This document shows positions 1 through 64,000 of a stretch of 64,000 nucleotides of DNA, in pieces; positions within the stretch are counted from its first letter, which is position 1; each line of letters starts with the position of its first letter. The notes under the pieces are model-generated. The model was not told where the DNA came from, made no database searches, and worked only from the letters and a program-made list of their open reading frames with translations. This stretch comes from Callorhinchus milii (Eukaryota), in NCBI RefSeq assembly GCF_018977255.1, contig NW_024704742.1, positions 50,470,001-50,534,000 of the forward strand, read 5' to 3'. The position numbers and the translations under genes were made by a program.

Positions 1-689
1 ATGTAAACCATGTGTAACTATATGGTGCTAGTGAGGGAGAATATATGTGTGCTGAAAACTGCAGGTGCTAGTAATTGTGTATTTAACGATTGAAAGTAAT
101 TGGTTGTGAATTATATCATTGTTGGCATACTAATTCCCTCTGTATATTTTTATTTGAAGGTGATTTAATGCATATACATTTAAACATGGCACATAATAAA
201 CCTCTCTTGCTCCACTAGTCAAACTGGTGTCAAACCAAGTTGTGACCACATAGACTCATGGTTTACCTTTCACAATGACACTTCATTATTCTGTACATGT
301 TAACTCAGAAAGAAATACAGAACCATACGATCAATTATTGTGTGTGAAAGAGACCTTGTATCACCCCATACAGAAAGACTACCAGCCAGACCTTTTCAAA
401 TCCTAGTATTGACCTACATTCATTCCCTAGCTTCTGTGAGGAGGCAGGTTTGTTAGATTAAGTCAGAAAAAGGAATGTTAATAAGGAAACTTCATGTCAG
501 ATACTTGCTCATGTAGCTGTCAAATTGATGGAGACATCTGCGATCTGAATCAGCAATCCAGACCAAAGAAGACATGGGAAGGGGAATGAGGGAGACACAG
601 AGAGGAAATATAAGTGACATTGAACCAACTAATGTGTTTTTTTCCTCAAGAAAATAAAATAATGGGGTCTAATGCTAGCAAAGCTTTTA

Positions 690-1080
690 TTCTGTCCTTG
701 AAGTGATCTAGGGGTACAAATATATGGATCTTCAAAGATAAGAGATCTAGGTACAAAACACCATCAAAAGGCAAACGGGATTTAGGGGGTTATATATAAT
801 AGCATTAAATACGATAGTAACAAAGTGATAAATTTATACAAAACGTTGGTCAGATAGCATTTGAGAGAATACATGTAATCGTGGGTACCCCATTATAGAA
901 AGGACATAAGAGCTATGGAAAGAGTACAGATGTGAATGGCTGTAGATTGCGTTAATAGGCTAAAAAATGTGAAATCCTATTTGACTATTATTAGAGCAGA
1001 GAATGTTAAGAGGGGATCTCCAGAGATTTCTACAATTCTAAAAGATTTTGAAAGTAATGGTATTGAAAGATCATTCCAAC
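690..1080 (+). mobile_element. Old degraded CR1 LINE ORF2 3' fragment (continues at ~5126-5430)
   Basis: Decayed C-terminal CR1 motifs (tttatacaaaacgttggtcag, tggaaagagtacag, ttaagaggggatct); resumes after the nested SINE. Confidence 0.6.
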
Positions 1081-1288
1081 TGGAATCCCATAGCTCAGTG
1101 GTTAGAACACTCGTCTCGCAAGCGAGAGACCTGGGTTTGATTCCCAGCAAGGTCAAAACCTTGGGCAAGTTTCCTTACTCCACATACCTGATAATAATCC
1201 CTCAAGAAAACCAAACAATAATAAATTGGTCACTTCAATCCACAACTGTTTGTGGGACACTGCTGTGCACAATTGGCTGCCGCGTTTC
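1081..1288 (+). mobile_element. tRNA-derived SINE, 5' part (split by CR1 insertion)
   Basis: A box TAGCTCAGTGG, B-box-like GGTTTGATTCC, body matches copies at 21488, 27750, 48404. Confidence 0.9.
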
Positions 1289-4200
1289 ATAGAATTATAT
1301 AGCACAGAAGGAGACCATTCAGCCCATCGTGTCTGTGCCAGCCAGCTCTTTGAAAAGAGCTATCCAATTCAATCCTATTCCCCAGCTCCCTCCCCATAGC
1401 CTTGCAAACTTGTCCTCCCCAAATAATGATCTACTTCTCTCTTAAAAGTTGTTATCGAATTGGCTCCACCATCCTTTCAGACAATGCATTCCACATCCGA
1501 ACTATTCTTGTGTGAAAAAAATTCTCCTCACCTCCCATCTGTTTCTTTTAACAACTATTTTAAATCAGTGTCCTTGGGTTACTGACAACATGCCAGTGAA
1601 AATAGTTTCTCCTTGTTCATCCTATTGAATCCCCTCACAATTTTGAAAATTTCTATTAAGTCTCCTCTTAACCTCCTCTGCTCCAAGGAGAATAATCCCA
1701 GCTTCTCTAACCTCTCCTGATAACTGAAGTCCCTCATTCCTGGTACCATCCTGGCAAATCTCCTTTGCACCCTCTCCAATGCCTTGACATCCTTCCTAAA
1801 GTGTGATGCCCAGAACTGAACACAGTCTCGCGCTGAGGCCTAACCAGTGTTTTATGGAGGTTCGTCATAACTTCCTGACTTTTGTATTCTATGCCCCTAT
1901 TTATAAAGCCGAGTATCCCGTATGCTTTTTTTTTAAAAACAGCTTTATCTACTGAGTCCTGCTACCTTCAAAGATTGATTTATATGAACCCCCAGGTCTC
2001 TCTGTTCCTTCACCCCCTTTAAGATTCTGCCATCAGCTTATACTGCCTCTCATTCTTCCTCCCAAAATGCATCACTTCTCCACATTAAACTTCATCTGCC
2101 ACGTGTCTGCCCATTTTACCAGTCTGTCTATGTCCATTTGAGGTTTGCTACTATCCTCCCCCCTGTTTACTATTTTTCCTAGCTGAGTATCATCTTGGAA
2201 ATCTGGAAATTGTACTCCTATACCCAAGTCCAGGTCCTTTATATAGATCAAAAACAGCAATGGTCCCATTACTGACCTCTGGGGGACACCACTGTACACT
2301 TCCCTCCAGTCAGAAGAATAACCATTCACCACCATTCTCTGCTTTCTATCTCCCAGCCAGTTCTGTATCCATGCTGCCGCCGTCCCTTAAATACCATGGG
2401 CTTCTATTTTGCTTACAAGCCTCTTAATGTGGCACTTTATCAAACACCTTTTGAAAATCCATATAAACTACATCAACTGCACTACCTTCATCCACCCTCT
2501 CCGTTACTTCATCAAAAAACTCTATCAGGTTTGATAGACATGATTTGCCTTTAACAAATCCACGTTGGCAATCTTTTATTAACCCATATTTGTCTAAGTG
2601 AAAATTTATTTTGTCCTGAATTATAGTCTCTAGATGTTTCCCCACTACTGATGTTAGGCTGACGGGCCTGTAGTTCCCGGCTTTATCTTCCTGCCCCTTT
2701 TTTGTGCAGGGGAGTAACATTTGCAATCCTCCAGGCCTCTGGCACCAACCCAGTGTCCAAGGAGGATTGAAAGATTGTTGTCACGGTCTCCGTTATTTCT
2801 ATCCTTATTTCCCTCAGTAACCTAGGATGCATCCAGTCCAGAAGACTTATCTACCTTGAGCACCGACAACCTTTTTGCACCTCCTCTCGGCTTATTCTTA
2901 TCTTATCCAATTTCTCTACTCTCTCCTCCAATACTGTGGTATTGGTTGCATCTTCTTTTGTGAAGACAAATGCAAAGTATTCATTCCGTACGTCAGCCAT
3001 GCCCTCTTTCCCTACAAGAAAATTTCCTCTTTGGTCCCTAATTGGACCCACCCTACCTTTGACTAACCTTTTATTCTTTATATGCTTATAAAATACCTTA
3101 GGGTTCCCTTTTATGTTACCTATTAATCTAATGATGTTGTGATTACTGTTGTCCGGATGCTCTCCTACTGAAACCTGCTCCACTTGCCCCACTTCATTCC
3201 CCAGAACTAGATCCAGCACTGCTTCCTTCCTCATTGGGCTGGAAACATACTAATCCAGAAAGTTATCGTGCACAATTTCAGGAATCCTTCCCCCTCCTTG
3301 CCCTTTACACTATTAGTTTTGCCAGTCTATGTTAGGATAATTGAAGTCCCCCATTATCACCACTATTATTAGTTTTGCATCTTTCTGAAATCTGCTTGCA
3401 GATTTGCTCGTCTATCTCCTTCCCATTATCCAATGGTCTATAGTATACACCTAACAAAGTAGCAGCTCCTTTTCTGCTCCTTAACTCTAACCAAATAGAT
3501 TCTGTTTTGGGATCCTCTAGCACATCATCCCTTTCCAGCGCTGTAACCATGTCTTTAATCAATATTGCCACACCCCTCCTTTTTTCCTTCCCTACCCTCC
3601 TGAATACATTGTAGCCAGGAATATTTAGCTCCCATTCCTGCCCTTGTTTGAGCCAGGTCTCCGTTATCGCCACTACATCATAACCCCATATGGTAACTTG
3701 AGCCTGCAGCTAACCAATCTTATTTGTTACTCTCAATGCATTTATGCACATGGATTCCAAGACCGACTTAGTCTGTTCTGCATTTCTCCCTATCTAATCC
3801 CTCCTTTGTCTGGATTACTCCTTATTACATTGCTATCCATCTCTCCTAGCCCTCTATGTAACTTGTTTGTCCTCTCTAATGCTACATCCTGATACCCTTC
3901 ACCCCTCGAAATTGGTTTAAACTCTTCCCCAGAGCACTAGTTAACCTCTCTGCAAGGGCATTGGGCCCAGCCCTGTTCAGGTGTAACCCATCCACCTTGT
4001 ACAGGTCCCACCTGCCCCAGAACTGGTCCCAATGATCCAGGAACCTGAATCTCTCTTTTCTGCACCATTTTTCGAGCCATGCATTCCTGTGTTTGATCTT
4101 GCTGTTTGATATTCACTTGCATGAGGCACAGGGAGTAATCCAGAGATCACCAACTTTGAGGTCCTACTCTTTAGCTTTTTTTCCCTAGCTTCTGATACTC

Positions 4201-5018
4201 TCTGTAGGATCTCAGCTCTTTTTTTCTCTACATCATGGATCCCAACATGAACCATGACTTCTGGATGTTCCCCTTCCCCCTGTAGAATGTTTTACACCCG
4301 TTCCGTGATGTCTTCAACCTTAGCACTAGGGAGGCAACATACCATGTGAGAGTCATGTCTTTGGTTGCAGAAATGCCTGTCTACTCCTTTCACCATTGTA
4401 TCACCAATAATAATTGCTTTGACACTCTTCTCTGTGTCCCTCTGTGCATCCATTTCTTTTGACTCCTTTCCCCATAGGTGTCATCACCCTGACCGGTATA
4501 CAGTACAGAGAACCAATTTGTGAGACACTCTCAGGGGATTTCTGCACTACCCATCCCCTCTTCCTACCATGCCAAGTGGTCACCTACTCACTCTCCTTCT
4601 GAATCCTCTGTGGCTGTGGGGTGACCACTTCCTGAAACGTTCGATCCATGAACTCTTCAGCCTCCCGTATGCTATGTATTGACACCAGCCTCTCCTCAAC
4701 CTCAGAAATCCTGAGCTCAAGCTCGAGCAGCCAGAGGCACTTCCTGCACTCGTATCTGTCCAGGGCACACAAAACATCCTGGAGTTCCAACATGGCACAC
4801 ATTGTGCAATCAACCGGTTTCAGCTGCCCTGCCATATTACTAGATATGTTTCATATTATTTTAATATAACTATTATATATTTTATAATTCTGCACCTCTT
4901 TCCCCCTCTGCACCAAATTCCCACTCTCACTAAATTCCTTAACAGAATTCTCACTCTGTTCCACCTCACTCAGTTTGTTCCTCACGCTGCTGGGCTCTCT
5001 GCTCCTCTCTGCTGTTTA
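1289..5018 (-). mobile_element. Near-complete decayed CR1 LINE: 5'UTR, ORF1 (Zn finger/leucine zipper + SGNH esterase), ORF2 (APE endonuclease + RT), 3' tail; internal deletions
   Basis: ORF pieces: CTMCAM...ECRKC..LELRISEVE (4835-4584); VHVGIHD..VISGLLPVP; AITETWL..IPGYNVFR..LGVYYRP; GNYRPVSLTSVVGK..VYMDFQKVFDKVPH; SGVPQRSVMGPLLF; ERVQRRFARMVPG. Confidence 0.93.
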
Positions 5019-5125
5019 GCCCACAAATACACAGTCAATTCACTTTACAGTATATTCTGTGAAGTGCTTTGAGATGTCTAGAAGCTGTGAAAAGCGCTAT
5101 ATCAAATGTAAGGATTATTATTATA
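5019..5125 (+). mobile_element. tRNA-derived SINE, 3' part with L2-like tail
   Basis: gcccacaaatacacagtcaattcac...gcgctatatcaaatgtaaggattattattat continues where the 1081-1288 piece stops. Confidence 0.9.
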
Positions 5126-7326
5126 ACTGATTTGTAAATCAGTCACTAAGGGCATACATTTAGGATTATCACCAGAAGAGTTCATGAGGTGGTTGGAAGA
5201 AATGCTTTCATGAAGATGGAATAGTTGGCAAATCTATCAAATGAAGCTCAGACCATAATAATATTTAAAAAGGTAACTGGATTTTTTTAAAAAGAAAAGA
5301 TATAATAAAATGTTAATGGAGACAGAGCAGGGAATTTGTGTTAGAGCCCATTGAACCAATGGATGAACTGGCACTATCATAGATTACAGGGAGGAAAAGC
5401 CTCTTTCCGTATTGTAATTCTTATATCATAATAATAGGTCACATATATTATTAGTAGTTTCATAAGAATTGATCACAGTACAGAATATATCAGTTCTGTG
5501 AAAACACAAATAAATATTTACCAGTTTTGATGAGAATAGTACACCCGATTTATTTTTGTGATGAGATTTGCATGAAGATATAATTCTCTCCTGATATAGC
5601 TCATATTATTTGTAGTTCATTGATGATGAAGCAACCCCCCCAAAAAAAACCTCTCTCTGCATTATTAATGCAGTTCCTGGCTCCCTTAGGGAGCGTTCTA
5701 GAGAGGGGTTGCTGCACTTACAATAAAGATTTTTAAAAAACGGAAGGTTTCACGGTAATGGAAGTGCCACTCCAAAACACAAGGAAAATAAAAATAGAAA
5801 AACATCATCTAGTTCAGTAACTCTCGCTGAAGGTTGAGATAATTCATCTGTAACTGAATCACTTGGAAGTTTCATTATCTTACTCCTGATGTACCCTAGT
5901 ATTGAACCATCCAGGACCTGACCACTTCCTAGTGTGATTTGGAATTATTCACAGTGGGTGAGCTCAGGACTTATTTGCAGCCAACGTAAAAAAGGAGAGA
6001 AAAATTAATATGTTTAAATGCACGGCCACAATGTCCTAGGAGAAAATTCATTTGTCTGTTCTACTCTTGTAAAAGAGAATTGCAATGTAATACACTTGTA
6101 GAGAACAAGAATAACTCGGTTCAATGCAGACGAGTCAATACAAAATTGTTATGTCCCTCCAGTGCTATTTGCCTTGTGGAAGACCAAGGATAAAACATCT
6201 TAGCACATCCAGCTGTTTCCATGACTACATGAAGGGAATAGTACATTCACTTCACTAATCATGGGGAATAAACTCAAAGTGGAAGCGAGTACTACTTGCC
6301 TGACACTGATGGTTCAATTCCATCACCTTCTGACATTGGGTCAGCACCGAATTATTGATGACTGGTCTTGCTCGTATAGCTTACAAGGCTACAGCATAGT
6401 ACCTGGGAAAGGTACATGTAGCTTTGTAATATAGGTTTCAGCTTCACTTGGACAATCTGTCAACACATTTTAGAAACTGGAACCCATAAAAGCTCCAAGT
6501 TATGCATATATAAATGTTTCAATTACATTAAGCCCTAGCTTCAGTAATAAGAGAATATCAGCTAGTAATCTTAAAGGAGAAGTGAGAACCTACACAATAA
6601 CCTACCATAAATAAGGAGGTATGGTATTAGGAAATAAATTTAAATTCAGAGCACAGCAGCTAACTGTTTGCACCAGCAGAATATTATAGTTGACAAAGCT
6701 TAATTTCTTATTTATTACAATCTGAAACAAAAATATTGTTTTCATCTCGCAAGCTAGAAAACTCTAGTTTCATAATATTCAGCAAGGTTCACCTTCATGC
6801 AGAGAGCATGCTGTTTAGCAGTGCAAAAATGCTGCTGAGAAATACAAATCATTACAACAAAAATACCTAGGATGAATTCAGTGGTGCTCTCTGCATGAGA
6901 AACAAAAATGATCATTGCATTGCACATTTGTAATTTTCAAGGCAATCTGCTACCTCTTCCTGGTGCTGCAGACTGGCAGTCCTGACATTCTACAGCACTG
7001 CAGCTATTTGTGAATCATTATTGATGGGCCAGCCAGTGAGTTTCTGTCTGACTATGATCTCATTCAGCAGGACCATGGCACAGTTGATAACAGAGTTAAC
7101 AGATGTCACACGTTCTATTTGTCTGCAGGCAAAACTTGGATTAAAGCATCTTCTGTGTAATTAGCAATGAGGTGCTCCTCAATGGAGGAAAGTATTTATT
7201 CAGCAGTTTATTATTCTCCCTTCGCTGGTGTTTCAGTCTTCATACACTTGTCAAAAATCAAATTTGTTTTCCTGTTTGTTGTTTATTTCTCATTTAGTTG
7301 TCACAATGTCACATTTAGTTGTCAAA

Positions 7327-7498
7327 CCATATTGTCTTAAATGTTAAGATTGTGCAAAACTATGGAAAATTCTTAAATTAGTCCTGATTTGAAAGTTGGT
7401 TTTCCACACCTGTTAACAAGAACTGGCTTCTAAATTAAGACTGAATTTAAACATTTTCTGCAATTCTGCACAATCTTAAATTTGAAGACAAAATGGTC
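7327..7498. repeat. Palindromic (hairpin/MITE-like) interspersed element, copy 1
   Basis: accatattgtcttaaatgttaagattgtgca pairs with tgcacaatcttaaatttgaagacaaaatggt; homologous copy at 45378-45775. Confidence 0.75.
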
Positions 7499-7983
7499 TT
7501 ACAAGCTACAGGTTTGGGGAATTTCAGGCCTGAGATTCAGCAAAATGATAGATCACCAGAGGTTCAATTACTGCTTCCCTTCAGTTCAAGTAATGTTAAT
7601 CAGATACAGCAGTATGTTTGTAATATAGCTCATTCATTCTTTATCACTTCAAAGTACTCAACAAATCATCATTTACAGATCTGATGTACACTTTCTCAAC
7701 AATAAACTAGACTTTTGTTTGTATTTTCATAGAATCATAGATATTAATAACATAACTGATGGACATTTGGCCCATCAAGCCTATATTGGTGCAAATTCGT
7801 CCATTGGGATAAACTATTTTGAAACCACAAACACATGAAGGAAAAAGGAACAGATGGGGGTGAGCGAGGGGAATAGGAGTGGTGGGGGCCTGTGTGGAGT
7901 ATAGATATCATCACTAAGTACCTGAGCCAAATGGTTTGGTTCTGTGCCATATCACTATATGTATGCTAACATATAATATATAA

Positions 7984-10210
7984 ACAACAACAACAACAAC
8001 AAGATTCCATTTATAGAGCGCCTTTCACGTCGGGAGGACATCCCAAGGTGCTGGACAGTTGGGTCAGGAACCGAGCAGGGGGGAAATGGTCAGGGTGAGG
8101 GGAGGGAAGGGAGGGAGTGAGGAGGGGTTAGAGAGTCGAGAGGGGAGCTGAAGGCACGGTCAACGAGAAAAGTCTTGAGACCGGCCTTGAAGGAGGAAAG
8201 GGAGGAGGCGGCGAACGCACTGGGGGATAGAGTTCCAGAGCCTAGGGGCTGAGAGGCTGAAGGCCCGGCCACCGATGGTAGGGCGGTTGGGGCAGGGGAT
8301 GTGGAGCAGACCGGAGCCAGAGGAGCAGAGGGTACGGGCAGGTAGGTAGGGGGATAGTAGGTCGGAGAGGTAGGAGGGAGCGAGGCCGTGAATGGCCTTG
8401 TAGGTGAGGATGAGGATCTTAAATTCGATCCTCTGGGGGATGGGGAGCCAGTGGAGGCGAGCGAGGGTGGGAGTGATGTGGTCGCGAAGCCTGGTGCGGG
8501 ACAGTACACGAGCTGCAGAGTTCTGAATGAGCTGCAGTTTGTGGAGGGAGGGCCGGGAAGGCCGGCGAGGAGAGAGTTCCCATAGTCCAGCCTTGAGGTG
8601 ATAAAGGCATAGACCAGAGTTTCAGCAGCGTGAGGGGTGAGGTAGTGCCGTAGTCTGGCGATATTCCGGAGGTGATGGAAGGCGGTGCCAGTTGTGGCGC
8701 GGATATGAGGGAGAAAGGACAGCTCAGGGTCGAACAGAACCCCGAGGTTCCTAACTGGCTTTGAGAGGTGGAGAGTGCAGCCTTGGATGCTGATGCTGTT
8801 AGCACCTGAGGTACGGAGGCGCTGACATGAGCCAATCAGGAGGGCCTCAGTTTTACGCACATTGAGCTGAAGAAAGTTGTCTCTCGTCCAGGACTCGATG
8901 TCGGACAGGCAGGCTGTCAGGACATCGGTGGTCGTGGAGTTGAGGGTAGAGGAGGAAAGGTAGAGTTGGGTGTCATCCGCATACATGTGGAAGTTAACCC
9001 CATGTCTGCGGATGATGTCACCAAGGGGGAGCATATAGAGGGTGAAGAGGAGGGGACCGAGGACAGAGCCCTGAGGGACACCGCACGAGACAGTGCAGGG
9101 GCCGGAGGAAAAACCATTCATGGAAACAAAGTGATGACGGTGGGAGAGGTACGACCTAAACCACTCAAGGACAGGGCCTTGAAGGTTGAGGTGGGAGGAC
9201 AAGCGGTGGAGGAGGATAGCGTGGTCGACCGTATTGAATGCTGCCGACAGGTCGAGGAGGACGAGGAGGCAGAGGGAGCCCTGGTCACAGATGGTCAGGA
9301 TGTCATTGGTGACCTTGACCAGGGCAGTTTCTGTGTTATGGGCAGCATGGAAACCCGACTGAAGGGGTTCGAATAATGAATGGATGGAGAGGAAAGAGCG
9401 CAGCTGGGAGGCGACAACTCGTTCCAGGACCTTGGACAAGAAGGGGAGGTTGGAGATGGGCCGGTAGCTTGATAGCTGCAACGCATCAAGGGAGGATTTT
9501 TTCAAGGTGGGAGTGATTGTGGCAATTTTTAAGGGAATGGGAACAAAGCCAGAGGAGAGGGACAGGTTAATGATGTCTGTGATATGTGGGGCAAGGAGGT
9601 GGAGCTGGGAGATAAGGAGTGGAGTGGGGATGGCGTCAAGGGAGCAGGTAGTGGGTTTCAGGGATAGGATGAGTTTGGTGACAGAGGGTGGGGAAACGGG
9701 TACGAAAGTGTGTAGGGGAGGATGGGTAGGAGTCGGAGTGTGGGACGGAGGGGGTGGGGGGTGGGTGGATGTTGGAGGGGAAGTGACCGCGGAGCGAATT
9801 CCCTTGATTTTGGATTCAAGGAAATCCAGCATCTCCTCGAAGTGAAGGTTGGAGGAGATGACCTGCGCGGGGTGGAGGGGGGGACGGAGGAGTCGGGATG
9901 TGGTAGAAAACAGTAGCCTGGGGTTGTTCTTCGCCTCCAGGATTATCCTGGATTAGAAGGACGATTTGGCCAAGGCTAGAGTGGAGCGGTAGATTTTGAG
10001 GAGGTCCAGCCAGATTTGTCGGTGGACCAGTTAGGCCAGATTTGAGGCAGGTGCGTTCAGCGGCCCACACCTGGCTCTTCAGTGAGCGGAGGTGGGTGGT
10101 GAACCAGGGGGAGGAGCGAGAGTAGGAGACAGTACGGGAGGTGATGGGGGCAAGAGTGTCGAGTGTGGAGGAGAGGGTGTTGTGGAGGAGGGTGAGAGGA
10201 GAAGAGGGGT
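7984..10210 (-). mobile_element. 5'-truncated L2-clade LINE with an open RT domain (ORF 8090-9832, frameshifted after ~8550) and (GTT)n tail
   Basis: [52 protein letters not shown]; 3' end ...gacgtgaaaggcgctctataaatggaatctt(gtt)n. Confidence 0.95.
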
Positions 10211-11481
10211 CATAACTCTCAAACTAGTCCTCATCAATACTTCAGTTATTACTTTTAGAAAAATCCTACACAATTTTGTGTTGATTCCTCTTTATAACTT
10301 TAGGGTTTTTAGATGCGCATTGACAACATCTATACAATGTTTCCAAACATTGTCGCCACTGCAAATATTAACCTAATAGATGTGTGATCTCTAGGCTTAT
10401 ATCTCACTCCTTATTTGAATCAGTGGATAAAATTCTCAATCCTCCTTTCATTGGGTGCAGCTCAAATGTTTACAGAGCTTCCCAAAATATTAATGATACT
10501 TGCAACTATTTGTTCAAATTTACATAACCATACTTTAAACAACTTAATTTCCCTGAATACTGTTATTGACTCTCTTTTTTAATTGTATTCACCGAACATC
10601 CTGGACCAAAGCACACTTGCAAAATACATATAATCTGCAATTTCGTGTGTCATGTCTTCAGGTACCAGCACATTTCCCATCCTCTTATTCACCACAGTTC
10701 TCACCATCACCTGAAGGAGCCTTCCTCCAATACTGGTAAAAGTACCGCTTATACTGCATGAGAGTGAAGCAAAGTGGTTTCACATGGTTTGTTTTCCTGT
10801 GACTAAGTATTTCAGCAGCATGCTGTAATTTGGCATTTTTGCACAACGCACTGGATGGAAGGCATCAGTCTAACCATGATGTATTAAATGAGAGGTCATC
10901 TAATAAGTGGAATAGGCTTACACCAAGAGCCTTAGCAGCTTGAGGGTTTCCCAATGGACAGTATCACAGCTGCTGTCTGTCAAATGTGTTCTAATCTCTA
11001 AGGAGCCATCACTGTTGGTTTTGTAAACCTTGGGTATGGATTTCAGTCAACCATGAGGGAATGTGTCAGAGATCTCATAGATGTGCCATGTTCAGTCCTC
11101 AGAAGGTTTATTGCTGTCTATGAGCATATAGCCTCCACCAATAACAATTTCAGATTGTTGGAGAGAATATGAGAGGAAACTCAAACCAGCAGGTGGCTTT
11201 TTGAGTTGTAGATCCTGATCACATACTTAGCAGAACTTTCCACAGTGACAATTATTAGGCATCTGAACCCTGTTCCACTACCATCAAGGATTGGCCATAA
11301 TCCCAAACTCTATCTCTCCAATTCCATCAAATGCACCTAATAAGTTAGATATATGTCCATCCAGGGCTGGTATAGTAGATCCCCATTATAACATGAATAG
11401 TTGGGGTCCATAAAATCTCAGTCAGTGCTATAACAATTGTATGATAACAAGTCAATGCTTCTGTATTCTACATTTAAGGTA

Positions 11482-11915
11482 TCAGCCTGTCTCAGCTGGT
11501 ATCACTTTAGCCTCTGAGTCAGAAGCTGAGAGTTCAAGCGCCACATTAGGACTTTGAACTCATGGTTTCGGCTGACACTCCAATGCAGTTCCAGAGATGC
11601 GCTGCAGCATGGGAGATGCCAACATTTGCATGAGACGTTAAACCAGGGTTCCATCTGCCTGTTTAGGTGGACATTAAGATCACATAGCACAATTCGAAAA
11701 GAGAATTGTACTGACCAGCAATCCCCGCGTAAAATTGGTCATTAATGTACTGGCTATTTGTGGGACGTGTTATAAACAAATTGGCTGCTGGGTTCAACTA
11801 CACAATACACAGTAAATACACTTTACAGCAAATCCTGTGAAGCCCTTTAAGACATTCTTCCAATGTGAAAGGTGTTATATCAAATGCAAGGATTATTATT
11901 ATTATGATTACTATT
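11482..11915 (+). mobile_element. Older DeuSINE (SacSINE1-like) copy
   Basis: gcctctgagtcagaag..gttcaag head, ggctgacactccaatgcag..gagacgttaaaccaggg..aggtggacattaagatc core, tttgtggga..ttggctgc, L2-like tail. Confidence 0.75.
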
Positions 11916-12329
11916 ATTCTCTGTGCTTACACACAGGAAAATGGCTGGCTCCAATAATGCTCTGATGTCCAGGAAGTCAGCAATTTTGGCTTCTGGTCAC
12001 CAGCCGACATTTTGAAGCACATCTGCAGCTGGCAAACACATCTTTGACCTTTTCATATGTACAATGCTGGAATCTACACCAAGTGACTATTATAATTGAA
12101 TGGGTTATGTTGGGATTCCACTGTAGAAGGGGAGCACGGACAGCAAAAACACATTGTGAAAGTATATCAGTAGCATCAGGGAAGATTGTGGGTTTAAGAA
12201 CCACAATGGGACTTTGAGCTCCTAATCCACGCTATATAGAGAATACTGCATTAACAGAGGTGAGATGAAATGTTAAGCTAAGGTCCTGTCTGCCTGTTCA
12301 GGTGGACATTAGATGCAATACGATTGACA

Positions 12330-12780
12330 CTTGTATAGCGTCTTTCACATCGAGAGCGCTTGGCAATTCTGGCTGAGCACCGGAGCTGTTGGTGGGAGCT
12401 GAAGAAAGATGAGGAGGGGAGAGATGACTGGCAGTGTAGGCAAAGAGATATTTTTTGAGGCATACCTTGAAAGAGAGGATGGAGGGAGCAAGTCAAATGG
12501 ACCTGGGAATGAAGCTCAGAGCGTGGGCACCAAGTGGCTGAAAGCCCACCTGCTGATGGTGGGACGGATAGAAGGGGCGATGTCGGGTAAGCCGTGTCTG
12601 CTGAGTGAAGGGAACGGCTGGGTTGATAAGGGTAAAGGAGATTGCAGAGCTAGAGTGGGGCGAGACTATGGAGGACTTTAAATGCGAGAACATTAAATGC
12701 GAGAATGTTGAACTCAATCTGCTGAGGGATGGGGAGCCAATGGAGCTGAGCAAGGATAGTGTGATAGATTTGTGAAGCCT
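12330..12780 (-). mobile_element. Degraded L2 3' fragment inside an older SINE
   Basis: Similar to the 3' end of the 7984-10210 element; SINE core resumes at ~12885. Confidence 0.65.
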
Positions 12781-13709
12781 GGTATGGGAGAGGACACTCT
12801 CAGTATTAAATTACACCTTTTGAAAAGAGCATCTCCTGTATACACAGTTTACAGTAAAAATCATATGAATGTGATCTCACAGAGTCTAGGGTAGGCTGAC
12901 AATTAAAAGCAGTGCTGAGGTGAGCTGCGTTGTTGGAAGCACCATCCTTCAGATGAGACGTTAAAACCAATTCCCATCTGTCTGTTCTAATGAATATTAA
13001 ATATAGAAGCTTGAAGGGATATGGGGTTAGGGCAGGGCAGTGGGACTGAAGGCTCAGTTTGCTCTGAGAGCTGGTGCTGCCTCCCATTAACCCATGGCAG
13101 TACCACTATGGAAGTAATCGCATAGAGGTGGATGTCCTATGGGTCAACAAGAACTGCTTCTAGTCAGTGGAAGGATTCACTATTTAAGTGATTCTGACCC
13201 CTCAATAAGGAATCCTATAATGAAGAACTCCAAATTAAACCATGATATGGTTTATTAGTTTAAAGATGAAATTCTGTTTTTCTGCCTTTAGCTCTGGGTA
13301 TTCTGATTTCTGAAACTTTCCACATCCTCACTAATATTTTACATTGATTTTCAGATGATAAATGCGATGTATAGATTTAATAGGGTTATCATCCAATACC
13401 AGTACAAGAGGGTATTTATTACATTATTCTCCAAATAAAATGAAGTATTTTGACCTCAGCTGATGTACCAATGGCTTCTATAGATGAAAGCAGTTATCAG
13501 AAGCAATAGCACAGCTGCTTAGTATTCAGCAAGCTTCAGCTTACCCATTGTTTCACTCATGCAGAACAATCCTTGAACTAGAATTCATTTGGATGACTTT
13601 CTACGCAACAGAGTACAAATCAACAAAAACTGCAAATTATCCTGTGAACTGTCAGTCAAAGAGGTTTATTTTTAAACAAGTATAAAGATCTTCCACACTT
13701 CTTTTTCAG

Positions 13710-13792
13710 AATCACAACTACAGCTGCTTGCATGATGGACCTGCGGAGGTACCCCTTAGATGAACAGAACTGCACGCTGGAAATCGAGAGCT
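13710..13792 (+). CDS. gabrb1: GABA-A receptor beta subunit, exon 5 (83 bp; Cys-loop: [27 protein letters not shown])
   Basis: ctttttcag| acceptor and |gtaagt donor; translation matches the GABRB Cys-loop exon and has the canonical 83-bp length. Confidence 0.95.
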
Positions 13793-13849
13793 GTAAGTTT
13801 TCCAGTCATTTCACAGTTACACTGAGAGGCAGTGTTCAAGAGAGGTTAG

Positions 13850-14100
13850 AAAAATGTTTTTTTACACATAATGTTATTGAGACAAGGAATAGCTCACCAA
13901 AAAATGATGCTTGAAACAGAATCCATAATAGATTTTGCAGGGAAAGAGACAAATATTTGAAAAATTATATATAGTAATAGAGTGTGGAGAAAGGATGGGA
14001 GAAAGGAGTGGGACTAATTGGCTAGTGTTTACAGAGAGCTGGCACAGGAATAATGGCCAAATAGACCGCTTTTGTGCAGTAATATGTTATGATTCTATGA
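13850..14100 (+). mobile_element. Degraded CR1 3' fragment
   Basis: ttttacacataatgtt..ggaatagctc..ggagtgggactaattgg..tatgattctatga tail. Confidence 0.6.
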
Positions 14101-14636
14101 GGTTAGCTTGATGTGTATCGTGGGTGAATCATTTCTGTGCAAGTTTAACTTTACCCACAAATGGTCATTTGGAAATAGTTTTGGCGAGTGTTTATTGGGT
14201 TGCCACATGTTAATGCTCAATGGACCAGAAACACATTGCTCTAGGAGACCTGAGTTTGAATTCTTCCTATAGATGGCATTTACTTAGGCCCACACTATAA
14301 GGTACTTTAAATCACACTCAGGTTACCAGCACAGGTCCCACTCAGATCACCCATTGGAAATGATGGAATGTGAAGGTATTCCACCTCAGGCTCTTACTGA
14401 TGTAGCACAGAGTTGCAAGACACATTGTCTCCCACAATATGAAGAATAACATTTTAACACAATTCTTTGGGCTTATTCCCAACCCCACCACACACACACA
14501 CATACTTTCTCCCTATCCTCTCTTTATTAATACTCTCTGGAATTAGGTAAGCAGGGTGCATCCCTCTGGGAATAGAGGGTGTATTTTCTGAAATGAAAAG
14601 CAGGGATGCACCCTACTTATCTAATTCCAGAGACTA

Positions 14637-15014
14637 TTAATAACAATAATACTTGCATTTAATATACCACCTTATCAGACTTCTTTTAGACTTCTCAAAG
14701 TGCATCACAGAATATACTGTAAAGTGAATTTATTGTATATTTTGTGGGCGAAACGTGGCAGCCAATTGCACACAGCAATGTCCCACAAGCAGTCGTGGAT
14801 TGAATGACCAAATTATTATTTTTTTTAAAAGGGATTATTATCCCCAGAAAAGCGATCCGCCAATTTGCAAGCAACCAGGTTCCTTAGCTACTGCTAGTTA
14901 CACAGAGGTGTGTGGATTAAGGAAACTTGCCCCACATATCGCTCTGCCTGGAAATCTAATCCAGGTCCTCTTGCTTGCCAGGCAAGTGCTCTAACCATGA
15001 AGCTACAGAACTCC
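14637..15014 (-). mobile_element. tRNA-derived SINE, long subfamily
   Basis: Full head-to-tail copy with an extra ~55-bp internal segment. Confidence 0.85.
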
Positions 15015-15239
15015 ATTAGACTAAGGTCGGGAAGAGCCACGGCTTGGGGACCCCAATGTGTGTGTTTGAAAATGTTGAACCAGCTAAAACTGCATAGCTT
15101 GCTATTGAAATGACTGTCTGGCAAGCTTTCAACTGATTGTCCAGCTATGACCACCCTGCCCATGACGGCTTTTACTTGCAGGGTTAATAGGAGCTGATTA
15201 GAAAGAATTTCTGCACCCAGTGACCAGTCTTTCCCTCCA

Positions 15240-15525
15240 AGCTTGACTGGCTCTGGCCTCTTGCATGTCCCTCATGCCCTCCGTTCCACCATTGATGGCT
15301 GCGCTTTTCGCCACTGCGCCCCGAAACTCTGGAACACTCTTCCTCTATCCCTGTGCCTTGCCCCTTCCTTCCCCATCTTCAGGTCTTGCCTGAAGACCTT
15401 CCTCATTGACCGTGCCTACGGTCACCACCATCTCTCCCCGTTTCGTCATCGTGCTCCACCACTGTCAAGTGCTCTGGGATGCTAACCTTCATGAGGAGCA
15501 ATATATAAATACAAGTTGTTGTTGA
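15240..15525 (+). mobile_element. L2 3' fragment
   Basis: GSGLLHVP..STIDGCAFRHCAPKLWNTLPLSL..LKTFL C-terminus plus tail. Confidence 0.85.
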
Positions 15526-16159
15526 TGAGCCTAGCTGAATAGTCTGTCATCTACAATGCCCTAGAGTACTATGGAACCACATGGCTCAGAAACTGGACTA
15601 CCAAGTCCACTATAAAGGATTGACTGGATTCCAACATTACCAGTCACGTTATCCTGGAGTTAGTTCATCTTCCCCCAAGCATGGGGAAAGTAACCCTGGA
15701 ATACAACAATAACAATTTACATTTTATACTGTGACTGGGAGCCCTTGATGGGGTGGGGGGGCACCGGGGAAAGGAGAGGAAAGATTGGTCAAAGTAAGAA
15801 CAAAGTGATAGGTGTTATAGTGGATTTGAAAGCAGAAAGAGAGAGGGCAAGGTGGAGGGATCCTGGAACAGAGTTCCAGAGTGTGGGGGCAGAGTGCCCG
15901 AAGGCTCAGCTACCAATAGCAAGTGTATGAATCAGGCCAGTGTTTGTTAAGCAGAACAAGCAGTCATGGCAGTGGAGTTTCAGGAGATCATAGAGGTTTA
16001 AATGTGAGGACAGATATCTTGAATTCAATCCACTGGGGGGAATGGGGTGCCAGTGTAGCTGAACGCGTATACAGTGCCTACATCAGATAATATTTACCAC
16101 TTGTTACCCAAATATTATTAATAATCCTGGCGTTTGGTATATAGAGTCGGGGGTCATCC

Positions 16160-16520
16160 CAAAGTGCTTCACAAGATTTATTGTGATTGACTTTATTTGT
16201 GGGCGAACACAGCAATCAATTTGTGCACAGCAATGTCCCACAAGCAACCATGAAGTGAATGGCCAATTGTATTTGAGGGATTCTTGGTCAGGACACAGGC
16301 AGAAACTCCATTCTCTTTTCGAGTAGTGCCATGGGATCTTTAATGTCCACCTTAACAGGCAGACGGGACTTTGGTTTAACATTTCATCCGAAAGACAGCA
16401 CCTCCGACAATGCTACACACCATTAGCACTACATTGGAGCGTCAGTTTAGACAAAGTGATTCCAAGCTTGAACCCAAATTTTTCTGACTCAGAGGTGAGA
16501 ATGCTACCACTGAGCCAGAC
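16160..16520 (-). mobile_element. Older DeuSINE (SacSINE1-like) copy
   Basis: Reverse complement of the 11482 family (gtgccatgggatctttaatgtccac, ttctgactcagagg). Confidence 0.75.
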
Positions 16521-17404
16521 GGACAGTTTTACCCAAACTTCCTGCTCTATCCTTTGTAATTCATCAGGCTGTTCCTTTACAATTCCCCAATTTATAACCA
16601 GCACCTTATTTCTCCTCTGCTGCCGAGTCACTCGTCTGCTGCACATTTTCAGCACTTTTGTTTCCATAATATTTTTACATGATTTAGTTCTGAATGAAAC
16701 AGTTTTAATTAAAATAATCCTTATCAAAGTCCAGCTGGGATTTCAAACAGTACAAGAATAATAGTGTTTTATTCTGAAAACTGGTTGAAATTATTACCTT
16801 TAGTGCCGTAAATATAGATCCATATAATATCTGCTGGTTAACACTACAATATGATTATTCCAGTGGAGCAAAAAGGTAATTGGGTCAGCATCACATATCA
16901 TTATAATTATTCCCCTAAACTGCATTATGGGACCTGATAAATACTTTTGAAGTAAAATTTTACATTCATAATGCTTTTTGGAATTCACATTTTAATTTAG
17001 AATTTCCTTTGCAATTTTCTTTCAATTCAATTACATGTCTGTGAATAATGAGTGATGAATTAGTAAAGGAATCTCCCATTATCTGATACAGTGATCATGG
17101 CATTGATTTGAACAATGATGCATCATTGCTGAACAAAGATGTGATGAGCCTATGATACCTGACAGCATAATTTATCAGTACTGAAAGTGAGAGGAAAAGT
17201 TTAATTAGTGCAGCAAGATTTCTACAGCCTAATAGATTGGAAATGTTATGGATTATGTATGTCACTACAACAGTCTGTGAAGAAGGAATCCAACAGCAGA
17301 GGTACAGTGGACTGAAAGCTTTCAATTTCCTTCTCCGCTCTGATATTTTATAACCCATTGGAGGCACGATATTATTGACTCTCAGGTCACACAGCTCTAA
17401 ATCA

Positions 17405-17605
17405 AATAATAAAAATAATAATCCTTGCATTTGATATAGCGCCTTATCATGTCATTGAGACGTCTCCGGGATCCATTACTGTGAAGCGTTCTGAGATGCT
17501 GTCCGGTGTGTAAGGCGCTATATAAATCCAAGTTGTTATTGTTGTCTCAAAGCGCTTCACAAAATGTATAGTAAAGTGAATTGACTGTATATTTTGTGGG
17601 TGAAA
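17405..17605 (-). mobile_element. SINE 3' fragment with a nested opposite-strand L2 tail (17467-17543)
   Basis: Insert flanked by a gtctc duplication (17462-17466, 17544-17548). Confidence 0.8.
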
Positions 17606-17699
17606 CCAATGCACTGGGTGAAACCCCCTCCCTCACCAAAAACAATTGAATGGGCTTTTTCATTTATTTCATCTATTTGAAAACGTTTTAATACCACAC

Positions 17700-18050
17700 C
17701 TCAATCCAAGTGTTTTGCAGGATTTACTGTACTGTGTATTATTGGTGTATTACTGGTGAATATGGCTACCAATTTAAATACAGCCATATCCCACAAACCG
17801 CTATGAAATGATTGATCAATTTATCTGAGGGATTTTTGGCCAGGGCACAGGGAGAAACTCACTTTACATTTCGAAAATTGCCATGGGATCTTTAATGTGC
17901 ACCTAAACAGACAGGTAACACGTCTTCAATGAACAACACCTCTGACAATGAAGCACTTCCCAGCATTGCACTATTGTCAGCCTTGACTCCAGATATGGAG
18001 CTTGAACCCACAATGTTTTGACCTAGAGGCCAGAACTGAGCCAGGATAGC
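17700..18050 (-). mobile_element. Older DeuSINE (SacSINE1-like) copy
   Basis: cccacaaac..gccatgggatctttaatgtgcacctaaacagacag..cttgaacccaca. Confidence 0.7.
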
Positions 18051-19756
18051 ACTTAAGGCCTTTGTAAATCAAATGGCCACTGCAGTTCTTAACCTTAAGA
18101 TTTTCCTGTTGTAACATCCATTCTTCCAGCAACTAACTATGCTTGTGTTTTGAGCTACCAAAACAAGTTTGTGATGGCACTGTGATAATGGTGATAAAAT
18201 CGTCTACCTACTGTGAATCAGAAGGCCAAAATGACAGTCATGACAATGTTAGCGAGTAATTAGATCAATAACATGTTAAATCTGTCTTCACACAGTTTTT
18301 TCAGCCTGTGTCAAATCACTGACGCATTAAGGACTTTAATTAGGATTCTTTCAGATCTTGGCTTCCTGGCTTTATTCGTATTTGAATAAACATCTGCAGG
18401 CAACACGTTAGGAGTTCAGACAGTGAGTTAAACCCTGTCCCTAATTTCTATGGATTCTCTACTTTTATCTAAAGGAGAGTGTCATTTTTTTTACTTGTTT
18501 TAAAAAAGGTGCCTCAATAAAAAAAATTAAGTGAAGGAAAATGAATTTACAATTTACTTTGAAGGAACAGGGTGGAGAATTGAATTATCTTGTAACTGCA
18601 CTAAATTGTAGTTGAATGCATTTCTAAAACTATGCAGTAACTCCAATAATGAGGTGACAACTGTTGACTTTTTGTTTTGATCAGCTGGCTGTGTGAAACA
18701 TGCAGAAACCCATCACTATGCTTCAGAGTATGCAAATCAAGATTTCCACATATCCCAGCTACACATGGAAATCCCAGAGATAGATTGTTGGATGGAATGC
18801 GCACTCTCTCCCTGGAAGGATGCATCCTGCTTACCTAATTCTGGAAAGCATTAGGCGCAGGTTGGCAAGAGCCAAAGCTTGTGGATGCCAGAGTGTCTGT
18901 TGGGGTAACTGCTGGAGTCTAACCAGCTAAAGTCGCATTGCTTGCCATTGACATTGCTGTCCGGCAAGCTTTCAAGGTAGTTAACATGGGCTGCACTCCA
19001 ATTAGGGATGTTTGAAGTTCCAGCCCTAAGTGTTAATTGGGCATCAGCAACCGGTTAATGAAGCAGCACCAATATTCAGCCGGGTGCTAAAGAGAGGGGG
19101 GAGAATCTGGAGAAGACGACTATAAAAAGCAATAGCTCCCTTACCAAAATAAAGCTTTTTTTTGTTGCTAAAACCCTTGGTGCTAGTTTGTTTTCTGGGT
19201 GCAACCCCTACCCTTCAACACCAATCAACTCTTATTCCAAAAGGCAAAATACTCTTATTTTTCTTGAAACAAGTACTGACATCATAATGCTGCCAGTGAG
19301 ACCTCAACCTTTGAGAAATTGATTCCCCTGAACATACAGAAATAGTTTCCATAAAAGTTTGTTATCTTTCAGTATTTTGAAAGAAAATCTTGTCTTATTT
19401 TGCAGTTGAATTCACTTTGTAGTCTCTTCTCTATTTATTATCTGCAAAACTGTTCAATCAGTCCTACAGGCAATAATTTATTACACAGCTTATCACTTGC
19501 ATGTGAAAGTTCCTTGTGGCAATGTTGCTTTATTGTTTTACGAACAGAAGAACTGTGAGTATTGTGAATAATGTTCATTTAACAACAACAACGATATTAC
19601 ATTTGTAATGCGCCTTTCATGTCAAGTGGATAATTTCAAATACATTTATTTTCATACCATTTCATGTCAAAATCTACTTATTACTATAGAATTCTTAATC
19701 CATCTTCCCCCATCATTTTTGTGTAATGTTTCCCATTTTATATTATGAGCTGCAGT

Positions 19757-22300
19757 ATTGCAGAGGTAGTGGGGAACAAGGCCATGGAGGGCTTTGAAAG
19801 TGAGGACCAGGATCTTGAACTGTATCCTGAGTGTGGTGGGAAGCCAGTGGAGTCGGGCGAGGATAGGGGTGATAGTGTTGGGAAGCTTAAAAATAAGAGG
19901 GTCAAACAAGACTCCAAGGATCTGGACTGTCTTAGTAAGGTAGAGGAAACTCAGCTGTGGAAACTTGGCTCTCATCCAGGACTTGATGTCTGTCAGACAT
20001 TCTGTCAGGACAGCATGGTTCTGGAGTCGAGGGTGGAGGCAGAGAGTAGAGTTGGGTGTCATCCGCATACATGTGGAAGTTGACCCCATGTCTGTGGATG
20101 ATGTCACCAAGAGGGAGCATATAGATATTGAAGAGGAGGGGACCAAGGACAGAGCCCTGAGGAACGCCACACGAGACGGTGCAGGAGCGAGAGGAGAAAA
20201 CGTTTGTGGAGATGAAGTGGAGACGGTGTGAGAGCTAGGATCTGATCCATTCAAGGACAGAACCATGGTGGTTGAGGTGAGAGGAGAGGAGGAGGTTAGA
20301 TTGGTCAACGCTATTGAATGCAGGAGAGGTCAAGAAGGATGAGGAGGCAGAGGAAGCCCTGGTCGCAGATGGACAGAATGTCATTTGTAACTTTGACCAG
20401 GACTGTTTCTGTGCTGTGGGCAGCACAGAAACCCGATTGGAGGGGTTCGTAAAGGGATTGGTGGGAGAGGAAGGAGCGAAGCTGGGAAGCAACGACTCGT
20501 TTCGGGACATTGGACACGAAAGGAAGGTTGGAGATGGGATAATAATTTGAGAGCAGGGATGAGTTCAGGGAGGATTTTTTTAAGGATAGGAGTTAGGATG
20601 GCCGTTTTTAAAAGGGTAGAAACAGTACGAGTGGACAGAAAAAGGTTTATGATGCCTGTGAGTAGGGGGGCAAGGAAGTGGAGCTGAGAGGTAAGGAGGG
20701 GTAGGGATGGGGTCAAGGGTGCAGGTGGTTGGTTTCATGTGGGTTATAGTAGTGGTGAAAGAGGAGGGGGAGACATGTTTGAAGTTGTGGAGGGAGGGAT
20801 GGGTAGGGGCCAGGGTGTGAGGGAGAGATGTGGAGCGGTTAATAATCGGAAGGGCAGAGGTAGCTGAGTGGATCCCCTCAACTTTAGTTTCGAGGAATTC
20901 CAGCATCGCCTCGCAGTTGGCTTTGGAGGAGAGGATGTTGGAAGCGTGAGTGGGTGGGCGGGGGAGCCGGATGGTGATGGAGAAAAGGAGCCTGGGGTTG
21001 TCCTTGGCTTCGAAGATTGTCTTGGAGCAGAAGGACGATTTAGCGAAGGCGATGGCGGAGCGATAAGTTTTGACAAGGTCCAGCCAGATCTGCCAATGCA
21101 CTGTTAAGTTACATTTGAGCCAGGTGCATTTGGTGGTGCACATCTGTGCCTTGAGGGAGCGGAGGTGGCTGATGTACCAGGGTGACTTCAGTGAGTAGGA
21201 GGCGTTTCGGGAAGTGAGGGGAGCAAGGACATCGAGACTGGTGGAGAGGGAGTTGTGGAGGAGAGTGACCGAGGAGGCTAGGTCATTGTGGGAGGAAGCC
21301 CAGAAGGGGAGGAGTTCAGATGACTCCAAGGCAGCGGAAAGGGAAAGGGGGAGATTTTTTTCCAGGGGCGGTAGGAGATGGAGGTGGTTTAGGTGGTGGT
21401 GGGAAGAGTGTTTGAGGAGTTAAGGGAGGTGAAGTAATGATTCGAGATCGCTTTGTTGGTGATGGTGAGGTCCAAGACGCTGAGGTTATAATATAATAAT
21501 AATAATAATAATAATAATCCTTGCATTTGATATAGCGCTTTTCACGTCAGGAGGACATCCCAAAGCGCTTCACAGAACACACTGTAAAGTGAATTGACTG
21601 TATATTTGTGGGCGAACGCGGCAGCCAATTGCGCACAGCAATGTCCCACAAACAGTCGTAGATTGAAAATGACCAATTTAATTATTGTTTTTTTTTTTGG
21701 AGGGATTATTATTAGGCTCTGTGTGGAGTAAGGAAACTTGCCCAAGGTTTCGCCCTCTGCCTGGAATTGAACTCAGGTCTCTCACTTGCAAAGCGAGTGC
21801 TCTAACCACTGAGCTACAGGACTCCACAAAGGTTCCGAGTAATCACCAGGTCAAGCAGTTGGCCATGGACGTGGGTGGCAGAGTGGATGTGGAGGAGAGG
21901 TTCTGAGAGGAGAAGTCCTCAGAGATAGAGCAGTGCAGGTTGAAGTCGCCTAGGATGAGGAGGCTTTCAGAGCAGAGGGAGAGGGAAGATAGGAGTGTGG
22001 AGATGTCCAAGAGGAAGGTGGGGAAGTGTTTGGGGGGATGATAAACAAGGAGGATTTTGAGGGAAAGGTTAGAGGGGTGATAAAGAGTAAGGTGCTCAAA
22101 GGAGGGGAAGGCTCCAGAGGAGTAAGGGGATAGGCCGAGCGGGGATCAGGAGAGGAAAGCCACACCGCCACCACAGGTGGTGTGGCCTCTGTTAGGGGGA
22201 AGGTGTCACCTGGGGCCCAGGTTTCTGTGAGGGCAAGAATGTCGATGTTTGGATGGTGAACGTTTTGCAGGAAAGGGAGCAGACATTTTGTAGGCCAATG
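19757..22300 (-). mobile_element. Decayed L2 LINE ORF2 (endonuclease through RT), interrupted by a SINE
   Basis: IDILALTETW (endonuclease), linker ORF 20580-21329, [30 protein letters not shown]. Confidence 0.92.
21488..21829 (-). mobile_element. tRNA-Ala-like SINE, short subfamily, intact, inserted in L2 with 5-bp TSD aggtt
   Basis: Head GTGGAGTCCTGTAGCTCAGTGGTTAGAGCACTCGCTTTGCAAGTGAG; (ATT)n tail; aggtt at 21483-21487 and 21830-21834. Confidence 0.93.
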
Positions 22301-23884
22301 CGGAGAGTGATGGTGGTGATGGTAATCCCAAAAAGTACAGCTGGCACCAATGCCCACAACTGTAAAACAGATTAAAACTATGCACATTCCACATCTGCAT
22401 TCCACTGGACTGGATAAACTAAACACATTGAATCTCTGTTCTCATTTGCAAACCAACAATTAACCCTCTGCAAAAGCAATTCCCCTGTTTGTAGAACAAA
22501 ATTCTGGGAGAGAATTGTTGAAAGAGTTAATGTCCTTTAAAACATTTTGTTGCACTGGTTCAAATCCACTGATATTCTGGGAGATGCACCCCTTTTCTCT
22601 CGCATTAACAAGCAAGTGGGAAATAACATAACCAATCACAGAGGGACGTATGAGAAGCCCTCTGACAGAGTAATCTTTAACACTTTCCCAGCCTGACAGG
22701 CGCTATACCAAAGGTAAGGATTGTTATTTACTTTATGGCTGTTTGTAGGATACTGTTGTGTGCAAATTGACTGCTACTTTTGCCTACAAAATACAGTCAC
22801 TCATATTACAGTAAATCCTGCAAAGCACTATGAGACGTGAAAAGCAACTATTATTATTGTTCTACATATCTAAATGCCATAAATTTTGGATTGGGCTTAC
22901 TGCAAGTTCACTTGTAATGCTGACAGTGATAGTATATTACACACCATGGCAACATGTGGAAGTGAGCAACTTAGCCTCTGCAAGAGCAAGAAACTCATTT
23001 GATTTTTTTAAAATGTGTTTACTAAGAGATCTTAAAATAAAGTATTCCAGTGGAATAAACATTATGTGTGATCAGTATAGATATTCTTTAATACAAAAGC
23101 AATTATCTTTAGCTTCTGTAGGTAATAAATATTGACATTGTAATATTTTTAAATGATCCACTAACAGAATGGAGTAGGAGTGTTTTAGCACAATAATGTC
23201 CAATAAAAAAAATTGCAAAATTCCCATATCCCTTGTACATTAAACTATCAGCTGAAATTTTTCATTTTTGAAAGTACACAACTTTTTCACAAATGTAAGG
23301 AGTGACTAAGGGTATGTTTCAGTGGTACTGCAGTCCAGTAGCTCAGCTGTGGAACTTATTCTCTCAGTTACTCCTAATATATCAGAGAACACATATGGGA
23401 GCAATAGCTATCTAACTGAATTAACTCAGACAAGTTATCTTGATGAAGTTTGGTCTAATTGATATTGGACAATCAGTTGTCAATGACCTTTAGAGATAAG
23501 TAAAATTATAACTGTATTATTGGTGTTTTACTATGAAAGGCTCAAATCTACACAATGGATCTATGGTGCATATTAAACATGTTCAAACACGAGGGATTGA
23601 TTTAAAATGAAAAGGATTATGAATTACCTGTAACTAATTACGGGTGGATAATTTGTTCCACTCTGAGATGCCAGCTGACATGAAGCATGCCATATAAATG
23701 CAAGTGGTGCTGTAAATTACATATTTAAAGGCTCCTTTATGCATTGAACATGTTTATTAACTAGAGAGTCCAGCAAGGAGGGGCGTATACCCTTGACGTG
23801 ACAGTCTTGGATATGAGTTTCAGCAGTACTAAAAACCATTAGAAAATTTTACAACACTTATCTCACTAGGATTATTCTACTCAT

Positions 23885-25317
23885 TAGGACTTTAGTTCAT
23901 AAGGTTGAGGACATGTCTAATAGAAAAGTGTGGGTGCACGTGTTCTGCATTTTCCGCCTCAACGGTCCTCGTCTGCTACAAGCCTGCTACAAACATCCCC
24001 TCGGGTACCAGCTTTTACACGCAGTGCGCAAACTAATAGCAACTAAGAGGCACAGGCCTTTTGCGCTGTTTGCTTGACGCCGCTACTATGGCTGGAGCGT
24101 CTCCGATAGCGCATTCGCTGCGCTGTGAATTTGAGGATTGCGGAAGCAGATTGTGCAGGAAATCAACTTCGCTTGTGAGTAAACGTCGATAGGAAAAGCA
24201 GCTGCTTCACACTACTGTACTGCGATGAATACTTGGTAAGTGCTGTACTATTCAAATTAAAATATTTAGTATTTTAAACATAACTACATTTTCAGCAAAT
24301 ATATACCTATAGTTTTAATCAGGGTTGTTTCACTTTTTAGGTTGTACAATACAAAAATGACCAAACGTTTTTGTAAATCCTGTAAGGAAGCCAAGGGACA
24401 ACACTTCTCAATTTCCGTCTGTCCCTCAGATAGAATTGTATTCTATCCAGATGGCCTTTACGAAGACAGGAGCAGTTGTTTTGCCGTGTTTGCTGTCATA
24501 CAATTGACCATGTTAGCAAGTGCACCCTTGATGAGCACATGAAATCTCAGCAACAATGTGAACGCAAAGTAGCGGCAATAAAGAAAAAAATGAAGGTAAA
24601 ATACTTTTGATGTATATAATATTAAATGAAATTGTATCATTATTTGTTTTCACTTTAATTTAGAAAGAAAATCTTAATTTGTATGATTACAATAGTTAAT
24701 CTCCTTCCTTTTTGATTCAATTTTAAAAGCACGTAAAGCAACCACAGCAAACAAAAACAAATGGAAAGAACATTTCTAACGACAAATGCATCATGAAGAT
24801 CAATTGTTATATTTTTCTTTCTAGGCAGATCTGGACCTCAAAGACAACTTGCTCTAGTGACCTGCTTCTCTAGAGCCACTGCATCATCTATGGAGAGGAA
24901 AGAATTCATATTGGACTTTGTGCAGTGTTTGACTCGAGCAGACATATTGCTTGAAAAAGCTCCTGCCTTCCATGAGTTTGTATGCAAGACACAAAACAGG
25001 GAGGGACTATTCCAACACCATCAAGCTTCGTAATACATATTTGAAGGAACTTATTCATGAGCATGAAGCATTTTTGAAGAAACATGTTGAGGACACGGAA
25101 GTTTTTTTTTCCAATAATCTATGATGTGTTATTTCATCATGTTTAGTTTTTAAAAATGAGAAAAGAAAAAATATATAGGTTAGAAGAAAAATGTGTCTCT
25201 GAATAGCACCAACTGGCCCTCCGGAATTTCCCGCAAAATACGCAAAGTGCTCCACAATTTTTGCAAATATTTTCGTACTTTTCTATTTTCGTACTTGTCC
25301 CAGGTTATGACTCCCTA
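23885..25317 (+). mobile_element. Internally deleted hAT-type DNA transposon with CGGBP1-like coding remnant
   Basis: Imperfect terminal inverted similarity (left tcataaggttgaggacatgtctaatagaaaagt vs right reverse complement tagggagtcataacctgggacaagtacgaaaatagaaaagt), CpG-rich 5' part, CGGBP-like exons; left boundary approximate. Confidence 0.75.
24357..25125 (+). pseudogene. Frameshifted CGGBP1-like (zf-BED + Hermes-type DNA-binding domain) transposase N-terminus, two coding exons (24341-24595, 24825-~25125)
   Basis: Reconstructed SVCPSDRIVFYPDGLYEDxEQLFCRVCCHTIDHVSKCTLDEHMKSQQ and RQLALVTCFSRATASSMERKEFILDFVQCLTRADILLEKA..KQGGTIP..LRNTYL align with recalled CGGBP1 motifs; GT-AG introns. 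Confidence 0.82.
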
Positions 25318-26109
25318 ACAGTCGAACCACGTAAAAGGATTTTTTTTTAATAATACCTCTCTTATACTACTGAAGCAATAATACAATGCTTTCTAAAGGT
25401 AAGATGTGTTGATTATGGATTATGAAACAGAATTTCAAAATTCATAGAATTTAGAAACTGAGTACTCTAAATGAAGGTCCCAATGAGATGTATTTGTTAC
25501 AACCAAGTCAAGAATCTGATGTTTCTGTTTTATGATGTGCTCACATCTGAAAGATGGACTGAAAAGAGAAATATGAGTTTAACTTGATGATTCTGATGGC
25601 AAAGTGAGGTGTTCTGTTTGTGATGGCAGCAAAAGACTAAATGTACAGGACATATGAAGAAACCAAGAAAACCTGTGATGTCTGAGTTGGTGCAGATGAA
25701 GAGAATGCAATTGATTGAAAATGCCGAGTGCGTGTATAATGGCAAGTCAACTAGTCAAGGACTGGAATGTGAACCAACAGACAAAAGAATTACACAACCA
25801 AAGCAGGAGTGAAGACTTTATTAAAGATCAACAGTGGAACCCACAAATGTGTTTGCAAATGTTTTATTAAGAGGCAGAATGGAGATGAGCCTAAATGAGA
25901 TCAATGTATAGCCACAGGTTACAATTTCCTATCTTTATTTCTAATGTTTTTGGGGGAAATATATGGGTTAATTACTGACAATCGTAGATGGAGTTATTTT
26001 GTAAACAAATCACAAAACAGGTTGCAAAGGGGCTTTGAAAAACCTGATGGGAAATAAATTGTAGAAGCCAATGCGAGAAACAGAAATAATCCTCTGAAAT
26101 GAAATGACC

Positions 26110-26555
26110 TCATCACACTAGTCCTTGCTAGGCTCCAGTGGCTCCCAATTACTGAATGGATCGATTTTAAAAATCCTCTTACTCATTTTCAAATCTCTTC
26201 ATTCCCTCGCATCTCCCTACCTATCCGATCTGCTTACCCACCACTCCACCACCCGTGGCCTCTGCTCGGCTGTTCCAGCCTCTTGCTTGTCAATCATCCC
26301 TTCTGCTCCACCATTGGTGGCAATGCCTTCAGCCACTACCCCCCAAAACTCCGGGACTCTTTCCCTCAATCCTTCCGCCTTGCCCCTCCCTCCACACTTT
26401 CAAATCCCACCTAAAGACCTTCCTTTTTGATCGTGCTTACGGTCACCACCCCTCTCCCTCTTCTCCTGGCTCAGGATCAGACTCCGCCACTGTCAAGTGC
26501 ACCGGGCCACTACCCTGTGTAAAGGGCGCTATATGAATGCAAATTGTTGTTGTTT
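26110..26555 (+). mobile_element. L2 3' fragment (same subfamily as 50748-51925)
   Basis: C-terminal L2 motifs and gggcgctatatgaatgcaaattgttgttg tail. Confidence 0.85.
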
Positions 26556-27139
26556 GCAATTATATTAAAGGTTATTTAAATTTGAAGAATGAACAGCTAT
26601 GGGGAGCTCATTCTGCACCAGCATTTCACAAGGAAAGGCTCACTCTGGGTTAAGGACAATATTACATTAGTAAACAATTTCAGTCTTTGTATAACTTTAT
26701 TATTGCAATATTGGCAATTACCAATATTAATAGGAAGTGCTCTGAGTTGCTATTCTGCATGAAGAGTGCTATATAAATGCAAGTTGTTGTAATTTTCAGT
26801 GTTACTGTGCAGAGACTAAAAATGTACTGACTGTCAGACCCCAGAGATGAGTCTTCAAATACCTGCTGATAATCTGAGAGTTTACAAACTGTATTCCAGA
26901 CTTCATATAGAATTTGTTTTAATAATGACATCAAAAATATTTTAGATTTTAATAATTAAAAATTAGATTTGTTCATAACTATAAGAATAAGTCCATTTCA
27001 TTAATGTGATGTGGCAAATTCTCGCTGTTGGTCTGTAACTCACTACAATACTTATCCCAGAATATAAGTGAAGACAGGACAAAATAAGAGTCATTCAGTT
27101 TCCCCCCCCCCACACACACACACACACTTGCTACCTCTG

Positions 27140-27330
27140 CTGACAATATACAACCTGTTCTCTCATGAACTCTATCCAACCCACTGACTATATACAATCT
27201 GCCTTCTCATGGACTATCCACCCACTGATGATACACAATCGACCCTCTCATGGACAATCCATCCCACTCGTTTTAATATAATCTATTCTCTCAATGGACT
27301 CCATCAAATCCACTGATTATATACAAACCA
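27140..27330 (+). repeat. Degenerate minisatellite, ~42-bp unit x ~4.5
   Basis: Repeating ccactgactatatacaatctg..tctcatggactatccac-like unit. Confidence 0.8.
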
Positions 27331-27617
27331 ATTACTCAAAATAATCTGCAATCTCGTGGTCTCCCTTCAACCCACCAAATCTACTGAGCAAGACACCCGG
27401 TGATGTGACAATAAACAGACAGTGAGGGTATAAGTTACAGTGCAGGCATCTAACAAATGAAATATCTTTTCACTGAAGTATACCATGATTTACATTTGAT
27501 TGTTACTGTAATTTGTCTTGTGAACACACGTTCTAGAACGACTTGAGACGTCTTCCCAACGTGAATGGCGCTATACAAATGTAATTTTGAATTGTATTGT
27601 ACTGTTCAAAAAAATTC

Positions 27618-27700
27618 TTAATAATAATAATAATAATCCTTGCATTTGATATAGCGCCTTTCACGTCTTCTAGACGTCCCAAAGCGCTTCACAGAATATA
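27618..27700 (-). mobile_element. Isolated SINE 3' tail (5'-truncated)
   Basis: (aat)n ccttgcatttgatatagcgcctttcacgtcttctagacgtcccaaagcgcttcacag. Confidence 0.85.
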
Positions 27701-27749
27701 ATGTTTGCCACTGAACTGGATGTAAAACACATCTTCTGTCCTGGTATAG

Positions 27750-28064
27750 TAATATAATAATAGTCCTTGCATTTAATGTAGTGCTTTTCACATCTTCTCG
27801 ACATCTCAAAGCGCTTCACAGAATAGACTGTAAAGTGAATTGACTGTATATTTGTGGGCGAACGCGGCAGCCAATTGCGCACAGCAATGTCCCACAAACA
27901 GTCGTGGATTGAAAATGACCAATTTATTATTGTTTTTTTTGGAGGGATTATTATTAGGTGTGTGGAGTAAGGAAACGTGCCCAAGGTTTCGCCCTGCCTG
28001 GAATTGAACCCAGGTCTCTCACTTGCAAAGCGAGTGCTCTAACCACTGAGCTACAGGACTCCAC
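27750..28064 (-). mobile_element. tRNA-Ala-like SINE, short subfamily, intact, 63 nt upstream of exon 6
   Basis: Near-identical to 21488-21829. Confidence 0.93.
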
Positions 28065-28127
28065 TTATTCTTATTCATCACTTATTCTTATTCCTCACTT
28101 AAAATACTTCATCCCTTTATTTTACAG

Positions 28128-28265
28128 ATGGCTACACAACCGATGATATTCAGTTCTATTGGAGCGGTGGTAAATATGCAGTCACAGGAGTAGAAAAGAT
28201 TGAATTGCCACAGTTCGACATAGTTGATCACCAGATGATTTCAAAACTAGTGGTTTTTGCCACAG
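28128..28265 (+). CDS. gabrb1: GABA-A receptor beta subunit, exon 6 (138 bp; [47 protein letters not shown])
   Basis: ttttacag| acceptor, |gtaaac donor; phase fits exons 5 and 7; loop B/F/C sequence of beta subunits; not in the ORF track. Confidence 0.95.
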
Positions 28266-29269
28266 GTAAACCATTTAATAAGAAATTCAGACTACGTCAC
28301 TTCTATCAATGAATTTTGCGTATGATTGTTGTACACTAATAGGTATCATAAACTTAAGTAGATTATGTCAGACCGTTGCCTAAATATATTTAGAGCCCAT
28401 TAACATTGAGATACAGTCTAATCTCATTAGGAATTGTAATGACAACTTCTTGTTATAACAAAGCTTTTCCACTGTCTCAGTTTCCCATTAACATCTGTCA
28501 AGAAACTCAAGCCTCTATAAGATGAGCCAATGATAAGAATTGCTTAATTGATTCCCTTACATTTGTTAAATGAAGTCTTGACTGTATTCCAAGAATCTCA
28601 TGCTTTCTTATTGAGTCTCATTAGGCCTTTAATTTGTTCCTGGAATTTTGAACAAAGTTGGAATATTCACATGTGAATTCTTGAATTGAATTTGACGCAT
28701 ATATTATTATTATTGATCTTTTGGTCAACAAAGATTAGTAATTATATCCAGAGTAAATCTTTACAAATAGTCTGTCAGAAATCAACATTGCTTTTGGTAT
28801 CTTTGAATTTTGGTCTTATAATATTGATAACAGAATCCAACAGTTCCATTCAAGTTGTAAAAGCTGTGTGCCTACGACACTGAAATTTGCTGTAGGGTTC
28901 CTGTAAAGGCCAACAGGGCAAAGGTATCTCCTGGTGAAGACTGGCATTCAGGCCGCAGTCACAGATTCAAATCCTCGCCTATTCCTTTAACATTCAGAGA
29001 CATTACCCCAAGTTAAGGGCATTATATAAAGCAAGATGTTATTGTTGTTGCTAATCAGCCTAACTCAATTTGTTTGACATTTGGGGCAGTACGATTGTCT
29101 TCAGCACCAGGAACAGGAATGGGAAAAATTATGCTTCACTTTCCAAACTGTTAAACAGAGATCACTGCATGTAGGTGTGTGTGTTTGAATGTTGGGTAAG
29201 ATAGGATTGGACTCAGCTTTGATGGCCCATAGGCTAAGAGTGACAGACACAGTCTTCTAATAGCTCACA

Positions 29270-29800
29270 CAACAACATTGCATTTATGAAGCACCTTTCA
29301 CATTGGGAGGACGTCCAAAAACCTAGAAAGCCTGGCGAGTTTGCACCCAAGTTGGGGGTTCGATTCAAGGGGGGTTAGCCAAGATGCGGTAGGGAAGTTG
29401 GGAAAGATGGACCTTGAAGGAGGCAAGGCAAGGAGGAGGAACTCCACAATGGAGTTCCAGAACAGGGGCAGAGAGGCTGGAAGGCCAATTGCCATTGGTA
29501 GGGCAGTTAGTGGAGACGTGAAGCAGGCCAACCAGCACTCGCTGAGGAGGAGGTGGGTTGATTTTACAAGATTAAAGACGTAGATGGTGTAAGACTGGGA
29601 GAGCTTTAAAAGTGAGGACAAGAATCTTGAACTTGGCGGATGGGGGAGCCAGTGGAACCGGGTGAAGATGGGAATGATAGGCTTGTGGAACCTGGTTCAG
29701 ACACAAGCTGCAGAGTTCTGGATGGTCTGCAGTTTATGTAGGAAGAATTGGGAAGAATTGGGAAGTCCGGCAAGCAGAGAGTTGGTTTAGACTAGCACAG
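29270..29800 (-). mobile_element. Degraded L2 3' fragment
   Basis: Tail plus ggggagccagtgg..gctgcagagttctggatggtctgcag motifs. Confidence 0.75.
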
Positions 29801-30079
29801 GAATAATGAGTACTTGACTAGAGGAAAGTCTTGGGGCATTATTCCAGTAGGAGTCTGCTATCTGCCAGAGAGGAAGAAGGCAGAATAAATTGGACGAGAA
29901 AATTAGTGGAGGTAAAAAGCAGTTGTAGGAAAGTATACCCAATCTCATCATGTAATTGATAAATTTCTTGGGACATGTTGATAAGATGGTCTGCCTTGCT
30001 CACTGAAAGCTTCAAGATAATAAATTTCCAAATCAAATCTGGCTCAGACGTGAAGAACAGCTAGTTTATTGAGTTAGCA

Positions 30080-30395
30080 ACAGGTGAATGGGGGCTATAT
30101 TCCAGCAAGTGTATAACAATTTAAATGGGATTGAAAAAATAAACCCAGATCGATACTTTAGGATGTAGCAAGACAGTACAAGAGGTCACAAGTTGAGAGT
30201 TGTAAAGGGCAATTTTGGGACAGATTCAATGAAGTTTCACTTTACTCAGAGGGTAATCAAAGACTGGAAAGGTGGTTGAGGCCAGGACACTGGACTCATT
30301 TAGCTGTGATGGTTGGTGAGGGGGCAGGGTGTGTGTTCAAGAAAAATGAGATTGGATGGGCCAAAGGGCCTTCTTCATCCAAGTCAATCTTATGA
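30080..30395 (+). mobile_element. Degraded CR1 3' fragment
   Basis: acaagaggtcacaag..ttcactttactcagagggtaat..ggatgggccaaagggccttc. Confidence 0.65.
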
Positions 30396-31089
30396 TGTCA
30401 ATAACTTCTGGAGAAGAGGAAGAAAAACATTTAACAAACAATAGAAACTGATAGCTTAAACCAAACACTGTATAATATATTTTATCCTCCTCTCAAATAC
30501 TTCTATTTCAGCCTGTTAGAGCTAACATAGTTGGATATGGTTTCACTGAAAAAAATTGAGCTTATTTCATTATCAGGTACAGTACAGATTCTTAGGTAAG
30601 TTTACTGACTTGACAGGTGAGCATATGTTATTCTCTGCTGATCAGTAAATTTACTGACAGTCAGCGAATCACCTCTGTATCAATTTTAAAACTCACACTT
30701 TATATTAGTGTTAACTTATTTGATGTAATGCTACGAGCAGACATGATTATGATAAAGAACAGTGCAGAAAATAATGTCATGTATTGCTGGAGCTTTATAT
30801 TTTCTGCATCATGAAGCTGTGGACAATCAACTAGAACCTATTATAATGACTTATTATGTAAGTCATAATAATGAATGGAGGCTGAATTACACAAACATAG
30901 AATAGTTACAGGTTGGCCATCTCTGACTTGCTAATGTTTTAAAACATTATAAACAGTGTAGTTGTTCCATAGTTTTAAAGCACCATTTTCATTACACAAG
31001 TGTTTTATAATGTTATCAATGGTGATGGATTTTCAAGCAAAATGTCTTTTGATTATTAATGGTTTTTCCTTTATGCTGTACATAGGTGA

Positions 31090-31350
<261 letters not shown>

Positions 31351-31922
31351 TAACTACAATCACTAATCTGGAACTGTGCTACAGTCTGAGGATGTACATT
31401 ACCTACTGAGCTATGGATACCTGGAAATGAGTACAAAGCATCAATCTTGTGCGTATGTGTTTAAATATCAGGCGAAGTTCACATAATGATATCAGTCAAG
31501 ACTGACACTACAATGCGAAATAACAAATTCATCACCTGCAAGCCCAAATAGTTCCTCACATTTATCCTTTCAAACACTGTTTTTATCTGAAATATTTTGA
31601 TTATATCACCCCACTAACAAAAGTGACATAAACTTATATTGCATTCTTCCTGTGTGATAATGCCCAAACCAAAGGATTAACAATGTTTTAGTATAATTGG
31701 TGCATATTTATCAAATAGTAATGCACTGCTGACAACCAGAAAATAACAAATCTATATAATACTTTGTTATTGTCAGATGGTTATACTCTTAAAAAGAGAA
31801 GATGTGTCAGGATCAGGCAGTCACAGTTGGCTTCAGTAAGTGTGTGTGCTTTGTGTGATCAGCATGTTGCAGTGTAAAGATGTTCCTGTGTATTGATTCT
31901 GTTTTTTTTCAACATTTTACAG

Positions 31923-32173
31923 GAATCACAACTGTACTCACCATGACAACTATCAATACTCACCTCAGGGAAACTCTTCCGAAGATCCCCTATGTTAAGG
32001 CCATTGACATTTACTTGATGGGCTGCTTTGTCTTCGTATTCCTGGCTTTACTGGAGTACGCCTTTGTAAACTACATCTTCTTCGGGAGAGGGCCACAGCT
32101 TCAGAAGAAAGCAGCTGAGAAAGCTGCTCAGACCAACAATGAGAAGAGCAGGATGGAAACCAACAGAGTGCAG
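31923..32173 (+). CDS. gabrb1: GABA-A receptor beta subunit, exon 8 (251 bp; M2, M3, start of M3-M4 loop)
   Basis: ttttacag| ... CAG|gtacat; [55 protein letters not shown]...METNRVQ; AIDIYLM and terminal VQ are beta1-type. Confidence 0.95.
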
Positions 32174-32934
32174 GTACATATAGCAGTTGTAATAGTACCA
32201 GACAATAACCTCTTACGCAGAGGCCGGTGGAATGTGACCATCTATTTCACAAATGATTGTTGAATTATTCAAGCAGAGTCCATAAACTGCAGTAAAGGAG
32301 AATTAGATAGATGCTTGAAATGGAGGATTATTAAAGGACATGGGGAGTGCACAGGAGAGTGGTATTAAATGAAGTGACCCATGGGAAGGAAAACACCATC
32401 GTAGTTTTAATGGACTGAATGGCTTGTTTCTCTTCTGTAATATTCTGTGATACTGTGATCTCATGTTGTTTTCAAATGTTGTTTTCTTCTGTGTATTGTA
32501 AAGAGCAAAGAATCATTTGGTGGTGATTTTATTTGGTTCCTGAATTTAACAAATCATGTGGGGGTGACGGGATGAAATAGAATGATGTAAAGCTCAGGAG
32601 CATGTATAATGTTGATGTAAGTCACTATTTGAATTTGATCACAAGCACAGTACCAAAGAAAATAGATTTACAATTAATCGGTCTCAAGTGGAAGTAGTGT
32701 ATACGTAGAGAGATTCTCAGCAAAAGTAGTTTTAAATAAATATCTAACTACATTTATGTTTGTGCATAAAGTTGAATAGTTTAGAGGCAGGAATGGAATG
32801 AAATGAGCAAATATCCTATCAAACCCAATGTTTCCTGTGCTGTTAGGGTGGGGAGTATTATTGGTGGGGTGGATGATCAGTGGTACACATTTAACTAGAG
32901 AAAACATTTCAGATAGATGAATATGTAGCAGATT

Positions 32935-33340
32935 TGCTTTATATCACTCCCACCTCTGAATCAAGAGGTTGTAGATTCAAGTCCCAAAGTCAGGGCTTTA
33001 AATACATAGTCTAGGATAACACTCCAGTCCAGAGCTGGGGGAGCGCTGCTTTGTCAAAGGTGCCGTCCTTTAAATGAGATATTAAAGTGAGATCCTGTCT
33101 GCCTATCTAGACAGATATTAAAGATCCCATGGCACTACTCAAAAATAGCATTACTTAAAAAGAGAAGGGAGCTTTTTCCAATGCCCTAGCCAACAACCCC
33201 CCCCAGATGAAATTGATCATTTACTTCATAGCTGTTTGTGGGATTTTGCTGTGTGAAACTCGCTGCCACATATGCCTATGAAACAATTTAAGATGTTTCA
33301 ACAACATGACAAGGCATTACTTCAAATACAAAGATTATTA
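32935..33340 (+). mobile_element. Older DeuSINE (SacSINE1-like) copy
   Basis: cctctgaatcaagaggttgtagattcaagtcc..aagatcccatggcact..gctgtttgtgggattttgctgtg. Confidence 0.75.
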
Positions 33341-33572
33341 TAGAGATTATGATAGAGTCCCTGAAAGGGAAGAATATATACGGTCTATGAGAGGAGCAGG
33401 CTTTCACAGACCATATATTTTAGACATTTATAACAGCCTGATTCAAACTTGTTACTTCAAAGAGCAGTAAAGCATGAACATTTTCACTCTAAACCAACCT
33501 ACAATCTAACATTTATCATCTAAAACTGTTTACTTTCTTAATAGTTGCATAGACAAGAATGATCTTTCTTAA

Positions 33573-33790
33573 CTTATATTCCAATGGAGACTGCACTAAT
33601 AATGGATAGGATTACACTAGTTGAAGCAATCTCTGACATTGATGTCCGCTCCAAAGTCAAATAAATGTGGTTTAACTAAGGACAGTAATGTATTTAGTGA
33701 TATAAAAAATATGATATGTGATCAGAATCCACAACATTTTCTATCTGGTTCCTACCAGACTGAAACTATGGTAGACATCCAATTTATCTC
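33573..33790 (+). repeat. Direct repeat copy 1 (218 bp) flanking L2
   Basis: Aligns end to end with 34900-35113. Confidence 0.95.
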
Positions 33791-34899
33791 CTCTAGCCCT
33801 CGGACCATCTCGTGGCATTCCTCAGGGCTCTGTCCTGGGTCCCCTCCTCTTCAATATCTATATGCTCCCTCTCGGTGACATCGTCCGCTGACATGGGATC
33901 AACTTCCACATGTATGCGGATGACACCCAACTGTACCTCTCTTCCTCCACCCTTGACTCCAGGACCACTGCTGTGCTGACAGAATGTTTGTCAGACATCA
34001 AGTCCTGGATGAGAGTTAACTTTCTTCAGTTGAACGTCAACAAGACTGAGGCCCTCCTGATCGGCTCCCTTCAGCGCCTGCTCACCTCAGGCGCTGACAG
34101 CATCACCATCCATGGTTGCACACTCCACATTGTTAAGCCAGTCCAGAACCTTGGTGTTTTGTTTGACCCTCAACTATCCTTTCTACCCCAAATCTCTGCC
34201 ATAACCCGCTCTGCCTTCCCCACCTCCGCAACATCCTCGGCTCCGCCACTGTCTCACACCGCAAGCCGCCAAAACCCTCATATGTGCTTTCATTACATAG
34301 AGGCTCGACTGTGCAAACTCATTACTTGTCGGCCTCCCCAGTTCCTCCCTCAACAGCCTGCAGATCATCCAGAACTCTGCAGCCCATGTCCTCTCCCCCA
34401 CCAGACTCCATGACCCTATCACGCCCATCCTCGCCCAACTCCACTGGCTTCCCATCACACAGAGGATACAGTTCAAGATCCTGGTCCTCACCTTCAAAGC
34501 CTTCCACAGTCTTGCTCCCCCCTACCTCTCCAACCTCCTAACCCCCTACCAATCCTGTTCGCTCCCTCCGCTCAGCGGGCTCTGGCCTGCTTCATGTCCC
34601 CCGCCTTACTCGCCCCACTATTGGTGGGCGGGCCTTCCGCAACTCTGCACCCACCCTCTGAAACTCCATCTCGCAGTCCCTCCATCTCTCCCCCTCCCTT
34701 GCCACCTTCAAGACCCATCTCAAGACCCTCCTCTTCAATCGTGCTTTCGATCTCCCTGCTTCCCCCACCTGCCCTCCACCCTCCCCCACACCGACCCCTT
34801 AGCTCCAGTAACTCCGTCTGTTCCAGTGCCTTGGGAAGTCCTTCCAACATGAATGGCACTGTACAAATGTAGTTGTGTTGTTGTTGTTGTCGTTGTTAT
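33791..34899 (+). mobile_element. 5'-truncated L2 LINE (RT C-half to tail)
   Basis: ggcattcctcagggctctgtcctgggtccc, [12 protein letters not shown], (gtt)n tail. Confidence 0.93.
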
Positions 34900-35113
34900 C
34901 TTATATTCCAATGCAGATTGTACTAATAATGGATAGGATTACACTAACTGAAGCAATCTCTGACATTAATATCCACTCCAAAGTCAAATAAATGTGATTT
35001 AATTAAGGACAGTAATGTATTTAGTATAAAAAATGATATGTGATCAGAATCCACAACATTTTCTGTCTGGTTCCTAACCAGACTGAAACCATTGTAGACA
35101 TCCAATTTATCTC
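34900..35113 (+). repeat. Direct repeat copy 2 (214 bp) flanking L2
   Basis: Aligns end to end with 33573-33790. Confidence 0.95.
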
Positions 35114-35257
35114 AGTCTTTGTTTTGCTGCAGAGTAGTTCCTTTCATGTTAATTTTATTGTGTCCTGTTGGCTGAAAGATCTCCCTACTGAGCTACTTCG
35201 ATTCTTTTGTCTCATGTATCACTGAATTACTGTCTCAAATAACTTATACTTTGTATT

Positions 35258-35612
35258 TAAGGTTATGAATGGATTTGATAAGGTGGACATTAGTAGGTTG
35301 TTACTACTTATTGACGAGTCCAAAGCAAAGTGGCATAAATATAAGATAGCCAGCAGCAGATTTAAAGGGAATTTAGGGGGAACATTATGAAGAGGGTGGT
35401 GAGAATGGGGAAATCAAACCCAAATATTTGGATGAAGCAAAATGTATCAATGTATTTATGCGCAAACTTGTTGCATACATGAGGGAAAAGTTAATTGAAG
35501 AGTATGGGAAAGAGGATAAGGAAGATGGATGCTTGTGTGGAATAAAGGTCTTCACTGACTAGTTGAGACGGGTGGTCTGTTTCCATGCTACAATGTTTCA
35601 TCTAATTCTATG
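35258..35612 (+). mobile_element. Degraded CR1 3' fragment
   Basis: aaggttatgaatggatttgataaggtggac..agagggtggtgagaatgg..aattctatg. Confidence 0.7.
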
Positions 35613-38056
35613 TAAGTCAAAGGTAATGTAAAATAATATGTGTATATATATTTTGCAGTTCTCAATAATTTCTAATACAGCTACAGTGAAGACAAATGTT
35701 TTAAATCTGTATAATAGTGTTGCAGAGGCATACAATTGTTGTGATATTGCAATTGAGGGAATAGTATTCGTGGGTGAGCTGAACTGAGATGTAAAAGATT
35801 ATGGAGCTAGAGGCTAGAGATATTGAGCCGCAGAACTGGGAGACTGACTCACAAGATCACAAGATTGGTTCGGATGAAGGAAGCACATTGGCAGCGTCTG
35901 ATCTCATTCCTCCAGAATAGCCCTCCCGTCACAGCATCAAGCTATTGTTTAAATGAGTCCAATGTCCTAGCCTCAGCCACCCTTCCTGTCATTAATTACT
36001 CTCTAGAGAAAGAAAAACTTCATGATGTGCGTCCTGAAATTGCCCTTTGCAACTCTATACTTCTGTCCTCCTGTTCTACTGCCTATGTCCTATTGTTCTG
36101 AAAGTAGAAGGTCTGAAGAGAACACAGAGAAACAGAGATTGATAATTGAAGAGAAATGAGAGACTGAGAAGCAAACAGACAAAAAAAAGCAGAAAGAAAC
36201 AGTAAAATGTAGAAATAAAATGTAGAAAGAAAAATAAAGACAGTGAAGAAAGATATTTAGAAAATGGGATGCCTGACAAACAAGACTTTTTTGAAAATAA
36301 ATGTTTCAGAAAGAGATCAATTGAGCCTGCCAGCTTCTTAAACTTGAGTCGTTTTTAACTCACATTTCACCCAACAATTTTAAAAACTAGAATGTTGACT
36401 CATTACTTGAAGGCTTAGCATGTTTTTTTATCCTGTCAAAATTATTTGGGAATAATTTGTGACCGTGCTACTCCACTGAGTAATGATAATGTTCTAATTT
36501 ATTCAAATGCTTTTATATCATGTAAACAGCAGCAAAATGAATATTTGCTTGGAAAGATTTGAATTTATAATAGGGTTTAATTACAACAATAATAAGTTTG
36601 CTTTTATCTAGCAACTTTCACATCAGGAGGTATCTCAAAGTGCTTCACGCAATTGGGGGGTGGATGGGGTGGGAGAGGAAGGAAGGTGACCAAAAGCATG
36701 GTTGAAAAGATGGGTCTTAAAGTGGGCTTTGAAGGCAAAGGTAGAGGGCAAGGCAGAGGGACTCCAAAATGGACTTCCAGAGAGAAGGGGCAGAATGGTG
36801 TGAAAACACCAGTGGGGCGGATTAGTCAAAGATCATGAAGCAGACCGATGTCATACTTAAATAATGATATTCACGAACCAGATTTATTTCATTAATTGCA
36901 ACTTAATTAATTTTGGATTGAGAAATCTACAGCGTAATTTGTGAACAGTCTGAAAAAAAAGCCATTGCAAGTTAGACCTCAATATATTGGACAAAATTAG
37001 GAAACTAATAGACTGACGGAACAAATCCACATCCTCTAAGCAAATTACAAAAAAAATCTCCAAAAGTAAAATGGATTGGAACTAGCTGAATGCCAGTGAG
37101 CTGGTATGATGTATTTCTGCTTTTATTATTAAGAAATCCCATTAGATATTGTCATATAATAGACCCCAGTGTCAGTCAATGACCAAGTAACATGGAGATG
37201 GGGGTAAAATGTCCAATTAGGCGCCAACCAGTATTGTTAAGGGCCCGCAGTGTTGCAACAACAACAAATTACATTTGTACAGCGCCTTTCACGTCAGGAG
37301 GACTTCCCAAGTTTCATTCCCTGGGGTGATTCTGAAGTCCAGCAACTATTACCTTCAAGAAGAATGCCATAGTTACCATAGTGACTGTTACCCCATCAGC
37401 CAACTTACACCGCAAAAGTGATTTTTTTTCTCTCTTCCCTTTTAATCAAAAGCACTCCTGCAGTAAACAAAATATATGCTGGAATTATCATTCAGAGAGA
37501 TCAAAAAGATAAAGTATTTTTTAATATGATGATGTTCAAAAAGATGTCTCAGGCACACAATGGCAGTAGTTAAAGTGTCGAAAAATGGCTGTCGTATCAA
37601 AATTTAAACATAAAAATAAATACCAATGTCTACCTGCCTGCACATAAGTTTTTTTTTAAATTCTGTTACAAAGAATGTACAGCTCGAAAACAGACTGCTC
37701 AGCTCAACAAGTCGGTGCTGACTTTTGTTTTACTTTGTGATTCGTGATTGAATCAGAATCGTTAACAGTGTCAAATTAGCATAACTAAGTTGAATAACTC
37801 TGCTCTAGTTTCACGTAACTCAAAAGACTCTCTCACCGGGCACAAGCTCAGAAGCAGAAAATATATAATTGTACTGGTGGGGTGCCTTCTGCAGTTTAAA
37901 AGAGAGAACATAATATGAAAATCTTTTATGCGCACCATTATACCTTACTGAACCTCTGAGAACTGAACGCCTGAAACTTTGTCACGTCTATATCAAAAAG
38001 GATCTCAAGACATTAATAATAATAATAATAATATTACTTGCATTTGATATAACGCT

Positions 38057-38300
38057 TTGTGGAATCCTGTACCTTGCCTGGCAAGCGAGAGGAGCTGAGA
38101 TTTGATTCCTGAGCAGGGTGAAACGTTGGGCAAGTTTCTTTACTCCACGCGTTTCTGTTTACCTAGCAATAAGTGGGAACCCATGATTGGCGGATTGCTT
38201 TTCCAGAGATAATAATCTCTTCAAAAAAATAAACAAATGATAATTTGGTCACTCAATCCACGACTGTTTGTGGGACAATGCTGTGCACAATTGGCCATTA
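38057..38300 (+). mobile_element. tRNA-derived SINE, long subfamily, partial
   Basis: tgtggaatcctgta..gcaagcgagag..ttgggcaagtttc..ggcggattgcttttccag. Confidence 0.75.
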
Positions 38301-39269
38301 TATTACAGTAAATGCAAGTTGTTGTTTTGTTGTTATAAACTCTCAAAAGGGTGAGCATTCCAGAACAACACTCTTTGCTTTCACTCAACACTCAATTAAA
38401 AGAATCATATGATTTATTAAAATGCAGTAATCATTTGTGACTCAACTGTATAAAATAGTTGAGCTGAATTTGATATAACTTAAGGACATTCCAGGCCTCC
38501 AAGGGTTAGTTAAGTTAGTCTTTGGAAAGTGAAGAGATCCATAATACAGTATTGCACACACAGGTCATTCATGACGTAAGTGATGACACAGTGTAAGGTT
38601 TCATGCGTGATTTAAAACAACATCATGAACCGTAGAGAGTTCCTTTAAACCACCTCCAGAAACATTAATCACATCAAAATGACGTCTTAGTCAAAGTTTC
38701 AACTGTGACTAAGGGAAAATACTATATCATTAAAGGATTGTAATTGTAAAGGAGGTTGTATGAAAGAAACAGATATATGTTTTTGCCCTTATGGTTTCTG
38801 GTTGTCAATACTGCAGTGTTTCCTTTGAGCTACAGCCCTGTTTTACAGAGCAGATACACTGATCAGATTGTGCACTGACACATATGTGGCATTGTGGATG
38901 TTTGCTTGAAATCTGGCCATTTGAAAGTGTACAGAATAAATTCTGCACTGTATCCAAAATGCAATTATTCCCTGACTGGGTCTGTGTTTTGTAACCCTGT
39001 TAAAAAAAACATACATTTTATTTTTTAATCTTTTAATTTCCTATCCTGTATAAGTAAATGCAAGATTTTGTTGTATTGGAGATTTCTCAAACAAGCTTTT
39101 GTTCACAAATCTCGGTGAACATCTTATCACAAAGCCATAAATGGAGACCACTCGGGTGCTAAGGATTGTAAAGCAAATACGTACTAAAATGAAATCTTGC
39201 TTTTCAGTAAAAAACATCTCAATTCAGGACTTGATTGCATCAATCTGCTCCCTCTATCTCACAGAGCCA

Positions 39270-39990
39270 TTGTGAAACCTCAGTGTCTTGTTTAACCCTC
39301 AACTGTCCTTTAAGCTTTGCATGTGGCTCTCCCTTGCTCTCCTTTCCCTCACTTCCACAATCTTACTCACCTCTATCACTACCTCTTCCTCCAAGCTACC
39401 AAGACCCTTGTTCACACCTTCATCACATCAAGACAGACTATTCAAATGTCCTGCTCACTCTGCTCCACTTCCTCCCAACACAAGCTGCAGACCATCCAAA
39501 ACTCTGCAACTCATATCCTCTCACGCACCAGGCTCTATGAGCTTATCACCCTCAAACTTGCTCAGCTCCACTGACTCCTCATCCCCCAGCATATCAAATT
39601 CAAGGTCCTTGTCCTCATTTTTAAATCGCACCACAACCTTGTCCCCATCTACCATTGTGACCTCCTGCAACTTTACACCCATCCACTACCTCTGCTCAGT
39701 AAACACTGGCCTGCTTCATATCTCCCGCCCACCCTGATCCACCATCAGTGAGTGAGCTTTCAGTCCTTTTGCCACCATTCTCTGGAACGCCATCCTCGAG
39801 TTCCTCAGCCTCATCTCCTTCTTCCCCATTTTTAAGGTCTGCCTTAATAAAATCTTTCCTTTCAATTGCACTTTTGATCACCTTTCTAATCCCCCCACCA
39901 ACTTCCCCCACCCCTAGCTTGGGCTCCCAGCTGATTCCATAAAGTGCTTTGAGACATCCTCCTGACATGAAAAGTGCTGTGTAAGTGTAA
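39270..39990 (+). mobile_element. Degraded L2 3' fragment
   Basis: KTLVHTFITSR..KLQTIQNSATHILSRTR..LAQLH. Confidence 0.85.
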
Positions 39991-40897
39991 AAGTATTGAA
40001 GTTGTTCACCAAAAGGAGCAAGATTTTCCCTTGTACATGTTTCTGGGATGGTACTGTGTCCAAATTTATGTTTAAAGTAAATAGATTTGGCTTCTCGTCC
40101 ACCTATTTTGACATGATTAAAGTCAAGACTACTGGCTGGAGAATGCTTTGGGAAATGAACACTTCTGGCAACATTTGTTTCTACACAAGCAACTAAATTA
40201 TGTCAAAATTAAGATGCTTGTTTAACAAGTTTAAGCAAAGATGTGTGTGAGCTGAGTGTGTTGTGTCAGCAGCAGTCAAATTGGCATTGGCATTGGTTAC
40301 CATGGAGATATCCACTGCCTCATTAATCCAGCTCAACCAAAATGAAAAGGAATGTAAATGAGAGAAATCATCTATTCGTTTTAAGTACTTACTTTTGTAT
40401 CCTTATCTTTTATTCCCTTGGTTTCTTCTTCTTCTCCTTGGGTGGAGTGTGTGAGCCATAGACTTTTCCATGACCAATGTCAGTGCAACACCATGATTAC
40501 ATTACAGGAGGAGGCACTATGGCAGGAGAGAGAGCCAGCAAATCCATACATAAATGGAACACTGCAGTTTACAGGAACATGTTGAGTTGGATAGAGGAAG
40601 AAAAATAACAAAATAGCAAAAATAACAATAACCCTTGCATTTGCTGTCCAGAATAGTGAGACACCTTAAAGCCTTTCACAGCGTGTCTGTAAAGTGTGTG
40701 GACTATGTATTTATATGTAGGCATTTGTAAGTGAATTCGACGGCCAATTTGCACATCCAGACACAGCCATTATTGTAATTCCACAGTACCTGAAGCCCCA
40801 GTTGCTTTCTGCTTAATTACATAATGTCTGCCCTATGTTTGCAGGATTCAAAATAATGCCTAGCAAAATATATAACAGATATTTCCGTTCATAAACT

Positions 40898-40962
40898 CAT
40901 GATTGAATGGCGGGGCAGGCTCGAAGGACCGAATGGCCTACTCCTGCTCCTATATGTTATGT
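40898..40962 (+). mobile_element. Short CR1-type 3' tail
   Basis: gaatggcggggcaggctcgaaggaccgaatggcctactcctgctcctatatgttatg. Confidence 0.75.
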
Positions 40963-41149
40963 TAAACAGCTGTAGGAATTTATTTGTTTGTGTACTTTCC
41001 TCGGAGCACACAGGAACAGCCAAGGGAAATAATCAGGGACGTAGATGGGAAATGAAGAGGAAGCATATGTAGTAAACAAAGTCAGATCATGATCTGAAAA
41101 TGCTGCACCAGTTTCCTCTCTCAAAGATCAGATGCTTCACTGTGGCAAA

Positions 41150-41166
41150 TGCGCCATCTAGTGTCT
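41150..41166 (-). promoter_or_regulatory. Candidate CTCF site (GACACTAGATGGCGCA)
   Basis: Close match to the CTCF core CCACYAGRKGGCGC in non-repeat intron 8 DNA. Confidence 0.45.
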
Positions 41167-44100
41167 AGGTACAAACAGGTTAAATTCATTTTGTGAGAAC
41201 AAGTGATAGGGTTAGTTCCAATTGCGGTTTAAATTGGAACTTATGACCCTCTGGTTAGGAATTCAATTCGCCCTCCTGTAACAGACCGCCTGACTGAATG
41301 GAAATGTTTATTAAAACAGTGAGAAGAATATATGGTTGTGCGAATTGGCCTTTACTCCATAGACTACATGCAGAGAAACTAAATTCCAAACCCAAATCAG
41401 GCTGGTTTAAATTAATTTGGGAAGTAACCCAAATTTAATGTATTTTCATGCTTCTGATATAGGTAGATTTGTTTCTTTAAAATAAAATGTGCAGAGGATT
41501 AAAAGGAGCTTTGCATTTTACCTATTGCACCACAAGGTTCCTTGTTGTTATTGAGGTTGCTGGGTGTGTGCTGCCACCCAGTCTGTTTAAATATAATTGG
41601 AGTAAACAAAATTGCAGTTGTGCAGCATTTGTTTCTCTGGTGGTTCAGTTGTGCATCAAAGTTTGCAAAGTTTCACATGTATTTCCTTGTTACCAGACAG
41701 GCCACTGAGACTGGCACATGGTAGTAATAATAATAATAACATTCAGGGTGAGAATGAGAATCTTTGTGAATGCCTAGATTTTACACATCCCAAAGTCAAA
41801 ACCTTCAAATACAGCAGAACACTCAGGGTTAAGGTTAACTCTAACACTCAGTCCTAATGTAGGTATTGTTGAATCACCCGTGAGAGGATCCACACCAAAT
41901 CCCTCATGATCCCCCTTTCAGGTGACTGATTGTGGAAGTTTGATGATTTCTGGTTTGCTTAGGAAGCAAAAAGCCGAATCTGAACCCAGTAAAAGTGGAA
42001 CTTCTCCAGTTCAGATATGCCTGGTCTGTGGGTCAGATTTGCCCTTGTCCCTCATGGTGTAGCAGAGATGTAGTTAGAGAATCACAAAATACATTCATGA
42101 AATGGGTACAGTGTTTTATTGTTAATATGAATGAATAATGGACATGATGGTTATTTGCCGGCATTATTCATGAAAATACTCTAAAAGCGCTGAAGGGAAT
42201 AATGCATTAAGCATCTTAGTTTGGTTGATTAGTCAGATCTTGGGGCAGTGAAAAAGATTTAGGATTCCTTGCTTCCTAACTCCATTTAAGCGACTCTTAT
42301 TTTTAGAACCTTTCCCCGTTTTTTTTCAGAGCTGTTTTGATGGTGGGATATATGGAGTGTTGTTGTCTGCCAGATAGATGCTCCATGTATGATTATGTTA
42401 GCTAGTGTTGAAAAGTCATATGAAGGGACATCACAGGCAGAGCTTTGCAGAATGCATGTTCTATGCCAAGTACCACCCGGAGCCGTTGTTTTTAATAGTT
42501 CCACCTGGAGCAGTTGTTAAAAAGTCAGAATGCATCAGAGGTTACACAAGCCTTTTACTGAATGAAGCTGCTGGCATATTTTGGGAGCACAACAAGCAGG
42601 GTTTTATTAAGTGGAGGCTTCAGGCAGCCCGCTGATAATACACGATTGGAGCTGCAAGTTACTTGGTGCGAAGCTGTTACTATTTCTGCAAATATTTGAT
42701 TTAAATATAAAGGTTAGGCTTTAGGAATTTGCCTTTGCTTGGGAGCCACCATCTGGAATCATGCTCTAGCCAAACTACTGTAAGGGAACTGAACTCAAAA
42801 GTCTCGAAATAGGTCAGTTCAACATAGATACGGCTGACGCCCCCACACCTACGGCAACTTTGGCTTCAACATAATCCAGTCACTAATGGGTATAATTGAA
42901 TAAGATGTGACAAGAGCTTATTTAGGACCTTGACAACTTTCCATAGCAAAGAGAAATTGCATCAGTCTCTCCTAAAGTTTTGAAAAATTAAAAGTGTTCA
43001 TATTCGTTGGCCTTTCCCAATGTAACTAGAATATGTTAAGGGGAGCATTTAAATATGTGCATGGTACATGCATTACTTTCTGTTCTTAGCGGGCTCCTGC
43101 CATTAAACCGTTTTTTGTGTTTTCCATTTGGCATTTCATGGTCAGAGAGAGTCATCATATATTATACTTAGCCATATAAAGATCTCAGGAAATGATTCTA
43201 TTAGAAGCAGAACCTCTTCATACCAATGAAGAATTGTGTTACTTTAGTGAAAGCTGATTTCTGCTCACAATAAAATATAATCCTCCAACACTCTCACTTT
43301 CTCCCTGTCACCATGGCTACTCAATATGAAGAGCATTCAATAATGAAGGTCATGAATGCTGAATTAAATCTATTTTTTTCTCTCAAATAACACGTTGCGT
43401 CTCAACAGATAAAATACATTTACAATCTGTCAGTTGATAATCAAAGATGTTAACTGGGCATGTGAGAGACAGCTCATGCAGGTTTAGTTTTATCAGAAAA
43501 CTGAACCAAGTAATGGTTTTCAATCTGAAGCTTTCAATCCAATAATAATGCCTTCAACCACTTCCACTGAATCCTTGAATTAATTATTGCCAACATACAG
43601 TTAAGAAATGGCTTATCAGTTCGTGATAATAATTAATGGCAATGGTAATTAAAGTCAATTTTAACTGTAAGTTTCATACAGTTTTATAATTAGTAAAGGC
43701 AATAAAAAGATGAGGAATATCTTAAGGAATACCACAAATTCTGCCTGTATCTATTTTATGTGCATTCAGATAAGTTCTATATGACTTACTTAATTTATCT
43801 GGAAGTATATATCTGAACAAGATGTTTTGTTCTACATTGATATAAAAGATTCAGTCGCTCACAACAACAACTCTTATATAACATCCTTCACATAGGTAGC
43901 ATCTCGGAGCTAACATTTGATAAACTATTAGATATTATTACTTTTAGCTGGCATGATCTCACACAAGCTTGATTTGGTTCATACATCTAGCTGTATGAAC
44001 ACAGAATAAACACAGACAAATATATATATGCTGTGTTTAGACTGCTGGGAGCAAAGCTGTCTTTATGTTCTGATTACTAAATTCTGGGGGTGGTTTTTAA

Positions 44101-44196
44101 TGCGGTGAAAATCAGATGTTCCATAACAGATTGCATATGCAGGAGGACTGAACCCAGAGTTTGTGTATTATAGGCAGCAGGAGTGAGAGAGATAGT

Positions 44197-44640
44197 AATA
44201 ATAATAATAATAATAATGATAATAATAATAATCCTTGTATTTGATATAGCGCCTTATCACATCTTCAAGATGTCTCAAAGCGCTTCACAAAATATACTGT
44301 AAAGTGAATTAAGTATATATTTTGTTGAGTCGAAACACAGCAGCCAACTGCACTCAGCAGTGTCCCACAGTCATGGATTGAGTGACTAATTTTTTTTAAG
44401 GAATTGTTACCTCTGGAAAACCGAACCGCCAATCAACTAACAACCAGGTTCCCAGCACCTTGTGACGTCCTCCCGACGTGAAAGGTACTATACAAATGTA
44501 ATCTTGTTGTTGTTACAGCTAGGTAAATAGAGGTGTGTGAAGTAAGGAAACTTGCCCAACATTTCGCCCTGCTGGGATTCAAACCCATGTCTCTCGCTTG
44601 CGAGGCGAGTGCTCTAATCACTGAGCTGCAGGACTCGACA
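44197..44640 (-). mobile_element. tRNA-derived SINE, long subfamily, with nested opposite-strand L2 tail (~44455-44516)
   Basis: Head gagtcctgcagctcagtgattagagcactcgcc; (aat)n tail; inserted gcaccttgtgacgtcctcccgacgtgaaagg..cttgttgttg. Confidence 0.88.
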
Positions 44641-45377
44641 GGAGATCTAGTACAGGCACAATATAATGTTAATGAGAAACACACAGAAGCATGTACTGAG
44701 TGAGAGACAGGCACAGAGAGAGATACAGAGAGAGAAAGAGAGAGAGAGGGAATGAGAGAGAAACAGACAAACTGGGATTTGACAGTACAATTTCCAGTGG
44801 CGAAAATTTTGTTAGTACTGTACATTATATTTCAATTCATTATTTGCATTACAAATAATGCAAATATTGGCTCTTTAATTTGAATGTTGTAATAATAATT
44901 TCAGGTACAAAAAGGATAGCAGTAAATACACAGAATTTTAAATGCTAATCATATAATCAATGTTTGTGTTGAATTTAAAATTTTGAATTTAAAGGTTTGA
45001 AACTAACTGTTCCCGCTGACCTCTGAATTTAGTTTGGTTGAATGTTTCTGGGCATAGGTGAGAGATTGGATAATAAATGAATTATTGCATGTGTGGTTTG
45101 GTTACATCGAACTGAAATACCTTGAAATGCCATGAATGTTTTGCAGTTGATGAATGTTCATTACTATAAAATCCTATGAATATTTTTCAGCTAATTTAGA
45201 GCCAGTTAACAGTAGAGCAATAGAACCAAATTAAAGTTCACTGAAAATAGCACAGATTAAAAAGAGCTAAATATTAAATTCCATTACAATAAATCATTTT
45301 ACAGTTTTCACCATTGATTTGAATAAAATAAAGAATGTAAAGCCCCAAAATCACACCTTATCTTATCCCCTTACACA

Positions 45378-45775
45378 ATGCTGTCTTAACTCTGGCTCTG
45401 GAATTCCCTTCCTCACTCCCTTTGCCTCGCTCCCCCTCTTCCTATTTTCAGGTCTCGGTGAAGACCTTTCTCTTCGACTGCGCCTTTGGTCACCTTCCTC
45501 CCCCTCCTCTTGGCTCGGCCTCGGGATCCGTTACTGTGAAGCGCTCTGAGACACCATCTGGCGTGGAGGGCGCTATATAAATCCAAGTTGTTGTTGTTAA
45601 CTGTTAAGATTGAGCGTCATTGTGGGACAATTCTTAAGTTCAAGCTTAATTTGGAAACCAGTTTTCCACACTCCTTAAAAAGAACCACTGGTTTCCAAAT
45701 TAAGACTGAATTTAAGAATTTTCTGCAATTCTCTGCAATCCTAAAATTTAAGACAAAATTATCTTTTCAGCTAAG
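45378..45775. repeat. Palindromic element copy 2, left arm interrupted by L2 3' fragment (45392-45596, TSD ttaact)
   Basis: aattcttaagttcaagcttaatttggaaaccag pairs with ctggtttccaaattaagactgaatttaagaatt. Confidence 0.78.
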
Positions 45776-45799
45776 ACAATATAATTATAAAATAAAATA

Positions 45800-46070
45800 A
45801 CTTACAAATTAGAGCTAGGCCACTTAGGAGTGAAATCAGGAAGCATTTTGTCATAGTGGAAATCTGGAGCTCTCACCCCCAAAAGGCTGTGGATGCTGGA
45901 TCCATTCAAATTTTCAAGACTGAAGTGGATAGAATTTTGTTAGGTCAGGGTATCAAGGGATATGGGACGAAGGCATGTAGATGGAGTTGAGGTACAGATC
46001 AGCTATGATCTAATAGAATGGCGATACAGGCTTGAGGGGCTGAATGGCCTTCTCCTGTTTCTAGGTTCCT
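45800..46070 (+). mobile_element. CR1 3' fragment
   Basis: aggagtgaaatcaggaagc..gatcagctatgatctaatagaatggcg..gaatggccttctcctg. Confidence 0.8.
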
Positions 46071-46849
46071 AAAGTAGAATTTCAGACCAATAATGCGAGA
46101 TGCAATAAGACTGCAATATCAGGAAAGGATTGTTGTTTGTGTCAAAAAGGGATTACAGGGCTGGCAATAAATTGTTGACATCGTTTTATTTATTATCCGC
46201 TATGCATATAAAACTGAAGTGTCAACTGGAGTTACAGTGGTTGTTACCGAATGAAAGAAGTATTGAGCACTAAACCAAATTAACAATTTTTTTCAGAGTA
46301 GAATTTTTAAAGCTGGCAATAAACCTTTTTACTGTAACATTATTGCCAGCTGCTTTGCTCTTTATTAATACCAGGGTTGATCCTGGGCTACCACGAGATT
46401 GGCAGTGCTCTTCCACATCTTTTTGAAAGGGGACACTTTATTCTATCTCATTTTATGTTACACTGTATGAAAATCTAACTTCATTCATAATGTGCATTAA
46501 ATTATTAAACAGAAATGGATACTCAGTTTAATGCATATTAATTGGAATCATGACAAGAATTGACTGAAGATAGTGCTAATAAACAAGACATTACTTTGTC
46601 TTCGTACTGTTTTAATTAGTGTCTGGTATGTTCTGCCCTCCAGTAATGTAGCTTTGCTCCTGTGACAGTTGGTAAGATGAAGTCAGGCAGTTCCCATGAG
46701 CCACTTTGTCTTATATCACAACTCAATCATAGTAAATAATGCAATCTTCATTAATGAATTTGTGCTGCTGTGCTAACTGCTTACATTTAGCACACAAAGG
46801 GGATAGATTTCATATCTAGCACATATTCATTCTTTAATTCTTCATAGCA

Positions 46850-47235
46850 GGTAATACCGTCGGGTACTCATAGTCTAAGTTGATAGTCCAATGCAGTACT
46901 GGGGGGAGGTTGCAATGTCGGAGGTGCCATCCTTTATTTGAAGGGTTAAACTGAGGTTCCATTCGCCTATTCAGCTGGACATTAAAGATCGCATGGCATT
47001 GTTTGAAAAGAGAAGGGAGCTCCTCCCAGTTGCTCCGGGACGCTGGCCCAAGGGAAGGGCGCTATATAAATCAAGTTGATGTTTTTGTTGTTGACTTCTA
47101 TGTGCAAGTTAGCTGCTGCATTTACATGCAGTCAAAATACAATCACTATATAATTTACAATAAATCCAGTGAAGCTCTTTGAGACGTCCTCCTGACATGA
47201 AAGTCGCTATATCGAATGTAATGATTATTATTTTA
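46850..47235 (+). mobile_element. Older DeuSINE copy with nested L2 tail (~47030-47093)
   Basis: caatgcagtactgg..gtcggaggtgcc..ggacattaaagatc core; internal gggcgctatataaatcaagttg. Confidence 0.7.
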
Positions 47236-48403
47236 TGGTACAAATGATAGGTTAGCAATAACATTAAAATCTTTTAGACTTACTCTACAGGGATGCAACA
47301 CTAATGTTCCCTAATGTGAACATAAGGTCCATACACAAGCTCTCTATGTTTAGAAGGACGAAGAGAAATCAACTGGAAAGGCTTGTGTTGGTTGTCAGGG
47401 AGTCAACAAAATGCTACACATATCTTCAAAGGGAAAGTTGTCTGAGTTAATTTAGGTAGAAATCTATGACAGCAAGGATAGGAAGCTAATAACAGGACCC
47501 TGTCACAGATCATTGAAACAGAGTGATGAAATCAATATGGTATTGTTTGAGCAGATCAGGGGATTTCTGCAAAAGCAAGGGTATTGATCATTTGAAACTT
47601 TAATTATCTTAGAATACAGTGGACACAAGGGTAGTTACTTTGAAAATGGAGAACACGAAGCAAGACAAAACAAGCAACCATAACAGAGGTCACACAGGGG
47701 AATTAACATGTAACAGTGAACTCAAGATGCTGCCAACCTAAAAATTAACAAATACTGTACATTAGTGATGATCATCATAAAATAATATTCTCATAAGGAA
47801 CATCAAGAGTCTGTTTTTCATAAGTAATTTATTCAATACCTCTCTCACGCCTAAAACTGGCTCGTGAGGAGCGTTCAAGTAATCTAACTTAATTAACAAG
47901 TTTTTTTTTGGTGATGTGATATTGATCACAGGTAATCACTGTAACATGTGGTAATTATCACATCACCTGACACATTTCCCCCCTCAATTCCCCCCATTCC
48001 CCCTTTCCAAAATCTGAAACATCGTAATTTTCACTGAGATCAATGTGGCTATCTCAGGTGTCTCATTCACATAGAATGCTGAAAGTTTCCACGATGATGT
48101 GAGAGTTCAGGAGTCAAGCACTGTGAGTAATAAAATAATCATAATTGTTGAAGTTGGTACAGCACCTTTCAAGTTGGAAGCACATCTCAAAGCACTTCAC
48201 GGGATTTTCTGCAATGTCTAGTAACTGTATTTTATAGGCAAATGCGGCAACCAATTTGCACACAGTAATGTCTTACATGAAGTGAATAATTTTTTTTACC
48301 TGGAAGATTGTTGGCTAGGACACAGGGAGAATCTCCTTCTCTTTTCAAACTGTGTCATGAGATCTTTAACATCTATCTCGAAAGACAGACTGATCTTTAG
48401 TTT

Positions 48404-48720
48404 GTGGAGTCCTGAGCTCAGTGGTTAGAGCATTCGCTTTGCAAGCGAGAGACCTGGGTTTGATTCCTGGCAGGGCGAAACCTTGGGCAAGTTTCCTTAC
48501 TCCACACGCCTAATAATAATCTCTCAAAAAAAAATTTTAAAATAATAAATTGGTCACTTCAATCCACAACTATTTGTGGGACACTGCTGTGCAAAATTGG
48601 CTGCTACATTTCGCCCACATAATATGCAGTCAATTCACTTTACAGTATATTCTGTGAAGCGCTTTGAGACATCTAGAAGACGTGAAAAGCGCGATATCAA
48701 ATGCAAGGATTATTATTATA
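48404..48720 (+). mobile_element. tRNA-Ala-like SINE, short subfamily, inserted in an older minus-strand DeuSINE (~48140-48790)
   Basis: gtggagtcctgagctcagtggttagagcattcgctttgcaagcgagag..gcaaggattattatt. Confidence 0.92.
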
Positions 48721-50747
48721 TAATTAATACTTCATCCAAAGATGGCACTTCCATCAATGCTGTGCTCCCCCAGCACTGTGTTAATCAAGCCTAGAATCTA
48801 AATTCAAAGTACAGTACAGAAATTTCAATTTCCTATTGAGCTTCAGATAATACCTCATACACTATTTTTGTAAAGCTTTTCTTTGAAGGTGTTACATATG
48901 GAGGAGCATGAGAGGGAGGTCAGTGGGGGAAGAAAAGGGTAAGATAAACCTTTTGCTCACCAATGGTCACAAGGTTTTTAGTAGCATTTCTGATGCAAAA
49001 AACGGTTGCCAAGTAACAAAGCAGGTATTTAAGGTGACAAAAAACATGATCATACACAAAATGAAAGTAATTGCAGGATTAAAAACAGGTCAGGCATCAT
49101 TGGAATGAATTTGGAATAAAACAGATACAAGTGCTTGACTAAAATTATTCACCAATCTTGAGAAATAGGGTAATCTCAGAAGAAGGGAAAACAACATCTG
49201 ATTCTCATCTACAGAAAAGACACAGGCAGAATGATGGAAATTATAGACCAGTTCGGTTGACAGTTAGGTGTTGGAGAAAATTCAGCAGCCCACTAGGAAG
49301 AGTGTGATTTAACATATCAATACTTTGCAAGAGTTCTGTAGCCGGAGTTACCCTGGAGTCAGCTATGGAATCTCTGTAGATAGGTGATAGGATGAATTTT
49401 TTCAAACCCCAAAAAATGATAATTAACCCTGGTGAATTCTTGGAAACTTTCATGGTCATACTTTGGGAATATCTGAGAAGAGCAGGTTAGTGTAATTTAT
49501 GCCACACCATCTCGAATTCCTGCGAGTGAGCCTCTTTTTCAAAACACTATCTTTAAGTAATTTAGCATATTTTTTCTCTGGTCTGTTTTTTCGCCCTGTG
49601 TTAAGTTGTGGGAGTCACCAACTGGTATCACGGAGGGCCTGAAATCATTACCTCCCTTTGCAAATTGGAGATGGAAGGAGTTGGAAAGAGTGTTTATGGC
49701 CACTGAGAGCAGTGGGGGATGAAAAAAAGGGATAAATGATAAGGTTACAGGAGAAAATGCCTAAACCTCTAACTTCTCTGCACCAGTAAATTAATAAGTA
49801 ATAGAAATACAGTTGTTTTATGGCATGATGCCTCTGATGTGTCCTAGGAGGTTCTTTGAGTTCTCAGGCAGCTGCTCAGTTGGACGCCCCGGGTGCTTTG
49901 GTTGTCACAAGTCCAATTAGGCTGAAAAGGGAGCTCTCCTCCCTCAAGTTTTTCTATCAAGTCAGTGGACCCTATGGCTGCAGGCCTGGGGTTCTACAGT
50001 GAAATACAGAGTATATCAGTCTATAGACATAACTCAGGGTTTTAGTATAAGTGTTACTTGCCTGAAGTGATATAATCTGTCATCAGTTAGACAGATAGTA
50101 CATAACAATATATTTAATTCAGAAAGCATACAAAAGTTTAAATTAAAGACATGATAAAATGAGAAGGATGCATACTAAAGCACATGTGTCATATGTTGAG
50201 TGTTAAACTATGTCTTCCTTCTACCATAATAATCTTGCACCAGTAAATGTTTTACAGCGCTTCTTGAGATTTATTGTAAAGTTTAGTATCTATGTATTTG
50301 TAGCAAAAGTGGTGTCCAATTTGTGCACAGCAATATCCTGCAAACAGCCTTAAATTAACAATCAATTTTATATGGAATATTTTATGCTAGGACACCAAGA
50401 GAGAATCACTTATTGAATGATGCTATGGGATCTTTAATATCTACATGAACCGGCAGATGGGACCTTGGTTTAATGTCTCACCTGAAAGATAGCAAAAGTC
50501 CCAAAGTTGAGCCCCACAACATCTGATTCCGAGGTGATAAGTGTTCTCAAATGAGCTGAGAACCTCCATGGCACAGGAGATTATAGGAGAGTCATGAAGA
50601 GAGCACAACAACAATAACAATTGACATTTATATATAGTGTCTTTCATGTCAGGGAAGGACTTCTCGCACTGCTGACTAGGAACCCAAGATGGGAGGGGGC
50701 GCAATTTACAGTAGTGGAGCGCAATGGAGATTCCCTCAAATAATGTC

Positions 50748-51925
50748 AACAACTTGCATTTATATCGTGCCCTTCACGAGACATAGTGTCTCGGAGCACT
50801 CGACAGTAGCAGAGTCTGACACCGAGCTATGGGGAGAGGGAGAGGGGAGGTGACCGTAAGCACGATCAAAAAGGAAAGTCTTTAGGGGGATTTGAAAGTG
50901 AGGTGGGAGGGGGCAAGGCGGAGGGATTGAGGGAGCCAGTTTCACAGTTTTGGGGCATAGTGGCTGAAGGAACAACCACCGATGATGGAGCGGAGGGGAC
51001 GAGGGACAAACAGGAGGCCGGAGCCAGCCAAGCAGAGGCAGCAGGTGGTGGAGTCAGTGGGGGGTAAGCAGATCGGAGAGGTAGGAAGGTGCAACGGAAT
51101 ATAGGAATTTGAAAACAAGTGAGAGGATATTGAAATTGATCCATTCGGTAATTGAGAGCCAGTGGAGCCTGGCAAGGGCTGGTGTGATGGGTGTACGGAG
51201 TTTTGCGCAGGTGTGTATCTGGATGGTGGAGTTTTGAATTAATTGAATTTTGTGTCTGGTGGAGATTAGCAAAGAGGGCATTGGAATAGTTCAGCTGGGA
51301 AGTGATGAAGGCCGGGACAAGGGTTTCGGCTGCATTGGTTGTGAGGTACAGACAGAGGCGTGCAATGTGACGGAGGCGAAAGAAAGAAGTCCTGGTCAGG
51401 GAACAGATGTGTGGTAGAAAGGAAAGCTGGGGATCGAACCTAACACCTAAGTTGCACACAGGTTTGGAGAGTCTGAGGGAGAGCCCTGGGAGATTAAGTT
51501 CAGACCCACAGGAGAGCAGATGTTGACGGGAGCCAAAGAGTAAGGCTTCTGTCTTGCCGACATTCAGCTGCAGGAAATTTGCGCTCATCCAGACCTTGAT
51601 GTCCGTCAAACAAGCTGACAGGATATCAGCGGACTGGGAATCACAGCTGGAGGAGAAGTAGATTTGGATGTCATCTGCATACATGTGGAAGTTCACCCCA
51701 AGTCTGCCGTTGACATTGCCGATAGGGAGCATGTACAGGCTGACCAAAACGATGTGATACCAATACAATATCTCTTAAGTCTTAAAGAGATGATGGTTTT
51801 TTTTAGATAATAGCATAGATATCACGACTCTTTGGTCACTTTGCAGATAGGGAAAAGAAGGGAGTCAAGGATGGAGCCTTGGGGTACCCTGCAAGTGACC
51901 GGGCCAGGAGGAGAAAACATTTGCT
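50748..51925 (-). mobile_element. 5'-truncated L2 LINE (second subfamily) with ~115-bp insertion at ~51741
   Basis: [41 protein letters not shown]; tail. Confidence 0.92.
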
Positions 51926-52356
51926 GGTGGTTTGTTGAGTAGTACAGAAGGTTGAGAGGGAATCTAAAAAAATTCAAAATTATGACTGATTTTAATGGGA
52001 TAAATAGTTTACTTCTTTTGAATCCTGAGTCAGTGATGAGATGGCATAAATTGAGGATTATCAGCAGTGGAAAAAATGGGAACTTTTTATGTTAAAATAT
52101 GGAATGCATCACCTTGCATGTTTCTAGAAGCCAAGTCAATATCAGAATTTAAAAGCGAATTGGCTAAATACTACAAATTGGTCATTCGATTCCTGGTTAT
52201 TTGTGGGACAGTCTACGACTTAAGTACTCCTCACTGTTTGAGATACTCATTTTGTGAAGTGCACCACTTTCTGCAATCGCTGGTGACATTAACTGCAGGC
52301 ATTGTACAGGTCAATGCATCTCCCGGTTTCTCAAAATATCTCTCTTTTTATTGCAG

Positions 52357-52704
52357 GTTGATGCCCACGGAAATATTATCCTGACAACACTCGAAATTAG
52401 GAATGAAGTCACCGCTTCAGAGGTGCTGACAAGTATCAGTGATCCAAGAGGGACCATGTATTCTTATGACAGTACCAACATCCAGTATCGAAGGCCAACT
52501 GCAGGCAGAGATGGCTACGGTAGAAGCACGTTGGAAAGGCATATGGTTCAGAAGAAAGGACGTTTACGGAGACGGGCGTCACAACTTAAAGTCAAAATCC
52601 CAGATCTGACTGACGTGAACGCCATAGACCGGTGGTCACGGGTAGTCTTTCCTATTACATTTGGTTTTTTTAACTTAGTGTACTGGCTCTATTATGTCCA
52701 CTAA
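52357..52704 (+). CDS. gabrb1: GABA-A receptor beta subunit, last coding exon 9 (M3-M4 loop with RRRASQLK phospho-motif, M4, stop)
   Basis: ctttttattgcag| acceptor; [39 protein letters not shown]...[12 protein letters not shown]; closest to recalled beta1 (ends YYVH; beta2/3 end YYVN). Confidence 0.93.
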
Positions 52705-53272
52705 GCCAAACATTATGTACAATGCAGGTAGATTTTTTTCTTAGTTTCTTTGTTAACCCTTAAAGAACTGCAAAAGCAATATAGCATGAACCTCGAGGTA
52801 CAATATTCAGCCATATCTTTGTTTAGGTTAAATGCATATTGTGTTTGTCAATGAACTTGTATATGATCAATATGAATGGTTTGGCTTTAAAATACGTAAT
52901 TCAATGTAATACCTAACTCCGAGTGGTGGGAACTCCAATACCTTCAGTTTTCGACGAGTGCTACAAGGGAGGTGGAAAAAAATGATGAGTCTAATTAGCT
53001 CCTCTTTCGGCACATCTCACAACGAACACACTAGACTCACATACATAGGCACGATAACCAACACTAGGCTTAATTGTACGCAGATTTTTATTTTCATTGC
53101 CACACAATTCAGACTTGTATTTTTTTCCAAAAAATTCAATTCAAATGTTACTTTCAGGGGATATAAAGAAAAGAAAACATAGAAGATGTGTAGATGAATA
53201 ACTAGATAGGTAGACAGAAAGAGAGAGAGGAATGAAGAAAAACGTGAATGTGCATGTTGTATATTGCTGAAA

Positions 53273-53278
53273 AATAAA
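53273..53278 (+). promoter_or_regulatory. Candidate polyadenylation signal AATAAA for gabrb1
   Basis: AATAAA ~570 nt after the stop, followed by a T-rich tract (cttttgttt); use not verifiable, and later AATAAA sites exist (e.g. 54681). Confidence 0.4.
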
Positions 53279-55654
53279 CTTTTGTTTAAATGAAATCTAA
53301 TATTTTAATCTAAAATGTAATCTAATATTGCAAGATTGCAATATGCAAGACATTTTGATGATGTGCAAACATAGAAAAATAATTAGATAAACTTTAAGAA
53401 ACTTCTCAAAGACAGATTATTTTTTTAATAAGAGCTGGTAAACCTGGAAGTAATGTGTTTTGATAATATACAGAAATGGCTAGCAAAATTTGCTAGACTC
53501 ATTGAGCACTGTGCTATATCTACCAAACTGCAGTTGCATTTTCTTTTATATAAACTCATGGGAATAGAATACTGTTCTATTTTGGGCATCCAAGGACTCC
53601 AGGTCAGGTATAGCATGCTCAGATGAAGAGTAAGACGCTTTACACCTGGGCCAACCATGTGCTATAAATCCAATTTAGCACCAAACTGTGGACAGATTTT
53701 GCTGCAGTCCTGCATCCACCTGAAATTGGATTGAAACCGTTTACATTAGGATCCTTACAACAGCCACGGCGATAAAACAAATGTTTCCATAATTTCTGGG
53801 ATAAATTTGAACCACCATCCCAGGGTGCTGACCCGCTAACACATTGTATCGTCCAGTATCTTATTTTCTGTTTATTTAAATTTCTCCTTCTTATCCCAAT
53901 TTCTGTTGCCTTCCAACCTTTATATCCTTGTTGTTTGCACAGAACATTTCAAAACGAAATGTGATGGACTCTGTATTTCTGTAGACAAAATTGTTTTCCT
54001 TTCCTTTCCTAGACAATGGAAATGGATGGTTCTGTGTGTATTTTACTTTGACCTTTCTATTGTTTTAATAGAAAGTTAGACAAAAGAGAGCCTTGCTTAT
54101 CTGCATTGATAAATGGTATACTATTTTGTACACAAAAATAGAGCTGTCACCAATCAGAAATATGTATAATAAAAGAGAGGCTTAATTCATAATGTTCAGA
54201 AAATGTTTCACAATATTACATTCATATTCTTTAGTCCACAGCTATATACTAAGTGTAGGTATAGAACAATTTACTTAATGTACCTAGGAACACCAACTTA
54301 ACTGACCATCTTGGATACAATATACAGCTTTTTTCACCCTAAGAATGTCACTAAACCCCAATTCTCATAAAAACCCAATCCACTTGTATAAATTCCATGC
54401 CTATTACATAAACACAACCCTCTTCTATAAACTCTAACTCACTGATATAAGCCCAACCCTCTTGATGCAGAGTTAGCCTTTCCATTCCCCATCTCTTTTC
54501 CATTTGAACCTCTAATAGCTTCTCCAAATGAGATTTCCAGATTAACGGGCAGTTTTGTTTTGTTGCCAAGTCCATTTCACAGAGAAATTCTATCAGGCAG
54601 AGATCCTCATCCTATCTGTCTGGATTTTTCAATTCATTCCTCAGAGATTTCGAGGCAGAGTTGTGATTCACTGGACTTGGAATAAAACTGCATGTTTAAC
54701 AAAAGACAGCCTTACTTATAATGATTGTGCACAGGTTTTGCAGTAAGTAGTGGACAAATTTTCAAATGTATTTATCCTATACATGGCTGAATGTTGTGCC
54801 TTAGTTGCTTATTAAATCACACACGAGGAACACTAATGCATACAATTCTCTACAGATTAATAGACAAATTTTTATAAGGATTTAATGATTGAAAATGTAC
54901 ACTGAAAGCATAAAGCTTTCTTTAGACATTCCAAGAGAAATAACATCACTTATCTGTTTTTGATAATGAAAAGTGGCATCATGTCCTGCAGGCAGTGGTC
55001 GGTAGTATAAATTAAGGATGATGGCAAATGGAGATGTGTCTCAGCTGAATTACGGGCCTAGCCGTATGTCATGGTGTTTGCTAGTGCTATTATTTACTGT
55101 TGTACAAATTGCAGTGGAACTCACTAAATTTCAATCCTATTAGTAAAAGTTTAATACCATTTAGTACAATGGTATAGAATGGCTGAATGTGTCAATACAT
55201 TATAGGACATGTTGGCTGTGACACCGGGTTATTTTGGATTTACCCTTGATAATGTTTCACAAGGGCACTGCTTGTGAAACACTTTCAAGTTTTCATACCA
55301 CAGCCAAGATTAGTATAAATTCTGTATATATGTTAATCATTGAATTCCATTTTGTTACATACTTCTTTGTAGACTTGGGTGGTATATTTGGCCATAGAAG
55401 TATTTTTGGCTTCTGTGCCTGTATCTCACATTGTTGCCTGTGCATTCTATTATCCAAATGTCACATATTTGATAAGTCCACGGAGCTGTACCCTTGCAGT
55501 GTAGAAAGGGAAGGGTAGATCTGTCAAACCTTAATAACTGTGTTAAAAAAGGGGTTCCATGGAATCAAAGCCTGCCCTTTTTTCAAAAAAAGAAAAATCA
55601 CTGTTAGATCTTAATTCACTCATTGAAGTACCAAAGGAATAAGTTTAAGAAAGA

Positions 55655-56105
55655 GAACACATTTTAGAGAGCTTTATCATGTTAAAATGTTTCAAAGCGC
55701 TTTACAGAAATTACTGTTATGTACATGACTGTTTTTGAAGACCATTTTGTGCACAGGAAGTCCTACAGACAGCTATGGAGTGAATGATATATTTAGTGGG
55801 AGGATTGTTGGCAAGACATTTGGAGCAAATGTTTTCAAATAGTATCTGATATCTTCAATGTCCACTTGAAGAACATGCAGATAGGTACTAGTTTAATATT
55901 TCATCCAAAGGACGGCACCTTCATCAATGCAGCATTTCCCCAATACTGCATTGACATGTCAACAACAACAACAAATTACACTTGTCAGCCTAAATCTCAG
56001 CCTAATTACACTTGTCAGTCTGAAGAGCTCAATTTCCAATTCGGGGCTTAACCCCACAACCTTCTGAGCCAGAGATAAAGTGTTACCATATGTGCCAAGT
56101 TTGAG
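55655..56105 (-). mobile_element. Older DeuSINE (SacSINE1-like) copy
   Basis: tttcatccaaaggacggcacc..cacaaccttctgagccagag. Confidence 0.7.
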
Positions 56106-56394
56106 ACAGATTTAAGCAGCATTTTATAGTGAACACCACTATATATAGAATTTGATTCCCACTTGCAACAAGAAATTTGAATAAATTTCAGTTTCAAAAA
56201 GCAAGAATCTTCTGGACGACATACCTGCAGCAAAGAAAATAATATATAGATTAGGTTCAAAACAGCTTCTTCATATTGTTGATGAGGAGTTAAAATAGAT
56301 AGGCTTTCTTTTTTGAAATTGCCATAAACTGTTGGATCCTGAAGTATGATTGCATGATAATAAGGGTTCAGATGGAATTATAATAACAAGTTAG

Positions 56395-57050
56395 GACCAT
56401 AGGAACAGGGAGAGGCCATTCAGTCCATTGATCCTGTTCCACCAGTTTATCAGATCTTGGCAGATCCTTTAATCTCAATGTCCTGCCATTTCGCCATTCC
56501 CCTGAATACCTCTACTACTTAAGTCTCTGTTTGGCTCATTTTTAAACATCCCTTTTGATTCTGCCTCAACAGCTTTCTGGGCATAACATTCTGTATCTTC
56601 ACAACTACTTGTAGAAGGAACTGCTTCCTAACCTCAGTTCTAACAACAGTGGAAGCCACTTAAGATGGTCAAAACACCTGACCCCGTTGTGTCTGATTTC
56701 TGCGGCTTCCACTGTATCTTGAGGCTTTAAGCTAAGTTAAACATTTTTATGCTGTGCCATCTTTGTAACAGATCCATCTAACATGGGGAAGAATCGTCCA
56801 CTATCTAAACTGTCAACTTCTTTCATTACAACAATGAAACATTTATATAGCGCCTGTCACATCGGGAGGACCTCCCAAGGTGCTGGACAGTCAGGGATTT
56901 GGATCTGAGCAGGGGGTTGGGATCAGGAGGGGTGGAGAGCAGCAAGGATAGGGGTAGAAGGGTCGACTGAAGGCATGGTTGTTATTTTAAGTACATCAAT
57001 CAAACTTTGTCTGCTCTAAGGAATAACCCAGTCTACTCAATCTCTCATCA
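56395..57050 (-). mobile_element. Degraded CR1 3' fragment with nested L2 tail (~56828-56980)
   Basis: cataggaacagggagaggccattcagtcc; internal gcgcctgtcacatcgggaggacctcccaaggtgctggacag. Confidence 0.65.
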
Positions 57051-59632
57051 TAGCTAATTTACATAACATTTTTCAAATACTGAAACATCTTAAGGAGTTT
57101 CACAAAATAACTTGAAATAGAATGAATATTGTTGAGCAGCTAACTATTCAAACCTGAGCGTGAAATCATTCAGATTATAACTATCGTCCAAAACCCAAAA
57201 TGAATTTAACAATGAACCACTAGTTTGACATCTTGTTTTTTCTAATCTGGATATGGAGTTGATGGAGAGCTTTTATTGAAACTTGGTTTATTTATTTTCT
57301 CAACATTGCTTGTCATTGGTGATGATGCTTCATGACATTCATCAGTATTGATGTTGACACTGAAGGATTATCGTGACATATTTACTGCATGTCCAAGTAA
57401 TAATTCACTGTTGACTACCATGTTCATTGTGGTGTGACTAACTTGTATTACAAGATGCTAGTGCAATGTAATCATTTATAAGTCTACTCTAGAATACGGC
57501 CCTTATCATTTAATTGTTCTTGAGTAAGTGGCTGAAAAATACAGCTCTGTGTTTAATGAAACTTAGATACATTATTTATAAGTGAACATTTAAAAAAAAA
57601 TAAGGTCACAAGTCGGTAACTGGCTTCCCAGTCAGAACCACAATGTTTTTGTCATGTTCTAGGCTGGGGTATGAAAATAAACTTTCTGTTGTGTTGCTGC
57701 TGGCAGTTGCTTGGAGCCAAGACTAACTGATGGAATGTCCTCTCTCTGTGAAGGAGTCTTGACAATGTCAAATAGTTAGTTTGGGTTGTTAGCTACCCTG
57801 TCATCAGTTTTATTTTATTTTAAAATATTTTATTTTAAAATAAGTGATAATCTTTAAAAAATAACACAAGGCTGTATTTTGTACTCAATGGAATTGGACA
57901 GCCTGATTGATAAATTCCTTTTAACATTGACTGATATATAATTTCAGGACAGTGATAATTTCTCCAGTAATCGTTATAATGAAGACCTACTGTTATCTGC
58001 ATGAAATCCCAAACATTTCATTAATGCACATTACATTAGCTTATTTATAAGATGGCTCATAACTTACTCAAAAACAATACTTTAAAAAGTTGTACACATT
58101 TGTACTGTACTTTTTTAAATTTGTTCTGAGCCGTCTTCTGCCTGAGATCATAGTCGTTTCTTTTCCCACTGACTGAGATTGCAAGAAGATTTTGTGGAAT
58201 TCACAATCACTTAATTAAGAAAGTAAGCAAACGTGGGTGGGAATGCGTATATGTGCATATGTGAATATGTTAGTGTATGTACGAGTGAGGACAGAATCAG
58301 GCATGATTTCATACTCCATCGTCTGTGCACAACATTTACAATCTGTACTAGCATATGAAGAATAACCACAAGACAAGGTACCAGACGACCTCTGCAGGTC
58401 AGCAGCTTAAGAGAGGAGGATGAGGGGGAAATTGACATATAAAACAAGCTTTTAAATAACAGTAAGTCAGAAAATAGGCACTGGGACTAAATTAAACAGG
58501 AGAGTTAAATGTAAGTTCTAAATTTCATTAGTTTGATTGCCCCAAACCAATAAAATCGAATCCACATTTCATGATGCACATTTTCCAGCTTTCCAAAACA
58601 AAATCTTATAACATTATTGCCTAGAATTTAAAGATGTGTCGTTGATTGTAATGTGAATGTATCATTCAGGTTCAGTTTCTAGAACAGCCATTTGTCAAAA
58701 GCTTCACTAACAGACTGTCAAATTGGTTGCTGTGACATATTTGTACTATAACAGTTATTATGGGGTGAAAAATATAATGGTCATTAGCAGATCTGATGTC
58801 AGATGGAATTTGTTAAGAAACATCACTATTTCAGTCAATAATTATCAACTGTTTTCAGGTATTAACACCCACAACTTAAGACCACAAGTTTGGTCTGAAG
58901 ATTTCAGTTTTCCTGTTGCTGTTTCTGATTGCTAAGAGTAGTGTTTCAGTTCTGTTTCAGGAGAAACTGTTTCTTAACTCAGGTTGAATCAGACCAGCGA
59001 TCCATGAAGCAGCACTAAAATGCCATTTTTTGTATTTTGGAAACAACAACAGTACCTAATGAGAACAGAGATGACTTTGGACCTATTTTTGGGCCGAAGT
59101 TGGGTACAGGATGTTCACTCTCAAAATTAGTATTATTAATTTTTACTGAAATTCTTAGCAAATCTGATCACATTGAATCTTAAACGTGACATTTTCACCT
59201 CCTTAATAGTGTTACATGGTGATATCCTCCTGATATGAAAGGCTCTATACAAATATAATTTTGTATTGTATTTACAGCAATAATATGGTGTGAAGGCCAA
59301 TCAGCATCTTGAGTATATCACCATTGGACCACCAGACTGTAGATGAGACAAAGGTGCTCCTTTAAGAGGGGTTAAACTTTTACCGCTTATTGCTTCACAA
59401 GTAAATTGTCTATTTCCTAAATCCTAAATCAAAACACAGCATGTGTTTGCTGTAATATATTGCACGTACATCAATAGCACTGCTCTTACTTAATTTGGAT
59501 TTCAGTCAATTCGGTTAATAGAATGTCCAACTTGCACTCGATAACCTCATACTTGTAGGTTCAAACCAACTCAAGTTCACCTGCTCCTGCTTGGAAAACA
59601 TGTTGCCACTTCTTGAATAGGCTACAACATAG

Positions 59633-59845
59633 GATAATAATAATAAAAATCCTTGCATTTGATATAGCGCCATATCACATCTTCAAGACATCTCAAGGCT
59701 CTTCACAGAATATACTGTATACTGTAAAATGAATTGACTGTATATTTGATGGTCGAAACACGGCAGCCAATTGCACACAGCAGTGTCCCACAAACAGTTG
59801 TGGATTGAGTGATCAATTTATTAGTATTTTTTTTGAAGGATAGCC
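59633..59845 (-). mobile_element. 5'-truncated SINE
   Basis: Tail and gcagccaattgcacacagcagtgtcccacaaacag core. Confidence 0.85.
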
Positions 59846-60710
59846 CATTAAGATGGGTCACTGTGTCTCTGGGAAAGTAAACTGAGTAAAGGGCAGCTAT
59901 TCCCATTGATTATTGAGGCAGTAACAAGAAGGCAATTGAGGATTATCAACAGATGGAAAAAGGAAATTAGAAGATTTCCTTTTACACAGACGGATGTTGT
60001 TATGTGGAATGCCTACTGCAAATGTCTGTTGCAGTTGAGTTCATAACAGCAGTGAAAAGGGAATTTGATTAGTACTCGAGGGAAAATAATATTAAAGGAT
60101 ACTGGGAAAGAGCAGGGGAATGGACTTGAATTAGTTAGTACCAGTGAGGAAACTCGTTAATACAGACACGATGAGCTGAATTCCGGTCTGTATTCATTCT
60201 GGTCTGTAAACTTCCTGTGATGAAGTAAAGGCCTAGTCACTGATCCAGTGCTACTGAAAGTAAGGGTGCTGCCAATGGACCATTGTCTGTGCTAGCTAAA
60301 GTTGTGCAGTACTGAGTAATTCAGTAATAAAACATGTTACTTAGGGGTATTGGTGTTAAAGTTATTGTTTCTACTGACTGAAACCAAGTCTTATCGCAAA
60401 AAGAGTCATATGACAGTGTGCCACAGTTCCACTTTTTCTAAAACTTTTTAACGGGCTGCAAATTCTGAATATAAATTGTGTTCTGCTTGTTTTTTGAAGT
60501 TATCGTCGATTGTGTACTCCCTGAGACACCATAATAAGACCTATTTTAGTGTTTTGCTACAAATTTGTGTCCTTGTTAAAAATCTGAATTTTAAATCTAA
60601 AATTACTGATATCAAATGTGCAAAAGTTACACCTACATGTTTTACATTTTCTTCAATATTAAATATATTCTGGAAATATGTCATATTTAAACTTACAAAT
60701 CAAAATTTTA

Positions 60711-60920
60711 CAATAATAATAATCCTTGCATTTGGTATAGCGCCATATCACTTAATTGAGCTGTCTCAAAGCGCTTCACAGAATATACTGTAAAGAGAAT
60801 TGACTGTGTATTTTACGGGCCAATCACAGCAGCCAATTGTGCACATCAGTGACCCACAAACAGACTTGGATTCAGTGACCAAATGTATATATTTTTTGGA
60901 GAGATTATTATCCCTGGAGA
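60711..60920 (-). mobile_element. 5'-truncated SINE
   Basis: Same family tail and core. Confidence 0.85.
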
Positions 60921-62169
60921 GTTATTTTCTAGATGAGACAAGAAGCAAGGATGCGGGTAGGTGGTGGAAAGAGTATTTTGCAGGGCTTTGCAACCTGTAC
61001 GCTGGATTTTATGGTAGGTCACACTTTGTCTTTTATTTCCAAATTTGTTTGCAGAAATCTGTAACTCGCCTTTTATAAAAAGCTTTATGGTAATGAATAT
61101 GCTGGGTTTTTAGAAACCTTGGACTGTGTCAAAAACTTTGCCTTCTGCAACATGCTCTATTTGCCACATTTCCAAAATACAGAAAGATAAACAAACCATT
61201 TTGTCTGTAACATTTTAACTTGCAATGGCATTTGTTTTCATTTAAGATATCTCAAAGACGTGATAAGGCGCTATATCAAATGCAAGGATATTTGTATTAT
61301 TATTTTTTTACTCCTAAGTGCTGTTTTATTTTTGTTTGTCACATTTTGGATCTTTTTAAGCATTGGGCCTGCCTGGTTTGTTAAAGAGCTAAACACAGGC
61401 TATATGCAGTTCAGTTACTTTAAGGGTTACTTTTTTAAATTATTATTTGCTTGTATTTGTGCACGTTTTAGACAGAATGCTCTGATCATGATCACAGGAG
61501 TTCTGATCCTAATTCACATCTTTTCTGTTCTTTACAAAGCTTCATAAATAAGGGTTTGAGAAATGTTGTGGTCTGACTCAATGGAATGGTTAAAGAGATG
61601 GTGTAACATGCTATTAAATCTCTTCCATTTTTTTTCAGATATAGTCATCAGTCATGCTTACAGTGTCTTGTTCAAGCAAATTTAATTTATTTGGGCCATA
61701 AGCTGTAAAATAAATGTTACTGTTGGATGGGTTCCAAAGTTATTCATCTAGTAGGGAAAAACAGCACGTTTTACCAGATCCTAGATATTGGATTAGGATT
61801 TTACCAAAGAAATAGTTCAGTCGGGAGCTCAGAAGCTGAAGTAGGTTAAGGATATTACTACATCTGTACGCCAATGCTTCAACCACCAGCAATCACTTGT
61901 ATCAGTATGGAGCTTCACTATGAGTAACTCTTAGGAGTCAATGTTTCAGAATTCTGCTTCCATTCATCAGAATAAATGGTTGTTCACAGCACTAGAAATA
62001 TCAATTTCCTCTGGCACAATGATTAGTCATTGCAAAGTGCCCTAAAATGGCAGGAAAATAGTGAGACGATGGCAAAAAATAAAAAACATCCTGATTAAAT
62101 GCTCACACAATGTATCTCTAATCATCAGCAGGAAATCTGTGCAAGCCACATGTGAAGCCAGTGCCAGAA

Positions 62170-62430
62170 TCATTCACAAGTCCACAAGAGAAGTTTGAAT
62201 GAAGATGGTCCTTCATCCCATTTGATCTCAACCTTCGAAAATGTAAACCCTACATTTTTTCCATTACAGCATCAAGCTGTTTCTCAAATGAATCCAGTGT
62301 ACTGACCTCTACCATCATTCCTAGTGACCTGGTCCAGTTGTTGACTATGCTCTGTGTAAAGAAGCAATTCTTGGTGTCTGTCTTAAAATTTTCCTTCAAA
62401 ACCCTGAACCTGTTCTTTTTTGGGATCCTA
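62170..62430 (-). mobile_element. Degraded CR1 3' fragment
   Basis: ORF ..FKTDTKNCFFTQSIVNNWTRS..VEVSTLDSFEKQLD. Confidence 0.75.
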
Positions 62431-63539
62431 AACATTGCAGTTTTGTCAATTACAGTATCAGCCAGGTAAATATTTTACTAGGGCTTGAGAATTCTGTTTA
62501 TACTATTTTATAAAAATAGTGATGCAGTGTCTATTTTATTGTTTTAAACATTTTAAATCTTGCAGAATCTTTGTGTCAGCTGGGAAGCCCTAGGATGAAA
62601 TCCAAAGTTATTGTTCAATATAACACACACTTTTAATTCTTTACTATAACAAAAATAAATTTGAGGGGGGTGGGAGAAGAGTAATTTCATTGTTAAGATT
62701 ATGATGACAAAGAATCATCTGTGAACCTACAGAAAAGATGTGATTATCACCAAGCTGCTCTGAATCTGCTTGAACCCATTAGATATTTATTTTCTCTCCT
62801 TTAGTTCTGCAAACATGTGATGCATCTGTTGAAAGGCTGTTACTGCACTGAATTTTGAATTTAGTACAGCTGCGTGTTTGGATTTCAGTTTAAGCAATGG
62901 GTTTTCAGGAACACAAATGGTTTGCACTAAATTTAATTTATATTTAATGTTTTTATGTAACACAAAGTGCCATCTTAAAATTACTTGAGGTTTAGTCACA
63001 AAGATCTCTAGGAAAGAATGTCATCTACATGAAAGTGTTTCTGTCCAAACAAATCTCGGTATGATTGCCTTTTAAAACCTTTCCTGCTTTTTGAAAATCC
63101 TTCAAATATCATTGCAAATGGACTTGAAGCTAAATATTTTTCCTAAACATTGAATTGTTAAATTGTATGAAAGTAAATTGGCATGAGTCTATTTTAATAA
63201 TGCTGTTAAATGGTGTTAAATCCCTCATCTGCTTTTGAAATCACAATCATGCTAAAATGTTCAATGTTTTGTTTGCAAATGAGGAAGAAAAAGAATGGAA
63301 CAAGTTCTGTTTTTTGTGTACATTTTGAAGAATGCTTCACTTGTAAAGTAGCTTGCAGCAATCCATTGCTCAGAATGTGAAGGTGAACTTCATGAATGCT
63401 AAAGCCAGCAGCTCACATTCAGCTCACATTCTTTGCTGATGATTAGAAGCTAAAACATTGTGCTCATTAGTACTTGGGTAATTAAACCAGACCAAGAACC
63501 AGGTCTGGCACATCAGAGTTTTCAACATTAGCTTTACAC

Positions 63540-63760
63540 AAGATCATAAGTAAGGTTCAGATGAAGAAGGTCCTGAATTCAGCCCACTTGGTCTCATCCA
63601 ACCAAAATACCCACCCTGCCATCCTCTCATCATCATAATCATATTTTTTAAATGAATCCAACATCCTGGCCTCAACTGCCCTTCCTGGGAACCTGTTTGA
63701 GTCGTTAATTACCCTGTGGGTTAAGAAATACTTCCCAGTGTGTCCCGAAATTGCCCATTA
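63540..63760 (-). mobile_element. Degraded CR1 3' fragment
   Basis: Reverse complement of aagtatttcttaacccacagggtaattaacgac; related to the 30080 and 62170 fragments. Confidence 0.65.
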
Positions 63761-64000
63761 AGAGTGAAATTGTCTGAAAGTAAGACTTTCCATAGCAGCT
63801 ACTTGTCTGTGTGTTTTCTCAACAACATGAAAACAAACTGAACATGAACAAGAATTGGAATATTTAGCATTTATAGAAGGACACTTAGAAAACATTCTTC
63901 CAAGCCAGTGATTTATTGATTCAAAATCTTATTTATTATGAATTACTACCCTTCAAATAATTACAAAGTCTGAATTATTAACAGGGCATACATTTGCAGA

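Follow-up and report, generated by a model that had tools for sequence, protein, structure and literature searches.

The locus studied here raises the question of how a reading frame resembling mammalian CGGBP1, interrupted by introns, came to lie within a GABA-A receptor gene of Callorhinchus milii. An earlier note on the same DNA took it for a fossil of a CGGBP-type transposon family, which is borne out by its many copies, their TIRs and TSDs, and the hAT core of the longer copies. Positions 23913–25303 of the window (the whole stretch of 64,000 nucleotides that was analysed) are very probably a fossil, non-autonomous copy of the hAT superfamily, in sense orientation within an intron of a GABA-A receptor beta-subunit gene (Table 1). 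The locus belongs to a multi-copy DNA transposon family with hundreds of copies in the C. milii genome.

Table 1. Positions of the element, its parts and the flanking host exons in the window, with the basis of each placement
Feature	Positions	Strand	Basis
Host exon 5' of the element, Cys-loop, GABA-A receptor beta subunit	13708..13792	+	Pfam Neur_chan_LBD match; translation
Probable remnant of the left 8-bp TSD, GTTGAGGAC, plus one base	23904..23912	.	5/8 match to the right TSD GTTATGAC; placed by family end structure; weak for this copy alone
Degraded 5' TIR (family form CTGGGCCAATAGAAAAGTGCGG), outer 7 nt here mutated to ATGTCT	23913..23933	+	alignment of 9 left and 11 right ends; genome-wide pattern count
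CpG-rich 5' subterminal region and untranslated exon 1 (putative promoter and leader)	23913..24235	+	base composition; conserved among copies from window position 23919 on
Predicted intron 1, GT..AG, GC 0.24, 5' of the start codon	24236..24340	+	GT in 23/27 copies, AG in 26/27
Exon 2, ATG at 24357, C-x2-C...H-x5-H zinc finger; frame disrupted by 1-nt deletions after 24465 and 24583	24341..24595	+	family alignment
Intron 2, GT..AG, 229 nt, GC 0.24	24596..24824	+	GT in 24/27 copies, AG in 23/27
Exon 3, first ~93 codons, helical DNA-binding module (..FILDF..LEKAPAF..GGTIPTP..NTYLKEL..); broken after 24988 and 25023	24825..25102	+	family comparison
Internal deletion junction, ~1.36 kb of the full-length element lost	25102..25106	.	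breakpoints 1098/2461 in copy L011 coordinates
3' subterminal region and 3' TIR (..CGTACTTTTCTATT / GTCCCAG)	25103..25303	+	family end alignment, breakpoint mapping
Right 8-bp TSD GTTATGAC, fitting the family target nTnATGAn	25304..25311	.	family end alignment
Next host exon 3' of the element	28128..28267	+	translation

The element lies between the host exons at ~13708–13792 and ~28128–28267, and the host gene and the element share the same strand. The earlier note had named the host gabrb1. The gene does encode a GABA-A receptor beta subunit, but its exons are divided on beta-1, the one at 31922–32170 scoring best with beta-2 and the last one with beta-1.

A DNA search of the genome returned at least 69 matches, the best 40 of 727 first-look candidates having been scored, and identity among these matches was 77–88% for the long ones and 68–92% for all 69. 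The 19-nt end motif, with up to two mismatches allowed, occurs 1802 times genome-wide (930 + 872), compared with six times (2 + 4) for the reversed control, all of these copy counts being lower bounds or motif counts and not a curated census. Alignment of 20 ends (9 left, 11 right) revealed 22 nt of TIR common to left and right ends. The 8-bp flanks of 20 two-ended copies agree at all eight positions in six copies, at seven in five and at six in three, giving 14/20 at 6/8 or better, whereas none of the 20 reaches 5/8 in the control using the next 8 bp outward. Non-consensus TSD variants also recur as direct repeats and not as inverted ones. Copy number, TIRs and TSDs are as the earlier note had expected of a transposon, and a single-copy locus without TIRs, which it had considered the mark of a host pseudogene, is contradicted by the copy number and the TIRs. 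As an observation on insertion sites, the target nTnATGAn is palindromic and unusually strict.

By alignment with the family, the ends of the element in the window fall at ~23913 and ~25303. The ends of this copy rest on the family pattern, because at the left end the outer 7 nt are unrecognisable and the TSD matches at only 5/8 positions; its 3' TIR is split by a 9-nt duplication (TTCGTACTT at 25288–25296). The ends originally proposed, at 23885 and 25317 (TAGGAC.. and ..CCCTA), are unsupported, since the sequence outside the 8-bp TSD is unrelated between copies.

Bearing on the superfamily of the element are the longer copies of ~2.7 kb, which encode a 595-codon, three-exon hAT transposase. 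One of them, L011, is collinear with hAT transposases of 589–612 aa from other animals (P0019 aa 97–559, E 3e-43). Thirty-two copies gave a majority consensus that, once intron 2 is spliced out, runs to 595 codons (a single TAA being taken as X) and aligns with aa 13–587 of the 594 aa of P0019 (575 residues, 34% identity, E 2e-109). The motifs DETTD, CIAHLLNL and STADVERSFS are all held by this consensus, the catalytic residues being assigned by motif only. Unaltered C-terminal pieces of four copies were tested with the Pfam domain Dimer_Tnp_hAT (PF05699), and two scored above the cut-off of 21.4 bits (L024:1636–1905(-) with 29.3 bits, L030:2284–2511 with 23.3), while a third piece reached 18.8 bits and the fourth gave no match. 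Among 30 long relatives that the N-terminal profile retrieved, Dimer_Tnp_hAT is present in 11 and DUF659 in 17 at E ≤ 0.001; single ORFs of the long copies gave only a weak DUF659 match in Pfam (E 0.0079). On these comparisons, membership of the family in the hAT superfamily is supported. The autonomous copy with a DDE domain that the earlier note anticipated was found in part, in that longer copies carry a DDE/RNase-H-like core, but none is intact among those examined.

The preferred target of hAT elements is nTnnnnAn, and their terminal bases follow the consensus YARNG, which is typical rather than defining. In the family, TSD position 2 is T in 12 of 19 ends and C in the other seven, position 7 is A in 17 of 19, and the terminal bases are CTGGG, fitting YARNG at 4/5 positions with T in place of A at position 2. 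This deviation, together with an N-terminal module that Pfam does not recognise, could point to another DNA-transposon superfamily or to a chimera that had captured a CGGBP-like ORF. Such an origin is highly improbable, as collinearity of the consensus with hAT transposases bearing Dimer_Tnp_hAT extends from end to end, the same domain is found on natural pieces of the family, and T and A occupy TSD positions 2 and 7, respectively.

Within the hAT copy of the window, the gene structure outlined in the earlier note is present throughout: both introns, the ATG at 24357 and the splice dinucleotides (GT at 24236–24237 and 24596–24597, AG at 24339–24340 and 24823–24824) lie where it had placed them, and the peptides it quoted were located in the reading frames of the window. 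The 5' segment is CpG-rich as claimed, with a GC content of 0.50 and a CpG o/e of 1.0 over 23913–24235, compared with 0.40 and 0.32 for the whole window. Intron 1 is predicted to lie in an untranslated leader. The start ATG is retained in 17 of 24 copies and exon 2 aligns with CGGBP1 from Met1; the family consensus frame runs across intron 2, and the proteins of relatives skip this intron. RNA contigs of four runs contained no joints at 24235/24341 or 24595/24825, many of the pieces come from other copies, and contigs of this kind cannot settle splicing.

Compared with the family majority consensus, the coding part of the window copy lacks exactly four single nucleotides, one each after 24465, 24583, 24988 and 25023, in agreement with the four or so frameshifts estimated previously. 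The final zinc-ligand position is Gln (CAA), again as had been reported, whereas it is His in at least 90% of 109 aligned relatives, and Leu replaces the conserved Pro of the helical domain. The internal deletion, which begins shortly ahead of the DETTD motif, took out the entire catalytic core together with the hAT dimerisation domain, hence the lack of Dimer_Tnp_hAT in this copy; of the transposase, the zinc finger and helical DNA-binding module are all that remains.

Co-option at the locus, for instance as a cryptic exon or a regulatory element of the beta-subunit gene, would be in keeping with the sense orientation, with the two acceptors and two donors whose GT/AG remain intact in the window copy, and with the CpG o/e of 1.0 in the 5' segment. 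It is nevertheless very unlikely, as the K2P divergence of the window copy from the consensus (0.080, or 0.066 at non-CpG sites) is typical of the family (median 0.094 and 0.075, respectively, for 27 copies), and there is consequently no sign of constraint. The window copy appears to be without a function of its own today and to be decaying neutrally.

The likeness to CGGBP1 is weak when judged from the window copy alone; the family profile is what makes it decisive. Mammalian CGGBP1 searched against the 64-kb window with tblastn gave E 7.6e-4 at 24342–24571 and E 0.11 at 24839–25006, so the collinear CGGBP1 match described in the earlier note is real at the level of the family but weak for this copy. 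A profile of 28 unaltered family sequences matched, with E 2.1e-20, a protein (P0018) whose 90% cluster bears the name CGG triplet repeat-binding protein 1 (Sorex, Bos and others), this protein being listed 18th in a profile search of 1.84 billion proteins. BLASTP of the family against CGGBP1 gave 40% identity over 137 aa (E 7e-24), and the hhalign probability was 99.3%. Amniote CGGBP1 (167 aa) and the family are collinear from Met1 through C-x2-C-x14-H-x5-H to ..DFV..IPLEKA..GG.IP...LR..YL, and residues C27, C30, H45, H51 and P94 (P0002 numbering), found in at least 90% of 109 relatives, are all present in the family consensus. Judged by sequence comparison, the N-terminal module is homologous to mammalian CGGBP1. 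Word-indexed homolog searches gave same-species proteins only, CGGBP1 having come from the exhaustive profile search, and the nearest cluster in the ESM Atlas, 'CGG triplet repeat-binding protein 1-like' (score 0.96), serves as a lead only. The Panther/InterPro model of CGGBP1 was used by others (PMC8097297), and the family profile against mammalian CGGBP1 was used here as a substitute.

Pfam searches with the window frame pieces and the long-copy pieces gave no match to zf-BED (PF02892) or to the Hermes DBD (PF10683). The earlier note would have abandoned the transposon reading had no profile match to CGGBP, zf-BED or hAT proteins been found; matches to CGGBP1 and hAT proteins are significant, but none was obtained for zf-BED in Pfam. 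Searches of the PDB by sequence, with P0002 and with the family profile, gave nothing relevant. A 147-aa AlphaFold model (pLDDT 88.9) had no Foldseek match at E ≤ 0.001, the best having E 0.49 and the BED domain of ZBED1 ranking 36th with E 5.1. VIA-align listed U1/matrin-type zinc fingers (Z 5.2–6.1) and helix-turn-helix folds (Z ~4–5), weak and generic likenesses among which Hermes was not listed, and weak fold-search results of this kind are no evidence of differing folds. The Hermes transposase would share the order of zinc finger, helical DBD, RNase-H-like core and C-terminal hAT domain, a likeness drawn from the literature, whereas the 147-aa model gave no sequence or fold match to Hermes.

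Homology to CGGBP1 does not place the family close to the origin of that gene. In a phmmer search from CGGBP1, the shark protein of the family came 51st among the 150 representatives in the profile-search list, and other hAT proteins lie much nearer to CGGBP1 than the shark protein (69 bits), among them coelacanth LOC102354807 (P0026, 195 bits), P0014 and horn-shark P0130. The family also groups away from amniote CGGBP1 in a tree of the DBD. As far as sequences can tell, the family holds no privileged position near the source of amniote CGGBP1, and its earlier description as a relative of the source of CGGBP genes holds for the homology but not for any particular closeness, other hATs being nearer. 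The picture of the origin of amniote CGGBP1 is thus unchanged, with closer transposase relatives existing in coelacanth and horn shark.

The same homology could be explained if the locus were the decayed remains of a host (domesticated) CGGBP-type gene, a pseudogene and no transposon copy at all. The retained part does match CGGBP1 in size and architecture, having a zinc finger and a DNA-binding module but no catalytic core, and sister copies carry NCBI and Ensembl/UniProt models, such as P0004, 'LOW QUALITY PROTEIN: CGG triplet repeat-binding ...'. The probability of this explanation is negligible, however, given that there are hundreds of copies with TIRs and 8-bp TSDs, that the introns and non-coding flanks belong to the repeat, that longer copies contain a transposase core, and that the sister copies are 65–78% identical and broken. 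A search with exon 2 (82 matches, 106 candidates) yielded six open full-length sequences, the query included, all 65–77% identical and decaying, and no conserved host gene stands out among these six. A host CGGBP pseudogene was rejected on the copy number and the ends, the window copy itself having four frameshifts and a lost zinc ligand. In contrast to CGGBP1, a host gene present once and lacking transposon ends, the family is a mobile element, decayed in all copies examined.

Within the transposon family, eight copies of 2579–3069 bp carry both ends, and end pairs only 0.5–1.5 kb apart also occur. Breakpoints are common to several copies (1127/2387 in three, with a fourth at 1116/2387, and 1012/~2020 in two), so that amplification must have extended to the deletion derivatives. 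Of 27 longer copies, 13 have in common a TAA at codon 107. Elements of the Ac/Ds type occur as pairs of autonomous elements and deletion derivatives, and the family is similar in having a range of internally deleted copies with both ends kept. Unlike in Ac/Ds, the commonest short forms retain the complete DNA-binding ORF, along with the putative promoter and introns, and end just before the first catalytic Asp. We infer activity, DNA binding and splicing alike, as no intact copy was found among those examined.

The ancestral element would have been ~2.7–2.9 kb long, with 22-nt TIRs (CTGGGCCAATAGAAAAGTGCGG) and 8-bp TSDs favouring nTnATGAn, and would have carried a three-exon gene for a transposase of ~595 aa. 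From the N- to the C-terminus, this protein may have comprised a C2H2 zinc finger, the CGGBP1-homologous helical DNA-binding module, an RNase-H-like core (DETTD, CIAHLLNL, ..VERSFS) and the hAT dimerisation domain. By analogy with hAT biology, recognition of the CG-containing ends and subterminal regions may have been the task of the DNA-binding module, with the core cutting and pasting the element. The window copy probably lost its ~1.36 kb through abortive gap repair and, without the core, would have been mobile only with transposase supplied by other copies, after which neutral decay may have brought the four frameshifts, the loss of one zinc ligand and the ~7–8% divergence from the consensus. 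Young short forms would encode a DNA-binding-only protein of ~180 aa, similar to CGGBP1 (167 aa) in size and architecture. Such truncated products could conceivably have acted as end-binding competitors (repressors) of the transposase, and non-autonomous copies encoding nothing but the DNA-binding part may then be the route by which host CGGBP genes have usually, and repeatedly, arisen from hATs, a suggestion that is speculative and on balance unlikely.

The novelty of the element was overrated in the earlier note, as CGGBP-like hATs, mainly of the Repbase hAT-19 subclass, have already been described (Yellan, Yang & Hughes 2021, PMC8097297). Those elements are similar to the family in having a transposase with a CGGBP1-homologous zinc finger and helical region and in their CG-containing ends; they are patchily distributed in fishes and other animals, and their domains are, as here, invisible to Pfam, both Pfam and SMART being reported to miss the domains of CGGBP1 (PMC8097297). 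Cartilaginous fish are not mentioned in the main text of that study, and none is named in the accessible part of its supplement text. No literature on hAT-19 in Callorhinchus was found among the papers searched, and that found for CGGBP with shark was unrelated, judged by title and abstract. The family adds a cartilaginous-fish lineage to the published view that CGGBP-like modules belong to one hAT clade scattered across animals, and its anatomy is documented here in the form of its ends, strict target, three-exon gene and DNA-binding-only deletion derivatives. The family also matters for annotation, causing gene predictors to call spurious "CGGBP1-like" or "uncharacterized" genes in the C. 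milii genome: sister copies account for five UniRef entries and one NCBI model, and one copy is named "CGGBP1-like" by NCBI.

The 1433 bases at 23885-25317, described in an earlier note as a CGGBP1-like hAT element, belong to a multi-copy transposon family of Callorhinchus milii, as that note had proposed. In a DNA search of the 991.5-Mb assembly, in which the window is C1:50470001-50534000, at least 69 matches were found (40 scored of 727 first-look candidates), with identities of 77-88% for the long ones and 68 to 92% across all 69. The copies are homologous across the non-coding 5' part as well as the "introns", which indicates a repeat at the DNA level rather than a retro-copied mRNA. Genome-wide, a 19-nt end motif scored with ≤2 mismatches has 930+872 occurrences, compared with 2+4 when the motif is reversed as a control. 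UniRef files proteins predicted on sister copies under Callorhinchus milii, and the NCBI model on one such copy is named "LOW QUALITY PROTEIN: CGG triplet repeat-binding ...".

The terminal inverted repeats and 8-bp duplications expected of such an element were recovered from aligned copies. Across 9 left and 11 right ends, the inverted repeat CTGGGCCAATAGAAAAGTGCGG is common to both, the flanks of different copies are unrelated past a further 8 bp, and these 8 bp form direct repeats (CTTATCAG/CTTATCAG in sister copy L002). In 20 copies for which both ends are present, flank agreement is 8/8 in six, 7/8 in five, 6/8 in three and 5/8 or fewer in six, whereas none of the 20 reaches 5/8 in the next 8 bp outward. 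A strong bias of the duplicated site to nTnATGAn inflates chance matching, but site variants that depart from the consensus recur in pairs too. The target preference of hATs is a loose nTnnnnAn, and that of the Callorhinchus family is stricter. Across the family, insertion sites vary unusually little and are palindromic, often GTCATGAC (e.g., window 25304-25311). The window copy, about 1.39 kb long, is slightly shorter on both sides than the span first assigned to it, and a 9-nt tandem duplication, TTCGTACTT (25288-25296), lies within its right terminal inverted repeat.

Positions of features in the window
Feature	Position	Strand	Details
Element, left end	~23913		degraded; flank matches 5/8
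CpG-rich stretch	5' segment of 23885-25317		GC 0.50, CpG o/e 1.0
Intron 1 (predicted)	GT at 24236, AG at 24339-40		upstream of start codon; GC 0.24
Start codon	24357		ATG
Intron 2 (predicted)	GT at 24596, AG at 24823-24		229 nt; GC 0.24
Element, right end	25297-25303		GTCCCAG, then GTTATGAC
Cys-loop receptor exon (Cys-loop exon)	~13708-13792	+	Pfam/motif searches
Cys-loop receptor exon	~28128-28267	+	Pfam/motif searches
Cys-loop receptor exon	31198-31350	+	Pfam/motif searches
Cys-loop receptor exon	31922-32170	+	beta-1 134.7, beta-2 151.6, beta-3 149 bits (solved structures)
Cys-loop receptor last exon	52375-52686	+	beta-1 158.7, beta-2 143.9, beta-3 117.9 bits (solved structures)

Longer copies with a transposase, a search for which had been suggested, carry 1.0-1.4 kb extra at window position 25102/25104; eight with both ends measure 2579-3069 bp. 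Full-length hAT transposases from other animals, which the N-terminal profile detected, are collinear with these longer copies. The sea urchin transposase P0019 (594 aa) aligns in one piece, over aa 97-559, with the full-length reference copy L011 (E 3e-43). The majority consensus built from 32 copies, long or partial, and spliced at predicted intron 2, reads through 595 codons with a single TAA, carries DETTD, CIAHLLNL and STADVERSFS and, with the TAA as X, matches P0019 over aa 13-587 (34% identity, E 2e-109). On unaltered natural pieces, the Pfam hAT C-terminal domain passes in two of four (29.3 and 23.3 bits, cut-off 21.4), and of 30 long relatives 11 carry Dimer_Tnp_hAT and 17 DUF659 (E≤0.001). 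The TAA, at codon 107 of the family frame (~window 24905), recurs in 13 of the 27 longer copies (L012, L013, L023, L037 and others), with GAA in 7/27. Many long copies therefore derive from a master that was broken beforehand, and it seems that a prematurely stopped master, coding for the zinc finger region only, was amplified.

Internal deletions recur as well. In L011 coordinates, breakpoint 1127|2387 is found in L004, L039 and L043, with L002 at 1116|2387, and 1012|~2020 in L041 and L042; the window copy (1098|2461), which has lost everything from just before DETTD onward, has its left breakpoint near those of three others whose right breakpoints differ. The short forms retain the whole DNA-binding frame, which stops a few codons past the junction (..DVYLFLND as the natural end in L002, ..VFFSNNL in the window copy), and so parallel the architecture of CGGBP1, a likeness that is suggestive beyond routine annotation, if speculative. 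Some end pairs in the genome-wide motif count lie 0.5-1.5 kb apart. Perfect motifs in inverted pairs only ~0.5-0.8 kb apart (C1:22293458-22293978, C1:73658065-73658678, C1:113844139-113844858 and similar) probably mark MITE-like miniature elements derived from the family.

The window copy itself is a neutrally decaying member of one old burst, with a K2P distance to consensus (0.080; 0.066 at non-CpG sites) within the family range (median 0.094; non-CpG median 0.075, range 0.059-0.104, 27 copies). The CpG-rich part, both GT/AG pairs and the ATG are present as first described, as are the quoted peptides, in shifting frames, and the roughly four frameshifts correspond to four 1-nt deletions relative to consensus (after 24465, 24583, 24988 and 25023). 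The last zinc-binding His, reported lost, is indeed Gln, and the conserved Pro of IPLEK is Leu. Composition supports the exon/intron picture, with exons at GC 0.40-0.42 in a window of GC 0.40 and CpG o/e 0.32. Intron 2 is supported further by the consensus frame, which continues from exon 2 (phase 1) into exon 3, by relatives' proteins that span the ~250-nt gap with few or no residues missing, and by ancestral splice sites (GT in 24/27 copies, AG in 23/27). Intron 1 remains a prediction from composition and GT/AG conservation (23/27 and 26/27). The start codon, retained in 17/24 copies, aligns with Met1 of CGGBP1.

The likeness to CGGBP1 holds through the family profile, while the window DNA by itself is marginal (tblastn E 7.6e-4 and 0.11) and its own frame pieces gave no significant Pfam match. 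Run against 1.84 billion representatives, a profile of 28 unaltered sequences (five database proteins predicted on sister copies, together with translations of pieces from the window and from loci) found 539 proteins at E≤0.001, 111 of them at E≤1e-10, and matched mammalian CGGBP1 (P0018; 90% cluster name CGG triplet repeat-binding protein 1, with Sorex, Bos, Papio and others) at E 2.1e-20 and, by hhalign, with 99.3% probability. The shark protein P0002 is 40% identical to P0018 across 137 aa (BLASTP E 7e-24), and the nearest ESM Atlas cluster, "CGG triplet repeat-binding protein 1-like" (score 0.96), is a lead only. Two Cys, two His and one Pro are near-invariant in 109 relatives. In the AlphaFold model (pLDDT 88.9), a small zinc finger made of a beta-hairpin plus a helix precedes a helical domain; fold searches with it gave weak, generic matches only and do not establish a BED or Hermes fold.

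The family is not very close to the source of CGGBP1. With CGGBP1 as phmmer query, the shark protein comes 51st among the 150 representatives listed (69 bits), behind coelacanth LOC102354807 (P0026, 634 aa, 195 bits), P0014 (596 aa), horn-shark P0130 (666 aa, Dimer_Tnp_hAT) and others. In a FastTree of the module (144 columns, 108/109 rows, one row of <70% coverage left out), a clade with support 0.996 unites the five shark proteins and adjoins two unnamed proteins (0.83), and CGGBP1 falls with the coelacanth protein and an orthologue from a snake; the ranks are rough because decay lengthens the shark branches. A CGGBP-like N-terminus nearer amniote CGGBP1 than the Callorhinchus family is carried by full-length P0130 (Heterodontus francisci, another cartilaginous fish) and P0026; P0130 has the hAT dimerisation domain, and P0026 gave no Pfam match at E≤0.001.

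CGGBP1 is known to derive from a hAT, its model matching 29/824 RepeatMasker hATs, chiefly hAT-19, and CGGBP-like modules, which Pfam misses, have been domesticated many times (Yellan et al., 2021; PMC8097297). The main text of that study names no cartilaginous fish, and our literature search found no publication on CGGBP-like hAT elements in sharks, so the Callorhinchus family adds to a known group. It may already be in Repbase. Passages of Chalopin et al. (2015) treat elephant-shark transposable elements in general terms.

The 3' half of a gene for a GABA-A receptor beta subunit falls within the window, and the element sits in sense orientation in the intron that separates the first two exons tabulated. 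The earlier assignment to gabrb1 is correct as to a beta subunit and plausible as to beta-1, judged on exon scores that are split, beta-2 giving the top score for 31922-32170 and beta-1 for the last exon. Upstream, three more Cys-loop receptor genes are encoded on the other strand (C1 50.02-50.34 Mb, -), an arrangement that resembles vertebrate gamma-alpha-alpha-beta clusters. An unrelated repeat (26167-26554) lies ~0.9 kb right of the element and also beside two sister copies (L003 3743-4125, L002 589-648; 76-77% identity). The flank of another sister copy, L008 (~3609-4109, -, and 1-400), contains a long open frame unrelated to the family, which resembles a portion of a retrotransposon protein.

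Follow-up and report, generated by a model that had tools for sequence, protein, structure and literature searches.

What process left two similar copies of a ~220-bp stretch of intron on either side of a truncated L2 element? An earlier note on the 64-kb window analyzed here (the whole stretch of 64,000 nucleotides) read this arrangement as a target-site duplication (TSD) of exceptional length, arising through distal second-strand cleavage or repair-associated duplication. We established the geometry, junctions, uniqueness and rough ages of the locus. The long-TSD reading is supported by the exact abutment of repeat and element, by microhomology at the 5′ and 3′ junctions, by the single-copy state of the duplicated unit and by matching ages, and it fits every test that we ran. 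We put at about 85% the probability that a single L2 retrotransposition event made the duplication, its 5′ end having been joined ~220 nt from the first nick.

A direct repeat adjoining both ends of an L2 element

Global alignment of the left copy (33573-33790, + strand, 218 nt) with the right copy (34900-35113, + strand, 214 nt) gave 200 matches and 13 substitutions in 213 columns, with 11 of the 13 being transitions, and three gap blocks of 3, 2 and 1 nt. These figures reproduce the earlier estimate, made by eye, of ~13 substitutions, ~3 small indels and ~93% identity from end to end. The copies thus differ at p = 0.061 (95% CI 0.033-0.102; K2P 0.065), and self-blastn of the 64-kb window recovered the pair at E ~1e-84, with no third copy of the unit in the window. 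The right limit of the repeat falls exactly at 33790/35113, where the L2 element and the right flank, respectively, begin. The left limit is less sharp because of similarity to the tail: extension to 33569/34896 (222/218 nt) costs one mismatch, and local alignment reaches back to 33563/34890, the furthest that the left copy could extend. With this blurring at the left boundary, the proposed exact abutment on the truncated 5′ end and the (GTT)n tail holds, and the repeat adjoins both ends of the element exactly. In its left copy, the duplicated target is unique, AT-rich intron DNA (34% GC). Among the four same-strand two-copy pairs lying less than 8 kb apart in the window, only this one has a gap wholly filled by a repeat.

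Another of the direct matches in the window, between 15014-15132 and 18849-18975 (two copies, 73% identity, 3.7 kb apart), was considered as a further TSD and rejected, as it brackets no element; it is probably an old low-copy repeat.

The segment between the copies (33791-34899, + strand, 1109 nt) comprises the C-terminal part of a reverse transcriptase (RT) region, the rest of ORF2, a 3′ UTR and a tail. Its ORF2 remnant is broken by stops and frameshifts, and the RT remnant matches RVT_1 with E 2.8e-6 and 27.6 bits, a partial domain scoring below the gathering cut-off of 29.6. The segment shares 75% identity along 1100 nt with the L2 at 7983-9076, which has a 620-aa frame matching RVT_1 at 6e-35, and 88% with 19951-20193; the segment's 3′ end is 76-86% like other tails in the window. 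A (GTT)n-type tail lies at 34873-34897 (+ strand). On the RVT_1 remnant, the paralogue identity and the short-tandem-repeat tail, we identify 33791-34899 as a 5′-truncated, decayed L2-type LINE copy, as had been proposed. The L2 label itself, as against CR1, we take from general features of the clade together with PMC5499810 rather than from an RT phylogeny. Elsewhere in the window, the L2 copy at 8090-9952 (- strand) keeps the 620-aa open frame with the RT domain, and a long one at 19560-22150 (- strand) has an endonuclease-domain trace at 21846-22145, is interrupted by a SINE and is rearranged in its 3′ half.

Both junctions carry microhomology. At the 5′ junction, TCTC (33787-33790, + strand) is common to the target end and the L2 family sequence just upstream of the truncation point. 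Of the two paralogues that span the point, the closer one matches over 4 nt and the other over 2 nt. At the 3′ junction, the last bases of the tail overlap the target, with TT or TTA in common. The last nine tail bases match the nine before the left copy (33563-33571) at seven positions, a level equaled or bettered by 0.18% of sites in 28000-42000, for a stretch that was picked post hoc. Because of this overlap of tail and target, the length of the duplication is 218-228 bp. Taken on its own, 2-4 nt of microhomology is a weak sign. For the zebrafish element ZfL2-2, microhomology is reported at ~50% of 5′ junctions and ~80% of 3′ junctions (PMC2666801), and the junctions here, with microhomology at both ends, correspond to the commonest types in that report.

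Uniqueness of the unit and age of the insertion

A run search with 30000-38500 listed 19 sequencing runs; the fraction of its words present is 0.76-0.87 in four runs from the window's organism (A) and 0.05-0.06 in organisms B and C. Four of the 19 were mapped on 32300-36800 at 80% likeness, namely X10 and X13 (A; two samples of the window's species from one study), X6 (B) and X9 (C). Contigs from X10 and X13 match 33214-33740 with no differences and also agree exactly over the end of the right copy and the adjoining flank, and an X13 contig (34824-35062) spans the junction between tail and right copy, again with no differences. Among the contigs listed for X10 and X13, none lies over the 5′ junction at 33790/33791. 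In both runs, bins restricted to unit and flank, or to the end of the tail, have depths of 7.5-14.5, like those of the unique flanks; over the element the depth is 1.2e5-5.1e5, marking L2 as highly abundant in this genome. Depth does not amount to a copy number, and copies less than 80% alike would be missed by this mapping; the four-order gap in depth between unit and L2 leaves no room for a dispersed family more than 80% identical. With no third copy in the window, flank-level depth in both same-species runs, exact contigs and the bridge across the tail junction, the unit is not a dispersed repeat, nor is it an assembly error. Downstream, 35169-35621 is a moderately repeated element, with depth of 180-420 in X10; it is deep in B and C too, and no second copy was noted in the window.

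The relatives bear on when the duplication arose. Contigs of B and C over unique intron differ from the window at 82/622 and 60/519 positions, respectively (12-13%), and the divergence between the two repeat copies (13/213) is lower than the flank divergence to B (Fisher P = 0.004) and to C (P = 0.029). As the copies differ by 6% and the flanks by 12-13%, the event is probably lineage-specific, the duplication postdating the split from B and C. Under equal rates and no gene conversion, it would be about half as old as these splits, and relatives would therefore be expected to carry an empty site. Gene conversion between the copies could make the repeat look younger; clustering of differences along the repeat, as expected of conversion patches, was not significant (KS P = 0.16). 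Among the joints listed, neither B nor C has a contig joining across the locus (2397 further joints stand outside that list). In the C run, the left flank and left copy have a depth of 57-76, which falls to 3 across 34867-35017 and is 89 across 35018-35168. This pattern would fit one copy without the L2, though we do not count it as evidence, and two joints in the tail repeat were dropped. The B run gives almost no cover over either copy (0-9).

A second age comes from the element itself. Compared with two paralogues over the first 240 columns, rather than with a family consensus, the L2 has private changes at 15/240 columns, and outside CpG at 9/206 (4.4%, CI 2.0-8.1%). The latter figure is an upper bound because it includes subfamily differences. 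Loose-end consensuses over the L2, mapped at 80% likeness, agreed only at 0.4-0.7 and were left out of the dating. The proposed comparison of repeat divergence with L2 divergence thus sets ~3% per copy beside at most 4.4%; this is a weak test, by which the two ages appear compatible. The earlier note also held that copy divergence dates the insertion, and this can indeed be done without a consensus. If the elephant-shark substitution rate of 1.0-1.1e-3 per site per Myr given in PMC5499810 applies, the insertion would be about 30 Myr old (15-55); a six-fold slower rate is cited and rejected in the same source.

Origin of the duplication

These observations are best explained by one round of target-primed reverse transcription with an unusual ending. 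As in the established reaction, the L2 endonuclease would nick the bottom strand at ~33563-33572, and the freed 3′ end would pair with the UU of the (GUU)n tail of the RNA and prime reverse transcription. Copying evidently stopped after ~1.1 kb, inside the RT region. Judged by the junction sequence, attachment of the cDNA end used a microhomology of 2-4 nt (TCTC) lying 218-228 nt downstream of the first nick, a distance that is usually 5-6 nt, and fill-in would then have duplicated the stretch between nick and joining point. The distant joining may have come about in two ways. We prefer, at somewhat better than even odds, a distant second nick followed by strand displacement; only a little less probable is that the cDNA end switched onto the downstream target and copied back to the nick. 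Distal second-strand cleavage and repair-type copying yield the same product and are not separable by sequence here. After either, the two copies would have drifted ~6% apart, following the split from B and C.

The same final layout would result had a tandem duplication come first, or formed at a double-strand break, and the L2 then landed or been captured at the seam as endonuclease-independent filler, and the want of a B or C contig across the locus among the joints listed leaves room for such an order of events. Even if an L2 hits the duplicated region, however, landing exactly at the seam without a short TSD is a coincidence of roughly one in hundreds. Copies captured at breaks are also usually without tails, whereas this tail is complete and shares bases with the target, as happens when priming is normal, and the ages of repeat and L2 overlap. 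We consider this account unlikely.

Less probable still is a pseudo-TSD, in which two independent L2 insertions in the same orientation, ~220 nt apart on different haplotypes, underwent unequal crossover to leave a chimeric L2. L2 copies are extremely numerous here (depth 1e5-5e5), and for the long TSDs of HERV-K a recombination model of a related kind has been put forward (PMC5488345). Such a crossover would nevertheless require two co-segregating insertions within 220 nt, and there is no L2 remnant at the outer ends of the repeat. Over its 5′ part and over its middle, the L2 matches one and the same paralogue (87.8% and 87.6% identity), with no sign of a chimera in those two parts. That the unit is instead a dispersed repeat, an LTR or an assembly artefact, possibilities that the earlier note had itself raised against its reading, or a transduced flank, is scarcely credible and has been largely refuted. 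Copies below the 80% mapping level could have escaped such a test, but the depth of the unit equals that of unique flanks in both same-species runs, the contigs listed over each copy match exactly, and the two copies, alone of their kind in the window, are set apart by their 13 substitutions. Nor did the index of scanned DNA yield a sequence resembling the unit. The single-event retrotransposition reading is the one that we carry forward.

Long duplications in the window and in known systems

To place this insertion among its neighbors, we took 60 nt starting 12 nt past each of 40 L2/SINE tail matches in the window and sought its recurrence within 7 kb upstream, an approach that misses short duplications and mixes families and ages. 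The 3′ flank recurs upstream for three of the 40 tails (scores 29-40, against 8-15 for the remaining 37). Of these three, two tails abut another SINE and were set aside, leaving a long TSD at 1/40 tails (CI 0.06-13%). A programmed long-TSD family of the R9 or Dualen type would show such TSDs at all or most of its insertions, unlike the tails of this window. Of the short TSDs that the earlier note assigned to neighboring insertions, GTCTC and TTAACT were located as described, and AGGTT could not be placed confidently at the two ends of any one element. GTCTC (17462/17544) flanks a 77-bp L2-tail micro-insertion inside a SINE (17462-17548), a clean control for the usual footprint. TTAACT (45386/45597) flanks an L2 3′ fragment of ~205 bp (45386-45602), and its TT overlaps the tail. 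With neighbors of related families carrying TSDs of 5-6 bp, the long TSD here looks like a rare outcome.

The closest published parallel is ZfL2-2, itself of the L2 clade, for which Suzuki et al. (2009, PMC2666801) report one 1228-bp TSD in 25 wild-type insertions in DT40 cells, and Tables S4/S5 of that paper may list more. Our locus resembles its long-TSD class (>20 bp) in clade, 5′ truncation, microhomology at the junctions and long direct duplication of the target, and its frequency of 1/25 insertions can be set beside 1/40 tails here. The ZfL2-2 events, in contrast, come from an engineered zebrafish element in chicken cells, whereas the present one is a germ-line insertion with a duplication of ~220 bp that has diverged by 6%. 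In cultured human cells, L1 TSDs of 217, 242, 275 and 277 bp, and up to several kb, are reported by Servant et al. (PMC5223499). There, TSDs longer than 100 bp account for no more than 10% of events in HeLa cells and for the majority in cells deficient in nucleotide excision repair (NER), and are ascribed to a distal nick. The 217-277 bp cases are near our locus in size, and they differ from it in belonging to the L1 clade, in their poly(A) tail, in coming mostly from NER-deficient cells and in being de novo events.

Long target duplications are also known from genomes. The LINE Dualen-4b has duplications with a median of 900 bp at over half of its insertions (PMC9977147), and R9 has a TSD fixed at 126 bp (as cited in PMC9977147). 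Both are, like our case, non-LTR elements with long flanking duplications in vivo; in those two the long TSD characterizes the family, whereas for the L2 here it appears to be a rare outcome. HERV-K (HML-2) loci with TSDs of 111-450 bp (PMC5488345) are likewise genomic, inherited and of similar size, but belong to an integrase-based LTR element with different chemistry. The literature searched, which takes in few of the subscription journals, yielded no survey of long L2 TSDs in genomes. Long TSDs being already published for the L2 clade and for L1, the locus is a new and well-preserved case of a known rare class. The term "exceptionally long" is too strong, given similar and far longer TSDs in PMC2666801 and PMC5223499, but the rarity claimed for long TSDs agrees with the single case among 40 tails.

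As an intronic fossil, one such locus matters little by itself. It suggests that long TSDs, known for L2 and L1 from cultured cells, are also transmitted through the germ line, and persist despite the expectation, voiced by the authors of PMC5223499, that large-TSD L1 events are short-lived because of recombination between the TSDs. Surveys of TSDs often limit their length, as did a primate survey (5-30 bp) that called for study of longer ones (PMC2912911), and a genome-wide count would therefore be a cheap test of how LINE second ends are joined. For this genome, which evolves slowly, a broader proposition would be that a few percent of the L2/SINE insertions carry long TSDs that have survived tens of Myr, with a length mode near 200 bp. 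One case among 40 tails is compatible with this and shows no length mode; we hold it improbable. If it were true, a mode of ~200 bp would correspond to the nucleosome repeat or to Okazaki-fragment size, LINE 5′ ends would often be attached at a pre-existing replication nick, and L2 would add local duplications to a vertebrate germ line at a measurable level that has so far gone uncounted.

The host intron

PF02932 matches in frames at 31090-31350, 31859-32260 and 52258-52701, all on the + strand. The second of these marks an upstream exon (approximately 31922-32170, + strand; 4.9e-26) predicted to encode M2-M3 of a GABA-A receptor beta subunit and the first part of its cytoplasmic loop, and the third marks the last coding exon (M4; 52356-52704, + strand; 1.4e-10). 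Since these + strand exons lie on either side, the L2 and its repeat sit inside the last intron of the gene (~20 kb), in sense orientation. The best PDB relatives of the upstream exon are GABA-A beta2, beta3 and beta1; by homology, the host gene is a GABA-A receptor beta subunit, with beta1, 2 and 3 not separated by this search. We scanned 143 of the 347 non-repeat frames of at least 45 aa, together with four frames at L2 copies, against Pfam. Among the scanned non-repeat frames flanking the unit, none matched apart from the host exons, nor did the frame running through the left copy. Rfam reported six tRNA-like SINE heads in the window, none inside the duplicated unit. Nothing points to a function, and the structure is most probably a neutral relic within the intron.

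At the end of the upstream host exon (~32165-32176), two possible GT donors lie 6 nt apart and in frame, a pairing by which alternative splicing of the cytoplasmic loop is possible. Upstream of both this exon and the L2, a tandem repeat with a 41-bp period occupies 27140-27326 of the window, with ~3 copies and a further partial copy, and a tRNA-headed SINE at 27621-28066 has a doubled 3′ tail and abuts an L2-type tail pointing in the opposite direction.
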